NCBI RefSeq assembly: GCF_018350175.1
Contig: NC_058373.1
Coordinates: forward strand, 5,580,001 to 5,644,000
DNA length: 64,000 nucleotides
DNA from: Felis catus
Taxonomy: Eukaryota
Direction: 5' to 3'
The position numbers and the translations under genes are program-made. Positions 1-64,000 of the stretch are shown one piece after another; the first letter of the stretch is position 1, and every line of letters starts with the position of its first letter. Below the pieces are notes generated by a model that did no database searches, was not told where the DNA came from, and saw only the letters and a list, made by a program, of their open reading frames with translations.

Positions 1-560
1 TAAGCATGCCGAACTTTCTAAACGGGTGATGAAACACGTCACTGGTGAAGAAACCTGCCGTCCCAAAGGAGCCGCACACCTGCCCCTGCGCCCCCTGACA
101 ACGGGTAAGAAAGAAGGGCTGCGGCGGATGCGGCGCTACAACGCCCGGCTCCAAGGGGGCGCGAAGCCCTGCTTCAGGCTGAGGGCCCGGGAAGCAGCCG
201 GTACCTCTCCACCTCCTGCAGCTCCCGCTCCTCCGGCTCCCAGTCGGAATCGGGGTCTGGCTCCCGGCCGAGCGTGCCCGGGTCTACCATCCCCCGGGTC
301 GCGAAACCACAGCGAGCCACGGCAGCACGAACACGCAAGCCCAGCAAAAGGTTCAGAGCGACCGCCATGTCGACAAAAACAGCCCGGGACAGTCCGACAG
401 GGGCAGAGAGACCGGAAGTCTGGGGGCGGGACCGGAAGTGGCATGGCGCGGCGGAAGCCAGGATGGTCGTGCGTGGTTTCCGCTTCCGGCTGAGGGTGCG
501 TTAGCTGGGATTGAACCCGCTTGCGGTTCACCCTTCCGGAGAGGAGCAGTGGCGAGCGTT
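1..560 (-). promoter_or_regulatory. NGRN: NGRN CpG-island promoter with tandem ETS/GABP motifs
   Basis: CpG-rich; CCGGAAGT at ~412 and ~432, further CGGAAG/CTTCCGG at ~451, ~483, ~533; YY1-like CGCCAT over the start codon. Confidence 0.7.
205..368 (-). CDS. NGRN: Neugrin, coding exon 1 (gene continues beyond window start)
   Basis: ATG at 368 gives MAVALNLLLGLRVRAAVARCGFATRG...EPDPDSDWEPEERELQEVE, matching the recognisable neugrin N-terminus; donor AG|GTACCG at 205/204 (phase 2); exon 2 is not in the window. Confidence 0.93.
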
Positions 561-619
561 TACCCTGGAACGCAAGGGCCGGAATGAGCTAGAGAACGCT
601 CCTGGAAAACGCCATAAAC

Positions 620-628
620 TTTAATAAA
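620..628. terminator. Overlapping poly(A) signals: ATTAAA (- strand, 620-625, likely TTLL13) and AATAAA (+ strand, 623-628)
   Basis: Sequence TTTAATAAA; the only AATAAA/ATTAAA hexamer I found on the minus strand between the TTLL13 stop and the NGRN promoter. Confidence 0.55.
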
Positions 629-1119
629 AAGTCGGAGTCATTTGCCAAGAGCCACCCCTCCGCCCCAATGGCTGCCCAGGCCGGCCTGTCTCCGCCACGG
701 CAGGGGGAAGGGCGTCTCCTTGGCGGTCGTCCGATGGCGACTGCCCCGTGCCTTGGGCACTCGGCTCCTCTGGGAAGGGGGCCCCTTGTCGCCAGGATGA
801 CCTCCAGCCCCGGGCTGCACCCAGCGTTCAGACCCATCTCCTAGCGATAAATCCAGGCTAAGGTTTGAAGGGCGGAGATGCCGGCCCTGGCTCCTCTTCA
901 TCTTTTTAGTCTTTACGGATCTGGAGATAGTCTTAGGGTATTGAGGAATTCTTGATATCTTTGTGTTTTGCCTTGTTCAAGCAGGGTTCCTGGCCAGGAC
1001 TTTTCAAACTGAAGCCCGGTGGCAGTCTTTCATTTAGCGAAGATTGAAGGCCCTCTGCGCCTTCGGAAACTTGAGGGGGTTCTCCAGGAGAGGTGGAGTG
1101 CTGGGCTTCCGTCCTGCAT

Positions 1120-1376
1120 TTACCGGTGGTGGCTGATGTCAAGGAGTGGAGTGGTATGCTGCATCAGGGGCGTAGAGGCAGGGCAGAGAGCGAGATCCTG
1201 GGCCTTGGGTGCACTGTGTTCGGTGTCTACCACCGAGGGCAAGGTGCAGTGAGTCCATGAGCTACTTGCCACTCTTTCCGGTTGCAGAAGATAGCCCTGC
1301 TTTGGGGTTAAAGAAGATGGCACTGATCCTGCCAGGGCTGTGTTTATGGCTTCTAGCCTTCTGCTGGCTTGGCCTT
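1120..1376 (-). CDS. TTLL13: TTLL13 last coding exon (GQASRRLEAIN...LLDISHHR*)
   Basis: TGCAG|AA...TAA at 1122-1120, 257 nt. Confidence 0.87.
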
Positions 1377-4300
1377 CTGCAGTGGAAACATGGGTCCCCC
1401 TGAGTTGGTATTCACAGGAGATTCACTCCCTCTTTACCAACTGTCACCCAATTACCAACATAGAAGAATGGCATCCCTTGCTTCCCTCCAGCATCTTTGC
1501 CACACTGTATTGTAATTGTTTACTTGTCTGTTTCCCTGTTGTGTTTGTTGAGTGCTAGGACTGTACTGCCATTTCTCCCAGGGTCCAGTATGTAGAAGGA
1601 GGTAGTGGGTCCACTACCCATCCCATTCCCACACTGGTGGAAGTGGCCTGTGGTGTTTTGGGACTGTCCCAGCTGTAATGTTTACACAAGTCAGAGTGAC
1701 CAGAGCTAGTTTTGCGTACTTACGGCTACTGAGCCTGACTCTGGCACTGGGAAAACAGTGCCTTCCCGATGCTTTCATTGACAACGAAGAGGGGCCGATG
1801 GCTGCTCGAGCTCCTATCCAGTTGAAGTTCTTGGGCTGTAGATGGCACCAGGAATGATGTGGAACTGCAGCATTCATGCTTGGCTGTGGCCCTAAGATCC
1901 TGGGGATCAATTCGTGGGGCCGAACTGGATGCAGGAAATGAGGAGGGCCCTGCTCTTTGGTGGCCCCTCTCAGGAGGACCAGTGGGACCAGACTCACAGA
2001 CTGCAGTTCTTGACTGCCCAGCCCGTCCTGGTGAAATCTAGGCTAGAGGAGAAGAGCAGCCCCTTACCACACTTCTTGTGAGGCTGGATGGACTGGAGGA
2101 AGAAAGTAGGTAACCGAAACGTCTCTTCTAGGCCGTGGCCCCTATTTAACCAATTACTCCTTGGGGGCTCAGCAAAAACAGAAGACCCAACAGGCTTGAC
2201 ACCTGCCCAGGGAACAGTGAATGCGGTAGCTGTTCTCTTGGCCCAAGTCTGTTTGCTTATCTCCCGTTAGAGCCACGGCACTGGCAGGGCTAGAGAGAGA
2301 TTACACAGAAGCCACTGAGGGCGGCGGCCTTCTTATTCGTCAGGCATGAGTTTGGGGTTATTGCAAGACTGGAATAAAGAGAACACACCTCTTGCGAGTA
2401 GGTCAGGACCTGCACTTTGCCGGATGTCATTACTAAACACCAGGGAGCGTGGGAGCAAATGCAAAAGCAACCAAGAGACCCCTTCCCAGCGCCCAGCAGG
2501 AGCTGCTCTCCCAGGCTCCGTGCCTGCCAGACACCATCACGTTAGCCTTCTGGGCCGCGGCCACCCCCGTGTGCCGGTGCAGCCCTTGTTCCCTGGTTCT
2601 GCGAGATGCTGCGCAGGGACCCTCACCCGATACTCGTGAAGCCTTCTGTGGCCCTGGTGGCTGGGGTGCAGCATGTGGCTGAGTTGCTCTATGATACCGA
2701 GGCTTCGGATGAGATTCTCCCTTTGTAGCAGGGCCTTCATCCGCTCCAGCTCCTCCTCTTCCACGATTTCTTGAGGATGCATGGTATCCACGTGTACGGG
2801 GAGCAGCTGCGAGGTACATGAGGGCTGAACGCAAGATCTCCGAGAGCGAGTCCCAAACCATCGACGACGATGGCTGCGGGACTCCTGCCTGCTCTGCCTC
2901 TGTGCATTCCCTGACCCTAGTGGAAGGTCCCCTTTGCTGTCCGTTCTCTTCCCCCCGCCCCCAGCCCCCGTTCCGCGAGGTCAGATCCAACGTATTCATT
3001 AGGAACTCCTCTCCCTCTCCCTCCCTTCTCTAGACCCAACCTATTTCCTGTTGAAAGGCAAGAGCTACCGAAACCCCGGGCACCTCTTTCTCCTGGTTCC
3101 GGCTCCTGTAAGCCAAGTGGGCGGGGAGTCCCCGGAGCCGGGCCCTGCATCGGCTCTTCTCTCCCTGTGATTCACCCTGGTTCTGGTCCCGGCTCTCCTT
3201 CCGCCTCTTATTTCCTGAGGTCTCCTGCTGTTCCTGCTTAAGGCGGATCTCTTCCAGTTGCTGTCTGACAAGACACAGCAGCTTCAGACACTGGAGAGAT
3301 TATGTTGGGGGGAAGCAGGGTGAGGGGAAGTGGGGATGGGGGAGTGGGAAATCAGATCTGTCTGGGAGGCAGACAAGAGAAGAATGAGGGGGGGAAATGG
3401 GAAACCTCCTATATGGAGTTACTGAGCCCGAAAGAATTTATGACTCCATTCCTCTTGGCTCAGGTGTCTGGCTTCCTCTCTACCCTGCTGGCGAGCAGTT
3501 CAGCTTCAGGATATGCCCCCGCCCCCCAAGTGGACAGAGGACAAGGTAAGGCAAAGTACCTGGCACACTCCTCTCTAGCCTTGGAAGCAGCAGTCTCCTG
3601 GAAGAGGGAGCCGTTGTGCTTGAAGAAGGGTGCGTACTTGTCCGTGTTAGGCCCAGGATAGATCCGCCGGTACCCCCCGAGGTGGGAGTCCTCATGGCGC
3701 TCCTGGTCCAGTATCGCTGCTTGCGACAGTTCAGTTTGTTCTCGCCTAGGGAAACCAAGCTCCAGAGTGAGTCGGGAGGGCTCTGAGAATGTTCAGTGGG
3801 GAAAAGAAGGCCGGCCAAGGCTTTGAGAACCTTCTGCTAGCTTCACGGCCTTTCTGGCCTCTGCCCACGTAGCGAGGGCTGCGAAGGCCCTCTGGCCAAT
3901 CCCGCTTGTGTGTAGCCACGGAAATCTGGGCTTGACTTCCAGAAATCTGGTTTTCATCTTAAGTGCACGCTAGCACTCCAAGTTCTCACAGTCTTTTAGG
4001 TTTCTGATCATAGAGTAATCTATGTTAATTACAGAAAAATGTAGAAGAGCAAAAAGAAGATAAAACCTCCCATAATCTTACTGTGCAGTTAGCATATTGG
4101 TCATGAGCATGGACTCAGGGGCGGGACCCCCGAGTCTGAACCCTGGCTTTGCCACCGACTACCTTCCTTTCTGGTTTCTGACAAAAATGGGATCATACAA
4201 CCTTGCTAAATGGCTTCCTAGTAGTCACGTGGTTCTGTGATTGTACTTTCATTTATGAAGTCCAGTAGTTGTGAACCCTTTTCCCCACTGAAAGACATCA

Positions 4301-7300
4301 CTCATGATATAATAGGCACATGTGCAGCCCCACTGTGGGAAGAGCCAGCGTATTTCCAGTGACAGTCCTGCTTCCCCTCCATTCACACATGAGAGCGCCT
4401 ACTATGTGCCAGGCCCTCAGGATATCCTAGCAAACCAAATACACACGGGCCTGCATATTGCAACCCCGGTGGGGAAGAGCACTGTAATAGGAATGCTTCC
4501 AATTCCACTCCATTTGTATGTGTTATTTAGTATCGGCAGCAAATCACCGTGTTGGTAACCCATCTTAAAACAACAGTGGGTGAAAGACGCTGATTTAAAT
4601 AACCTCTTATTGTTGCATGACTAGACTGTTTTCTGTTTCATTATTATAACCTGTCTAGAGGACCTTTGTTAAAAACAAAAACAAGGGGCCCCTGGGTGGT
4701 TCAGCTGGTCGAGCGCCTGACTTCCACGCAGGTCGTGATCTCGTGGTTCGTGGGTTAGAGCCTCACATCCTTGCTGACAGCAGCGAGCCCGCTTCGGATC
4801 CTCTGTCTCCCCCCGCCCCCCCCCCCGTCTGCCCCTCCCCCGCTCACCCCCTGTCTCTCTCGCTCTCAGAAATAAACATTAAAAAACAAAACCAAAAACA
4901 AACAGCCAATCAAACCGCAAAGAGCTTCTTATGAGCTAATAGAAAATAGCTCTAAGCTGTGTTGCTACACGTAGTAGAGAGAGTGTGAAGGTTACACTAC
5001 TATCTAGGTAGGTAAAGAGAGAAAAACATCTGTATAAGTTATTTCTACAGGTATATACTATACGCACTCCTATGTATGTGTGCGTGCATTAACTGCTAAA
5101 GCATACACATGGCATAGGTTGGCTCCTCGGGGGGAAACTGAGTAGCCGGAGAACAGGAAGGGATTCTTCACAGGATCTTTTGAATTTCCAACATACTATC
5201 TGCGATACGTAATGCGTCATCTACGCCAAAAAACCCACAGTTGTGCTTCACGGCTAATCCTTACCCCCAGACTCTTCGCCACCTACAGGAGCACTTTTCC
5301 CGTCAGGAAAGTAATGACAAAGAAGACAGACACGTGGCCCACCTGGCTTCTCGTGGCTGCTGGTGGCACTGGAAAAGCCGCTCCTTGACTCGCCGCTTGT
5401 CCTCCTCTATCACCTTCCTTTTGTCACAGCCCCGGAGGTTGACAAGGGTCATGGCATCACAGAGAAGTGCGTCCTTCACTTCGCGATCAAGGCGGGAGTC
5501 AGTGGTGAAGCTCGGGGAGTGGTTTACCTGCCAGGAGGAGTCATCATCCCACCCTTCCCACACTGCCTGAGCACGTGTGGCCTCGGGCAGGCCGGACTGG
5601 ACAGTCCAGGCAAGACATCCCCCTCCAGAGGCCTCGGCCCAGGAGGCTGGATGTTCTGACTTCCAAGGCCACGGGACCCCGCCACAGAGATCCCTCCGGT
5701 ACACAGGCTGCTGAGAGCAAACCAGACAGCCTGACTCTACAGATACAGTGTCCCTAAAGACAAAAAGATTCCAAGGGGAAACACTTGGGATCCAACTCCT
5801 GGATCCCTATGGTGGAGGCCAGAGATCACTCGGCTTGGACTCAGCAGGTCAAGAGTGTAGACGCCTACTGCCTTCTGCCATTCCTACCCACCCCGGGGCC
5901 GCCGTGTCCCCCATTCTCTGTTCCACCACCTGACTGCACTCCTAGCCCAGGCGTCCTGCTCAGGGAGGCCTCAGGCCCCGGGGTTTTGCAAAGCCCAGAA
6001 GATCATCCTCACCTCCAGCAGCCAGGGTTTCAGCTTGTGGTCCAGCAAGATGTCAAAACCAAGGATCTCAAAACAGGCACATGTACCTCCGCTCAGATAG
6101 TGGGGGAAACAGGTGCGGTAGTTGTGGCGAAGAACAGAATGGGCTGAGATGATGGTTTTGACGATGATGTCCTCGATGTGCCCCCACAGCTCTCGGGGGT
6201 CGTAGCCGTGTTCTCGCAGCCAGGCGTTGAGCGTCGACAGCTTCCTGTGAGGCCCAGGGCTCAGAGGAGGACCAGTTTCTACACCACTGGGGCCAGGCCG
6301 AGGGCAAGAGGCTCCCTATGGCTAACCCTGATTCTGTGCCCAGATTCCTTACACTTCAAAGGGCTCCTGGCAGCTTGGAGCCCGGCTTGGTCCTCAGGGT
6401 GGGGGCAGGGCTGCATTTAGAGGTCAAGCACAGGACAGGGGTCTGTGAAGGTGGTTTTCCTGAGCGATCGGCCTCCCAAGAGCCAGCTCAGTTTCAGGGG
6501 CTGCTGAGACTATAAGGCTAAGGCACAGCCAGAGCCGGGAGTACCTTTTACTGCCCGCAGCGTCGTCTCGGACAAAGTTCTCGTTGTGTTTGTTGATGGC
6601 ATAGTTGGTCAGATGCATGCAGACATCATCCTGGGAAGAGAGCGGCCCGCGGCGCTCAGACTGCTTCCCCGAAGCACTCCTCTCCAGCCCTTCCTTGCCT
6701 TTTCTACGACCTTCCCCTCCCCGGGACAAGGGCTCCTCTTCACCTAAGAACTGTCCTGTGAGCTCCTGGGGAAGGGCGTGGGCCGGCGTCCTCCAGGGAG
6801 GACCTTTCAGCGGTCACCACCCACCGAATGCTCTCCTCCCAGCCACGGGGTTAGGGTGCTCGCTGGTTCCATTGCTTGTTCACGGGTGACGGCAACAAGC
6901 CTTTCTGCCTGGTCCGCCACAGAACCTCAGCACTCAGGAGAAGAGGGCGCCGCCCTGTCCCCCCCCACCCAGGGCCACCGTCTGGCCCCTTACCAGGTTG
7001 CTGTTGTTGGGCTCTGCGTAGGGCATCGTGGCGAAGCGGGCCAGGCCCTCCTCGTACATGAAAATCCGAAGAGGGTCGCAGGATGTGATGAGGACATAGA
7101 TTCGCATATCGAACTTGAAGCCGTCAATGAGGAAGGGCTGAAAGCACGCAAACCCGCCGGGGAAGAATACTTCTGAAGCGCTCATTCTATACCACACGCT
7201 GTTTGAAGTGTTTCGGATGCACAACCAACGGTTTGATTGTCGTAATAACCATATACAGCATAAAGTAGTTACTGTTATTTTTCCCATTCAACGAATGATG

Positions 7301-10300
7301 ACATTGAGTCACGGAAAGGGTAAGAAATTGCCCAAGATTCGGGGCACCTGGGTGGCTCAGTCCTTTAAGCGACTGACTCCTGGTTTGGGCTCAGGTCATG
7401 ATCTCGCGGTTTGTGAGTTCGAGCCCCAAATCAGCTCTGCACTGGGGGCAGAGAGCCAGCCTGCTTGGGACCTCTGTCTCTGTCTCTGTCTCTCTCTCTG
7501 CTCCTCCCCCACTCATGCTCACTCTCTCTCTCCCTCTCCCTCAAAATAAGTAAACTAAAAAAAAAAAAAAAAAAAAAAAAGAGGGGCGCCTGGATGGCTC
7601 AGTCCATTGAGCATCCAACTTCAGCTCAGGTCGTGATTCCATGGTTCATGGGTTCGAGCCCCGCGTCTAGCTCTGTGCAGTTGGCTCGGAGCCTGGAGCC
7701 TGCCTCAGATTCTGTGTCTCCCTCTCTGCCCCTGCCCCTCGCGCTCTGTCTCTCTCTGTCTCTCTCTCAAAAATAAACACACATTAAAGACATTAAAAAA
7801 AAATTGTCCAAGATCACATATGTAAGAAGTGGAAAAACTCAGATTCAGACCGAGGCAGGCTGGCTCTGAACCACGGCTCTGATAAGAGGAGATAGGAAGT
7901 AGGAGCCGAAGCCTGGCTTCCCCCTCTGGCAGTGGGAGAGATGAGGCCGGGGCAGGGCCCTGGCGGTCCGGAGGCGCCCTTCACCTTGGAGATGTACTGC
8001 TGGCAGATCACGTGCTCTCCTGGCTTGATCTCCCGGGGACTTCGGGTGATGAAGATGCCGCGTCCCTGACAGCCGCTGTCCGGCTTGCAGATGTAAGTGC
8101 GGGTTTTCCGCTGACGACCGTAGGACTGGAAGTCCCCGTAGCTGTGTGCAGAGGGGGGCTGGTCAGAGGGTTTCTGCGCGTGGCAGCTGTCCCAGGGCCC
8201 CGGTGGGGTTCTGCTCTCCTGTCCGTGCTCTTCCTGGAGCGTCAGTCTCCCACCTACTTTCCTGTGACCAGCTGAAACCTTCCAGGTGACAAGGCCAGAG
8301 CCCGGAGGGAAGTGAGGTGGCGAGACCTTTCCTCCCCCAGCACATCAGCCCCGGGGGCCGGGCTCGCTCACTCTGCAGGGAGGCACCAGGTGCGGGGGAA
8401 GATGTTGTACTCCGTGGGATAGAGTTTCTGCATGCGGTTGAGGTTCCGAGCCAGCAGATCTTTGCGGCAGATTTCCGTCATGCCAGGGAAGTGGTTGATT
8501 TTCTGTAACAGAGCCAGGTGGTGACCTACCCCCACGAGCAGAGTGACTGGCAGCCCCTGGGGTCTGGGGCACACCAGGAGGACTGGGAAGGTCAAGGCAG
8601 AAGTCACAGAGGAGGAAAACACTATACCTAATACCCTAAGGGAGAAAAGGAAGGTTCCCTAAGGCAGGTGAGAACCTCCTCCTTGGCCTCTCCCAAAACA
8701 CACGTCCACACCGAGGTCGGGAGACGAGGGGCAGTGAGAAGGACTCGCCAGGACTTCGGGTCTTCTGGCCACCTTCTAACATGCCCCAGGCCACCAGCAA
8801 CTAGTCCTGTAAGGATAACTGGGGCATGGGAGCATAAGCCAACGAGAAACCATTTTCCAAGAGAGAAAAGGAAATCGAGAATGAGTCCCAGGGAGCGCTG
8901 GGTCATGGCGCCCCCAGGGTGTGACGTTTCCAGGGTGACCTGCTGGAAGCCCGGTGCCGGGAGGCAGCATCTCCCATAGGTTCTGGGCTCTCTCACTGGC
9001 TTTACCACACCCTAGCTGCATGAACTTAGTACTTCTGAGCCTTGGTGTCCTCTTAACGAGAGTATCTGCCACCCGGTGTTCTTTTTGAGGATTTAATTGC
9101 GGTAAGAACATAAAAGCAGATAACACGGGGTCTGACGTATAGTGAGCCCTCAATGAGCGCTGTTAACTGTGCCTGTTTTACAGCCGCCACCTGCATGTCC
9201 CTTTTTTTTTTTTAATATTTATTTTTAAGAGAGAGACAGAGACGAGTGGGGTGGGGGTGCAAAGAGAGAGGGGGAGAACATAGAATCTGAAGTAGGCTCC
9301 AGGCTCTGAGCTGTCGGCACAGAGCCCGACGCGGGGTTTGAACTCAGGGACCACGAGATCATGACCTGAGCCCAAGTCGGACGCTTCACCGACTGAGTCA
9401 CCCAGGCACCCCTCTTTTTGTTTTTTTAATGTTTATTTATTTTGAGAGAGAAAGAGAGCGAGAATGGGGAGGGGCAGAGAGAGAGAGAGAGAGAGAGGAA
9501 GAGAGAGAATCCCAAGCACAGAGCCCAACACGGGGCTCAACCCCACGAACGAGGAGATCACGACCTGGGCCAAAATCAAGAGTTGGATGCTCAAGGGACT
9601 GAGCCACCCAGACGCCCCACGCCGACTCTCAATGGATGCGGATGCGGGACTGAGCTGTTCAGAAGCCGGCTCACTCAGCTGCCCCTGCGGTTAGTGCTGA
9701 AGCTGCCTTCCAGCCTTCCCCTCCGGTGGGCTCACCGGCCCTGGAGGGGGTCAGCTGGGCACAGATGCTTCCAGGCGAGCAGTGCCCAGCATATACCTCC
9801 TTCCCATGATAGAAGCTCCAGGAACCCAAGAGGAGAGTTTTTCCAGTGGAGCAGAAGCCCCGAGCCCGGCCTTTCCTGCTCTGCCCAAGGGGACAACTAC
9901 AAAGGGTGTGGCGTCGGGCGCCTGAGCAGAAGGGCGGGAGTAACCATTCAGGGCCGCAGCCCCTTGGGGCTCTTGGGTCAGGAGATTGTACCTGAAACCT
10001 CTTCATGTCCATGACTCGTTCAAGTGAGACAGAGCAGTCCGTCCAGTACACAGTCCACTCTTCATCCTCCCCCACCTCCTTTAGGCCACACATTTGAGCT
10101 GCCCGACGCACTGCGGAGAGACGGGGGTCAGCGGGGCCAGCCTGGCCACTGGCAGTGAGCCTCGGGAGGGCAGCTGGCTCGGGTAACTTGACCAGAGAGT
10201 GGACTGGAGATGAGGTGATTCTTACCTCCGCTCCGCAGTTTAATTACCATGTGACAATTCCAAGTTCATGAAGCTGTCAAGGCCCTTCCAAAATCTGTGA

Positions 10301-11476
10301 CGGAGAAAACTAGAGCCTGGCTCTCTACTCCCGTCAACCCTCTCTCTCAATTAGGATGGTTTCTGACCTGCAGAGCTGACCCTCTCTCCGTAGGGGTCAC
10401 ATCTCGCACTGTGGGTGGCCCCTTGCATAGATGACGGTGGAGATAAGAGGAGATGGAGAGATGGCTGACCCAGCTGGTGATTTTTTTCTTTTAATTCCCC
10501 CCCCCCCCCCCGCCCCCAGAATCTTCCTTGGAAAAAAACTCTATTAGCCTGTTCTCATCTCAACTCCGGTGAAATCTGGGAAGGGTGGGGGCAATGGTGA
10601 CTTCCGGTCACTTTTTTTTCTTGTTAGCTAACTGTGGAGATTCCCACCCTAACCCCAAGACGAACTGGAACGGAGATGTCTCAGCTGCTAGTAGCTCAGC
10701 CCAGGTTGTAGTCCAGCCTAACGAGACCCAGGGGCTGGGAGCCCGACGGGGGGACCATTCCCAGAGTCAAAGCTGCAGGTGCCCTCTTACGCGCAGTGTT
10801 GTGAGTGAGTGAACCGGGTGCTTACCGCTCTCATACTTGCAGTTGGTCAGGTTGATGGCCAGGGGTCTGGAATGAAGGAACAGTAGAAATCAGGCAGAGT
10901 GGGATGAAGGACAGACCCTGGGCTGCCAGGCACCCGGAGGAAGAGACACCCAACACATCTACAATGCAGTTCGTTTAAAAGCCACGGAAGACCAGGATGA
11001 TAGAGACATGCTAAGTCTGCAAACCAAGCCAGCTCAAATGGTTCTGGATTTTGTGTTTTTCTCGTTCCAGAAGGTTAATGATGTTCCTGTATTCCCGGTC
11101 CTCTTTCGCAGATTAAAGGGAAGACCCCGGCTGCTGAAGGGAGGCTGGGGGTGGCTCTCTTCTGGAGCCAGGCAGGTGGCGGGGGTGGAGGGGGGTGTCG
11201 TCCAGGGACCCGTTACCTGTGTTTCCGCCTTCTCTTTCTCCTTCTAACTTCTAAGTCATCTGAGTCAGTTGGGGCTATGATTTTCTTTGGAATTTTCTTG
11301 GCTACAACAGATAAGGGAACTCCATCCCCAAATTCCTTATAGTCAGCCTTTGGAAGTTCCTGCTGAGAAGAGTTAGAAGGGATGGTAGCTTCCTCTTTAA
11401 CACACTCCTCCCCAGAGTCCTCTTCTTCAACGTAGTCTTCCTCTGATTCACTGGTCTTACAGGTATCTGGCTCCAT
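1120..11476 (-). CDS. TTLL13: Tubulin polyglutamylase TTLL13, complete spliced CDS (14 coding exons, 2478 nt, 825 aa)
   Basis: Exons 11217-11476, 10826-10866, 9992-10110, 8372-8502, 7985-8141, 6994-7137, 6545-6630, 6013-6244, 5343-5527, 3560-3745, 3084-3264, 2627-2806, 1724-2042, 1120-1376; all GT-AG and phase-consistent; TTL-domain motifs KINHFPGM, ICQQYI, KFDMRIYV, MHLTNYAINK, FEILGFDILLD..KPWLLEVNHSPS. Confidence 0.93.
1724..2042 (-). CDS. TTLL13: TTLL13 coding exon 13 (PRFHQDGLGSQELQ...ARVRLSS)
   Basis: TCTAG|CCT...C|GTAAGT, 319 nt. Confidence 0.87.
2627..2806 (-). CDS. TTLL13: TTLL13 coding exon 12 (LLPVHVDTMHPQEIVEEEELERMKALLQRE...HEYR)
   Basis: CGCAG|CTG...CGG|GTGAGG, 180 nt. Confidence 0.88.
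3084..3264 (-). CDS. TTLL13: TTLL13 coding exon 11 (QQLEEIRLKQEQQE...RNQEKE)
   Basis: GTCAG|A...GAG|GTGCCC (weak donor), 181 nt. Confidence 0.82.
3560..3745 (-). CDS. TTLL13: TTLL13 coding exon 10 (REQTELSQ...HLGGYRRIYPGP...FQETAASKAREECA)
   Basis: CCTAG|G...AG|GTACTT, 186 nt. Confidence 0.9.
4685..4903 (+). mobile_element. CanSINE (felid SINEC)
   Basis: GGGGCnCCTGGGTGG head, tRNA-like A/B boxes, (CT)n, A-rich tail. Confidence 0.85.
5343..5527 (-). CDS. TTLL13: TTLL13 coding exon 9 (VNHSPSFTTDSRLDREVK...QPREA)
   Basis: GCAG|GTA...AG|GTGGGC, 185 nt. Confidence 0.92.
6013..6244 (-). CDS. TTLL13: TTLL13 coding exon 8 (KLSTLNAWL...FEILGFDILLDHKLKPWLLE)
   Basis: ACAG|G...GAG|GTGAGG, 232 nt. 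Confidence 0.92.
6545..6630 (-). CDS. TTLL13: TTLL13 coding exon 7 (DDVCMHLTNYAINKHNENF...GSK)
   Basis: CCCAG|GAT...AG|GTACTC, 86 nt. Confidence 0.92.
6994..7137 (-). CDS. TTLL13: TTLL13 coding exon 6 (PFLIDGFKFDMRIYVLITSCDPLR...NNSNL)
   Basis: TCAG|CCC...CTG|GTAAGG, 144 nt. Confidence 0.92.
7341..7803 (+). mobile_element. Two tandem CanSINEs (7341-7580, 7583-7803)
   Basis: Two heads and tails; near-identical flanks AAATTG(C/T)CCAAGAT bracket the pair. Confidence 0.88.
7985..8141 (-). CDS. TTLL13: TTLL13 coding exon 5 (YGDFQSY...CKPDSGCQGRGIFI...CQQYISK)
   Basis: ACAG|C...AAG|GTGAAG, 157 nt. Confidence 0.92.
8372..8502 (-). CDS. TTLL13: TTLL13 coding exon 4 (KINHFPGMTEICRKDLL...RTWCLPA)
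   Basis: ACAG|AAA...GA|GTGAGC, 131 nt. Confidence 0.92.
9202..9618 (-). mobile_element. Two tandem CanSINEs
   Basis: Poly-T, (GA)n, ...CACCCAGGCACCCC ends at ~9412 and ~9618. Confidence 0.85.
9992..10110 (-). CDS. TTLL13: TTLL13 coding exon 3 (RRAAQMCGLKEVGEDEEWTVYWTDCSVSLERVMDMKRFQ)
   Basis: GCAG|TG...CAG|GTACAA, 119 nt. Confidence 0.92.
10826..10866 (-). CDS. TTLL13: TTLL13 coding exon 2 (PLAINLTNCKYES)
   Basis: CCAG|A...G|GTAAGC, 41 nt. Confidence 0.9.
11217..11476 (-). CDS. TTLL13: TTLL13 coding exon 1 (MEPDTCKTSESEEDY...RRKRRRKHR)
   Basis: Acceptor CTCAG| at 11487, ATG 11476, donor AG|GTAA. Confidence 0.9.
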
Positions 11477-11949
11477 CCTCTTAGATTCTGAGGGGAGGGG
11501 GTGAGAGTGAAATATATGTCAGCACTTCCTTCCTCCAGGCCGTGCAGGAGTCACAAAAAGCCCCTTCGTGTTATAAGGGAACATTGCTGCGCCTTCCGAA
11601 CAGGACAATCCCAGTGCAGAATGCGATGTGTTCCTAGTAGGTAATGGAGGCTTGGGGTGGGGGTGGGGATGGGGGCAATGCCTGTGAGATGTTGGATTCC
11701 CCGACAAGCCGTGATCACCCAAGATCACTACTCCATACAACACATTGGGTTGCAAGTAGAAGCTGGACAGAGCTGGCAGGGATCATGACCATGGCTTTTT
11801 TATTTCTGGGAAGGGGGATGGCTGGGCTCTGGAGCGGACCTTCAATTTTAAAATAGAGCGAAAAACCAAAGGTCCCCTAAGCCGGCCCTTTCCCTGTTCC
11901 GTGACTCGGTTTCTCCATGTGTACACACTGGGGCCAGGCCCTCGATGGC

Positions 11950-12720
11950 TAAGTCCCCTTGGGCTCGGAAGGCGGAGCGGGAGCCCCTGGCGGACACCGC
12001 CCACCCGGGGTTTCGAGGACAGCGGAGGGGCTGCCGGGTCCACCCCTAGCTGCCCGAGGCTGGACTCAGCTGGTCGCTCATGTCAGCCCTTCGCGCGACA
12101 CCTGCTCCTTCCGGGGCGTCGCTGGGCCTCCGGGACCGCCTCCTTGCTCCACAGGACTGGCAGCCTCCGCCGATCGCGAGGGGGAGCCCGCTCCCCTCCC
12201 ACCCCGGGGTTCGCTCCTAGCTGGGAGATCCCGGCGGCTGCGGCGGCGGCGGCGCCTCCTGGAGCTAGCCGGCAGCCGCCGCCGCCGTCGCCATGGACAC
12301 GGGGGCGGTCCCCATTGGAGCGGCGTTCTGGGGGCGGGGCCTTCCCGGGAACCACACCCACTTGGGCGCCCGCCGAGGCCATCTTGCTCCCCCGCGCTGA
12401 AGGCCTGTCGCCAGCGCTGGCGGGGGAGGTGCGGGCCGCCTGCGGCCTCGGGGGGGGCCCGGCCTCCGCGGCCGCCGACGGGGCTCATCGGCTGGGACGT
12501 GGAGTCCTTCCGCTTTCGCGCCGATTCACGCGCGCCTCACCCCAGGCTATCTCGATCCCGCGGGCCGAGCCCGGAGCTTGGTTTAACTCTGTGCTCGGGA
12601 AAAGTACCTGCTGGCCTTCCCTGAGCTTTAGTAAGCGTGTGTCGCGCCGTCCCCGCCCTCCGGAGGGGCGGCCGTGCTTAGTGCCCACCCTGGCGGGCTT
12701 AGCCAGCTCCGCCGAGTGAC
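11950..12720 (-). promoter_or_regulatory. TTLL13: CpG island, putative TTLL13 promoter/first non-coding exon
   Basis: CpG-dense; X-box-like GTCGCCATGGACAC 12287-12300, CCAAT on minus (12314-12318), GC boxes 12301-12310 and 12331-12340, YY1 GCCATCTT 12378-12385; lies 0.5-1.2 kb upstream of coding exon 1. Confidence 0.65.
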
Positions 12721-13074
12721 AGAACGGCCTCCTCCTCGTAGCGCTCCTTCACTGCTCTTCCTGGCGTCCTCACGCTGACTTCTGCTCGCCACCCCCACCG
12801 GACCCCGTCCAACTTGTCACTGTAAGGCTGTCCCGTGTGCCTAAATCTGGGGGACACTTCAGTCTCCTTCCCTTAGACGTGGACATTTTCTAAATGACAC
12901 ATTTCTTGCTGTTCCTTCAGCACAGAATATTCTATTACTCCCCTCTTGAAATAATTTGGAGGCTCTTGGCTTCCAGGACTATCATTTTTTCTCATTCTTT
13001 CCAAATATTTAGCGTTCCAGGCACTATTCTAGGACTTGAACGTGTCTTGCCTGAATTGCCACCAGGCAGCACCT

Positions 13075-13232
13075 TTTTTTTTTTTTTTTTGAGAAAGCAT
13101 CAGAGGAGGGACAGAGAGAGGGAGGCACAAATCCCAAACGGCTTCTCACTGCCAGTGCATGAACTGAGATCATGACCTGAGCGGGAGATCAAGAATCCAT
13201 GCTCAACGGACTGACCAACCACGCAGCAACCT
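13075..13232 (-). mobile_element. Degenerate CanSINE
   Basis: Poly-T then GAGATCATGACCTGAGC core. Confidence 0.7.
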
Positions 13233-13939
13233 CTTAATCGGACTCCCAGTTGTTCTCCCTCCCCCCTACCCCCCTCCCCCGCCACCCCGCACCCATCCGT
13301 TCAGCTTAAGTATTCTTGCTAAAATGCAAATTTGTTACTCCCCAGTTTAAAACTCTTCAAGGTTTCCCATTAGATCAAATCCCCAACCCCTTCATTACAC
13401 AGGTCATCAAAAAGCAAGCAGAGTTGGCAGGCCTGGGCTGGACCATCCCTTCCTATCTATGGTGTGCACAAAGCCCAGGGCGGAGTACAAAGTGGCCCCT
13501 AAGTGCTCCACACTTAAGCGGAGAAAAAGCTTCTAAGTCCCTTCCCTCACAATTCATGAACTCCATAAAACAGCTGAGAAGTACCGCCATAAAGAAACCT
13601 ATTTGACTTTCTCCCCCCTTCTCAAGGAAAAACTTGGTTTGGCCTGAGAAGGCATTCCTCTGAACAGCCGTCCGGGGGAAACTCCTGGTATTTGGGCGCA
13701 TCACCTGGGATACAAAATCCACTCTGTGCTAACGGTCATCTGTACTTCCTTCAAACTGGGCAAGCAAAGCAAGGTGGCGCTCTTGGAGTTTGCACAGGCA
13801 AAGACTTGCAGAAAGAAGCGTAAGCTAAAATTACGGCAAGGTGCTAAAAAGAGGAAGCCGACCCAAATTCTATAGGAATTCAAATGTTAAACATGTAATA
13901 TTTCAATTTAAATGTTAAACGGTTCTTTCACAAAATTAA

Positions 13940-14344
13940 AAAAAATATATTTATTTATTTAGAGACAGTGAGTGAGCAGGGGAGAGGCAGAGAGAGAGGG
14001 GGGACAGAGGACCCGAAAGGTGCTCTGTGCTGACAACAGACAGCCCGATGTGTGGCTCAAACTCACGAACTGTGAGATCATGACCTGAGCTGAAGTCAGA
14101 TGCTTAACCAACTGGGCCACCCAGGCGCCCCTAAAAAAATTTTTTTTAATGTTTATTTATTTTTGAGAGAGAGAGAGAGAGAGAATGAGCAGGGGAGGGA
14201 GAGTGGGAGACACAAAATCTGAAGCAGGGTCTAGGCTCCCAGCTGTCAGCACATAGCTCTACGCGGGGCTCGAACTCACGAACTGCGAGATCATGACTTG
14301 AGCTGAAGTCAGACGCTTAACTGACTGAGCCCCCTAGGCACCCC
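13940..14344 (-). mobile_element. Two tandem CanSINEs
   Basis: Heads at ~14131 and ~14344. Confidence 0.85.
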
Positions 14345-15102
14345 TAAACTGTTCTTCTTACGAACTTTTACTTGTACATATTCTGCCTTATCTCAATGAG
14401 ACTTTATAACATCTTTTGGGATATAAAACACCTAAAGTTCTACATAAAAGCTTCATACAGGCCTGAAGAGAGGAAGCCAACTATCCAGGGACGGGAACCT
14501 CAGCTCAGCGCCTGGCCTGTCAACTGCTAAGGACGACACCATTAAGGGAGCAGTTGCCTAGAGAGGCAGTCACAAGGGCACAACCCGGGCTTCTGACACC
14601 TGACCGCCCGTGCTACAGTCCCCACTCCACTACTTGAGAGCTGTCTGGCCTTGGGCAAGCTGCAAAACCTGTCAGCCTCCGGCTCCTCATCTGTTAAGTG
14701 TTAAATGGCGGTACTCAAGTTGTGAGGACAACTTATGATGTAGATGAGGAATATTCAACTCAGGGCTGAGGGCTGGAGGAAAATTCAAGGGTGGCCTGGG
14801 AGGGGAAGGTGCTGTAAGCAGGGCCGAACAGACGGGAGGGATGAAGAAATGATAACCAGTGGGGGGTGGGCGACGGGAGAATAAGCAGACAGGCGAGAGC
14901 AGAGGAAGCGGGGGCACAGTGCCAGAGGCACATGAACTATCACTCTGCCAGGACGTGACCGGAAGGGAAAAGTCCAGATACAAAGTCAGGAGTACGGAAC
15001 TCTTGCGCATCCTCCCTTCTCAGTGACAGGTTTGACATCCCTGAGGCTTGTCCAAGACGGAAGGTGAGAAGCAGATACATGCACGGAGGCTCATTTGTTC
15101 GA

Positions 15103-15108
15103 TTTATT
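15103..15108 (-). terminator. GDPGP1: Proximal poly(A) signal AATAAA for GDPGP1
   Basis: TTTATT on + strand, ~165 nt downstream of the GDPGP1 stop. Confidence 0.5.
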
Positions 15109-15270
15109 CTAACGTTTCTTCTCTTTAAAGAGGCCACGTGTCAATTCTTTACCTGTCCCCTTAGGCTGAGACAGGTAAGAAGGCAGTCACAGAAATGCCC
15201 AAACGGCCCCTGTGGACGGCTCTCTGGAAAGGGACTTAGACCGGGTAGAAAATAAATACTTCCGGAAGGA

Positions 15271-16431
15271 TTACTGCTCGTCCTGGGCTATCAAGGCCAC
15301 TAGCGCTGCCCGGACCTCTTCTGCCTGGGCGGGGGGCAGCAGACAGTCTTGAATGAGGGCCAGAGCAGCCGCCTCTGTCAGACTGCTGAAATCCTGGGAC
15401 GTCTTGACAGGGAGGTGCCCGGCCAGCTCACAGAGGGCAACATTGAACGCCTCGCCTTCCTTTACCCCAAAACTGGACTTCCGGGCCCACAGAATCACTC
15501 GGACCCCCGTGAGAGCCGAGGAGGGTGATGTCTTTCCAGGTGGGGCCCCCCGCGTCACAAACAAATTATGGGCGATCTCGCGGTCAGTCAGATAGTCGGT
15601 GGCCCGACATACCCTGCCTATCAAGGCTTCCAAGTCAGGCCCCGGCCCGCTAGTGTAAAAGAGGAAGCCGGGCGCTGGGACGGCCTGGAGGAGGTGCAGA
15701 TGCCCCCCGGGGTCCAGGGGCTCGCTCGGTGCTCCCTCCACAGGCAGTCTGTGGGCCAGGTAATACCCGTGCAGGTGGAGGTGGTTCACTGAGGCCAAGC
15801 CACCCAGGCTGTTGAAGCCGACGCGGAAGCCTGGGTGTGAGCTCAGCAGCACAGCCTCGACCCCGGCCCGCAGCGCACCGGGCAGCAGGCGCTGGGGGAG
15901 CCCACGGGTGGGCTCGGGCACCAGCAGCACGTGGCCCCACTCCAAGGGGCTGACATTGATCATTACGAGGATGTCCTCTTGCTGGAGAGCGCCTGGCAGA
16001 TCGGGCTCCCGGAGCAGACGGAAGAGGACTTCTCCTGGCCGGATCTTGTTGAAGTTAAACAGCGCAGGGTCAAACGCCTGCTTCACACTACTGATGCTCT
16101 GGGGGCGCCTCCTCTGCGCACCTCGCTCCACGTTCAGCTGAGCCACAAAACCCACGGCACCGGGGAGGGTTTGGGTCTGCAGCTCCCCCAGGCGGTAGCG
16201 GAACAGCCCCAGCTCCACCCGCTGCCTCCAGGCGGAGCAGAGCACAGAGTCGAAGCGAGAGGGTGGTACCGTGTCCTCCGGGAGGCCGGGCGCGTCCCTC
16301 GGCCACTGAATCCCTTCCAGCACCAGCTCCTCTTGCCCGTAGACAAAGTCAGGAATGCCATGCCCTTCCCAGTCCTTACTGTTTGGAGGCAGCAAATAGG
16401 AAGTCTCGTGTGAATCGTGTGGAACGGCCAT
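15271..16431 (-). CDS. GDPGP1: GDP-D-glucose phosphorylase 1 (VTC2-like HIT-family), single coding exon, 386 aa
   Basis: Uninterrupted [19 protein letters not shown]...[20 protein letters not shown]...[11 protein letters not shown]; HLHLH HIT motif; acceptor TTACAG| at 16440, 9 nt before the ATG. Confidence 0.96.
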
Positions 16432-16693
16432 GGGGCTGACCTGTAACAGTCATAAGAGGTGAAAGATACATGATGCTAACCCATCTCCAGAGACTGTATT
16501 TTTATTTTCAAAGAAATTTCACTTTTTGTTCTGATTACAAAACTAATAGATGCCTTTGGGAAAAGATGTCGAAAACACGAAATCACTCATGATTCCATCG
16601 CCTACACGTTAGCATTCATTTTTGCTGCATTAAAATATACATGTTCTTTCTAAAAGTTACGTATATTGAATAAACTTTCTCCCTCCCCCTCCC

Positions 16694-16990
16694 TTTTTTA
16701 TGTTTCTTTTGTTTTTTATTTTTGAGAGAGAGAGACAGAGTGTGAGCAAGGGAGGGGCCGAGAGAGACACACACAGAACCCGAAGCAGGCTCCAGGCTCT
16801 GAGCATAGAGCCTGACGTGGGGCTCTAACTCACAAACTGCGAGATCATGACCTGACCCCATGTAGGAGGCTTAACCAACTGAGCCACCCAGGTGCCCCTC
16901 TCTTTCTCTCTTTCAAGTCCCAATGTGGGAACTGGACTCATGACCCTGAGATCAAGAGTCAGATGTTAACTGACTCAGCCACCCAAGCGT
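16694..16990 (-). mobile_element. CanSINE plus short older SINE
   Basis: Heads at ~16898 and ~16990. Confidence 0.8.
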
Positions 16991-17697
16991 CTTGTCAACT
17001 TTCTTGAGTAGAGAAGCAAACAGAGCTAAAATACAACACTTGATTCCAACACCTGGGGGGAAAATCACCATTTACATTCAGCCTTATTTTCATATATAGA
17101 TGAACTTTGATTTTTAACCAATCTTAATTATGCATATAGGTTGTTGCTAATTTCATACCTGTTGCAACGAACATCCTGTGTATCTGTTTCCAGACATGTT
17201 TTTATTTTCCTTTAAGATAAAATCACAGTAAACTCCTGGGTCAGAGTAGGCCCGTGCATGGCTCAGGCTTTTGATACATTATCAAAGGGCCCTACAGAAA
17301 ACTGAAACAGCATTCTTTTGTATAAGAATGGCCAAGGTTTCAAAGCTGACCACTCCTTTTACAAGAACAGCCTTTCCACTGTTCAGTAGTGATTCCAAAT
17401 GGCCACGCAGAGAGCCATTTGGGTGTGGACGTGCGTAAGCACCAGGGTCGATCCTTCAAGGGGGAAATGCATGGTTGTCTCCCATCTCCCACGCGGCCCT
17501 TGGAGCCCTGTGGACCCAGGTGTCCGGGAGAAGGGCCTGCTGTTGGCTCAGGACCTCACAAGGAGGCTTACCTCAGTAGAGTTGCTTCAGCTCAAGTTTG
17601 GGCTTCCTCAGCTCTTCCGGTCCAGAAACTTCATATTAATGAAACAGAAAGGAAACATTAAAAAACATACAAAATTACATACCAAAGGTCTAGTTCA

Positions 17698-17887
17698 GGG
17701 GCGCCAGGGTGGCTCAGTCAGGTGTCTGACTCCTGATTGCGGCTCAGGTCATGATCTCACAGTTCAAGGGCTCTGAGCTGATGCAAAGAACCTGCTTGGG
17801 ATTCTCTCTCTGCCCTTTTCCTGCTCACAGATGCACACGTGCACTCTTTCTCTCTCTCAAAAATAAATAAATAAACTTAAAAAAAAG
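17698..17887 (+). mobile_element. CanSINE
   Basis: Head GGGGCGCCAGGGTGGCTCAG, A tail. Confidence 0.85.
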
Positions 17888-18060
17888 GTCAAGCTTAATA
17901 GGTCTAGAATTTCAATTTTGTAGCTGAGAAAATTGAAATCTACCCCAGAAACCAAGAGCACACTTTACACACTGTATGTTAGCCAATTTGACAATTAAAA
18001 AAAAAAAAAAAAAGAAATGGTTAAGATGGTAAATCTTATGCTGTTACCACAATAACAAGT

Positions 18061-18527
18061 CTTTTTTTTTTTTTTTTTAAGTTGATTTCTTTACTTTGAG
18101 AGAGAGAAACATAGCAGAGCCTGAAATGAGGCTAGAACCCATGAACCGTGAGATCATGACCTCAGGTGAAATTAAGAGTCAGGTTAACCAACTGAGCCAC
18201 CCAGGCCTCCCACCACAATAACAAATCTTTTTCTTTTAATTTTTTAAAACAATTTCCATTAAAATTTTTTTCTTTTTTTTTTTGTTTTTAAAGTTTATTT
18301 ATTTTTGAGACAGAGAGAGAGAGCACGAACGGGGGAGGGGCAGAGAAAGAGGGCGACACAGAATCGGAAGCAGGCTCCAGGCTCTGAGCCATCAGCCCAG
18401 AGCCCGACGCGGGGCTCGAACTCACGGACCGCGAGATCGTGACCTGAGCTGAAGTTGGACGCTTAACCGACTGAGCCACCCAGGCGCCCCTAAAATTTTT
18501 TTCTTTAATGTTTATTTATTTGAGAGA

Positions 18528-18558
<31 letters not shown>

Positions 18559-18950
18559 CAAGAGAGAGAGAGAGAGAGAGCGCATGAGCAGGGGAGGGGC
18601 AGAGAGAGAGAGGGAGACACAATTTGAAACAGGCTCCAGGCTCTGACCTGTCAGCACAGAGCCCGATGAGGGGTTCAAACTCATGGACCACAAGATCATG
18701 ACCTGAGCCGAAGTCGGACACTCAACCGACTGAGCCACCCAGGCGCCCCCGTTTTAATTTATTTTTGAAAGAGAGAATGAGCGGGGGAGGGGCAGAGAGA
18801 GAGGGGGACAAAGGACCCTAAATGGGCCTCCAATTCACGAACCATGAGATCACGACCTGAGCCCAAGTCAAACACCACCCAGGTGCCCCTGGAGCATGTG
18901 ATTCTTGATCCTGGGGTTGTAAGTTTGAGCCCCACATTGAGTGTAGAGAT
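18061..18950 (-). mobile_element. Stack of five minus-strand CanSINEs
   Basis: Heads at ~18210, 18490, 18749, 18889 plus a short element to ~18950. Confidence 0.82.
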
Positions 18951-18954
18951 TACA

Positions 18955-19680
18955 ACTCAAAGTAGAGGCTCAAACAGATATTTGTACACCTGTGTTCACA
19001 GCAGCATTTTTCACAGCAGCCAAAGGCAGAAACCACCCAAGTGTCCGCTGACAGATGAAAGGCTAAACAAAATGTGGCACATTCACACAGTGGAGGATTA
19101 CTGAGTTTTACAAAGGAAGGAGATGCTGGCACACGTCACAACATGGATGAACCTGGAGGACGTCATGTTCAGTGAAATAAGCCAGGAACTAAAGGATGAA
19201 CACTACCATATGATCCCATCTATATTAAGTACTGAGAGCAGTCAAATTCAGAGAGACAGAAAGTAGAATGGTGGCTGTCAGGGGCCGGGAGAGGGAAGAG
19301 GGAGTTTTTTGTTGTTTAATGGTACAGAGTTTCACTGTTGCAAGATAAAAAGAGTCAATCATGTGGTATATTTAACACTACCGTACGATACACTTAGAAA
19401 CAGTTAAGACATCGGGGCACCTGTGGGGCTCAGTCGGTTGAGTGTCTGACTTTGGCTCAGGTCATGATCTCAGGGTTCATGGGTGAGAGCCCCGCATCTG
19501 GCTCTGTGCTGACAGCTCAGAGCCTAGAGTCTGCTTCGGATCCTGTCTCCCTCTCTCTCTGCCCCTCCCTTGCTTGCACTCTGTCTCTCTCTCAAAAATA
19601 GAAATTAAAAAAAAAAAATTAAAAAAATAGTCAAGAGGTGAAATTTTATGCATATTTTGCCACAATTAAAAATAATTTTA
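18955..19680 (+). mobile_element. Old L1 (L1M-type) 3' fragment interrupted by a CanSINE (19414-19628)
   Basis: ACATGGATGAACCTGGAGGAC...GTGAAATAAGCCAG and CACAGCAGCATT...CCCAAGTGTCC motifs typical of L1 ORF2 end/3' UTR. Confidence 0.75.
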
Positions 19681-19893
19681 AGTGAGTCTCAGAAGAGATT
19701 TAAGAAATCCAACACTTTGCTATTTATTTGAGCTATATACTTAAGACTATTCGCGTACTCTCTCCTTCATTCATTTATTCAGGGTCAACGGCCACCTCAC
19801 ACCCACTCCCGATATTCTGGGGGCACCTCTTCCACGCACCTGCTCCATGTTCAGCTGAGCCACAAAATCCAACTATTTAAAGTAACCACTACA

Positions 19894-20023
19894 GGGGCAC
19901 CTGAGCGGCTCAGCTGGTTAAGTGTCCAACTCTTGATCTCAGCTCAGGTCTTGATCTCAGGGTCCTGAGTTCAAGCCCAGTGTTGGGCTGCACGCTGGGC
20001 ATGAAGCCTACCTAAAAAAAAAA
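19894..20023 (+). mobile_element. Short older carnivore SINE
   Basis: tRNA-like head, CTTGATCTCAG repeats, poly-A. Confidence 0.75.
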
Positions 20024-20049
20024 GTAACTGCTACATATGAGGCAATGAG

Positions 20050-21000
20050 GACATAGGAGCAAATAAGGTGAAAAGGGTCCCTATTGTCATAGAATTTATA
20101 TCCTGTGGTAGAGTCAGACAACAAGCAAAATGAACACGGTGATAGTATTCTGTGGGAAATAAACATGATACAAGAGACGGTAACCAAAAGGTGGGATCAG
20201 GGCATCGGACTTCAATAATAGGGCAGGGCTCAGCTCTTTGAGGTGACAGCAGAGTGAAGACACGCAGAATGAGAAAAACCCTGCAATGAAGAGTCGAGGA
20301 GAGTGTATTCTAGGAAAGCAAATAGCGAGTCCAAGGTCCTGAGTCAGGCAGGTGCTTGGTCTATTCAAGAGCAGAAAGGAAGCCACTATTAACTAGAACA
20401 TGGCCAACAGGTGGTGGTGGTGGTGGTGGTGGAATGAGGCTGGGGAGGAAGGCAGGGGCCAGATTAGCTGTAGGGCCTTATGCATCACGGTCAGGAGCTT
20501 GGGTTTTATTCTAAATGAAAAAAGAAATCCCTGGGAGGTTCTAGGCAGAAGGACCATCTGATACTTTATAAACCTTTTTCCCAAATGCCGTGGGGGAAGT
20601 GGATGCAGGGGAGCAAAGCGGAAGGGGACCATTCGGGAGGCGACTCTGACGGCCAGGTGGGCGAAGAGGCAGACTGGCTGGCACAGGTGGCAACAGATGG
20701 AGAGGAGCAGGGGATGTGGGCCCTGCCTGCAGGGCCCAACCAACAGGGCCCGCGACAGGCTGCCTAGGGGCACTGAGGCACAGGGAAGACGTAGGAGGGA
20801 CCTAGCTTCAGAGACAAGGTACACTGCAGTGGCATTTACAGAGCTGGTGGAGCTGATGGTGGGGTGGGGGGTGGGCACAGGCTGATTAGAAAACGGGAGG
20901 ACTGAAGAGGAGGAGCCCAGGAGGGAACCTGGGCATCCGAGACATGGTGTAGACAGCTGACAGTCAAACCTGGAGGTCAAGGGTAAGGTGTGGGCGAGAT
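20050..21000. mobile_element. Degenerate L2-like relic
   Basis: Purine-rich GGAGCTTGGGTTTTATTCT, TTTGAGGTGAC motifs typical of L2 3' regions. Confidence 0.45.
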
Positions 21001-21737
21001 ACAAATTTGGAATAACATGTAAAGCCAGGGGCTAGGACAAAGGACCCAGGGCTAAGATGACACCAGAGGGCTAAAAATACAAGTAAAGATATACTGATCA
21101 GTTGAATCCATAGAAAATGCATTTGGTCATATTTATAAAGTGAACCAGTAGGCAAAAAGCATTATGGACGAATAAAGAAGAATAATTTAGAGTGATCAAT
21201 CAGTAGTGAGTGTGTGACAGGATCAAACCTTTACAGGAAAACCAGGAGAAAGGGGACACCGGTTGCACGTCTATCTTGCGCCAGGCACGTTCTAAGTTTT
21301 CTCTAGTGACCCGGACGAGTCTGTGAGGTGGGTATCACCCTGGGACAAAGGTGAGAGATTAGGTTTTAAGGGCTGACGAGGTGCTTGAATTCCAGCCCTA
21401 GCATTCACTAGGAATGTGACCTTGAGCCCTGAGAATGAAGTCCACTTCCTCACCGCGGGCTCTGGGCTCTCAAGCCTTAGCTGTGCCTCTCTCTCTCACA
21501 CCTCTCTCTGCTCTTCACTCTTACTGGACTTGTTTCTGCTCAGGGCCTTGGTGTCTTCTGTGCTTCCTGCCTACAACACCCTTTTCCCAGATTTTCTTCA
21601 CATGGCTGGGTTTTTCAGGTCTCAGATCAAATGTCACTGCCTCAGAGAAGGCTTGTGTGGCCATCCTACCTAATGTCCCAAGGGAAACAGGAAGAAAGAA
21701 ATAGTATTATAAGCAGGGAAATAAATGTCCTGGAACT

Positions 21738-22598
21738 TTAAAAATTTTTTTTAATTTTTTTTAAATTTAGAGACAGCATGAGCAGGGTAGGGGCAGAGAC
21801 AGAGGGAGGCACAGAATCTGAAGCAGGCTCCAGGCTCCGAGCTGTCAGCACGGAGCCCGACGTGGGGCCGGAACGCACGGACTGTGAGATCATGACCTGA
21901 GCTGAAGTCGGATGCCCAACCGACTGAGCCACCCAGGCGCCCCTGAACATAACTTAAAAAAAAAAAAAGAAATTCAACTAAGGGGAGCCTGGTGGTTCAG
22001 CTCAGGTCATGATCCCAAGGTCATGAGATCCAGCCCTGCATCGGGCTCTGTGCTGGGTGTGGAGCTTAAGATTGTCTCTTTCTTGGGGCGCCTGGGTGGC
22101 TCAGTCAGTTAAGCATCTGACTTGGGCTCAGGTCATGATCTCACGGTTTGTGCGTTCGAGCCCCATGTCGGGCTGTGTGCTGACAGCTCGGAGCCTGGAG
22201 CTGCTTCGGATTCTGTGTCTCCCTCTCCCTCTGCCCCTCCCCCAGTTGTGCTCTGTCTCTCTTTCTCTCAAAAATAAATAAAACATATAAAAAAATTGTT
22301 TAAAAAAAGATTCTTTCTCTCTCATAAATAAGTAAATAAATAAAATAATTTCACAGGAAACACTAGAAGCTACTTTTTTAAAAATTTATATTTTGAGAGA
22401 GACAGAGAGAGAGAGAGAGAGCACGTATGCAGGTGCAAGCAGGGGAAGGGCAGAGAGACAGGGGGACGAGGATCCAAACTGGGTTCCTCACTGACAGGCT
22501 GATGGTAGCAAGCCCAATGTGGGGCTTGAACTCACGAACCACGAGATCATGAGCTGAGCCAAGAAGTCGGACTTTCAACCAAGCCACCCAGGAGCCCC
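21738..22598. mobile_element. Cluster of four CanSINEs in mixed orientation (-,+,+,-)
   Basis: 21738-21943 (-), 21982-22083 (+), 22085-22345 (+), 22374-22598 (-). Confidence 0.82.
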
Positions 22599-23047
22599 TA
22601 GAAGCTATTGTTAAAAGCATTATCAGCAACTCAGGTTTTACACTGTTTCAAGAGTTGATCAGGCAAGGCAGGACGGTATGCTAACCAGGCTCAGAATGCC
22701 TATTTAATAACTTACAATGAGAAACGTGCCAAACGGCACAAAATGTTCATATTGGCTAATCAGTATAGTCCCTCCTCTATATAAAAATGTACCAGGAAGC
22801 AACATTATAATCAGAAGGCTGTTCAAAGAAGGGCTTAGCACCAAGTGAGGTGGCTGGGAGATCTATGTCACTGATGGTCACCACGGCACAGGGCCTATTT
22901 CCACATCTTCACTGTGAAGAGATAGTCTCACCATGAAGTCCAGGGACTGGCCTTGGCTGGCCAGTGCTCCCTCCCCTCAGTCTAGTACAGGAGACACTAG
23001 GACAGCTTCCTGTTTCCTGTCTATCCTTTTACTACCCAAAGATGAAT

Positions 23048-23089
23048 CCTTTTTTTTTTTTTAATTTTTTTCAACGTTTATTCATTTTT

Positions 23090-23133
<44 letters not shown>

Positions 23134-23297
23134 ACGAGTGGGAGAGGGGCAGAGATGGAGGGAGACACAGAATCCGAAGAGCACTCCAGGTTCTGAGCTG
23201 TCAGCACAGAGCCCAATGCAGGGCTCGAACTCACAGACTGCGAGACCATGACCTGAACTGAAGTCGGACGCTTAATGGACTGAGCCACCTAGGTGCC
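23048..23297 (-). mobile_element. CanSINE with long (GA)n
   Basis: Poly-T, (GA)n, head at ~23297. Confidence 0.85.
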
Positions 23298-24945
23298 CGA
23301 AAAATCCTTTCTTGCACAGGAAGAGCCAGCCTACTGTCAGGATGATCAGGTTGGGACTGGGCTACACTCCACTCACCTCGACTGGTTTTGGTGTTCTCAC
23401 TGCTCTGCAGCCCCCGCTTCTTGGAAGAGAACATTTCCACAATGGTGGGACTCACATGCTGATATAGTGAGTCTTACTAAAGTCACTCTCAGATAGATGA
23501 AGGCCTTATTCAGTGCTGGGGAAGTCACTCAGCAACATTTACTCAACAACTGCCACCTCTCAGATCCTGTAGATCGCAATTCTCCTAGCTCTTCACGGGG
23601 CTTACAGACAAGTAAGCCAAGTCAACATAAACTGCACTGGGGATTCTGTAAGTATAAGACTCCTAACCTAGTCTAGGGAAGCAGGAAAGGCTTCCCTGGG
23701 GCTAAGACGGAAGAGGAACTGAGAGCCAAGAGGAAGGGACAGAGGCTGAAGTCAGATTTCAGAGGGTCCTAGACTGGTTTTTAATCATTAGTTTTAAGCT
23801 GAAATCAACATGATCAGGCTTAGACTTCACAAAGATCAGCAAGCAGAATAAATCAGGAGAGTCAAGAACGAATTCCAACAAGTGTGTCAATTATACCTCA
23901 ATAAAGCTGAAAACTCCCACCTCCTCCTCTCAGGAACCTGTAATCCTCACCTTCTGGACTAGTGTAGGTTCGTTCATGCATGCATGCATCCAATTCGTTG
24001 AAGCCTTCTACGTGCCAAGCGTTTTCCTAGAGATTGAGAGGGGACAAGAGCAAACAGGTCACCCTCGGTCCTTACCGCCTCTGGAAGCGACGTGGGTCAG
24101 AAGAGAGCACGTCGGCTAGGGTAAGCAGTATGGCCATGGAGAGCCGTGAAAAGAGACTTAGACTGGGGTGACCTCTTTCAAAATGGAGCTTAGACAAGTC
24201 ACGGACCCCCCCCCCCACCCCGCACCGGACCTGTTCTCCCCATTTATAAAATGGGAACCTACCCTGCAGGGCCCTTGTGAAAACCGATCACTAAGCACGG
24301 CTCCCGGCACTCTGCGTACAGCCTCAGTGGGCCGCAAGGTTCTGTGATTTCTGGAGGTGGCATGCGGGCTGCAACACGTGCGGCGAGGGCACAGTGGTAC
24401 GAGCTGAATGAAAAAGCCCTCGCCGAGCGGATGCTTGGCCGGCAGCCTTCGGCCACGTAGCGATTCTCGAGGCTTCCCGGATATCCAGGCACCAGGTACT
24501 TCCCTGATGCCCCTACCGGGCCGCGCCCAAAGCCTCCGCCATCACCGACTGCAGTCGAACCGGACGCAACGCGACACTCGCCGCAAGATCCTATCCCAGC
24601 CATGGCGAGGCAGTGGCGTGCCGGACGCATGCGCAGTCCGCACGCCCGCGCGCGGCGGGCCCCGCCCCGTCCGCTTCAGAGGCGGGGTCGTGCGGGCTGG
24701 GCTCCGCCCCCAGAGCGTCCGGCCCCGCTCCGGGCCCCGCCTCCAGCTAGCCGCGGACCTCCCGAAGCGGGCCCGCTGAACCCGGCCGGGAGCGCCAGGG
24801 CGCTTTAAGGAGGGGGCGGGCCCGGGGGCGGTGGCCCCAGGAGCGGTTGCCGCGGGAACGGGGCGGTGACGCGGCCCGAGGGCGGAAGTGAAAAAGTTGC
24901 CGGCGCCCCGAGACAAGTTGGCGGAGTTCTGCGCGCTGCGCGGCG

Positions 24946-24996
24946 ATGGGGGGCTCGGGCAGTCGCCTGTCCAAGGAGCTGCTGGCCGAGTACCAG
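24946..24996 (+). CDS. CIB1: CIB1 exon 1 ([17 protein letters not shown])
   Basis: ATG 24946, donor CAG|GTGCGC. Confidence 0.93.
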
Positions 24997-27900
24997 GTGC
25001 GCGGGACGCCGGTCCCCGGGGAGTTTGCGCGCGGGCCTGCGCTGGGAGCGGGGTCCCGGGGCTGGGTACCGGGGCGGGCGGTAGGACGGGCGCGGCCTCC
25101 GGGAGGCCCGCTGAACCCCTCCCGTTTTGCTTTCCAGGACTTGACGTTCCTGACCAAGCAGGAGATCCTCCTGTAAGTGCCGTCTCGAACCTCAGCTCCC
25201 GGATCTTCTAGAGGCGACTTCGGGGGGCTCTGTCCACAGACGAGTTTAACAAAGGGTCCCCCAGGGGGAGGGACGGGGCCCGCGGCCGAGCAGGTGCCCG
25301 CGCCCCGGCCGCGAGCCCTCCCCGCCGGCTCAGGGGGCCCCGATGCGCACCGCAGAGCCACCCCGAAGCCTCCGCCCGGGCTGGGCGCTCCGGGGCCTGC
25401 GCTCCCTGGCTCCTGCGTTATCGAACTTCCTGCTCCAGCCCGGCGGGGGCTCGGCGGACTTCGCCTACCGGGAGCCCGGCCCCTCGTAACTTGACCTGAA
25501 TATATACAGTAACCGTTAACGCTTACTGAGCACTCGTCGTGCGCCAGCAACTGTGCGAAGTGCTTGCCTATATTACCTAATTCAATCCTTAGGAGGGAGG
25601 TGCGGGGGACAATGAATCAGGTTTCCGAAAAGTTTGTTTACTTGCCTAAGAGTATGCTCCAAGTGAGAGGATTTGAATTCGGGCTGGAAACCCCTTCCTA
25701 GCCGTGTGCCAGCTTTTTGTGGTGAAGGCGCTTGAGTGAGGCGATTCCTTGGCTTCTCTTGGCAAAAATAATCCCAGTGGGAAGGAGCTGGGGGCGGAGG
25801 AAGAGATCGTTTAGGTAGCTGCTAAAATGGAAGGCTTTGAGGAGCTGGAGATCCCTGGAGTGAAATGAAAGTGAGGTTTCGACTTTACTCTTTTCTCACT
25901 GTTTTTCAGGGCCAACTGCTGGCTCCTTCTGCACCCTCTCCATCCCTCTGGGAGCTCTAGAGCCAGTCCCAGTACAGTGCCTGGCACACAGTAGGCCCTC
26001 AGTAAATACCCATTGCATGAATGGACTCCCAGCCTGTAGTCTGGTGACATATCTCCCTTTGGCTTATGCCTGATGGCTGAGAAGCTCTGTGTATGTGGCT
26101 TAGCTTGTCACCTGGTTTATAATGGGTAACAAGGCGAGGAGTGGGGATGTGATACACACAGGAAGGTTTGCCAACAGGTTCCTCTCCTTCTGCCAGAGCC
26201 CACAGGCGGTTTTGTGAGCTGCTTCCTCAGGAGCACCGGAGCACGGAGGAGTCACTGCACACACGAGTGTCCTTGGAGCAGATCCTCAGCCTTCCAGAGC
26301 TCAAGGTGCCAGTCCCCCACCCTGCCTCTGCTATTCATCTTGAGATCATGTGGTCACTAGTCCCCCATTCTGGTCTTTCCTCCATTTAGTCCCAATTTCC
26401 TGGGGACAAGGGCTTTATCAAAATCACCCAGTGGAATTAACTAGAATGGTGCTTTTCAAACTGGGATTCTTGGACATATTATTGGAGAGTCAAGTAAGTT
26501 TTGTCCTTTATTATATTTTTTATTATTTTTTAATGTTTATTCATTTTTGAGAGAGAGACAGATAGAGTATGAGCAGGGCAGGGGGGCAGGGGGGGGGGTG
26601 CAGAGAGAGAGCAAGTCACAGAATCCAAAGCAGGCTCCAGGCTCTGAGCTGTCAGCACAGAACCTGATGCGGGGCTCGAACCCATGGACTGTGAGATCAT
26701 GACCTGGGCCGAAGTTGGCCGCTTAACCAACTCAGCCACCCAGGCACCCCTAAGTTTTGTCCTTTAAAAGGAGTTGAGGGGCGCCTGGGTGGCTCAGTTG
26801 GTTTAGCGTCCGCTCTTGATTTTGGCTCAGGTCATCTCACAACTTGTGAGTTCAAGCCCTGCGTCGGGCTCTGTCCTGACAGTGCAGAGCCTGCTTGGGA
26901 TTCTCTCTCTCTCCCTCTCTCTCTCTGTCCCTCCCCTGTTCTAGCTTTGTCTGTCTGTCTCTCTCTCTCAAAATAAATGAGCCTGAAAATAATAATAAAT
27001 AAATAAAAGGAGTTAAGTTTCTGTATTAAAGTTTGAGAAGCTCTATTCCAGAGGCCAAATGCCTCTCCACAGGGTTGCTGTGAAAATTTTTAGGCAAAGG
27101 GCCCGGCCTGGTGCCTATAACACAGTGAGTGTTCAAGTAAACGTGTTTTATAGTAACCAGCCCATCTTGTTCTCTGCTTAGGATGCTTTCATCTTCCTTC
27201 TCTGCCCCTAGGCCTGCTGTTGGGTCAAACTGACTCGGTTACAGCCGTCCCTGTCCCTTCCTCAGTCAGTTGGCTCTCCCACCCTCCGTGCTGGTCCCAA
27301 AACACTGAGCATGCTCTCCCGTGAGCCCAAGCTCATGGTACCGTGACCTACTCCCTCCAGTTCCTGGCAGGGTTTGAGGAGTGTGTGACCTGGGCTACAT
27401 CCCATGGTGTTCACAGAAGGCTCTCTTGCCTAGGCCAACCCCTTCAAGGAGCGAATCTGCAGAGTCTTCTCCACATCGCCAGCGAGGGACAGCCTGAGCT
27501 TCGAGGACTTCCTGGACCTCCTCAGTGTGTTCAGTGACACAGCGACTCCAGACCTCAAGTCCCACTATGCCTTCCGCATCTTCGGTGAGGGCCAGGAGCA
27601 GCCTGGCCTGACATGGCCTGCTCCCACATGGTCCTGGTGGTGGTGTTCCTGCTCGGGAGCCGGGGGTCTCTGTGGAGCCTTGGAACTCACACTGACCACA
27701 TACTTTCTGGCTTCCTGCGTCTGTCCATAGACTTCGATGATGATGGAACCCTGAACCGAGAAGACCTGAGCCAGCTCGTGAACTGCCTCACGGGCCCGGG
27801 CGAGGACACGCAGCTTAGTGCTTCAGAGATGAAACAACTCATTGACAACGTGAGTAGCCGGGCCGGGCCGGGCCAGGGAGCGGGAGGGGAGGGCTAGGAC

Positions 27901-28301
27901 TTGGCCTGAAGCTGTCCTTTCCCAGATCCTGGAAGAGTCCGACATCGATCGGGATGGCACCATCAACCTCTCAGAGTTCCAGCACGTCATCTCCCGCTCA
28001 CCAGACTTTGCCAGGTATGAGGTCACGGTCCCCCTGCGTTCTGGTTACCCCTGGGTCCCCGCCTGCTGCAGCTGGGCCTGGGATGTTGGGATGGGAGGTG
28101 GCAGCCGGGCTGAGAAGGCCCCAGTTCCTCTCAGCGTCTCAGGGCAGCTCTTCCAAAGGGGACGGACAGACGTGGGTCAGCCCATTCCAAAGGGTCTTAG
28201 GGAAGATGTGGGTAAGTTTGGGGTTAGTGTCTCCCCTCCTCTTCCAGCAGAAAACCCGAGCCACTTTTCTCTTGTTCAGCTCCTTTAAGATTGTCCTGTG
28301 A
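24946..28301 (+). CDS. CIB1: Calcium- and integrin-binding protein 1, complete spliced CDS (7 exons, 576 nt, 191 aa)
   Basis: Exons 24946-24996, 25138-25172, 26197-26305, 27434-27584, 27731-27849, 27926-28014, 28280-28301; myristoylation start [10 protein letters not shown]; EF-hand loops [12 protein letters not shown] and [12 protein letters not shown]; C-terminus SFKIVL*. Confidence 0.96.
25138..25172 (+). CDS. CIB1: CIB1 exon 2 ([11 protein letters not shown])
   Basis: TTCCAG|GAC...CT|GTAAGT. Confidence 0.93.
26197..26305 (+). CDS. CIB1: CIB1 exon 3 ([10 protein letters not shown]...LSLPELK)
   Basis: GCCAG|A...AAG|GTGCCA. Confidence 0.93.
26511..26750 (-). mobile_element. CanSINE, 16-bp TSD TAAGTTTTGTCCTTTA
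   Basis: TSD at 26495-26510 and 26751-26766. Confidence 0.9.
26778..27005 (+). mobile_element. CanSINE, TSD TAAAAGGAGTT
   Basis: TSD at 26765-26775 and 27004-27014. Confidence 0.9.
27434..27584 (+). CDS. CIB1: CIB1 exon 4 ([13 protein letters not shown]...HYAFRIF)
   Basis: CCTAG|GCC...G|GTGAGG. Confidence 0.93.
27731..27849 (+). CDS. CIB1: CIB1 exon 5 ([12 protein letters not shown]...KQLIDN)
   Basis: CATAG|AC...AAC|GTGAGT. Confidence 0.93.
27926..28014 (+). CDS. CIB1: CIB1 exon 6 ([18 protein letters not shown]...PDFA)
   Basis: CCCAG|ATC...AG|GTATGA. Confidence 0.93.
28280..28301 (+). CDS. CIB1: CIB1 exon 7 coding part (SFKIVL*)
   Basis: TTCAG|C TCC TTT AAG ATT GTC CTG TGA. Confidence 0.93.
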
Positions 28302-28515
28302 CAGGAGCCACAGCCATGTGTCCCAGCAAGCACCCTGCCCAAGAGCCTTTCCACTGCTGAGCTGTGGCCGAGGTCATGCCTGTGTTGCCAGGGCCGGCCG
28401 AGCTGGCCTAGCCCAGAGCTGGCACTGTGCAGTCCTGCTCCAGGCAGGGGAAGGCCCTCCATGGCGGGGCCTCTCCTGTCACTGTCATCGCTCTATTTGT
28501 GTTCTACTAATCTAT

Positions 28516-28521
28516 AATAAA
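28516..28521 (+). terminator. CIB1: CIB1 poly(A) signal AATAAA
   Basis: AATAAA 215 nt after the stop, followed by GT/T-rich sequence. Confidence 0.8.
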
Positions 28522-28644
28522 GGTGTAGATGTTTTGACCCTTTGCGTGATACTAGAAACACAGGTATGGGACAGGACTGGACTTCCAGGAACCTTTGGTC
28601 ATACTGGGAACAACAGGATTTAAAGGGCCAGTGGGGGTGGGGGT

Positions 28645-30225
28645 GGGGGCTGGGTGGCTCAGTCGGTTGAGCTTTCGACTTCAGCTCAGGTCATGATCTC
28701 GCATTTCATGGTTTCAAGCCCCACATTGGGCTCTCGCATTTCGTGGGTTCAAGGCCCACATCGGGCTCTGTGCAGAGCCTGGAGCCTGCTTCAGATTTTG
28801 TCTCCCTCTCTCTCTGTCCCTCCTCTGCTCTCTCTCTCTCAAAAATAAACAGACATGAAAAAAAAGTTTTTTAAAGGGGCAAGAGGAAGTGAGACTGTAG
28901 CTCACCTGGCCCACCCTCCACTGAGGGTGTGAGTATAAAGGGTAGCAGGACAGATGGAACCCCTCTATATCCTCATGGTGGTGGTGGTTACATGAATTTC
29001 TACACGTGTGAGAATTTACACAACTGTGTGCCAAAAGAAAAAAAACCATCAGTTTTACTGTATGATCGTTCAAAAAATAAAATTTTGGGGCACCTGGGCG
29101 GCTCCATCGGTTAAGCGTCCGACTTCGGCTCAGGTCATGATCTCACGGTTCATGAGTTCCAGCCCCGCATCGGGCTCTGTGCTGGCAGCTCGGAGCCTGG
29201 AGCCTGCTTCGGATTCTGCAATTCTCTCTCTGCCCTTCCCCCACTCGCACTCTTTCTCTCTCAAAAATAAAATGTTAGGGGTGCCTGGGTGGCGCAGTTG
29301 GTTAAGCGTCCGACTTCAGCCAGGTCACGATCTCGCGGTCCGTGAGTTCGAGCCCCGCGTCGGGCTCTGGGCTGATGGCTCGGAGCCTGGAGCCTGTTTC
29401 CGATTCTGTGTCTCCCTCTCACTCTGCCCCTCCCCCGTTCATGCTCTGTCTCTCTCTGTCCCAAAAATAAATAAATGTTAAAAAAAATAATAATAAAATG
29501 TTAAAAAAATTTTTTTTACACAAAAAAAAAATTGTAAAAAAATTTTGAAAACTAAGAAAATGACAAAACCCCTGATCCCCTGTGCTGTCACCCTGAATGG
29601 ACTGGGGAAGGTGCTGAGTAAAGGGGCTGAGGGAAAGCAAATGAGTTCCTTGCCCCCAACCCATCAGGGCATTACACTTCCCACCTTAAGGACCATACTC
29701 CACTGAGAGATGGAGTTAGCCAGGCCAGGCTGGTTCTGGCCCACTAGCCCCTGGAACGAGGAGGTTCAGAACCTTTCAGAACTCAGAGAACTAGACCAAC
29801 CTCAAAAAATAACAGTCCTTTGGGGTGCCTGGGTGGAGTGTCCCGACTCTCCATTTTGGCTCAGGTTATGATCTTGCAGTTCGTGAGTTCGAGCCCTGCA
29901 TCAGGCTCTGCACGGACAGGGCAGAACCTGCTTAGGATTCTCTCTCTGTCCCTCTCCTTCTTGTGTGCATGTGTGCATGCTCTCTCTCTCTCCCTCTCTC
30001 AAAATAAACAAACATTTAAAAAAAAAAAAAAAAGTAGGATCCCCTGGGTGGTTCAGGTCATGAGCCAGGTCATGATCTCACCGTTCATGAGTTTGAGCCC
30101 GAGTCGGGCTCTGTGCTGACAGCTCAGAGCCTGGAGCCTGTTTTGGATTCTGTGTCTCCCTCTCTCTCTGCCCCTCCCCCCTCACACTCTGTCTCTCTCA
30201 AAAAATAAATAAACATTAAAAAAAA
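28645..30225 (+). mobile_element. Five plus-strand CanSINEs between the CIB1 and SEMA4B 3' ends
   Basis: 28645-28865, 29086-29275, 29278-29500, 29821-30033, 30036-30225. Confidence 0.85.
28698..28767 (+). repeat. 35-bp imperfect tandem duplication inside a SINE
   Basis: CTCGCATTTC(A/G)TGG(T/G)TTCAAG(C/G)CCCACAT(T/C)GGGCT x2, 4 mismatches. Confidence 0.9.
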
Positions 30226-30285
30226 ATTTTTTTTAAGTCACAGTCCTTTAAGAGGAAAGGCCATGATTGTTTCTATTCTTTAGAT

Positions 30286-30291
30286 TTTATT
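30286..30291 (-). terminator. SEMA4B: SEMA4B poly(A) signal AATAAA
   Basis: TTTATT on + strand at the end of a ~0.9 kb 3' UTR with U-rich upstream tract; a SINE block begins just beyond. Confidence 0.7.
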
Positions 30292-31207
30292 TAAAAAAAG
30301 AAAAAAAAAGTAAAGTGCATCTCATTAAAAAAAAATATAAAACCCACATAAACTCAGGGCCCCTGTGTTGGGCAGTGTCCATATACCTTAGAATGGGGGC
30401 AGGCAAGGTACAGGGGATGGACTCTGGGCAGGACTAGGTTTAGGGGGGAGTCTGGGGTAGATGTGGGGAAAAGGGACACAGGTTTGCAGGCTGGGGTGGA
30501 GGAAGGCAGGCTTCCGAGAGAAAGGCGTCCATCGTCACAAACTCTCTCCCGGGCTCGCGCTGCCCCCTCTCACACGTGGCCACAGCCTGATACAGGCTGG
30601 AAAGGTCCAGCAGGTGAGCCGGAGCCCAGGGCCTTGGGAGGGCTGCGGGGGCGGTGTAGCACCCCCCCCTCCCCCCGGTCCCTGAGGTGATGGGATGATG
30701 GCTGTAATGGGCCGGCCAGCCGTCGAGGCAGGACGCACGGAGCCCGAGCCGGCCCTTGCCTCGGCAGAGACCAGGGGCAGCCGGTGGCGGCAGGCTAAGG
30801 CAGAAGGCGGAAGAGGCCAGCCGGTGGGGGTGCCCAGCTCTGTCTCAGACCACCACTTTGGGCGAATTCCCACGCCTCCGAGGCTGAGGCTGCGGGAGGG
30901 GCTGCGTGCGCGCCTGGGGCTCCGGGCTGTCTCCTCCTCACTCCTGTTTCACATTTTCCGTTGTTTAAACAAAGGGCTCAGTTTACACAGGGAGCGCTCT
31001 TCTGTCCATCGAGACAGGCCCCCATCTTCAGCTGGGACCTCCGGGGCCGCGGCTGTGGGTCGGAGGGGGCCTCGCTACGTGGCCCGCTCCATCGCTCACG
31101 AGGGTCGGGCGCCACAGTTGTGTTCCGCGAGAAGCGGAGGCCCGGCTGACCCCCTCTGAGCACTCACGGCCTCTGAAGCCAAGGTGGACTCCTCTAGAAG
31201 TCAGCTC

Positions 31208-31950
31208 TCACACCACGGAGTCCCGGATCTCAGAGCCCAGGCGGACCCGGGGCCGGGGGCACACCGGGGACACCTCCACAAAGCTGTCCTGGATGCTGAG
31301 CGGCCTCTTCTCGGACTCCGTGAAGACGCGGGGCCCCGGGGGGCTGTCTGACAGGGCCTGGTAGCCTCGGTGGTCGAGAGGGGTGCTAGGGGGGCCTACG
31401 CCGTTAAGCGGCCGGGTCTCAGGTGGCAGCGCCGTAGGGCGGGTCTTGGGGTGCACACTGGCACACTCCCCCTGCTTCAGGAAGACTTTCATGCCGCCCC
31501 GGTGCCGGTAGAGGAAGAATAAAATCAGGAGCACCACAGCGAACACGAAGAGCGCGCACATCACCAGGAACTCGGTCCAGTAGGACTTGTCCGCACCCCA
31601 GCTGGCCTTGCCGCCGGCCGGCGCGCTCACCCGCGACGTGCTGATGACGACGGGCACGCCGCCGCTCCGGTCTGCTCGGTCCGCGATCAGGTCCTCTACA
31701 ACCTTTGGGCAGTAATTGGCCACCAGCTGCCAGAAGCCCTCCTCCAGCGACCAGCACTGGAACACCCCCAGTTCCTGCTGGCTGCCCACCAGCAGCAGGT
31801 CCCCAGTAGGTAACACGCGGCAGGAGGCCGAGGCGTTGACGGGGGCCCCGTCGTGGAGCCAGAGCCGGGTGGCCAGGTTGGAGAGGAGGGGGCAGGCCAA
31901 CGTGTTCACCGTGTTGGGCTGAAACTGGACCCGCTCACACGGCTTCTCGC
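31208..31950 (-). CDS. SEMA4B: SEMA4B last coding exon (Ig-like, TM, cytoplasmic tail)
   Basis: GTAG|GC GAG AAG...[26 protein letters not shown]...EIRDSVV TGA. Confidence 0.94.
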
Positions 31951-34900
31951 CTACAGACAGAAGACGCACGGGGTGAGGGGGGGCCCGGCATCCACGGTGG
32001 CCCCGAGCTCACCCGCCTCTCCCTGGACTGTGATCCTTGTACCATGATGGAAAACTCGGGGGACTCTGAGTCTGGGACGTGGACAGAAGGAAGGGCATTT
32101 ATACCCACCGTTGCCTGCAGAAGGCTTCTCAGCGGACTTGGCCCCCACCTCTCCAGCTCGGACAGGGCAGTTTACCTGTTAGTACAGGAGCCGGAAACCG
32201 GGCTGAGGACGTGTTGCAGAGGCCCCTGGCGTTCGCCCCCTCAATGTCCTGGATCCACGGCCTGGGGACCAAGAGACAGTCTGGGATAAGCCAGGAAACC
32301 ACTGTGAGCCTGCATCGCCCCTCCCCGGACCCCCCCCCCCCCCCCTCAGTGCAGCCAGGCCATCACGTGGCCCTGCAGACCCAGGCCTGGCCAAGGGCCT
32401 AGGGAGGCTCAGGGACCACCAGGACCAAAGCAGGAGTAAAAAGGCAGCTTCCCCATGCTGATTCCCCACCTGCAGGTTCTGAGCCAGCACCTCCTCTGTT
32501 TGTTTATACATTATCTATTCTAAATACAAGTTACCGTCACACTCCCCTGAATTACGAAAGCAATATGAGCTTTTAGAAAACATAAAACGTAATAAAAAAT
32601 AAAAGTCATTCTTTTTTCTAACCTGTTATAAAAATTTTTAATGGTTTTATTTATTTTTGAGAGACGGAGACAGAGCACGAGTGGGGGAGGGGCAGAGGGA
32701 GAGGGAGACACAGACTCTGAAGCAGGCTCCAGGGTCTGAGCTGTCAGCACAGAGCCCGACACGGGGCTTGAACTCGCAAACCTTGAAATCATGACCTGAG
32801 CCGAAGTTGGACGCTTAACTGACTGAGCCACCCAGAAGCCCCTTAAAAGTCATTCTTGATATACTCAGAAAACCTAAAAACTCAACCAAGTACAAAGGCT
32901 GAAAACACTACGGAAGCCACACACAACCCACCATCTGGTAACCGTGATGGGGAGTATTTGTGGTGCATCCTTCCAGGTGGACATGTGTGTACTCGTATGT
33001 GATTCTCTGAAATATAAAATCGGCACCAGGTCTCCATGTGTGTGAAGCAAGGTCACTACAAGGGGGACAGATTCCATCTTTATTTAAAATACATGTAGGG
33101 GCACCTGGGTGGCTCAGTCAGTTAAGAGCCAGACTTTGGCTCAGGTCATGATCTCGGGTTTGTGGGTTCGAGTCTCACATTGGGGTCTGTGCTGACAGCT
33201 CGGAGTCCGGAGCCTGCTTCGGATTCTGTGTCTCCCTCTCTCTCTGCCCCTCCCTCCCTCACTCATGCTCTGTCTCTGTCTCTTTCAAAGATAAACATTA
33301 AGACATTAAAAAAAAATAATAATAAAATAAAATACATGTATTTTGGAGCGCCTGGGTGACTCGGTTGGTTGGGTGTCCGACTGCGGCTCAGGTCATGATC
33401 TCACAGTTTGTTGAGGTTGAGGCCCACGTTGGGCTCTGTGCTGACAGCTCGGAGTCTGGGGCCTGCTTCGGATTCTATCTTCCTCTCGCTCTCTGCCCCT
33501 CCCCCACTAGCGCTCTCTCTCGCCCTCGCTCTCTCTCTCTCTCTCCCCCTTGCTCTTAAAAAAACATTAAAAAAATTAAAATAAATAAAACACATGTATT
33601 TGTATTTTACATATATAGAGAAAAGTCTGGGAGGCTATATTTCCATCAAAATCTCACTGGGATTCTCTCTAGGTGGTGGGATTAGCGACAGTTTTTATTT
33701 TGTTTACGCTTCTCTCCACTCTTTAGGTTTTCCGTATGAACATTTTACAACCTTAGTTCTCTTGAAAGCCATTTTTAATGGGTTTTGTTAACGGATTGTT
33801 GCGTAGCCCTTATTTTTTGTTAAAGAAAAATTTGCACGCTAATTTTTCATTGCTGCGACACTTCCACTACCGAATGGGTAAGGCAAACATAATTTCTTGC
33901 CTAAGCCAGAACCCTTTTGAGAGTCAGAAGGGTAATGTTTAAAAAAAAGAAAAAAAAAAGGAGGGCCTGTGGAAGGTGCTCTGAGGCCAAGGGCACAGGA
34001 TGGACAAGTGGGACAATGGGAAGGGCCTGCAGAAGCTCTCACCTGGAGGCCGCCTCAGGTTGGTAGAGGCTGACGTGTCTGCAGCTGGAACCGCTCCAAG
34101 CACAGTAGGGGTCCCGGGCGAGGACACAGTCCCCACAGCTCTGGTACAGGCTGCAGTTGGCCACAGGCACCTGGACTACGCCTGAGTGGGAGGCAGCGTA
34201 GAGCAGTCCCTGCACAGACACGGGGCGGGGGGTGAGAGGCGGGCACGGGCGCCCGGGGCCGCCTCGCACAGCTGCACCTGGCTCGCGTGCCCACCAGAGC
34301 CACTCCCCAGGGGGCCTCCTCTTACGCCCCCGGGCACCCCACTTTCCGTTGGCTCATGCCACGAGACTGGAACTTTCCATCCTGCAGGCGCCAGGGAGAA
34401 GCTGGCTGGGGCCCGCTTATCGGTAATGAGGGGCACCCGGACGTGCTCCCCGGGCTCCTCCTCCAGCTCACCCTGCTGGCGTCCAGCAGCAGGTTCTGCA
34501 CGGGCTGTCCTGGCGAGAAGATCTGGAGCTCCTCGACGATGTGCACCCTGGGGCCCACGCCCACCGCCTTGTGCAGCCGGCCATCGCCTGGAACACGGAC
34601 AGCGCTCAGGCCCACAGCCCCACAGCCGCGTCCCCCGAGCCCGAGCCCGCCCCGCCGCGGGCACTTACTGGTGCCCAGGAAGAGCACGTCGTAGGTGTGG
34701 TGCAGGCCGGCCACGCGGTGCACGGCCACGCGCTGGTAGCGGGCGCGGGGCTGCAGCAGCAGCAGGCGGCTGCGGACCTGCCCGTCCATCAGGAAGTGGT
34801 CCTTGAGGAAGTTCAGCACACGGTCTGGGAGTTGCAGGGACGAGCTGATCTTCCTCTCCCGGGCACTGTCGGTGATGCACTGAAGGAGAAGGCGGCGGCG

Positions 34901-37900
34901 TGAGGCCGGTGCCGCTTAGAGCGGCCAGCCGGGCGGGAACCGCGTGGCCGCCGCCGGGATTGCCAGGCCCCGCCCCCGCGGTGGACGGCAGGGCCACCCG
35001 CCCGCCCCGCAGACGCCGCTGCACGTCACCCGCGGTGCTGCAGGGAGCCAGCACACCGATCGGGAGGCCCCGGGGCGAAGCCTGGGTGTGGGGCACCCAG
35101 GGGCCCTGGCCGGCAGGGTTCCCCTCCCTGCCCAGGCCCCTCGCCCTCCCCCAGGCCTCAGGAAGCATGCCACGCTTCTGCGGCTTCAGCAACCTTTCAC
35201 CAGTGCCGGAAGGAAGCCTAGGCTAACCAGGGTCTCCTAGTGCGGGGGGCATGAAGGTGCCCTCCCAGGGCCCCAGGTGCCCACGACGGTGACGGCTCGG
35301 GGACGCCCTCCGTTGGCTCTGCTTCCTCCTCTAGCTTTCCTATTCCCTCACGGTGCTTCCTGAATCACCTCCCTTATGAACCCCCGGCACTCAAATCCCT
35401 GTTTCAAGGTCCAATGGCAACAGGCTGCCATTATGGGCAGCCTATTAAGCTGGATGGAAAGAAGGACGATATCCCCACGGCCGGGCCGCGCGTCACTCAA
35501 CAGCTAGAGGAGGAGCTCACAGCTGGGCAGGGGAGAGACGCGGGTGCAGGGACAATGACAGAAGCGTGCACTAAGCGTCCCGATGGGCACACACCTGCTC
35601 ACTCTAGATAGGGCTACGGCATTCCAGCATTCGTAGCCACGTGTAACCCAGTAAGACAAGCAGGCCTGGCTCTTGTCCCCACGTTCAAGAAGAGGAAACA
35701 GGCTCAGAGAAGCCCAAGGAGCCCAGCACGGTGTGGGGACCTTTGTCATCCGCACCCCACCCGGGTGCAGAGAGCAGCACTTACCGCTCCGGGACGGGGT
35801 GTGGGCACTGGGTGGGTCACAGTGTACCACTGCTGTGTCTCCCGGTTCACCTCCTTGTACAGGCCGTTGAAGGCCTTCTGCACGTCTTTCATGGTGAAGA
35901 CACACAGGGCGGAGCCCTCCGTGGTCCCCCTGTGCCTACCGTGGAAATGGCTGGATTAACCCAGGAGCCCCGGGGCTCCGCACGAGGCCGGCTTAGCCCC
36001 AAGGCCGGCTTTGGGCCCCAGTCCCGTCACCCCCCAGCCGTCCCATCTCTGATTAGGTCCCCGGGGGCCGTACCACTGGGATGTGAAGACCCCATAGAAG
36101 AGGGTGTCCCGCCAGTCCTGGGGGCTGGGGCTCAGCGTGAAGACGTCCTGCAGCACGTTGAACGGGAAGCCGTCGTCGGGCCGCGAGCAGAGCAGCTGGG
36201 CCTTGAGGAAGGACGTCCAGCGTTGCTGCAGGACCCGCTCGCCGCCCTCGTCACCCTGGGGGAGGGGGAGAGACACTGGGCTCAGCCTGGGCGGGGGCTG
36301 GGAGGCAGGGGGAGCCTGGTGCCCCTTGCGGCCCCTCCCCAGTGGTAGTGGTAGCTGACCCAGACCCTGGGAAGGGCAAGCCACGGCTGGGGCCGAGTTC
36401 CATTTAAAAGCAAGAAGCGGGGCGCCCGGGGGAACTCAGTCGGTTGAGCGTCCGACTTCGGCTCAGGTCGTGATCCTGAGGTTCGTGAGTTCGAGCAACG
36501 CACAGGGGCTCTGCGCTGACAAGTGCGGAGCCTGCTTGGGATTCTCCCTCTCTCCCTCCCCGACTCGTGCTGTCTCTCTGTCTCAAAATAAATAAAGAAA
36601 CTTTAAATATACAAAATAAATAAACCAAATCAAGAGGACTTGACGGCAATGTCCAGGAGGCCGGCCGAGTAAAGGACAGTTCCCTCACCGTGGAACAGCC
36701 AGAAACAGAGCGGGGTCTGCCTACACGCAGGGAAAGAGGTCACGATTCCCAGCAAACACCTAAATACCCGCATTACAGTAGAACTCTTGCTTTGTAAGCG
36801 GTGTTTTAATAACGCAAATACGTATATATTTACGCATATACAAAGAAAGATTCCCAAGGGGCGTTCTAAAACGTTAACAGCGTGGTCACTTGTGGTGAGG
36901 CAGCAGGGTTCTAACGCTAACCCGGTCCACATCTAGTTGTTGCGTACCACGCTCCTGAGAGCTTTCTGTGGATGGGTTTTACCCAGAGCTTTCTGTGGAT
37001 GGGTTTTACCCACGCAACATCACTGAACAGACGAGGACGCTGACTGAGAGGGCACGGGACTTGCCCAAGGTCACAGGACCCAGTGGGGTTTGAACCGAGG
37101 CAGCCTGGTTTGAGACTATGCTCTGGATCGCGATGGTCCGCTGCCTCTTTACCTTGTAAGTGACTGTTGTGCACACTTTTCTGTATTTCCACATTTTCTT
37201 AAATAGGAAAAAAACCATTAAGAGCTATTCTCATTTAAAAGGAGAGAGAGGAAAGCAGTTAGCCAAGCTGTTCCTCCTGGAGGACAGGAGATGCCATCTC
37301 CTGGCGTTTCCTGATCCTGTACCCGAGGAGCCTTTGGGGTCTCCGGGGCGGCCCGTCCCTCACCTTGCAGATGCGGGCGATGCGGGACACGATGGTGTTC
37401 TCGAAAAACTCAAACTCCTGGCCAGTCTCGCTGAAGAAGAAGTAGATCTTGTCATCGTCCCCCTGCAAACTGCCCAGGCTCTCGGGAACGTAGGCTGAGG
37501 CCACAAACGCTGGGTCTGGGGGCCGACGGGGAGCACGGAGTCAGCCCGGGCATCCCGGACAGGCGGGAGAGTGTTCTCGGCCCTGCAGGGAGAGCGCGCC
37601 CCTCCCTGGGCTCCGGGGACTGCCCACCGGGTGCGTGGGGAGGACTTCACCTTGGAGCCAGTTGAGGGAGCTCTCGGTCTTGGTCGGGCGGAGGCTCTGG
37701 CTCCGGGAGATGGCCGGGTCATTGCCTTGGAAGCTGCTGACTGTTCCAGTGTACAGCTCACCGTCTGCCAAGAGAATGTTCCCATGGGAATGGCCCCTCG
37801 GCACGGCCCCTTCCGCCCGCTCAGGGCCCGGAGTGACCCCAGCACTGCCCACCGCGCCTGAGGTGGACAGGGAAGAGAGCGGCAACTGGGAACAGCCAAA

Positions 37901-40900
37901 GCAAGGGCAGCCAAGGGTCGCCCCGTGCCCCCTGGGAATCAGCATGGCGTGAACCCACCAGCTCAGGCCTGGGGGCCACCCCCCCACCCCCTCACCCCCC
38001 CCCCCCGCCCCGCACATGGAGCCTCAGTGAGCCCCTCCTGCCACTCTGCCCCCACCACTCACCAACCACCAGGGCCGTAGACTTGAAATTGGGGTCAAAG
38101 GGACATCGGCCCTTGCCATCCTCCAGGAGGATGTTCCCCGCCTCGTCCTGTGCCAGAGTGAAGTTCTCCACACTCTGCAGGGAAGCAGACAGGAGAGCTC
38201 AGGGGCTCACCAAGGAGCCTGCGGCCCCGGAGGGAAAGGAGGGAGGTGTGCCCCAGAAGGCAGCTCTGTGGGGGGAGAGGTGGGAGGCAGACCACCCTCA
38301 TCTCTGCACCGGGGGCACAGTGCTGGCACCGCCTGGCAGTGGCCCTGTGTGGTGGGCCCTACCGGCCCCAGGGGACACAGAGGAGACTAGACGGTACTCG
38401 AAGGGGCAGCAATGTGATTCACACCCGGGCACATCTGACTCCCGTGCTGCAACCCGCTGCCTCAAAGTGCCGCCCTCCGCCACAGGCGGGTGAAAAGCAG
38501 AAACGCAAGAGTGTGTGCGAGGAGGGGTGCATGAGGTGGGCTCCGGAGCTGAGTGAGGGCAGGGGACGGCTAGAGGAAGCAAGAGGTGGTGTCCTGGGTC
38601 AGCCAGGGTGCTCACAGGCACCCCTCCTTCCCCCTGCAGGCCAACCCGGCCACCAGATGTGGGGCGGGGCCTCAGGGCTCTCAGAGCCCACTGTTCCCTA
38701 GAAGCTTGGCCCTGGGTCCTGCCCTTGACCAGGGATCGGTGCTGGAGAACGGCTCCTGGCGCGGAGGGGGACACTCACGATGTAGGTGCACACGGGGCTG
38801 AAGGCTGCTGTGCCGCAGGTGAACAGGTGGCTGCTGTTGAGCGGAAGGAGGATCTTCACGTAGTTTTGACAGTCGCGCTGGGGGAGGAGGGAGGAGGTTG
38901 TCAGGCCCAAGCATGCCACCAGGGGGCACCGCCAGGCCCTCACCACCAGTTGGTGGGGGCGGGGGCGTGGTGGGTAAAGCCTCTGCTCTCGGGTGCGCCT
39001 CAAATCCCAGAGCAAAAGAGAACCCAGCAGCCTCCCAGGGCAGGGTAGACTGAGGACCACGGACAGTGTGCACTGGAGGGGAACCCAGGGGCTCCACTAG
39101 ATCTGTGTTCCGGAAACTTCTCTCCAGCCCGAGAGTGAAGGCACAGGATCCCTTCCTCTTGCGCTGTCTCGGCCCCTGAGGGTCTTCTTTGGAACCTCGG
39201 GGAAAACCTCTGGTCCTCCCCACCACCTCGTGAGGAAGCCACAGCCCAGAGCAGGACCCTGGACCCCAGACTCGTGGATTGCCTCTGTAAGGGTGTCTGA
39301 CGGGTGTCTCCGACCAAGCATCCTGTCGTTCCCCCAAAACTTCCTCCTCTCAGACCTCTCCCCCTCAGCTGTTCAGGCTCCAAAGCTCACGGCCGTCAGC
39401 CCCAACTCATCCCTCACACCTCCCATTTCCCCACCAGGAAATCCTGGTGGCTCCATCTTCAAAATACATCCAAAATTTGACCACTGTTCACTCCCTTTAC
39501 TGGTACCACCCCGGTCTGGTCTCCCTCCCTCTGCCCCTGCCCCAAGGAGACCACTCTCCACCATGGCAGCCAGAGGGACTCTTCCTTTTTTCTTTTTCTT
39601 TTTTTTTTTTTTTAAGTTTATTTACTTTGAGAGAGAGGGAGAGAGAGCAGGGGAGGGGCACAGGGAGGGAGGGAGAGTCCCAAGCAGGCTCTGCACTGAC
39701 CACGCGGAGCGTGACACGGGGTTCTGTCCCATGAACCGTGAGATCGTGACCTGAGCCGAAACCAAGAGTCGGATGCTTAACCAACTGAGCCGCTCAGGTG
39801 CCCCCAGAGCAACCCTTTCAAAACAGATGCCACCATGTCACTCCCCTGCCCAGCCCTTTGGTGGCTCCCCAAACACCTCGCTCAGAGTAAGTCCAGTCCT
39901 GCCCCTTGTCCAGGAATCCCACAGCTAACTCCCTCAGCACTGTCCAGTCCTGATGCAAATGTCCCTTTCTTAACGAGCTGTGGCCTGACTACCTGTTCAA
40001 GCGGCTCAGTTTTGCCTGTTGCTCTTTCTTCTTTTTCACTGTTACATTGCCAGTGTCTAAAAGTACTTGGGCGCAGGGGCGCCTGGGTGGTGCAGTCTGT
40101 TAAACGTCCAACTCTTGATTTCGGCTCAGGTTGTGATCTCAGTTCGTGAGTTCGAGCCCCACATTGGGCTCTGTGCTGACAGTACGGGACCTGATTCTGA
40201 TTCTCTCTCTCTCCCTCTCTCTCTCTGCCACTCCCCCGCTCATGCTCACTCTCTCTCGAAATAAATAAATAAATTTAAAAAAGAAAAAAAGGGGGGGCCA
40301 CTGGGGTGGCTCAGTCGGCTGAGCATCCGACTTGGGCCTAGGTCATGATCTTGCCATTCTCCAGTTTGAGCCCCAGGTGGGGCTCTGTGCTGACAGCTCA
40401 GAGCCTGGAGCCTGCTTCGGATTCTGTGTCTCCCTCTCTCTCTCTCTCCCTCAAAAATAAAAATAAACATTAAAAAAACTTTTTTTCGAACAAAAAAAAG
40501 TACTCGGGCATGGACCAAGTGCTTAATAAGTAAACGTTTGTCAAATAAAAGAAGTCACGGGCAGTCAGGACTTGAACTTGTGTCTGAACTCCACTCCGGT
40601 GCTCTCTCCCCTTCACCTTAGCCACCCTCTGCTGCACGCAGGGTAGGGAGGTCTCTGGGAATAGTGGGGAGCCCTCCAGGAGAACTCCCAGGCTGGACCA
40701 GACCCCATACGCAGTGGTCTGGCCAAAACCCCACCAGGATCTGTCAGCTCTGCTCCATCACACCACCTGTGGGGGGACAGGACTCCCACCCGACCCAATT
40801 GTTGCTCTTGCTGGAAGCTGACATTTATTTGGCACTGATTAGGTGCCAGGTGCCTCTTATGTATCAGCTCGCTGAATCCTCACAGCAAGACCTGAGATAG

Positions 40901-43900
40901 GTAGGCATCACTAGCCCCACTTTACAGGTGGAGACACTAAGGCTCAGAGAGGCAAATCTCCTCATTCAAGGTCACGGAGATAACAAGGACAGGGCCAAAC
41001 CCAGGTGCGGCCACCTCGGAAGCCTACGCTCTTTCTATCACAGCGGCTCCCACATCCTCCCTCCGTGCCGGGTCCAGTGCACCTCTCCAGCCTTCCTTCA
41101 GCCCAGGTGGCCTCCAGGTACAAGCTCACCTGTGGGTCCTTGCCCTTGAAGCTGCACTGCTGTTTCCTGTCTGCATCTGCGCTCCACAGCAGCTGCAGGA
41201 AGAAAGAAGGGGAGTGTGGGAGGGGAAGTGGAGGATGTACGTGCCCAGCACCACCACCACCACCCCCCCACCCGTCTGCATCGTCTTCACACCCAGAGGG
41301 TCAGTTTTTCTGTTTTCCCCTCTGCCATCCTCTGCCCAGCCTGGCCAGCCCCCGGCATCATCTCACCTCCTGGTACTCCCCGCCTGGCAGGAAGCTGGAA
41401 CTACTGTTGAGAGCAAAGAGAGCCTCTCGGGCACCCACGTACAGAGTCCTGCCATCCCTGCTCAGCAGAAGGGCCGTGTAGTTGGAAATGTTTTCAGCTT
41501 CAAATCTGAGGAACGGCCGCTTTTCAGAGCCTGGGAGAGGAAGACAGACATAAACCTGGGGGCCACACCTCCCACGAGAAACCTCTTCTGCCAACCTCTA
41601 GGACGGGCCGATCTGACGGTGAGTGAGCAACGCAGCACACGGCAAGGGGCTGGGGACAGGGGGTCAGGCTTAAGGGGGAACGCCATTCCTGGACTCTCCA
41701 ACATTATAGAAGAAACAAAGGCACGGAGATGAATGTAAAAGAACATTTATCATGGCACTGTCCCTATGAATGAAAAATTGGAAACAACCTAAGTGTCCAA
41801 CCACAGGGGACTAGATGAAAACACATCACTGTTAATACTCCACTCAATGGAGTATTATGCAGCTGGGAAAAATGATGTCGTGTTAGAAACACCAGGAAAA
41901 CAAGCAAACAGAAGCATACAAGAAAGTCATGGTCAGATATGAAGCAAACGAAGATAGAGCACGTAACAGAACAAAAGAGAGGGAAGGAGGTTGAACACCC
42001 GCCTTTGAGTGGCATCACACCCAAGGAGAAGGATCTACAGGGCACAGCCCACCCCTACCCCTGCAGCGAACCTGCCCCCTGCCCCTGCAGCGAGCCTCAT
42101 TTAAAATGGCAGAGGGGGGCGCCTGAGTGGCGCAGTCGGTTAAGCGTCCGACTTCAGCCAGGTCACGATCTCGCGGTCCGGGAGTTCGAGCCCCGCATCA
42201 GGCTCTGGGCTGATGGCTCGGAGCCTGGAGCCTGTTTCCGATTCTGTGTCTCCCTCTCTCTCTGCCCCTCCCCCGTTCATGCTCTTTCTCTCTCTGTCCC
42301 AAAAATAAATAAGCGTTAAAATGGCAGAGGGATGCAAACATGGGGCACCGGTCTTTACCTCTTTGCTCCCACTCAGTCACTCGTGGAAGATTCGGGATTT
42401 TAAATAGAATGTAAATTGTCACTGACCCTGACCTCGGGAACTTGAGTGAACAATAGACACACGGTGATGCTGGCTGCCAGGGGAGTTAAGGGAAAAGTGG
42501 AGTCTCTATCTTCTTCTGAGAGCGAAGAGGGCCGCAAGATAATGCCAGTGGTTAATGCAACAAGAAACTGAGGCTCAAGTATAAAATTTTTCGGGGCGCC
42601 TGGGTGGCTCAGTCGGTTGAGTGTCTGACTTTGGCTCAGGTCATGATCTCGTGGCTTATGAGTTCAAGCCCCCACGTGGGGGCTCTGTGCAGACAGCTCC
42701 AGAGCCTGGAGCCTACTTCGGATTCTGTCTCTGTCTCTCTCTGCCCCTCCCCCACTCATGCACTGTCTGTCCGTCTCTCAAATATAAAAAACATTAAACA
42801 ATTTTTTAATATAAAATTTTTCTTTAAGTTTATTTTATTACTTTTGTAGTAACCTCTACCCCCAATGTGGGGCTCGAACTCACGGCCCTGAGATCAAGGG
42901 CCGACTGAGCCAGCCGGACACCCCGAAGTATGATATTTTAAATTACAGAAGTAACCCAATACGGTGGTAGAAAAACAGAGGAGGTGAAGGGTAATGGGAT
43001 AGAGAAGGCCTTATTTTTCTCAGCAGCCAATCAGTAAATTAGACAAGCCAAGAAATAGTGGTGTAAGGCACTTCACCACGTGGAGGAAACCACTGTATTA
43101 ACAAAAGGTCTAAATGACGAAAAGGTGTCCCTTTCTCCAGGCCTGGGGCTGGGGAGGACAGAGGCATTTGCTGCTTTTCACGGTAAGTACTTCCCATACT
43201 TAAAAACAAATTATGTGCACATGTCCTGGATATAAACTTTAACTCTTTCTCATTGTTATAAAGTATGCAACACAAGGAAAGATTCTAATGATCTCCCACC
43301 AAGTGAAGATGAAGGTTATAGAATAGTATGCCTAGTTAGAGCCTATTTTTTTTTGTGTGGGAAAAATATAAACAGAAAAAAAAAAAAAATCCAGAAGGAT
43401 GAACCACACAGGGTGCTGAAAACTGGTATCCCTGGTGGGAGTAGAGGTAATTTTCTTTTCCTTTTTCCTTCTCATTTTTTGGATTCTACAACAAGCCGGT
43501 TCCTCTTGTGTAATGGGAAAGAAATAGAAGAAAAAGAAAGAAACACACATACCTATCCAACCAGGGTACCGTTTGTGCTTTGAGTGACTCATGGATTTGA
43601 AGAGAAATTATTCTAAAAATTCTAAGCAGCCGATAAGAAAAGAAAAACAGGCAGAACTCAGCCACCCTGCCCAAGCTCAGGTATCTCCTAACTGACCAGT
43701 CGGTTATGACCACGCACGCAAATATCGTCTCGTGAAGCTGAGGAAGCAAAAAATGCAACATGCCAACAAAGCAGTTGTGAAGATGGCTTTCACGTGGTGA
43801 GTGTTTTTACATACCCCCGGCCTGGCTCCACAAAGGGCAAGAAAATAAAGAAAAGGACACAGTGAAACAGAAACACTAAAATCAGGAGTAGGGAGAACGC

Positions 43901-46900
43901 ACACATCTGAAGAAAACACCTAAGCCAGAAAGTAAGGGCATAGTCACATAAGCAGGTCCTGAGAGATCTTCACAACAGCTACTAGGGATGGGGTGCCCAT
44001 TTAAGGCTGAGCCTCCTGGTGGCCAGGGAGAAAAGGGAAATGAAGTTACCTTGTTCTCACTATCCAAGAGGAGGTACACATAGCGGCCTTTCTGGAGAAA
44101 CTAAGCTTTCTGCCTCACCACTAATGCTAAAGGAAACCCTCAGGTGGGACGTTCCAGCAAAGCTCACGGGACATGGGATGGATAGCAGCCCGCCAGCAAA
44201 CAGGATGACGGAGTTCCCAAGGCTGCTCCTCACAATGGCTCCTGGTGAGGGAAGGTGATGACACAAGGTGGCCAGTGCAGGAACGTGTGTGGCTCTGCAG
44301 CTAGGAGTCTTGTCATACAGCAGAGTCTAAACTGGGGCGGCACTGGGAATTCATGGGGTAAGTCCTGCCTCACGTCTGGTGTCCAAACTCTGGCACTGAG
44401 ACCGCAGGACAGCTATGGTCCGGAGAGGTCAGGGCCTCTCTTTGAACTCTCAAGTCCAGAATCGCCTGAGACTCTAGGTTTTTTGCCTCAAATGCCCAAC
44501 TCCTCATCACTTACCAGCACTCTACACACTGGGAGACCCAAAGAAAGTTTCTAGTCCTAATCCCCCAGTTCTCCCAACCATGAAATTTCCAAACGCAACA
44601 GGGTCCAATCATGCGGCTTGTATCGTGCGGTGATGAGCCTTTAGGAGCCCGACATTTCCACGCTCTGCTCCTAGGAAGTCACGCCGGTAAAGGGACCCCT
44701 CCCACTGGCCAGCAGAGGCCTGCTCCCACTCCCGGGAGGGTGCAAAGTCGCCCAGGTCTGACCTCCAGGTCCAGGCCTGCTCCAGAGGTGCTGCCGCCGC
44801 TGACCTGGAATGGCCTGAGAACGTGCATTTACGAATTGACTCCCAAAGACCATGAAGGATACCACGTAGGTCCCCTGTCGGGCGGCGTAGGCGGCCTGAC
44901 CTTTAGCGGTCCCCTACATTTCATGGGGATAACAAAGAAAATACAACCCCCAGCGGTCTCACGAGGAGTCAGAGAGTCGAGGGCAAACATCTTCCACGTC
45001 CCCTTCATGGTTTTCTGAAAGCAAGGGCTGGCTCAAATTTGCCAACGCTTATCTGCCCTCCCAGGAGGCTCGTTTCCCGCGGGCGGGGCCTGGAAGTCTA
45101 GGCAGGAGGCTGTGCTTGGAATCCGTCCAGAAACAGAAACACCAAAGGTCAGAGATAAGGTTGCCGTCCAGGTGGCAGCTCGGCCCCGCTCCGGCCTGGA
45201 AGGGAGAGGAAATCTGCCAAGGGTCACGTAGACAGAGCGCAGCCAGGCTGGAAGGACAGCCAGGGCGCCAGCTGCTCGAGGACCCGCCGGGCTGCACCTC
45301 CAGTCATGTGGGGAACACGGTCATGGAAATGGCAGACAGAAAATGCCTTGACATGTGGGTGAGGGGCCCCCTATACTATCCATTCCCCTTCTGGGCATTC
45401 TCCTCCTTCGTCCCCCGCCCTGAGCCTCTCACACTCAAAGCCATGGCGTCCTGAAGGCCTTGCTTTCTGACGACCTCCCACTTGCCCTGTGGACTTCGTC
45501 AGGGCTAGTCAGTGGGGCTGCCTCCCCAACTGGGAGCCTCGACGAGACAGAGATGAAGAGGACAGACTCAGGGGCGCCTGGGTGTCTCAGTCAGTTAAGC
45601 GCCCAACTTCGGCTCAGGTCATGATCTCACGGTTTGTGGTTTTGAGCCCCACGTCAGGCCCTGTACTTCCAGCTCGGAGCCTGGAGTCTGCTTCTGATTC
45701 TGGGTCTCCCTGTCTCTGCCCCTCCCCTGCTTGTGCTCTTTCTCTCTCTCTTGAAAATAAATAAAACGCTGGGGGGCCGGTTATATTATTAAGGCCAGAT
45801 TCTTGCCACAAATAGTGTAGTTTTAGCTACAGACTAAAGTCTGCTCTAGTATTAGTAAGGGATATTATTTTAATTTAGGAAAAAAAATTAAAAAGAGAAA
45901 AATAAATAAAACATTTCTGGGGCGCCTGGGCAGCTCAGTCAGTTGAGCGTCCGACTTCGGCTCAGGTCACGATCTCACGGTTCGTGGGTTCGAGCCCCAC
46001 GTCGGGCTCTGTGCTGACAGCTCAGAGCCTGGAGCCTCCTTCGGATTCTGTGTCTCCCTCTCTCTCTGCCCCTCCCCCGCTCACACTCTGTCGCTCTCAA
46101 AAATAAAGAAAAACTTTTTTTTTTAATTGAAAAAAGAAAAAAAAAAAAAAAGTACAGACTCAGGACTCAGAGACCTGGGTGCCAATACTGCCCCTGTCAC
46201 ATAGGAGCCACCTGCCACCAGGATAAGCCACTTAACATCTTGGAGCCTCACTTTCCTTATCTGGAAAATGGGGATAATAACCCCTTTCCTCATAGGGTTG
46301 TTATGAAAAGAAAGGAGACCGTGTGTGTAAATAACAGACATAATAACCCACGTCTACCGAGAGCTTTACTCAGAACAGCCCTGCACACGTTAGCTGAGTG
46401 TTGGCACGGCGTCTGGCACGCGATCAACACCTGAGTGGGTCAAAACCAGAATCCAAAAGCCCTGCAGGAAAATCCAGCCCAGCAAGAGCTGCCAGAGGAG
46501 CAGGGCTGTTTGGGAGAGTTGGGCCTCCCTCGTCCTCGAGGGTAAAAACAACTCACACGGGGTGGTTTCTAACCTAGGTCTGTCGCGGTCACTTGGGGGT
46601 CTCACCAGGGACCAAGGGCTCTGTAACCGGACCGGTGTACGTGTTGCATGCATGAGCTGGTTCCCGCCCAGGTGCCTGGGGTCACCTCCAGAGTCACCGC
46701 ACAGACGTCTGTCTGTGTGGGCCCTGCCTGGGCTTGCCTGTGTGCATGTGTGTGTGCGTGTGTCTGTGCACCCGACCACCAGGCTTGTCCGTGCTTGTGT
46801 GTTCGCTCCGGGCTGCTTTTGGTGTAGAGGTGACTGGCAGGGTGTTTGTGTTCTCCTTTCCCTGGAAGCCTTAACCATACCTCAGGGTCAGCCTTAGCTT

Positions 46901-49900
46901 CCAGGCTGTTCTCTGTGTGGCAAAGAGAGCGTCCCGTGTGCTCTCCTCGGCCGCCTGTGCTACTCAGACATCCTCTGCGTCCTCTACCCAGCGGGCTAGT
47001 CCAGGACGGAGAAAGCTGGGCTGCCTGAGGCTGTGGCCGGTCTCCCCGGACGGGGTGAAACCTCTCCATCTACCCCGGGCAGGCCCGAGCTGGTGGCTTC
47101 TCCAGGACTCCGGGAAGGTAGGATGCTGGAGAGGGCATGCTGGACGGGGCCTGAGGGAACTACCTGCAGGGCCCCCGCTCCCCTACCCCTGGGGCCTGGG
47201 GCTCTCAGCAGGAAGTGATGCTGGAACGACTCAGCCCCCAGCCTCAGCTAGAGTTTCTTCCCTTCCCTGTGACTCAGCCGGAAGCCTGGAGCTCTCTGAG
47301 GTGAGACGGGAACAGGGTTCGGCCCCGTCCCCACCTCCCCACCCAGTCCAGCCAGCGAGCTGCAGCAAGGCCATGACTCAGAGCACCACCCTGTCTTTCT
47401 CTCCACGGTGGCTCCTGGCACCACAGCTGACGCTGACCTGGCCCTAACATCCTGCCCTCCACAGGCCCCGGCAGGATCAGGCCAGGGGACACCAGCTCCT
47501 CTGCGGAGTCAAGAGCCGGGAAGGCGCCCCCCCCCCCCCCCCCCCCCAGTGCAGGGAGGTGGCTGGCTGCCCCTCAGCTCGAGTCACAAAGTCCCCAGAA
47601 AGGGGTCCGGGCTCCGGGCAAGTCTCCGAGAGCCTCCTAAGAGGCTCTGCTGGAGCATCTCCTCCCCAAGATGTCACACTGGACCCTTGGACCCGGTTCC
47701 AGTTGTACCCGCGGGGGCACCACCCCTAGGGCGGGAGCGCTGACTCTGCAGCAAACTGGGGCACGTCCAACGCCCTGGATGCACATCCTCCCTCCCTCCC
47801 TCCCTCCACACCGCCCGGTGCTGTGCCAGGGCTGCCTGATGGACTGGAAATGGAGGGCCCAACCGCTGTCACCAGGCCAGTGCCAGGGCAGAGTCCCCAA
47901 CCAGGGAAGGATTCCTCTCAGCAGGGGAAGAGGCGTTGTGTGCCAAAAGTTCTCCCCATGCTGAGGAACTAAGAAAGAGGTAAGAAGTCAAGGGAACCTA
48001 ACCTAGAAGCATCCCATGTCCCTGGAGCAGGCACTTAGGGAAGCCCACTTCCCAGATGGCCACTGCTGTGGCTTCAAGCGAGTAAGCCAAGAGCTCCTGC
48101 CAGAATCACCAGGTGGCCCCTAGCCCCTCACAGTCGACCCCCCCCCCCGACTCCGCACCCCCCTTGGACCCATCTAGCCACTAGAGCCCTCACCCAGGAC
48201 CTGTCTGAGCTGCCATCACCTGGGGAGCTTGACCTCCGCCAGGACCAAGGTCAGCTCCTCCAGGCCTGGGCTCAGGGACTGGCTCTTCTGGAACACCCCT
48301 CTCGCCTGACTGCTCCAGGGTCCGCCTTCCTCCTTCTGAAGAAGCTGGGACCACCAGGTATAGACAGCCTCAATCTCCCACTGCCGCCCCATCTCCTCAG
48401 AGGCCAAGTCCTGTGTCATCAACCGCTCTGCCGCTCAGAAAGCAGATTTTGTTCCTTCAATATCCCTCCTAAAAATCTTTGTGCCTCCCTCCTCCCTGTC
48501 ACGGCCAAACTCCTGAAGGGAAGAGCCACCCAGTGCTCACCTCCCACTCACCCCTTGACTGGGAGCCAGGCCTCAACCAGCTCCACGCTCGCCAGGGCCC
48601 AGTCATCACCCCGCTGCCAAACCTCAGACACTGAGGGGGCACGGCCTCCGCAGCCCCCCGGCCTCACGGAGGTCCCCTGTTCCCCTGGTGTCAGCCACAC
48701 CGGCCTCAAGGGTCACTTCCTGTCTCCCTCACACTCCTTCTGGGCATCCAAGAGCTAATTTCCTGGAGCACCTACTAAGCATTTCAGACGGATCAGTGCA
48801 TGAGATCCTGGCAAGGCTGTTGTGACGTCGGTCTCACCACCTGTGGCTTTCAGATGAGGGTTACAACTGATGTGACTGGCCCGCGGTCAGCCGGTCACAA
48901 AGAGTGTGGAGCTGGGATTTGAACCTGGGCTAGCAGCTCTAGCGTTTGTGTTCTTAACCTCCCTTCAGCCCCTCCAGGGTTTCCTCTTGAATGTTCCCGT
49001 TCCCTGGGGTCTGCCCTTGGCCTCTAGGTCACACAACCACACCCATCGCTTCAACAACCCGGACGCTGGCAACCCCCAAATCTCTCCACCCAGGGCAGAT
49101 CTTCCTCCAACACGCCAGAGCCCGCTGTGTGGGAGCCCCGCTGTGGGCACCGTCCACCACTGCCCCCTTCCAGACGCACTCTTGGGCCTGGCGTCTTGTA
49201 TCTCTGTGGGCATCACTCACCCAGGGGAAACCCGGGCAGGTTCCTTCCTCCCTCTCCCATGGACATCTGATCCATAATCGAATCCTGCCCATTTTGACTC
49301 CTCAATATTTTCCACATCTATCCCCCTTATGACCCTTGCTCCCATGGTCCTGGATCAGGCCACCACCCTTTCCCACCCAGGACACAGCAGCCCAGCCTCC
49401 ATGCTGCAGCTAGAGGTCTCTCTGGGAACTGTCACTGTCCTGTATAAAGCCCTCAGCTGTGCCCCACTGTCCAAGCCCCTCATCACCAGCCCTCACCACG
49501 TCTCCTTCCCCTGCTGCAACTCAAGGTCCTGTGTCTCCTCTCTCAGCCAGCCCCACCGCCTGGAATGCCCTTCCTGCTCACCAACTCCTTCTCTTCCTGT
49601 GAGACTCAGCCGGGTTTCACCTCCTCTGGGAGGCCTTCCCGAATCCCCCGCTGGGCGAGGGCCCCCTCTCTGTGCCCATCATTTCCTCTTCCCACCTCTC
49701 AAGGCTCCACCGGTCACATCGTTTGCTGATGGGCTTTCTGTGCCGGTCTCCTCCACCAAGTTGAGAGCTTCCTGAGGCTCAGGACGGTCTTAGTCATATT
49801 TGTATCATCTGTCCAGGCAGGTAAGGCCCAAGCTGTTCAATGAACATGCGACTGAACAAATGACTGACAGAATGCTAAGATCCGACTCAGGGTACTCTGG

Positions 49901-52900
49901 TCCAGGGAAAGGCCCTAGATTCAAAGAGGGCAGCCTAGAGGTCCTGAAGCCTCTCGCTCACAGGAGTGCTGTCTGCGAAGCACTTGCCCCTGCTCTGCCC
50001 CCTCCCCAAAGCACTGACCACTCAGTCCTGCAAGCTCAGGGCCCGGACAGAAGTGCGGCGGCTGAAAAGTGCCACAGGGAGGCAAGAGAGAGGTCACAAG
50101 GGCTGCGTAGGGAGCCTCGATGCCCACGTGGGAGCTCTGACTTTCATCACTGACCAGCTGTGCAATCCGAACAGGGACCCGCCGTCTCTGACAGGGAGCC
50201 CTCACCGCAGCTGCTGCAAAGACCACATAAATGCAGCACGTAGAAGTGCCGAGCCCTGCTCCCAGGTTAGGGGGTCACAGTCAGGACTGACCCTACCCGT
50301 GCCCCCAACTCTTCCTACCGTCTTCCTTCCTCCCCACCCCTGCTCTGACTAAACACCCAGCACTCTGGCCACCTCAGACGCCCACTGATGCAGGAAAGAG
50401 GAGACGAGGGCAGGTGGGGCTGCAGCCGCCTGGAGGCAGGAGTCCCTCTGACCAGGTGGCTCCAGCTCAGCCCCGGGTGCATTTCGCTAACTGGAATGCG
50501 GGCCCAGCCTTGCCAGATCTCCAGAAGAGCTGGAAAACTGGATTTTTACTTAAAATGTCCTGAGCTTTATTTTTTTTTTAATTTTTTTTCAACGTTTTTT
50601 ATTTATTTTTGGGACAGAGAGAGACAGAGCATGAACGGGGGAGGGGCCGAGAGAGAGAGAGACACAGAATTGGAAACAGGCTCCAGGCTCTGAGCCATCA
50701 GCCCAGAGCCTGACGCAGGGCTCGAACTCACGGACCGCGAGATCGTGACCTGGCTGAAGTTGGACGCTTAACCGACTGCGCCACCCAGGCGCCCCAAAAT
50801 GTCCTGAGCTTTAAAGATCAGCAACTAATTAAAATTTCCTACAACACTTGGAGGCCAAAGAAAATCTATCTCCAGGCTGGCTCTGGCCTGCTGACCCCCC
50901 CTCCCCCACCAGTTTCCAAACCTGTGTCTCAGATGTTTGCCCCCCCCCCGTCTCCTGCACACAACATTCCTGGCCAGGTGTGCTAAGCGGGCTGTACTTG
51001 CAACTGTGGCCACACCATCAGGGGCTCAGCCCGGGCCCTTGCTCCCATCCAGGGAGTGACCTCAATATATCTCTTTACCAGATGGAAATACATAACCTAT
51101 CAATTATTCCAGGGCTGAGCCTGGGCCATTTTGCTGCTTTTGTACACTTCACAACTGAAGTACTGGAGAGAATGTGGTTCTCGAGTCAGAGAGCTGTGGC
51201 CCAAGGCTTGACCCCAAACCTTTCTAGATGCGTGACCCTGACGACGTGAGTTGGCTTCTCCAGGCCTCAATCCCCTCATACGTGCGAGATGGAACATTAC
51301 CACCTCCAGAGCCCGGCACACAGCGGGTGCTCCGTCCTGGGAGCGTTCATCAGTGGATGAACAAGGCAGGCCAAGAAAGAGGGGGGCTCATTTGGCCCCT
51401 GTTCAAGAGTTATGATAACATGAGGGGTTTCTGTCTACCACCCCCACTGAAAAGCCCTCACCACGGGCCGCCAACCTCTCCGGACCCTACTAAATGTCAA
51501 AATGGTCTTTTCAGAGGACCCATGAGTCAGACCAGAGAGATCCCATGGAGAACAGGTCAGATTCCAGGGGGGCAGAGCCACATGCCTTGGACAAAATACT
51601 TCACCTCTCGGAACCTCAGCTGTCTTATGTTATAAATAGGGATAACATCACCTATTGTGTAGGTGACACAAGAAAACTAAAAGCCCGGTGCCCACAGTAG
51701 CTCTATACTTATTACCTTCCACCTTCTTCTAAGCACTAAACTCTGCAGCATACACACGAGGACGCCAGCTGTGCCACCTGAGGGTGGGGGGTGGTCCTGC
51801 CCCATACTGTGGAGATGGTCACATAGGAGTGGCAGCTAGAAGATGACCAGGGAGACTGCACAGGGCTAGGCAGAGAAAACGCTTGCCTGTGGCTTTGAGA
51901 ATGGCTGGAGATGGAGTAGAGCCTTTACGGGACCTCGGGCGTCTGTCCTAAGACAGCTACCACAGTGTAAGCCACGCTCCATCCTGGACAGACGGGGGCC
52001 CGGACGGGAGGATAGAATGCAAGGAGGAGGGGTGGGGAGGGCTGGGGAGGGTCCGGAAGAAGCTCCTCTACCCACCAACCCCAGGGAGGGCCCCATCAGA
52101 GGCCTCTCGGCCAATCCTGAGATCCTGGGCACCCATGGCGGTGTGGGGGTCGGGCCACGGCCTCTAAGAAGGGGACAAAGGAAAAGAGTGATTGACAACC
52201 TAACCCGAGTCCAGCCTTTTCTCCAGGCTCTGCGTCATCCTGCCTCCCTTGTGTGGAGGATGAACGTGCAGGTGTCTCCAGATGTGCCCCCAAAGTTGTG
52301 CAAGCTTAGAGTTTTGCTGGGCTGGCATACAGGCATTGCAACACTCTGCTGAATGTGGGTTATGCACAGGGCAGCGTGGAAGCGGTGAGGGGCAGGGGGC
52401 AGGGAAAGGTGCGGTCCGGCCCCAGGCAGGGGAGGTGCTTGGGGCAAAGAAGAATTTCAAAGAGCTGAACCAAGACACTTGAAAAGTGCCCCCAATTCAG
52501 CAGGAACCCGCCGGCCCCACACCAGAGGGCAGGATCTGCACTATCCCATCCCCTGGCGAGGGTCTGCGTGTAGGCCGAGCTCGGGGTCAACGAAATTGAT
52601 GCAAATAACCTCACCAAGCAAGGCAGGCAGGGAATTTCCACCAGAGAAGAGAGGCCGCTACCTTCTTCCCGGGGACACAGCACGTGCCAGGCATGGTGCC
52701 AAACGCTTTCCACACGTTATTTCGCGGAACCCTCCCAGAGCCCCGTGAGGAGGGTCCTGCCGTGACTCCCAGCCTGCCCCAGGTGGTGCAGTGAGGAGCC
52801 AGGCCAGGCTTCGAGGCCGGGCTATTAGCGCCCATAGTTGCAGCTCTTTCCACTTGGCTCCGAAGGGCCATGAACACGCCAGGCCACAGGCCACAGCTGA

Positions 52901-55900
52901 AGACAAACGCTCATGTGGAGCTGAGGCCACATCAAGGAGGGAGGCCGGTAACCGGCTGGCAGGACTCTGATAGCAGCCTGCACCGGGGGCTTCTCAGGGC
53001 AGCCATGCCCCTGGGGGTCCGCTCCAGGGTCAGAGGGCAAATGACTGATCTGTGCCAATGCCCAGTTCCTCGGCTCAATGGCGTTTTGTTGAGCGCCGTC
53101 TGCAGGCCTGTGGCTTTATTTATTTCCAATCTGGTTTGGAAACACTGTGTCCAGAGCTTTCCAGACAGGCACTTCTGGGGCAGGAGGAAATTAATAACTC
53201 CTTTTAATTGCCCAAAGAAGGGAACTCAATAAGACTCGTGTGAGCCAAAGGAGAAGGTTTGCTTTGTTCCTTTCCACATGGCCAGGCTGCACTGGCCTTG
53301 CAGCTCACACACCGGGGCCATCATTTCCACTCAGCATCTCTCCTCTTCCGAGCCTTCGGTCTTGGAACTCCAAACCGCAGTTTCCAGCGCAAGAGAACCA
53401 AAATTCCACACCCTCCTCTGAAGCATTCCTTCCACAGAGACAAGTAACTTCCTCTTAAGGCCTCTCTGCTCGTCCAGCTGGCCCTGGAGCCCCCGGTCCT
53501 CCTCCCCCTCCTGACCACTGGATGAGACCACAAATGGGGGATCCCCTCCTTGACAGTCCCAGGAATCCGCTGTAGATCGACAGTAATGAGGGTTCCGTCA
53601 TCAACTGGATGCTCCACTTCTGGAGGTTTTGTTCCAAACCATAGACATAGCCCACTGTCTCTAGGCATCTGGGCCCTCGGGAGCGTGGGTGGGAATTCAG
53701 CAGGAGAGGGCAGGTAGCAGGGGAGGGGGGTGCGGTCTCTACTTCCATGCCTGTCTCCCGGTTCCGTGAAGGAGTCCCCATGGTCACCATGGGCCTACCC
53801 AGGATAGGCACACCGCCAGGAACATCTAACAAGCCCCGGGGGATGAGGCAGGAAACTGCCTACGGCCATGCTCAGAGGGGGAGTCCGTTCAGTCACCGGG
53901 GCATTCCTCTCTGGGGCTTCCATCCCGGGTGGGGTATCAGGGGCCAGGAGGACGTCCAGGGAGGCCAGCGCTCCGAGCTGTGGTGCACATCGGTGGAGTG
54001 TGGATGTGTGCTCACAAATTCAGGTGTAGAGGTGCTGCTAACCTATTCCAGGGCTTTGGAGGGGGGCTAGAAAAAGAGGTCCCCTCGGGCAGACCCAGCC
54101 TCAAGAACACAGCAGGACGTTTTTTTCTCTAGGGTCCGCAGCTTGGAGAGCAGAGTATCGACTGCATATCTAGGCCCTCCGAACTTCTCACGGGGGCACC
54201 TTTGTGCGGTGCGTCTGCGCCAGTCCTAACAGGTGAACCTGCGTCTCAGTCCCCTGGGAGTTCGGACTTTAACATACGGGTGTGTGTGTGTGTCGGGGGG
54301 GGGGGGGGGTGACACAGACATTCCAGACCGGAGCACCGAGTGACCTGCGTAGGGGGTGCTGGTGTGTGACAGGAGCCTGGCAACAGTCAGATTTGTGGAA
54401 GTGGCTCAGGGCTGGGAGCTACGTGGGGAACCACCACCAAGTGTTCTAGCTGCTCTTCAGACACAGATTCTCTCGGTTCCCACTCAGAGCTCACCGATCC
54501 TGCCTCTCAGTTATCCTCTGAGCGGTCCCCGTCCAGTTCCAGAGCTGGACACCAGACCTGCTGCAGTTGATATGACTCTGTGAGCCAGCTCAGGGCCATA
54601 AGCGGAGTCCATCAGAGTATCTGTTCTAAGGGTAAAGGCAATTGTGGCCATAACCCAAAGTGGCAAGGCCGTAGGCCTGGGTCCGGATACACCTGTTTAT
54701 CCTCACTTAACGAGACACAGCACCCAAGGGACTGTGGTCAAACTAACAAACCAGCGCCGCCCCCACCGCAGGCAGTCACCTGCCTCTGTGCAGCGTGTAC
54801 AAGAATGAAACCTGTGCTTAACACTTGACAATAACAACGACTAACACTTACTGAGCGGTTTCTATGTACCAAGCCCTGTCCTGAGGACTTTTCAAACATA
54901 AACGTATTTAAACCTCACGACTGTGAGGTATGTGCTTTATTATTATCCCATTTTAAAGATGAGGAAATCAAGGCCCAGAAAGGTTCAGTAGCTTGCTCAA
55001 GGTCATATGGTTACTAAATGGCCGAGAAGAATTTGAACCCAAGCTATCTCCTGGATACCATCTTGCAATGTTTCAGACAGGGTTACTGAAGGCCAGGAGA
55101 CCCTGACTTAACCTAAGTGCTGACTCTGCTACTCTTCCCTTTTGTACACAGAATGTTTTCAGGGGTGGGGATGCCATAAAGAGAAGAAAGTCTGGTACGC
55201 TTCCAATCTGTAACCTCTAATTTATATGCCTTTTATTCAAATTCTTCCAATGTGACAACAAGTTAAAGGGCTTAGAGAAACAACATTTACTGAGCCCCTA
55301 TAAACCTTGTGCCCACAGAACTCACCTAGTATTACGAAATCTCCAAGATAACCTTGCAAGGTACCTACGACTGTGCCCATTTTGCAGATGACATAACCCG
55401 AGCACAGGAATAAGGGAATTATTTGGCCAATATTAGAAATGAACTTAGAATCCAGGTCCCTCTGATTTCAAAGAGGAGTTGGAGAAGTAGATCCAAGGGG
55501 GTAAGAAGAGGGAACAGCCATGGCTGGCAAGGGAGGGGGCCACTGAAGCAGGCGTGAGCACCAGGTGTGGGACCCCACCAATGAGGATGGTACTCCCAGA
55601 GCACTCCAAGGAGGAGTCTCTCCCTGGGTTTGGGTATCTCAGAGCTGACCCCATCCCTGGGGTCGCTCCCAGGCCCCCGGAAGGGTTCCCACCCTGTTGG
55701 GGCCGGGACTCCCGTCCCGCCGCAGCTGAGGAGTCCTGCTGCGACTTGCTGGGAATACCAGAACCCCAGTGTTTATGGGGCGGCAAGTACGGCCCCCTCC
55801 ACCCCGCGACGCCCTCGGGGGCGGCCCAGCGGCTGGCTCTGGTCAGCATCAAAGACAAGCAGATGGGCAGGCGGACCAGCGGGTAGCCAGCACCGGGCGA

Positions 55901-56385
55901 GGGGGGGCGGGGAGCGAAAAGGTTGGCGGGGGGGACGGGGGGCCGCCGCCGCCGAAAAGGGCGCCCTACCAAGGGGCGAGCTGGGACAACAGAGCTGGAG
56001 AAAGACCCCCTCCCCGCCCACCAAAAGGGAAGAAAGGGGCCCGCGGCCCCACAGCTGCCCTCTCTGTGCTCTCTCCCTCCCCGCAGCGCTCCGAAAGGAG
56101 GAGGGGTCGTAATGGACCCCCAGCCTCCGACAGGCCCCCTCCTCCCTCCCTCCTTTGTCACGGCAGCCTCCGCACTGGCACCTCCCGGCCGCCTCCCCTC
56201 CCTCCGACCCCAGCCCGCGCCCCCGTGGGGTCGCCCCAGCGCTCACCCAGCGGCAGGCTGATCCGAGGGGCGAGCGCCCGAGTCGGCGGCGGCGGCGGCA
56301 GCAGCAGCAGCAGCAGCAGAAGCAGCAGCGGCGGCCAGGGCGGCAGCGCTCTCCGCTGGGCGGGCGGTCGGCTCCCCCGGCCCAT
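31208..56385 (-). CDS. SEMA4B: Semaphorin-4B, complete spliced CDS (14 coding exons, 2499 nt, 832 aa)
   Basis: Exons 56247-56385, 41367-41530, 41130-41192, 38779-38877, 38063-38174, 37651-37764, 37364-37515, 36074-36255, 35785-35935, 34669-34879, 34472-34587, 34043-34209, 32176-32261, 31208-31950; all GT-AG and phase-consistent; signal peptide, Sema domain ([21 protein letters not shown]), PSI ([14 protein letters not shown]), Ig-like, TM, PDZ-binding end SEIRDSVV*. Confidence 0.96.
32176..32261 (-). CDS. SEMA4B: SEMA4B coding exon 13
   Basis: [15 protein letters not shown]...PVLT; G|GTAAAC. Confidence 0.9.
32632..33590. mobile_element. Three CanSINEs in SEMA4B intron 12 (-,+,+)
   Basis: 32632-32843 (-), 33098-33330 (+), 33344-33590 (+). 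Confidence 0.85.
34043..34209 (-). CDS. SEMA4B: SEMA4B coding exon 12 (PSI domain)
   Basis: [38 protein letters not shown]; AG|GTGAGA. Confidence 0.93.
34472..34587 (-). CDS. SEMA4B: SEMA4B coding exon 11
   Basis: DGRLHKAV...IVEELQIF...LLLDASR; AGG|GTGAGC. Confidence 0.93.
34669..34879 (-). CDS. SEMA4B: SEMA4B coding exon 10
   Basis: CITDS...[16 protein letters not shown]...YDVLFLGT; A|GTAAGT. Confidence 0.93.
35785..35935 (-). CDS. SEMA4B: SEMA4B coding exon 9
   Basis: [13 protein letters not shown]...VPTPRPGA; GCG|GTAAGT. Confidence 0.92.
36074..36255 (-). CDS. SEMA4B: SEMA4B coding exon 8
   Basis: [24 protein letters not shown]...FYGVFTSQ; TG|GTACGG. Confidence 0.93.
36420..36625 (+). 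mobile_element. CanSINE in SEMA4B intron 7
   Basis: Head GGGGCGCCCGGGGGG, B-box GTTCGAG, A tail. Confidence 0.83.
36940..37130. mobile_element. MIR relic containing a 27-bp tandem duplication
   Basis: GACTTGCCCAAGGTCACA...TTTGAACC MIR core. Confidence 0.6.
36958..37011 (+). repeat. Perfect 27-bp tandem duplication
   Basis: AGAGCTTTCTGTGGATGGGTTTTACCC x2. Confidence 0.95.
37364..37515 (-). CDS. SEMA4B: SEMA4B coding exon 7
   Basis: [10 protein letters not shown]...[11 protein letters not shown]...SRIARICK; AAG|GTGAGG. Confidence 0.93.
37651..37764 (-). CDS. SEMA4B: SEMA4B coding exon 6
   Basis: [21 protein letters not shown]...LNWLQ; G|GTGAAG. Confidence 0.93.
38063..38174 (-). CDS. SEMA4B: SEMA4B coding exon 5
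   Basis: SVENFTL...[19 protein letters not shown]; G|GTGAGT. Confidence 0.93.
38779..38877 (-). CDS. SEMA4B: SEMA4B coding exon 4
   Basis: [11 protein letters not shown]...[15 protein letters not shown]; CCAG|...ATC|GTGAGT. Confidence 0.93.
38916..38929 (+). promoter_or_regulatory. Candidate CTCF site
   Basis: CCACCAGGGGGCAC matches the CCASYAGRKGGCRS core at all 14 positions. Confidence 0.55.
39589..40498. mobile_element. Three CanSINEs in SEMA4B intron 3 (-,+,+)
   Basis: 39589-39804 (-), 40077-40290 (+), 40292-40498 (+). Confidence 0.85.
40820..41010. mobile_element. MIR relic
   Basis: CCCCACTTTACAGGTGGAGACACTAAGGCTCAGAGAGG...CAAGGTCAC. Confidence 0.65.
41130..41192 (-). CDS. SEMA4B: SEMA4B coding exon 3
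   Basis: [21 protein letters not shown]; GCAG|...CAG|GTGAGC. Confidence 0.93.
41367..41530 (-). CDS. SEMA4B: SEMA4B coding exon 2
   Basis: [17 protein letters not shown]...GGEYQE; CCAG|GC...GAG|GTGAGA. Confidence 0.93.
42117..42315 (+). mobile_element. Young SINEC_Fc-type element, perfect 16-bp TSD
   Basis: TTAAAATGGCAGAGGG at 42101-42116 and 42316-42331. Confidence 0.92.
42594..42924. mobile_element. CanSINE (+, 42594-42810) and short SINE (-, 42820-42924)
   Basis: Heads at 42594 (+) and 42924 (-). Confidence 0.8.
45571..46150 (+). mobile_element. Two CanSINEs
   Basis: 45571-45776 and 45919-46150. Confidence 0.85.
46150..46440. mobile_element. MIR relic
   Basis: GAGCCTCACTTTCCTTATCTGGAAAATGGGGATAATAA core, opposite orientation to the 36940 MIR. 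Confidence 0.65.
50570..50795 (-). mobile_element. Young SINEC_Fc-type element, perfect 18-bp TSD
   Basis: AAAATGTCCTGAGCTTTA at 50552-50569 and 50796-50813. Confidence 0.92.
54278..54309 (+). repeat. (GT)n followed by a poly-G run
   Basis: GTGTGTGTGTGTGTC then ~15 G. Confidence 0.8.
54820..55050. mobile_element. MIR relic
   Basis: ATTATCCCATTTTAAAGATGAGGAAATCAAGGCCCAGAAAGGTT...CAAGGTCA. Confidence 0.65.
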
Positions 56386-57200
56386 CGCGGCGCTCCGGAC
56401 AGCGGGGAGCAACGGCGTCCTCGGGGCTCCGGCTCAGGTGGCTCGACTTGACTCGCGGGTGGCGGCCCCGCCCCGCCGTAGACGGCCCGGGTCTCTCGAC
56501 CTGGGCGGGGAGCTGCGGTCACGTGGGCCGCCAGCCCCCTCCCCCCCACCCGGCCCCTCCCGGACGGAGCCAGCCCCCGAGCGGAGGGAGGGGCCGAAGG
56601 AGGAAGTCGGGCGCCCGGCCCGGCCTCTCCCGCTCCGCTCCCGGCCCAGCCCGCCCCGCCTCCCTCCTCCCACCTCTCACCTCCCACCTCCCCGTTCCCT
56701 CCTCCCTCCCGGCGCGGGAGGCCCGAGCGGCGGCCGCGTGCTGCGCCCTGCTCTGTGCGCCCCGGGAGCGTGCTCCGCGCGCGCGCGGAGCAGAGCGGAC
56801 CCCTCGGTCCCACCCGGCCCCCGCCCCGCGGGCCCTGCCGCCGCCGCCCCACCCCCTTCCTGCTTTTCCACGACCCCCTGAGCGCGTGGGGTTGGGAAAA
56901 CGCGTGGGTCTCTCCCTGGGCGCCTCCCGAGGGTCGAGCCTTGGTCTCTCCTCACCCCCCACCCCCGCGCTAGTGCTCCTAGCACCCACTTGCCCGTGAC
57001 CAAAGGAATCGGCCGAGCTCGTGCTGACGACCAGGCCGGTTGCTTCCGAGTCTAATTTCTGCACCGGTCAACCCACCTGGGGTCTTGGCAGGGCGGTCAC
57101 TACAGGCTCTGCGCCCGCTCTAGGCACCCTGCGCGGCCATCCACGTCTAGGATTCTGCCCACACGAAGCCGCATCTCGGATGGGGGGCGGGGGGGGCGAG
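55750..57200 (-). promoter_or_regulatory. SEMA4B: SEMA4B CpG island/promoter around coding exon 1
   Basis: Very GC/CpG-rich, multiple GC boxes, E-box CACGTG at ~56519-56524. Confidence 0.7.
56247..56385 (-). CDS. SEMA4B: SEMA4B coding exon 1 (signal peptide, L10P5)
   Basis: ATG 56385, donor G|GTGAGC. Confidence 0.9.
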
Positions 57201-57499
57201 GCAAGATTAGCCTAAGTGGGGTAACGGGGAATAAGGTAGTGCCAGGGGCGTCTGAGCTCCTCCACAGCCTGCACGTTGCCTGGGAGGGGAAAAGACTCCC
57301 TCAGACTGGAGTGGAATCCTACAGGCACCCACTGGGAAGAGGCAAGGTCCACCCACCCGCAATCCTCCTGGCTCCTAACATCCTCAGGGATGGAGCTTAG
57401 TTCTGCCGGGACCAGGGCTGTCAAGCTGCAGACTGGGCCTCCCAGTGGGTCCTGGAATCAACTTAAGGGGTCCCTATTAGCATCAAAAAAGAAGCGGAT

Positions 57500-57590
57500 G
57501 GGGCACCTAGGTGGCTCAGCTTTAACTTCTGACTCTTGATCTCAGCTCGGGTTTCGATCTCAGGGTCCTGAGTTCCAGCCCTCTTTTGGG
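57500..57590 (+). mobile_element. Short carnivore SINE fragment
   Basis: GGGGCACCTAGGTGGCTCAG...CTTGATCTCAG. Confidence 0.65.
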
Positions 57591-58362
57591 CTGGGGGGGG
57601 AAGGGGGGAGAAGAAAAGCAAATATGGAAGTGCAATGATGACGGAAGGGATAAGAAGGTGTGGGGAAACGTGTTTCACCTTTTCCTAAATGTGCACAGGA
57701 TCACAGCAAAATGGAATTCTTCCTGTACTTCAGGTCAAAGGGAGTTTGAAAACCTCCGCCAGGCTGGTCATTTCCAGGGCAGTGGTGCAGGTTTCTCCAG
57801 GAATTAGCTGGAAAGTTCCTCTTCACCCCCTGCCCAAACTAGCTTCCTCAGAGCCACCCGCTTTTGCTCTCAGCCCACCCCCAGGGCTCGCCGCACCCTC
57901 TCCCACAGGGTGGCTGTCAGGAGATGGACACAGTACTCACACAGCACCAGGTCTCCTCTCAAAGGCAGCCCTTCCTCATGCCCCGTGATTTCTGTACCTC
58001 CCATCATCCCGACACCCTTCTGTGGACATGGTCCAGGCTAACAGCACCCCTTTATAAAGGGGCTTCCAGCACTGGACACAGAATTCCACACGGGGCGTGG
58101 ACAGCACCTACCACTCGGGGCTCTAGCATTGCCCAAGCCTTGGACACTTCACCTCTATTAATGGTGTCAGTCTGTCTGTAGCCAGTTATGTTATGTCCAA
58201 GCTTCTATCTGCAGCCACGACCTCTGTCCCGAACTCCAGATGGCCTCAACATTTCTACGGGGCTGTCTTGTCTGACAGGCATCTCATATCCAGCATGTCC
58301 TACACTAAGCTCTCCCCCTCCCCAAACGGGCCCCTCCTATATGAGCTTTCTCCATCTCATTT

Positions 58363-58573
58363 AAATTTTTTTATATTTATTTATTTTTGAGAGACAGAGA
58401 CAGAGCACAAGTGGGGAAAGGGTAGAGAGAGAGGGAGACATAGAATCCCAAGCAGGCTCCAGGCTCTGAGCCATCAGCAAAGAGCCCAACGCAGGGCTCG
58501 AACTCACGAACCATAAAATCATGACCTGAGCTGAAGTCGGGACGCTCAGCCGACTGAGCCACCCAGGCACCCC
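58363..58573 (-). mobile_element. CanSINE
   Basis: Poly-T/(GA)n, head at ~58573. Confidence 0.85.
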
Positions 58574-59288
58574 TCTCCATCTCATTTAAAGGAACTCCAT
58601 CTTCAAGCTGCTCAGGTTAAAAACCTTAAACTACTTTCTTTCCTCTGGTTCCTCACACTTGACCCCCTAGCAAGTCCATAATCTGACCATTTACCACCTC
58701 CCCAGGGGGTGGGGGGGTGGCAGTCAGCACCCTCTTTCTCTTGGATACTCTGAGGTCCTCCTAATGGCTGCCTCTGCTTCCACCCTGGTTCCCCTGCAAC
58801 CTGATCTCAACTCAGCAACGAGAGTGAGTCTTTCGAAACCACAGTCAGGTCATGGCACTCCTCTGCTCGACACCCTCCAGTGAGTCCCCGTCTCGCTCAG
58901 ACTAAAAGCCCAAGACTTAACAGTGGTCTCCAAGGCCGTGAGTCATCCTCACCCCCACCTCGCCACCATCTACGCCAGGCCCGCCCCCAGGCCAAGCACT
59001 CAGGGTAGGACCTTGGCCCTGGCTACTCCCTCTGCCTGGAACACTCTTCCCCCAGACAGCCAGTGACTGAGTCCCTTGCTTCCTTCACATCTTTGTTCAA
59101 AGATCACCTTCTTGGAAGAGTCTGAACTTCTCCCCAGATTCCCTTGACCCTGAGATTTTTTTTTCCAAAGCGCTGATCACTCTTGTTTAGTGTTTCCTCA
59201 TTGTCTGGAATCCTCAGCTGCCCCCACTCCCCAGCACCAAGAATGTTGCCTGAGGAAGGCAGCGGTTTTGCTTATTGAGCTAGTTATT

Positions 59289-59512
59289 TATTTTTTAAAT
59301 TTTTTTTTTCAACGTTTATTTATTTTTGGGACAGAGAGAGACAGAGCATGAACGGGGGAGGGGCAGAGAGAGAGGGAGACACAGAATCGGAAACAGGCTC
59401 CAGGCTCCGAGCCATCAGCCCAGAGCCTGACGCGGGGCTCGAACTCACGGACCGCGAGATCATGACCTGGCTGAAGTCGGACGCTTAACCGACTGCGCCA
59501 CCCAGGCGCCCC
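59289..59512 (-). mobile_element. Young SINEC_Fc-type element, perfect 14-bp TSD
   Basis: TTGAGCTAGTTATT at 59275-59288 and 59513-59526. Confidence 0.92.
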
Positions 59513-59769
59513 TTGAGCTAGTTATTAACTAACACGGCCCAAGCAGTGCCGGGCATATGGGAGACCCTCAGTAAGTCGTGGCTACATGAATGAATGAATG
59601 AATATGACCTAAGAGTCACGGAATACTGCTGGCTCATGTCAACAAACCACCAGAGCTACTTTTTTGATATCAACTTTGCTCTAGTAAAGAGTTCCCCCCA
59701 AACCTCAAATTACGCAATTTAACATTTTCAACCTAAGCACAGGACTTCATATGGATCTCCTTTAATTGT

Positions 59770-60500
59770 TTAAAAAAATTTTTTTAAGGTTTATTTATTT
59801 TTGACAGAGAGAGAGAGAGAGACAAGAGTGTGAACAGGGGAGGGGCAGAGAGAAAGGGGGAGACACAGAATCTGAAGCAGGCTCCAGGCTCCGAGCTGTC
59901 AGCACAGAGCCCGACGTGGGGCTCAAACTCACGAACCGAGAGATCACGACCTGAGCTGAAGTTGGATGCTTAACCGACTGAGTCACCCAGGCGCCCCCCT
60001 TTAATTTTTTTTTTTAAAGTTTGTTTATTTATTTATTTAGAGAGAGAGCACGAGCAGGGGAGTGACCGAGAGAGAAGGAGAGAGAAAGAGAATCCCAAGC
60101 AGTCTCTACACTGTTGGCGCAGAGCCTGATGGAGGGCTCGAACTCAGGAAGTGCAAGATCACGACCTGAGCCAGACGCTGAGCCAGACGACCGAGCCACC
60201 CAGGCGACCCACATTGATCTCTTTGAATCTACTGGTTCTGGTCCAGATTTCATCCTACTGAGGTCATCTTGTGCATTAACTCTGTTATCACACATTTGGA
60301 TTCTCTTTTCAGTTCGGAATCATCTGTAAATTTGATAATAACTTCTTAGCCTTTATTCAAGTCATTGATAAAAAATATTGGGTGTCGTGATGCCTGGCTG
60401 GCTCATTTGGTGGAACATGAGGTTCTTGATCTGGGGGTTGTAAGTTCAACCCCCATGCTGGGTGTAGACACTACTTAAAAATAAAATCTTAAAAAAATAT
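59770..60500. mobile_element. Three SINEs (-,-,+)
   Basis: 59770-59998 (-), 60002-60212 (-), 60388-60500 (+, short). Confidence 0.8.
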
Positions 60501-60885
60501 ATTGGGTGAGCAATCCTAGCACCCAGCTCCTGGTTCCTAAATAACACTCATTTATAAAAGGTACTGGGACTCCTTGGGGAAATGAATGGGAAAGTACAAG
60601 GCGAGCCTGGGACATTTCGTTGGGCTAGAAAGCAAGGAAGTTATTAAAGATTAATGGGATAGCGTCAAAAAAACTTTGACCCCGCTTGATGACTAAACTT
60701 GAGATAATCTGAAAATCAAAAAGCATACTGAAGTAATGGGTTCTAATGCATCAAAAGAAAACAATCCATTAGTCCACAGTGAAACTGAGGAAAACACACA
60801 GAGAGAAAAAGAAAGGAAGCTTGTCTTTACAAAGGAATGTTAGCTGATGAAGAAGAATAGACTTCAGAAAAATCTTGATTCAAGC

Positions 60886-60951
60886 GAAGGTAATCAATGG
60901 ATGCTAAGCCATCGGGTGGAAGGTAATCAATGGATGCTAAGCCATCGGGTG
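60886..60951 (+). repeat. Perfect 33-bp tandem duplication
   Basis: GAAGGTAATCAATGGATGCTAAGCCATCGGGTG x2, followed by GAAG. Confidence 0.95.
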
Positions 60952-61732
60952 GAAGATTGTTAGCAAACCGCGGGTTAACAAGGTCTCAAAGTCTGTCGTA
61001 ACAGCGACTTTACTAATTACGGAAGGGAAATTGGATCTCTGAGGGACAGCACTGGCTGCCACCATCCTAACCAAGCGGTCTAAAGTAGCATCACCAGTAA
61101 GGCGACTAGCTGACACAGTTTCCCCCCCAGCATGATGCGGTAAGACATGCAAAACATTAGCAGTCCTCGGAGCACATCGGTCAATGCTGATACATTGATG
61201 ATACATCCAGCATCTACATTCTAGGTTGGACTCTTCCAAAAGGTCAGTCTGGGGACACCTGGGGGGCTCAGTTGGTTGAGCTTCCGACTTTGGTTCAGGT
61301 TATGATCCCATGGTTCATGAGTTCCAGCCCTGCGGCTGTCAGTTAGTTCAGGGCCTGCTTCAGATCCTCTGTCCCCTTCTCTCTCTGCCCCTCCCCCGCT
61401 CATGCTCGCTCACGCACGCACTCTCTCTCTCAAAAATAAACCTTAAAAAATTTTTTAGGGGCACCTACGTGGCTCAGTCGGTTAAGCGTCCAACTTCGGC
61501 TCAGGTCACGATCTCATGGTTCGTGGGTTCGAGCCCTGCGTCGGACTCTGTGCTGACAGCTCGGAGCCTGAAGCCTGCTTCAGATCCTCTTTCCCCCCTC
61601 TCTCTGCCCCTCCCTTGCTTGTGCTCTGTCTCTCTCAAAATAAACTTAAAAAGTTTTTAAAAATAATGTCAATCTGGTGAAAGACAAAAAAGACAAGGGG
61701 ACTATTTTAGATTAAGAAACTAACAAGACATG

Positions 61733-62357
61733 GGAATGCAAACTGGTGCAGCCCCTCTGGAAAACAGTATGGAGGTTCCTCAAAAAATTAAAAATAGAAC
61801 TACTCTATGACCCAGCAATTGCACTACTAGGAATTTATCCAAAGGATAAAAAAATGCTGATTCAAAGGGGCACATGCACCCCAATGTTTATAGTAGTGCT
61901 ATCAACAATAGCCCAAGTATGGAAAGAGCCCAAATGTCCAACAACTGATGAACGGATAAAGACGTGGTATATATACAATGGAACACTACTCGGCGATGAA
62001 AAAGAATGAGATCCTGCCATTTGCAACAACATGGATGGAACTGGAGGATACAATGCTACGTGAAATTAGTCAGTCAGAGAAAGACAAAAATCACTCATAT
62101 GAAGACTTTAAGAGACAAAACAGATGAACATAAGGGAAGGGAAACAAAAGTAATATACAAACAGGGAGGGGGACAAAACAGAAGAGACTCAAATACGAAG
62201 AACAAACTGAGGGTTACTGGAGGGGTCCTGGGAGGGGGGGATGGGCTAAATGGGGAAGGGGCACTAAGGAATCTACTCCTGAAATCACTGTTGTACTATA
62301 GGCTCACTAATTTGGATGTAAATTAAGACAAATAAAAAATTAAATAATAATAAAAAA
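61733..62357 (+). mobile_element. 5'-truncated carnivore L1 (ORF2 C-terminus plus 3' UTR) with ~19-bp TSD
   Basis: ORF 61746-62009 [31 protein letters not shown] is the L1 ORF2 end; G-rich tract, AATAAA/A tail; TSD AAGAAACTAA(C/T)AAG(A/G)CATG at 61714-61732 and 62358-62376. Confidence 0.9.
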
Positions 62358-62720
62358 AAGAAACTAATAAGGCATGATAATCCATGAAATATGTGAAACT
62401 GATGGGATCTTGAAAGAGAAAAACAGAACGCCAAACAGAATCGGGAAAATGTTACGAAGCACCGTGTGTCAGATATTATGGCACTAGTGGTCACTTTCTT
62501 AGGGATGATAAAGGCATTGTGGTTTCAGGAGACTATTATCATCCTCCAGAAATGCCTGCTGAGGTTTTGTAGAGGTAAAGTGTCATGATGTCTGCAACCT
62601 ACTTTCACATGATTCAGCAAAAATAAGTGTGCTGTGTGTGTATGGGTGGGTGTTAGAAACGGTGTGACTGCAACTGTCACAAAGTTTTAACCATTAATTA
62701 ATATAGAAAAGTTACAGGTG

Positions 62721-62937
62721 TGGGGCGCCTGGGCGGCTCAGTCAGTCAAGCATCTGACTCTTGATTTCAGCTCAGGTCATGATCTCACAGTTCGGGAGGT
62801 CGAGCCCCATGTCAGACTCTGTGCTGACAGTGCAGAGCTTGTTTGGGATTCTCTCTCTCCCTCTCTCTCTGTCCTTCCCCCTGGAGTGCTCCCACACATG
62901 CTCGCTCTCTCACTCTCTCTCTCAAAATAAATAAATT

Positions 62938-62968
<31 letters not shown>

Positions 62969-62978
62969 GAAAAGAAAG
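62721..62978 (+). mobile_element. CanSINE with (AAAAG)n tail
   Basis: Head at 62721, tail expanded into an AAAAG microsatellite. Confidence 0.85.
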
Positions 62979-64000
62979 GTTACAGGTGTTTGTGTATTAG
63001 TGTTTTGGAAGTTTTGGGGGGGGGTGGGAACTGGGTAAGATGGGGCCAAAAGCAGAGCCCAGCACCACTACAGACCTCTATCAGGGTGAAACTGATCAAC
63101 ATCCTTTGAGGGCTGAACAAAGAGCTGTGTCCTAAGTGCCCTCCTTCGCCCACACTTCTCCATAGTATCCACAAGAGTATTATGAAAAAAAATTGCAAGA
63201 AATCTTGCTGACATCAAAGTACCAACTACCTTGGCGCAGCATTTCCTTCTACCGTCTGCCTACCATTCTAACCCAGAACAGGGCCTGGGCAGCGGCACGT
63301 GCTCAGTTGGTATTCGTTGAGTGCCCAAATCCCCGTGTCACCTAGCTCCCCAAATGGCAGCAAGGCTGGTTTGCCCTAGTGTCTTGGCAACACAAGGGTT
63401 GTCTGCCTGTTCTGCTCATCCCCGAGGAGAGGAGGCAGGGGCTAACGAGGCCTCGCCGGGTGGTTAATTATGCCCTGCTCACGGCTGCCGAAATGCTTCA
63501 AGTACGTCTTATGCCAACTGGGTGGCAAGCCTCTTGGGGAGAGTGACCAGTCTTGTCTTTGGAACCCCCACCGCCTAGCACGGCGCTCTGGTAGGGCTGA
63601 CAAAATGAGGGGCCCAACTTTGGCCCGGAGATGTGTCCTCCAATCCACACCCCACCCTCAGCTCTCGTGGGCTTCCCTGTCTTCCGTCAGCGTGCTAATT
63701 TGTTCTCCCCAGGCTGGAAAAAACAGGAGGACGATGGACTGAGAAAAACCTCATTTGAGCTGACTTCCTGTGGGCTCAAGAGTGGTTCCCAAGCCAACGC
63801 TGTGTCTCCTGCTCCCCTATGCCACTCTTGGACGTAGGCGAGTCTTTCTCGGCCAGTACATCGGTGTTTATAAAGAGCTCAGGGGCGGCTTGGAAAGACA
63901 GCATAAAAAGAGAGAAGAGAAAAGCAATGCTTCTGTGTAGCCCCCCCCCCCCCCCCGCCCACTGCCAGCAAGATGAAGTCGTCAAGCCTGGACCTCTCTT

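What the first reader, a model, noticed from the sequence alone, without database searches (positions are those of the whole stretch)
37364..41530. Hidden +1 frame across SEMA4B exons 2-7 gives exactly 211 codons on a back-spliced circle, but is broken by one TGA in this species
Seen: coding exons 2-7 total 704 nt. A strong-Kozak ATG (GGGATGG, 41455) in exon 2 opens the +1 frame ([39 protein letters not shown]...). I checked every codon pair through exon 7 and found one stop only: TGA at 38858-38856, created by the main-frame GTG AAG (Val-Lys). Ignoring it, the frame crosses an exon 7-to-exon 2 back-splice junction as AG|G CTC TGA and closes at exactly 211 aa. Recalled knowledge: a human circSEMA4B-encoded peptide named SEMA4B-211aa has been reported, and human SEMA4B has Ile (NYIK) at this position. 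Inference: this frame is that peptide. In this felid it would be split into a 57-aa piece and a 109-aa piece (second ATG at 38119), giving a natural test of whether the circRNA peptide is conserved or an incidental open frame. Inverted repeats flank the block (SINE 36420 + versus SINEs 42820 - and 50570 -; MIRs 36940 versus 46150), which could promote circularisation.
Basis: partly seen in the sequence, partly recalled or inferred. Interest (0 to 1): 0.75.

Follow-up and report, generated by a model that had tools for sequence, protein, structure and literature searches.

The report
Broken cat copy of circSEMA4B reading frame
The out-of-frame reading frame that in humans is said to yield the circular-RNA protein SEMA4B-211aa is present in this carnivore's SEMA4B gene with the same geometry but cut by one stop codon, and everything testable here suggests it is a chance open frame, not a conserved gene.

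Summary
The core observation holds exactly. SEMA4B exons 2-7 on the minus strand sum to 704 nt. The +1 frame opens at ATG 41455 and holds one stop, TGA 38858-38856. Ignoring that stop, it closes after the exon 7-to-exon 2 junction at codon 212.

The link to the human peptide is now shown, not recalled. The paper (PMC9482637) gives exons 2-7, 704 bp, a 636-nt ORF and an antigen peptide. That antigen matches this frame at 15 of 16 residues, and the cat stop is the single mismatch. The published junction siRNAs match the cat junction.

The frame looks incidental:
- Its product is 66% Ser/Ala/Arg/Thr/Pro.
- In the published human oligos it differs from cat three times as often as the main frame.
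- Twenty further silent changes would each add a stop.
- Its shortage of stops is marginal (P about 0.05-0.1) and is expected from how the human circle was chosen.

Inverted SINEs do flank the block; the MIR pair was not detected.

Untested: whether cats make the circle, and how other mammals read.

Side finding: the paper says SEMA4B shares the antigen segment, but the antigen is out of frame with SEMA4B.

The parts
41367..41530 (-). SEMA4B coding exon 2 (164 nt). Its first base is the acceptor side of the putative back-splice.
   Evidence: AG/GT borders and an open main frame. Its start GCTCTGAA equals the 3' half of the published human junction siRNAs.
41130..41192 (-). SEMA4B exon 3 (63 nt)
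38779..38877 (-). SEMA4B exon 4 (99 nt). It holds the stop that breaks the frame.
38063..38174 (-). SEMA4B exon 5 (112 nt)
37651..37764 (-). SEMA4B exon 6 (114 nt)
37364..37515 (-). SEMA4B exon 7 (152 nt). Its last base is the donor side of the putative back-splice.
   Evidence: Its end CCGCATCTGCAAG is identical to the 5' half of the published junction siRNAs.
41453..41455 (-). ATG that opens the +1 frame, in context GGGATGG
38856..38858 (-). TGA in the +1 frame, made by main-frame GTG(Val) AAG(Lys). It is the only stop inside the 211-codon frame.
   Evidence: It lies at the position of Ser in the published human antigen.
38117..38119 (-). Next ATG in the +1 frame. It opens a 109-aa ORF that crosses the junction.
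41524..41526 (-). TGA that closes the +1 frame after the exon 7-to-exon 2 junction (AG|G CTC TGA)
   Evidence: The human siRNA sequences have the same bases.
38847..38877 (-). Exon-4 part of the bases that correspond to the published antibody antigen. The exon-3 part is 41130-41146.
   Evidence: the +1 frame reads RARTHSATVKTT*RSS. The main frame over the same bases reads [17 protein letters not shown].
36073..36255 (-). SEMA4B exon 8. It starts in phase 0 straight after exon 7, which fixes which frame is the semaphorin frame.
   Evidence: Pfam Sema domain, E = 7e-6.
36401..36624 (.). Carnivore-type SINE in intron 7 (intron 7 = 36256-37363)
   Evidence: blastn against the other SINE copies
42803..42943 (.). 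Truncated SINE fragment in intron 1, inverted relative to the intron-7 SINE, 1.3 kb from exon 2
   Evidence: 64 nt at 72% identity, E = 5e-5; duplex energy -99.6 against -65.8 for shuffles (z = -6.8).
50566..50795 (.). Full SINE in intron 1, inverted relative to the intron-7 SINE, 9 kb from exon 2
   Evidence: 234 nt at 70% identity; duplex energy -236 (z = -17). It pairs much better with the SINE at 42098-42312 in the same intron: 95% complementary, -419.

Best explanation
Bases 37364-41530 (minus strand) are ordinary coding exons 2-7 of semaphorin 4B. They encode the N-terminal part of its Sema domain.

The +1 reading frame over them is the true positional counterpart of the human circSEMA4B ORF (SEMA4B-211aa). 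It is an incidental overlapping frame with no detectable selection of its own.

Why the frame is exposed: its second codon positions are the third positions of the semaphorin codons. Every silent change in SEMA4B therefore changes the +1 peptide, and about one silent change in twenty would create a stop.

What happened here: the Val codon at 38859-38857 reads GTG before an A, which gives TGA. If a 704-nt circle is made in this animal, it could encode at most a 57-aa peptide from the conserved ATG and a 109-aa junction-spanning peptide from ATG 38119. It could not encode the 211-aa product.

Shown here: the geometry, the identity of the frame with the published one, the stop, and the composition and divergence pattern.

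Inferred: absence of selection, and that the stop arose by neutral drift.

Not tested: back-splicing and translation in this species.
For: Geometry and stop.

Same frame as the human peptide:
- Antigen match 15 of 16, with the stop as the only mismatch.
- Same exons, 704 bp and 636-nt ORF.
- Same junction bases.

Which frame is the semaphorin frame: the main frame continues in phase into exon 8 and into exons that Pfam calls Sema and PSI. The last exon is 91% identical to a protein named Semaphorin-4B.

Signs that the +1 frame is incidental:
- The product is 66% S/A/R/T/P. It has 2 Glu, 1 Asp, 3 Lys and no Tyr.
- In the published human oligos that lie inside the ORF, 6 of 22 +1 codons differ from cat, against 2 of 23 main-frame codons.
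- 20 of 415 main-frame-silent single changes would add another +1 stop. With a lineage-level silent divergence of roughly 0.15-0.2 (my own rough figure), about one stop is expected by drift.
- The shortage of stops is marginal, P = 0.047 to 0.11.
- The human circle was picked from a database because it had a long ORF, so some shortage is expected from that choice alone.
Against: - Exons 2-7 carry fewer +1 stops (2 in 234 codons) than exons 8-14 of the same gene (17 in 547), and fewer than the codon-permutation mean.
- All three Leu-Asn pairs use CTC, which avoids TGA.
- The start ATG, its Kozak context and the closing stop are kept between cat and the published human fragments.
- The human-cat comparison rests on only about 38 codons taken from oligos and one antigen.
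- No other mammal could be examined.
Confidence: 0.8

Rival explanations
1. SEMA4B-211aa is a real, selected protein made from a circular RNA in most mammals. This lineage lost it through one nonsense change that leaves SEMA4B itself intact. That would be a natural knock-out, perhaps with the 57-aa or 109-aa pieces keeping part of the function.
For: - Weak shortage of +1 stops in exons 2-7 relative to the null and to the rest of the gene.
- The ATG, its Kozak context and the closing stop are conserved.
- The paper reports FLAG-tagged product and p85 binding in human cells.
Against: - The composition is typical of out-of-frame GC-rich sequence.
- The +1 frame differs from the human fragments three times as often as the main frame.
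- The paper reports no mass spectrometry.
- Its antibody also lights up 92-kDa SEMA4B, which cannot contain the out-of-frame antigen.
- Translation from overexpressed circRNA vectors is known to be confounded by linear transcripts (PMC7544230).
Confidence: 0.08
2. The stop is not real or not effective. The G at 38857 could be an assembly error or a minor allele, or the TGA could be read through. The animal would then still make a full-length product.
For: Nothing positive. The base cannot be judged from the main frame, because GTG and GTC both encode Val. No reads could be laid.
Against: - The window has no N and the surrounding exon is clean.
- GTG is the commonest Val codon in a gene with GC3 of 0.77-0.87.
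- I saw no readthrough or selenocysteine signal, but I did not search for one formally.
Confidence: 0.05
3. No exon 2-7 circle is made in this species at all, so the frame is never exposed outside the linear mRNA. This is compatible with the best explanation and is not exclusive of it.
For: - The only inverted SINE close to exon 2 is a truncated fragment with a modest duplex energy.
- The full inverted SINE at 50.6 kb has a much stronger partner inside the same intron.
- A literature search found no cat circRNA catalogue that mentions SEMA4B.
Against: - Cross-intron pairing is clearly above shuffles (z = -6.8 and -17).
- The splice sites and exon sizes are identical in layout to the human circle.
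Confidence: 0.35

Closest known systems
Human circSEMA4B (hsa_circ_0000650) and its reported product SEMA4B-211aa (PMC9482637)
   Same: - Same host gene and the same six exons.
- Same 704-nt length and the same junction bases.
- Same start position implied by the 636-nt ORF, the same reading frame (antigen 15 of 16) and the same closing stop.
   Different: - The frame is cut here by TGA at the residue that is Ser in the human antigen. The longest ORFs are 57 and 109 aa.
- Existence of the circle and any translation are untested in this species.
Other reported circRNA-encoded proteins, such as FBXW7-185aa and SHPRH-146aa (from my own knowledge; cited as references 45-46 in PMC9482637)
   Same: An ORF that spans a back-splice junction and ends shortly after it.
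   Different: As I recall, those use the host gene's own start codon and reading frame, so most of the product is host protein sequence. This ORF runs wholly in the +1 frame and shares no residues with SEMA4B.
Dual-coding genes with a selected overlapping frame, such as INK4a/ARF and GNAS XLas/ALEX (from my own knowledge)
   Same: Two frames lie over the same exons.
   Different: Those show conservation of both frames across species. Here the second frame is broken in one species, diverges faster than the main frame, and has out-of-frame composition.

Membership tests
Orthologue of the human circSEMA4B ORF (SEMA4B-211aa) | Built from SEMA4B exons 2-7 with a total length of 704 nt | tested here: met
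   Six exons with AG/GT borders sum to 704 nt. The paper states exons 2-7 and 704 bp.
Orthologue of the human circSEMA4B ORF (SEMA4B-211aa) | Same reading frame as the published peptide | tested here: met
   The published antigen matches the +1 frame at 15 of 16 residues. The other frame's best match is 5 of 16.
Orthologue of the human circSEMA4B ORF (SEMA4B-211aa) | Same back-splice junction sequence and same stop just after it | tested here: met
   siRNA sense strands from the paper's supplement against the cat exon 7 end plus exon 2 start: 21 of 21 and 20 of 21 bases. The single mismatch lies after the TGA.
Orthologue of the human circSEMA4B ORF (SEMA4B-211aa) | Uninterrupted 636-nt ORF (211 codons plus stop) | tested here: not met
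   TGA at 38858-38856. The longest ORFs on the circle are 109 and 57 aa.
Orthologue of the human circSEMA4B ORF (SEMA4B-211aa) | The circle is actually formed (back-splice reads, RNase R resistance) | not testable with these tools
Orthologue of the human circSEMA4B ORF (SEMA4B-211aa) | Cap-independent translation of the ORF | not testable with these tools
   This needs experiments. The paper's IRES coordinates are only in a figure.
Class 4 semaphorin gene SEMA4B (host gene) | Sema domain followed by a PSI domain in the same frame, and a SEMA4B-type C-terminal exon | tested here: met
   Pfam Sema on exons 8, 9 and 10 (E = 7e-6, 5e-15, 3e-18) and PSI on exon 12 (E = 1e-9). The last exon is 91% identical to Semaphorin-4B of the gray whale.
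Conserved overlapping (dual-coding) reading frame | Second frame open in orthologues | tested here: not met
   It is broken in this genome. Other species could not be fetched.
Conserved overlapping (dual-coding) reading frame | Fewer stops in the second frame than codon usage predicts | tested here: inconclusive
   P = 0.047 for the ORF part and P = 0.11 for all 234 codons with gene-wide codons.
Conserved overlapping (dual-coding) reading frame | Second-frame protein conserved at least as well as neutral sites would allow | tested here: inconclusive
   6 of 22 +1 codons differ against 2 of 23 main-frame codons, in the published human oligos. This points against constraint, but the sample is small.

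The most novel reading that the evidence does not exclude
SEMA4B-211aa is a genuinely selected circRNA-encoded protein in other mammals, and felids carry a natural knock-out of it. The change leaves the host semaphorin untouched, since Val stays Val whichever third base is used. That would make cats a ready-made system for separating the functions of the circRNA peptide, the circRNA itself and the host gene.
Probability: 0.07. Interest if true: 0.6.

Novelty: already known. Interest (0 to 1): 0.3.

Why it matters
SEMA4B-211aa is widely repeated in reviews as a tumour-suppressing protein made from a circular RNA; 88 papers in the library mention the circle or the peptide. Whether such peptides are real genes or chance frames is an open dispute (PMC7544230; bioRxiv 10.1101/2020.12.10.418848).

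This window adds two modest but concrete points:
- The frame is not intact in at least one mammal, and it behaves like neutral out-of-frame sequence in the little that can be compared.
- The antigen used to raise the only antibody lies in the +1 frame. The paper explains the antibody's 92-kDa SEMA4B band by a shared segment, and that explanation cannot be right. The antibody evidence for the endogenous peptide is therefore weaker than stated.

Neither point is surprising to a sceptic, and one species is not a test of conservation. The multi-species alignment that would settle it is easy to run.

Tried and rejected
I worked beside the stretch, on exons 8-14 and the introns. Local translation, counting and folding of the stretch went on.

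2. Orthologue DNA. I did not scan the metagenome collection. Only one JGI protein appeared among the hits, and host-derived contigs there could be human.

3. P0007. From memory I take this hit to be the C-terminal part of the human protein. It was printed once with two others and then not used, compared or searched.

4. Further protein searches. Two more word searches could have reached full-length orthologues and shown Val or Ile at the critical residue. I left them out because the residue does not fix the third codon base.

5. The joined exon 2-7 model. It was built only inside local scripts and sent to no search tool. The pieces of the +1 peptide have no single reference, so they were not folded or scanned.

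6. Literature. A search for a cat circRNA catalogue or a rodent circSema4b found nothing usable.

7. A correction to my own reading. A more sensitive comparison showed a truncated inverted fragment at 42803-42943, next to a direct full copy at 42592-42798.

8. The MIR pair 36940/46150 gave no alignment better than E = 0.26.
Full report
**What is in the sequence**

On the minus strand, 37364-41530 holds six exons with canonical AG/GT borders:
- 41530-41367 (164 nt)
- 41192-41130 (63 nt)
- 38877-38779 (99 nt)
- 38174-38063 (112 nt)
- 37764-37651 (114 nt)
- 37515-37364 (152 nt)

They sum to 704 nt. One frame is open through all 704 nt and has no Met. It runs on in phase 0 into the next exon (36255-36073) and into exons that Pfam recognises as Sema domain and PSI repeat. 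The last exon (31211-31969) is 91% identical to a protein named Semaphorin-4B. The host gene is therefore SEMA4B, and these are its coding exons 2-7.

**The hidden frame**

The +1 frame was checked as follows:
- It has an ATG at 41455-41453 in the context GGGATGG.
- It has one internal stop, TGA at 38858-38856, made by main-frame GTG AAG.
- On a circle that joins 37364 to 41530, it reads AG|G CTC TGA and ends at 41526-41524.
- Ignoring the internal TGA, that is 211 codons plus a stop (636 nt).
- As the sequence stands, the frame gives 57 aa from ATG 41455 and 109 aa from ATG 38119.
- The circle carries only six ATGs, and 109 aa is its longest ORF.

**Is it the published peptide?**

Yes, and this now rests on the paper and not on recollection.
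- PMC9482637 says circSEMA4B (hsa_circ_0000650) comes from exons 2-7, is 704 bp, carries a 636-nt ORF for 211 aa, and has the junction inside the ORF.
- The paper prints the antigen used for its antibody, RARTHSATVKTTSRSSC. The cat +1 frame reads RARTHSATVKTT*RSSF. That is 15 of 16 identical, with the stop as the only mismatch. The best match in the remaining frame is 5 of 16.
- A Ser codon ending in the A of AAG must be TCA.
- The junction siRNAs in the supplement match the cat exon 7 end plus exon 2 start at 21 of 21 and 20 of 21 bases. The single mismatch lies beyond the TGA.

**Conserved gene or chance frame?**

Four things could be tested without other genomes.

1. *Stop density.* Permuting synonymous codons within exons 2-7 gives a mean of 3.47 +1-frame stops in the ORF part, with P(0) = 0.004 and P(<=1) = 0.047. 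Drawing codons from the whole gene gives P(<=2) = 0.11 for all 234 codons. The same null fits exons 8-14: 17 stops observed in 547 codons, 15.9 expected. Exons 2-7 are therefore somewhat poor in +1 stops. The human circle was chosen from a database because it had a long ORF, and cat and human share ancestry, so a shortage of this size needs no selection.

2. *Exposure to silent changes.* The third positions of SEMA4B codons are the second positions of the +1 codons, so every silent change alters the +1 peptide. Of 415 possible silent single changes in the ORF part, 20 would create a further stop. With a silent divergence of about 0.15-0.2 on one lineage (my rough figure, not computed here), about one stop is expected by drift. 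One is seen.

3. *Divergence.* The published human oligos that lie inside the ORF cover 22 +1 codons, of which 6 differ from cat. They cover 23 main-frame codons, of which 2 differ. The sample is small. The direction is what an unconstrained overlapping frame gives.

4. *Composition.* Ser, Ala, Arg, Thr and Pro make up 138 of the 210 residues. There are 2 Glu, 1 Asp, 3 Lys, 1 Asn, 1 Ile and no Tyr. This is the usual look of out-of-frame translation of GC-rich coding sequence.

Together these make an incidental frame the best reading. I put it at about 0.8.

**Circularisation signals**

Intron 7 (36256-37363) holds one carnivore-type SINE at 36401-36624.

In intron 1, four full SINE copies lie in the same orientation as it: 42098-42312, 42592-42798, 45571-45765 and 45919-46111. 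These cannot pair with it.

Two elements in intron 1 are inverted relative to it:
- A truncated fragment at 42803-42943, 1.3 kb from exon 2.
- A full copy at 50566-50795, 9 kb from exon 2.

Best duplex energies with the intron-7 SINE are -99.6 (z = -6.8 against shuffles) and -236 (z = -17). The 50.6-kb copy pairs far better with the 42.1-kb copy inside the same intron: 95% complementary and -419. That pairing would not bring the back-splice sites together.

The MIR pair was not detected.

**A discrepancy in the paper**

[quoted passage not shown] The antigen is encoded in the +1 frame. Over the same bases the semaphorin frame reads [17 protein letters not shown]. The two proteins share the nucleotides, not the residues.

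The 92-kDa band therefore needs another explanation, such as cross-reaction. This weakens the antibody evidence for an endogenous 23-kDa product. The paper reports no mass spectrometry. General doubts about translation read-outs from circRNA over-expression vectors are on record (PMC7544230; bioRxiv 10.1101/2020.12.10.418848).

**What could not be done**

The existence of the circle in this species and the base at 38857 remain unchecked.
- The joined exon 2-7 model was used only in local scripts.
- One protein hit (P0007) that I take for the human C-terminus was not used.

**Verdict**

The identification with SEMA4B-211aa is correct.

The most likely meaning is ordinary: a chance open frame over semaphorin exons that drift has closed in this lineage.

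The interest lies in what this says about a much-cited human claim. It is one broken species plus an out-of-frame antigen, so the interest is modest (0.3). A genuine lineage-specific loss of a functional circRNA protein is not excluded. I put it at about 7%.

Noticed in passing
window 41130-41146 and 38847-38877 (minus strand): The antigen of the published anti-SEMA4B-211aa antibody is encoded in the +1 frame. The semaphorin frame over the same bases reads [17 protein letters not shown]. The paper's statement that SEMA4B (92 kDa) is recognised because it shares this segment therefore cannot hold.
   Followed up: yes
window 31211-36255 against 37364-41530 (minus strand): +1-frame stop density differs within the gene. 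It is 17 stops in 547 codons for exons 8-14 (as the codon-permutation null predicts) and 2 in 234 codons for exons 2-7. All three Leu-Asn pairs in exons 2-7 use CTC AAC, which avoids TGA. The effect is weak (P about 0.05-0.1) and unexplained beyond ascertainment.
   Followed up: partly
window 39585-40474: Intron 3, inside the putative circle block, holds three carnivore-type SINEs. Two are in tandem (40076-40290 and 40279-40474). One is inverted to them (39585-39804), giving a 66-nt inverted repeat only 271 nt apart (pair I7). The 40.1-40.4 kb copies are also inverted relative to the intron-1 SINE at 50566-50795, which could favour a smaller exon 2-3 circle.
   Followed up: no
window 27613-28301 (+ strand): ORF fragments reading ...[22 protein letters not shown]... 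and ending ...SSFKIVL look like exons of the EF-hand protein CIB1. It would be convergent with SEMA4B, as I recall for the human locus. Recognised from memory only, not searched.
   Followed up: no
window 55400-57100 and 24000-26000: Two GC-rich blocks (GC 0.64-0.67) with long spurious ORFs on both strands. The first is probably the CpG-island promoter and exon 1 of SEMA4B. The second probably belongs to the neighbouring genes.
   Followed up: no
protein P0007: Among the last-exon hits, one cluster of 44 member sequences looks from memory like the human SEMA4B C-terminus. It was printed once and then left aside.
   Followed up: no
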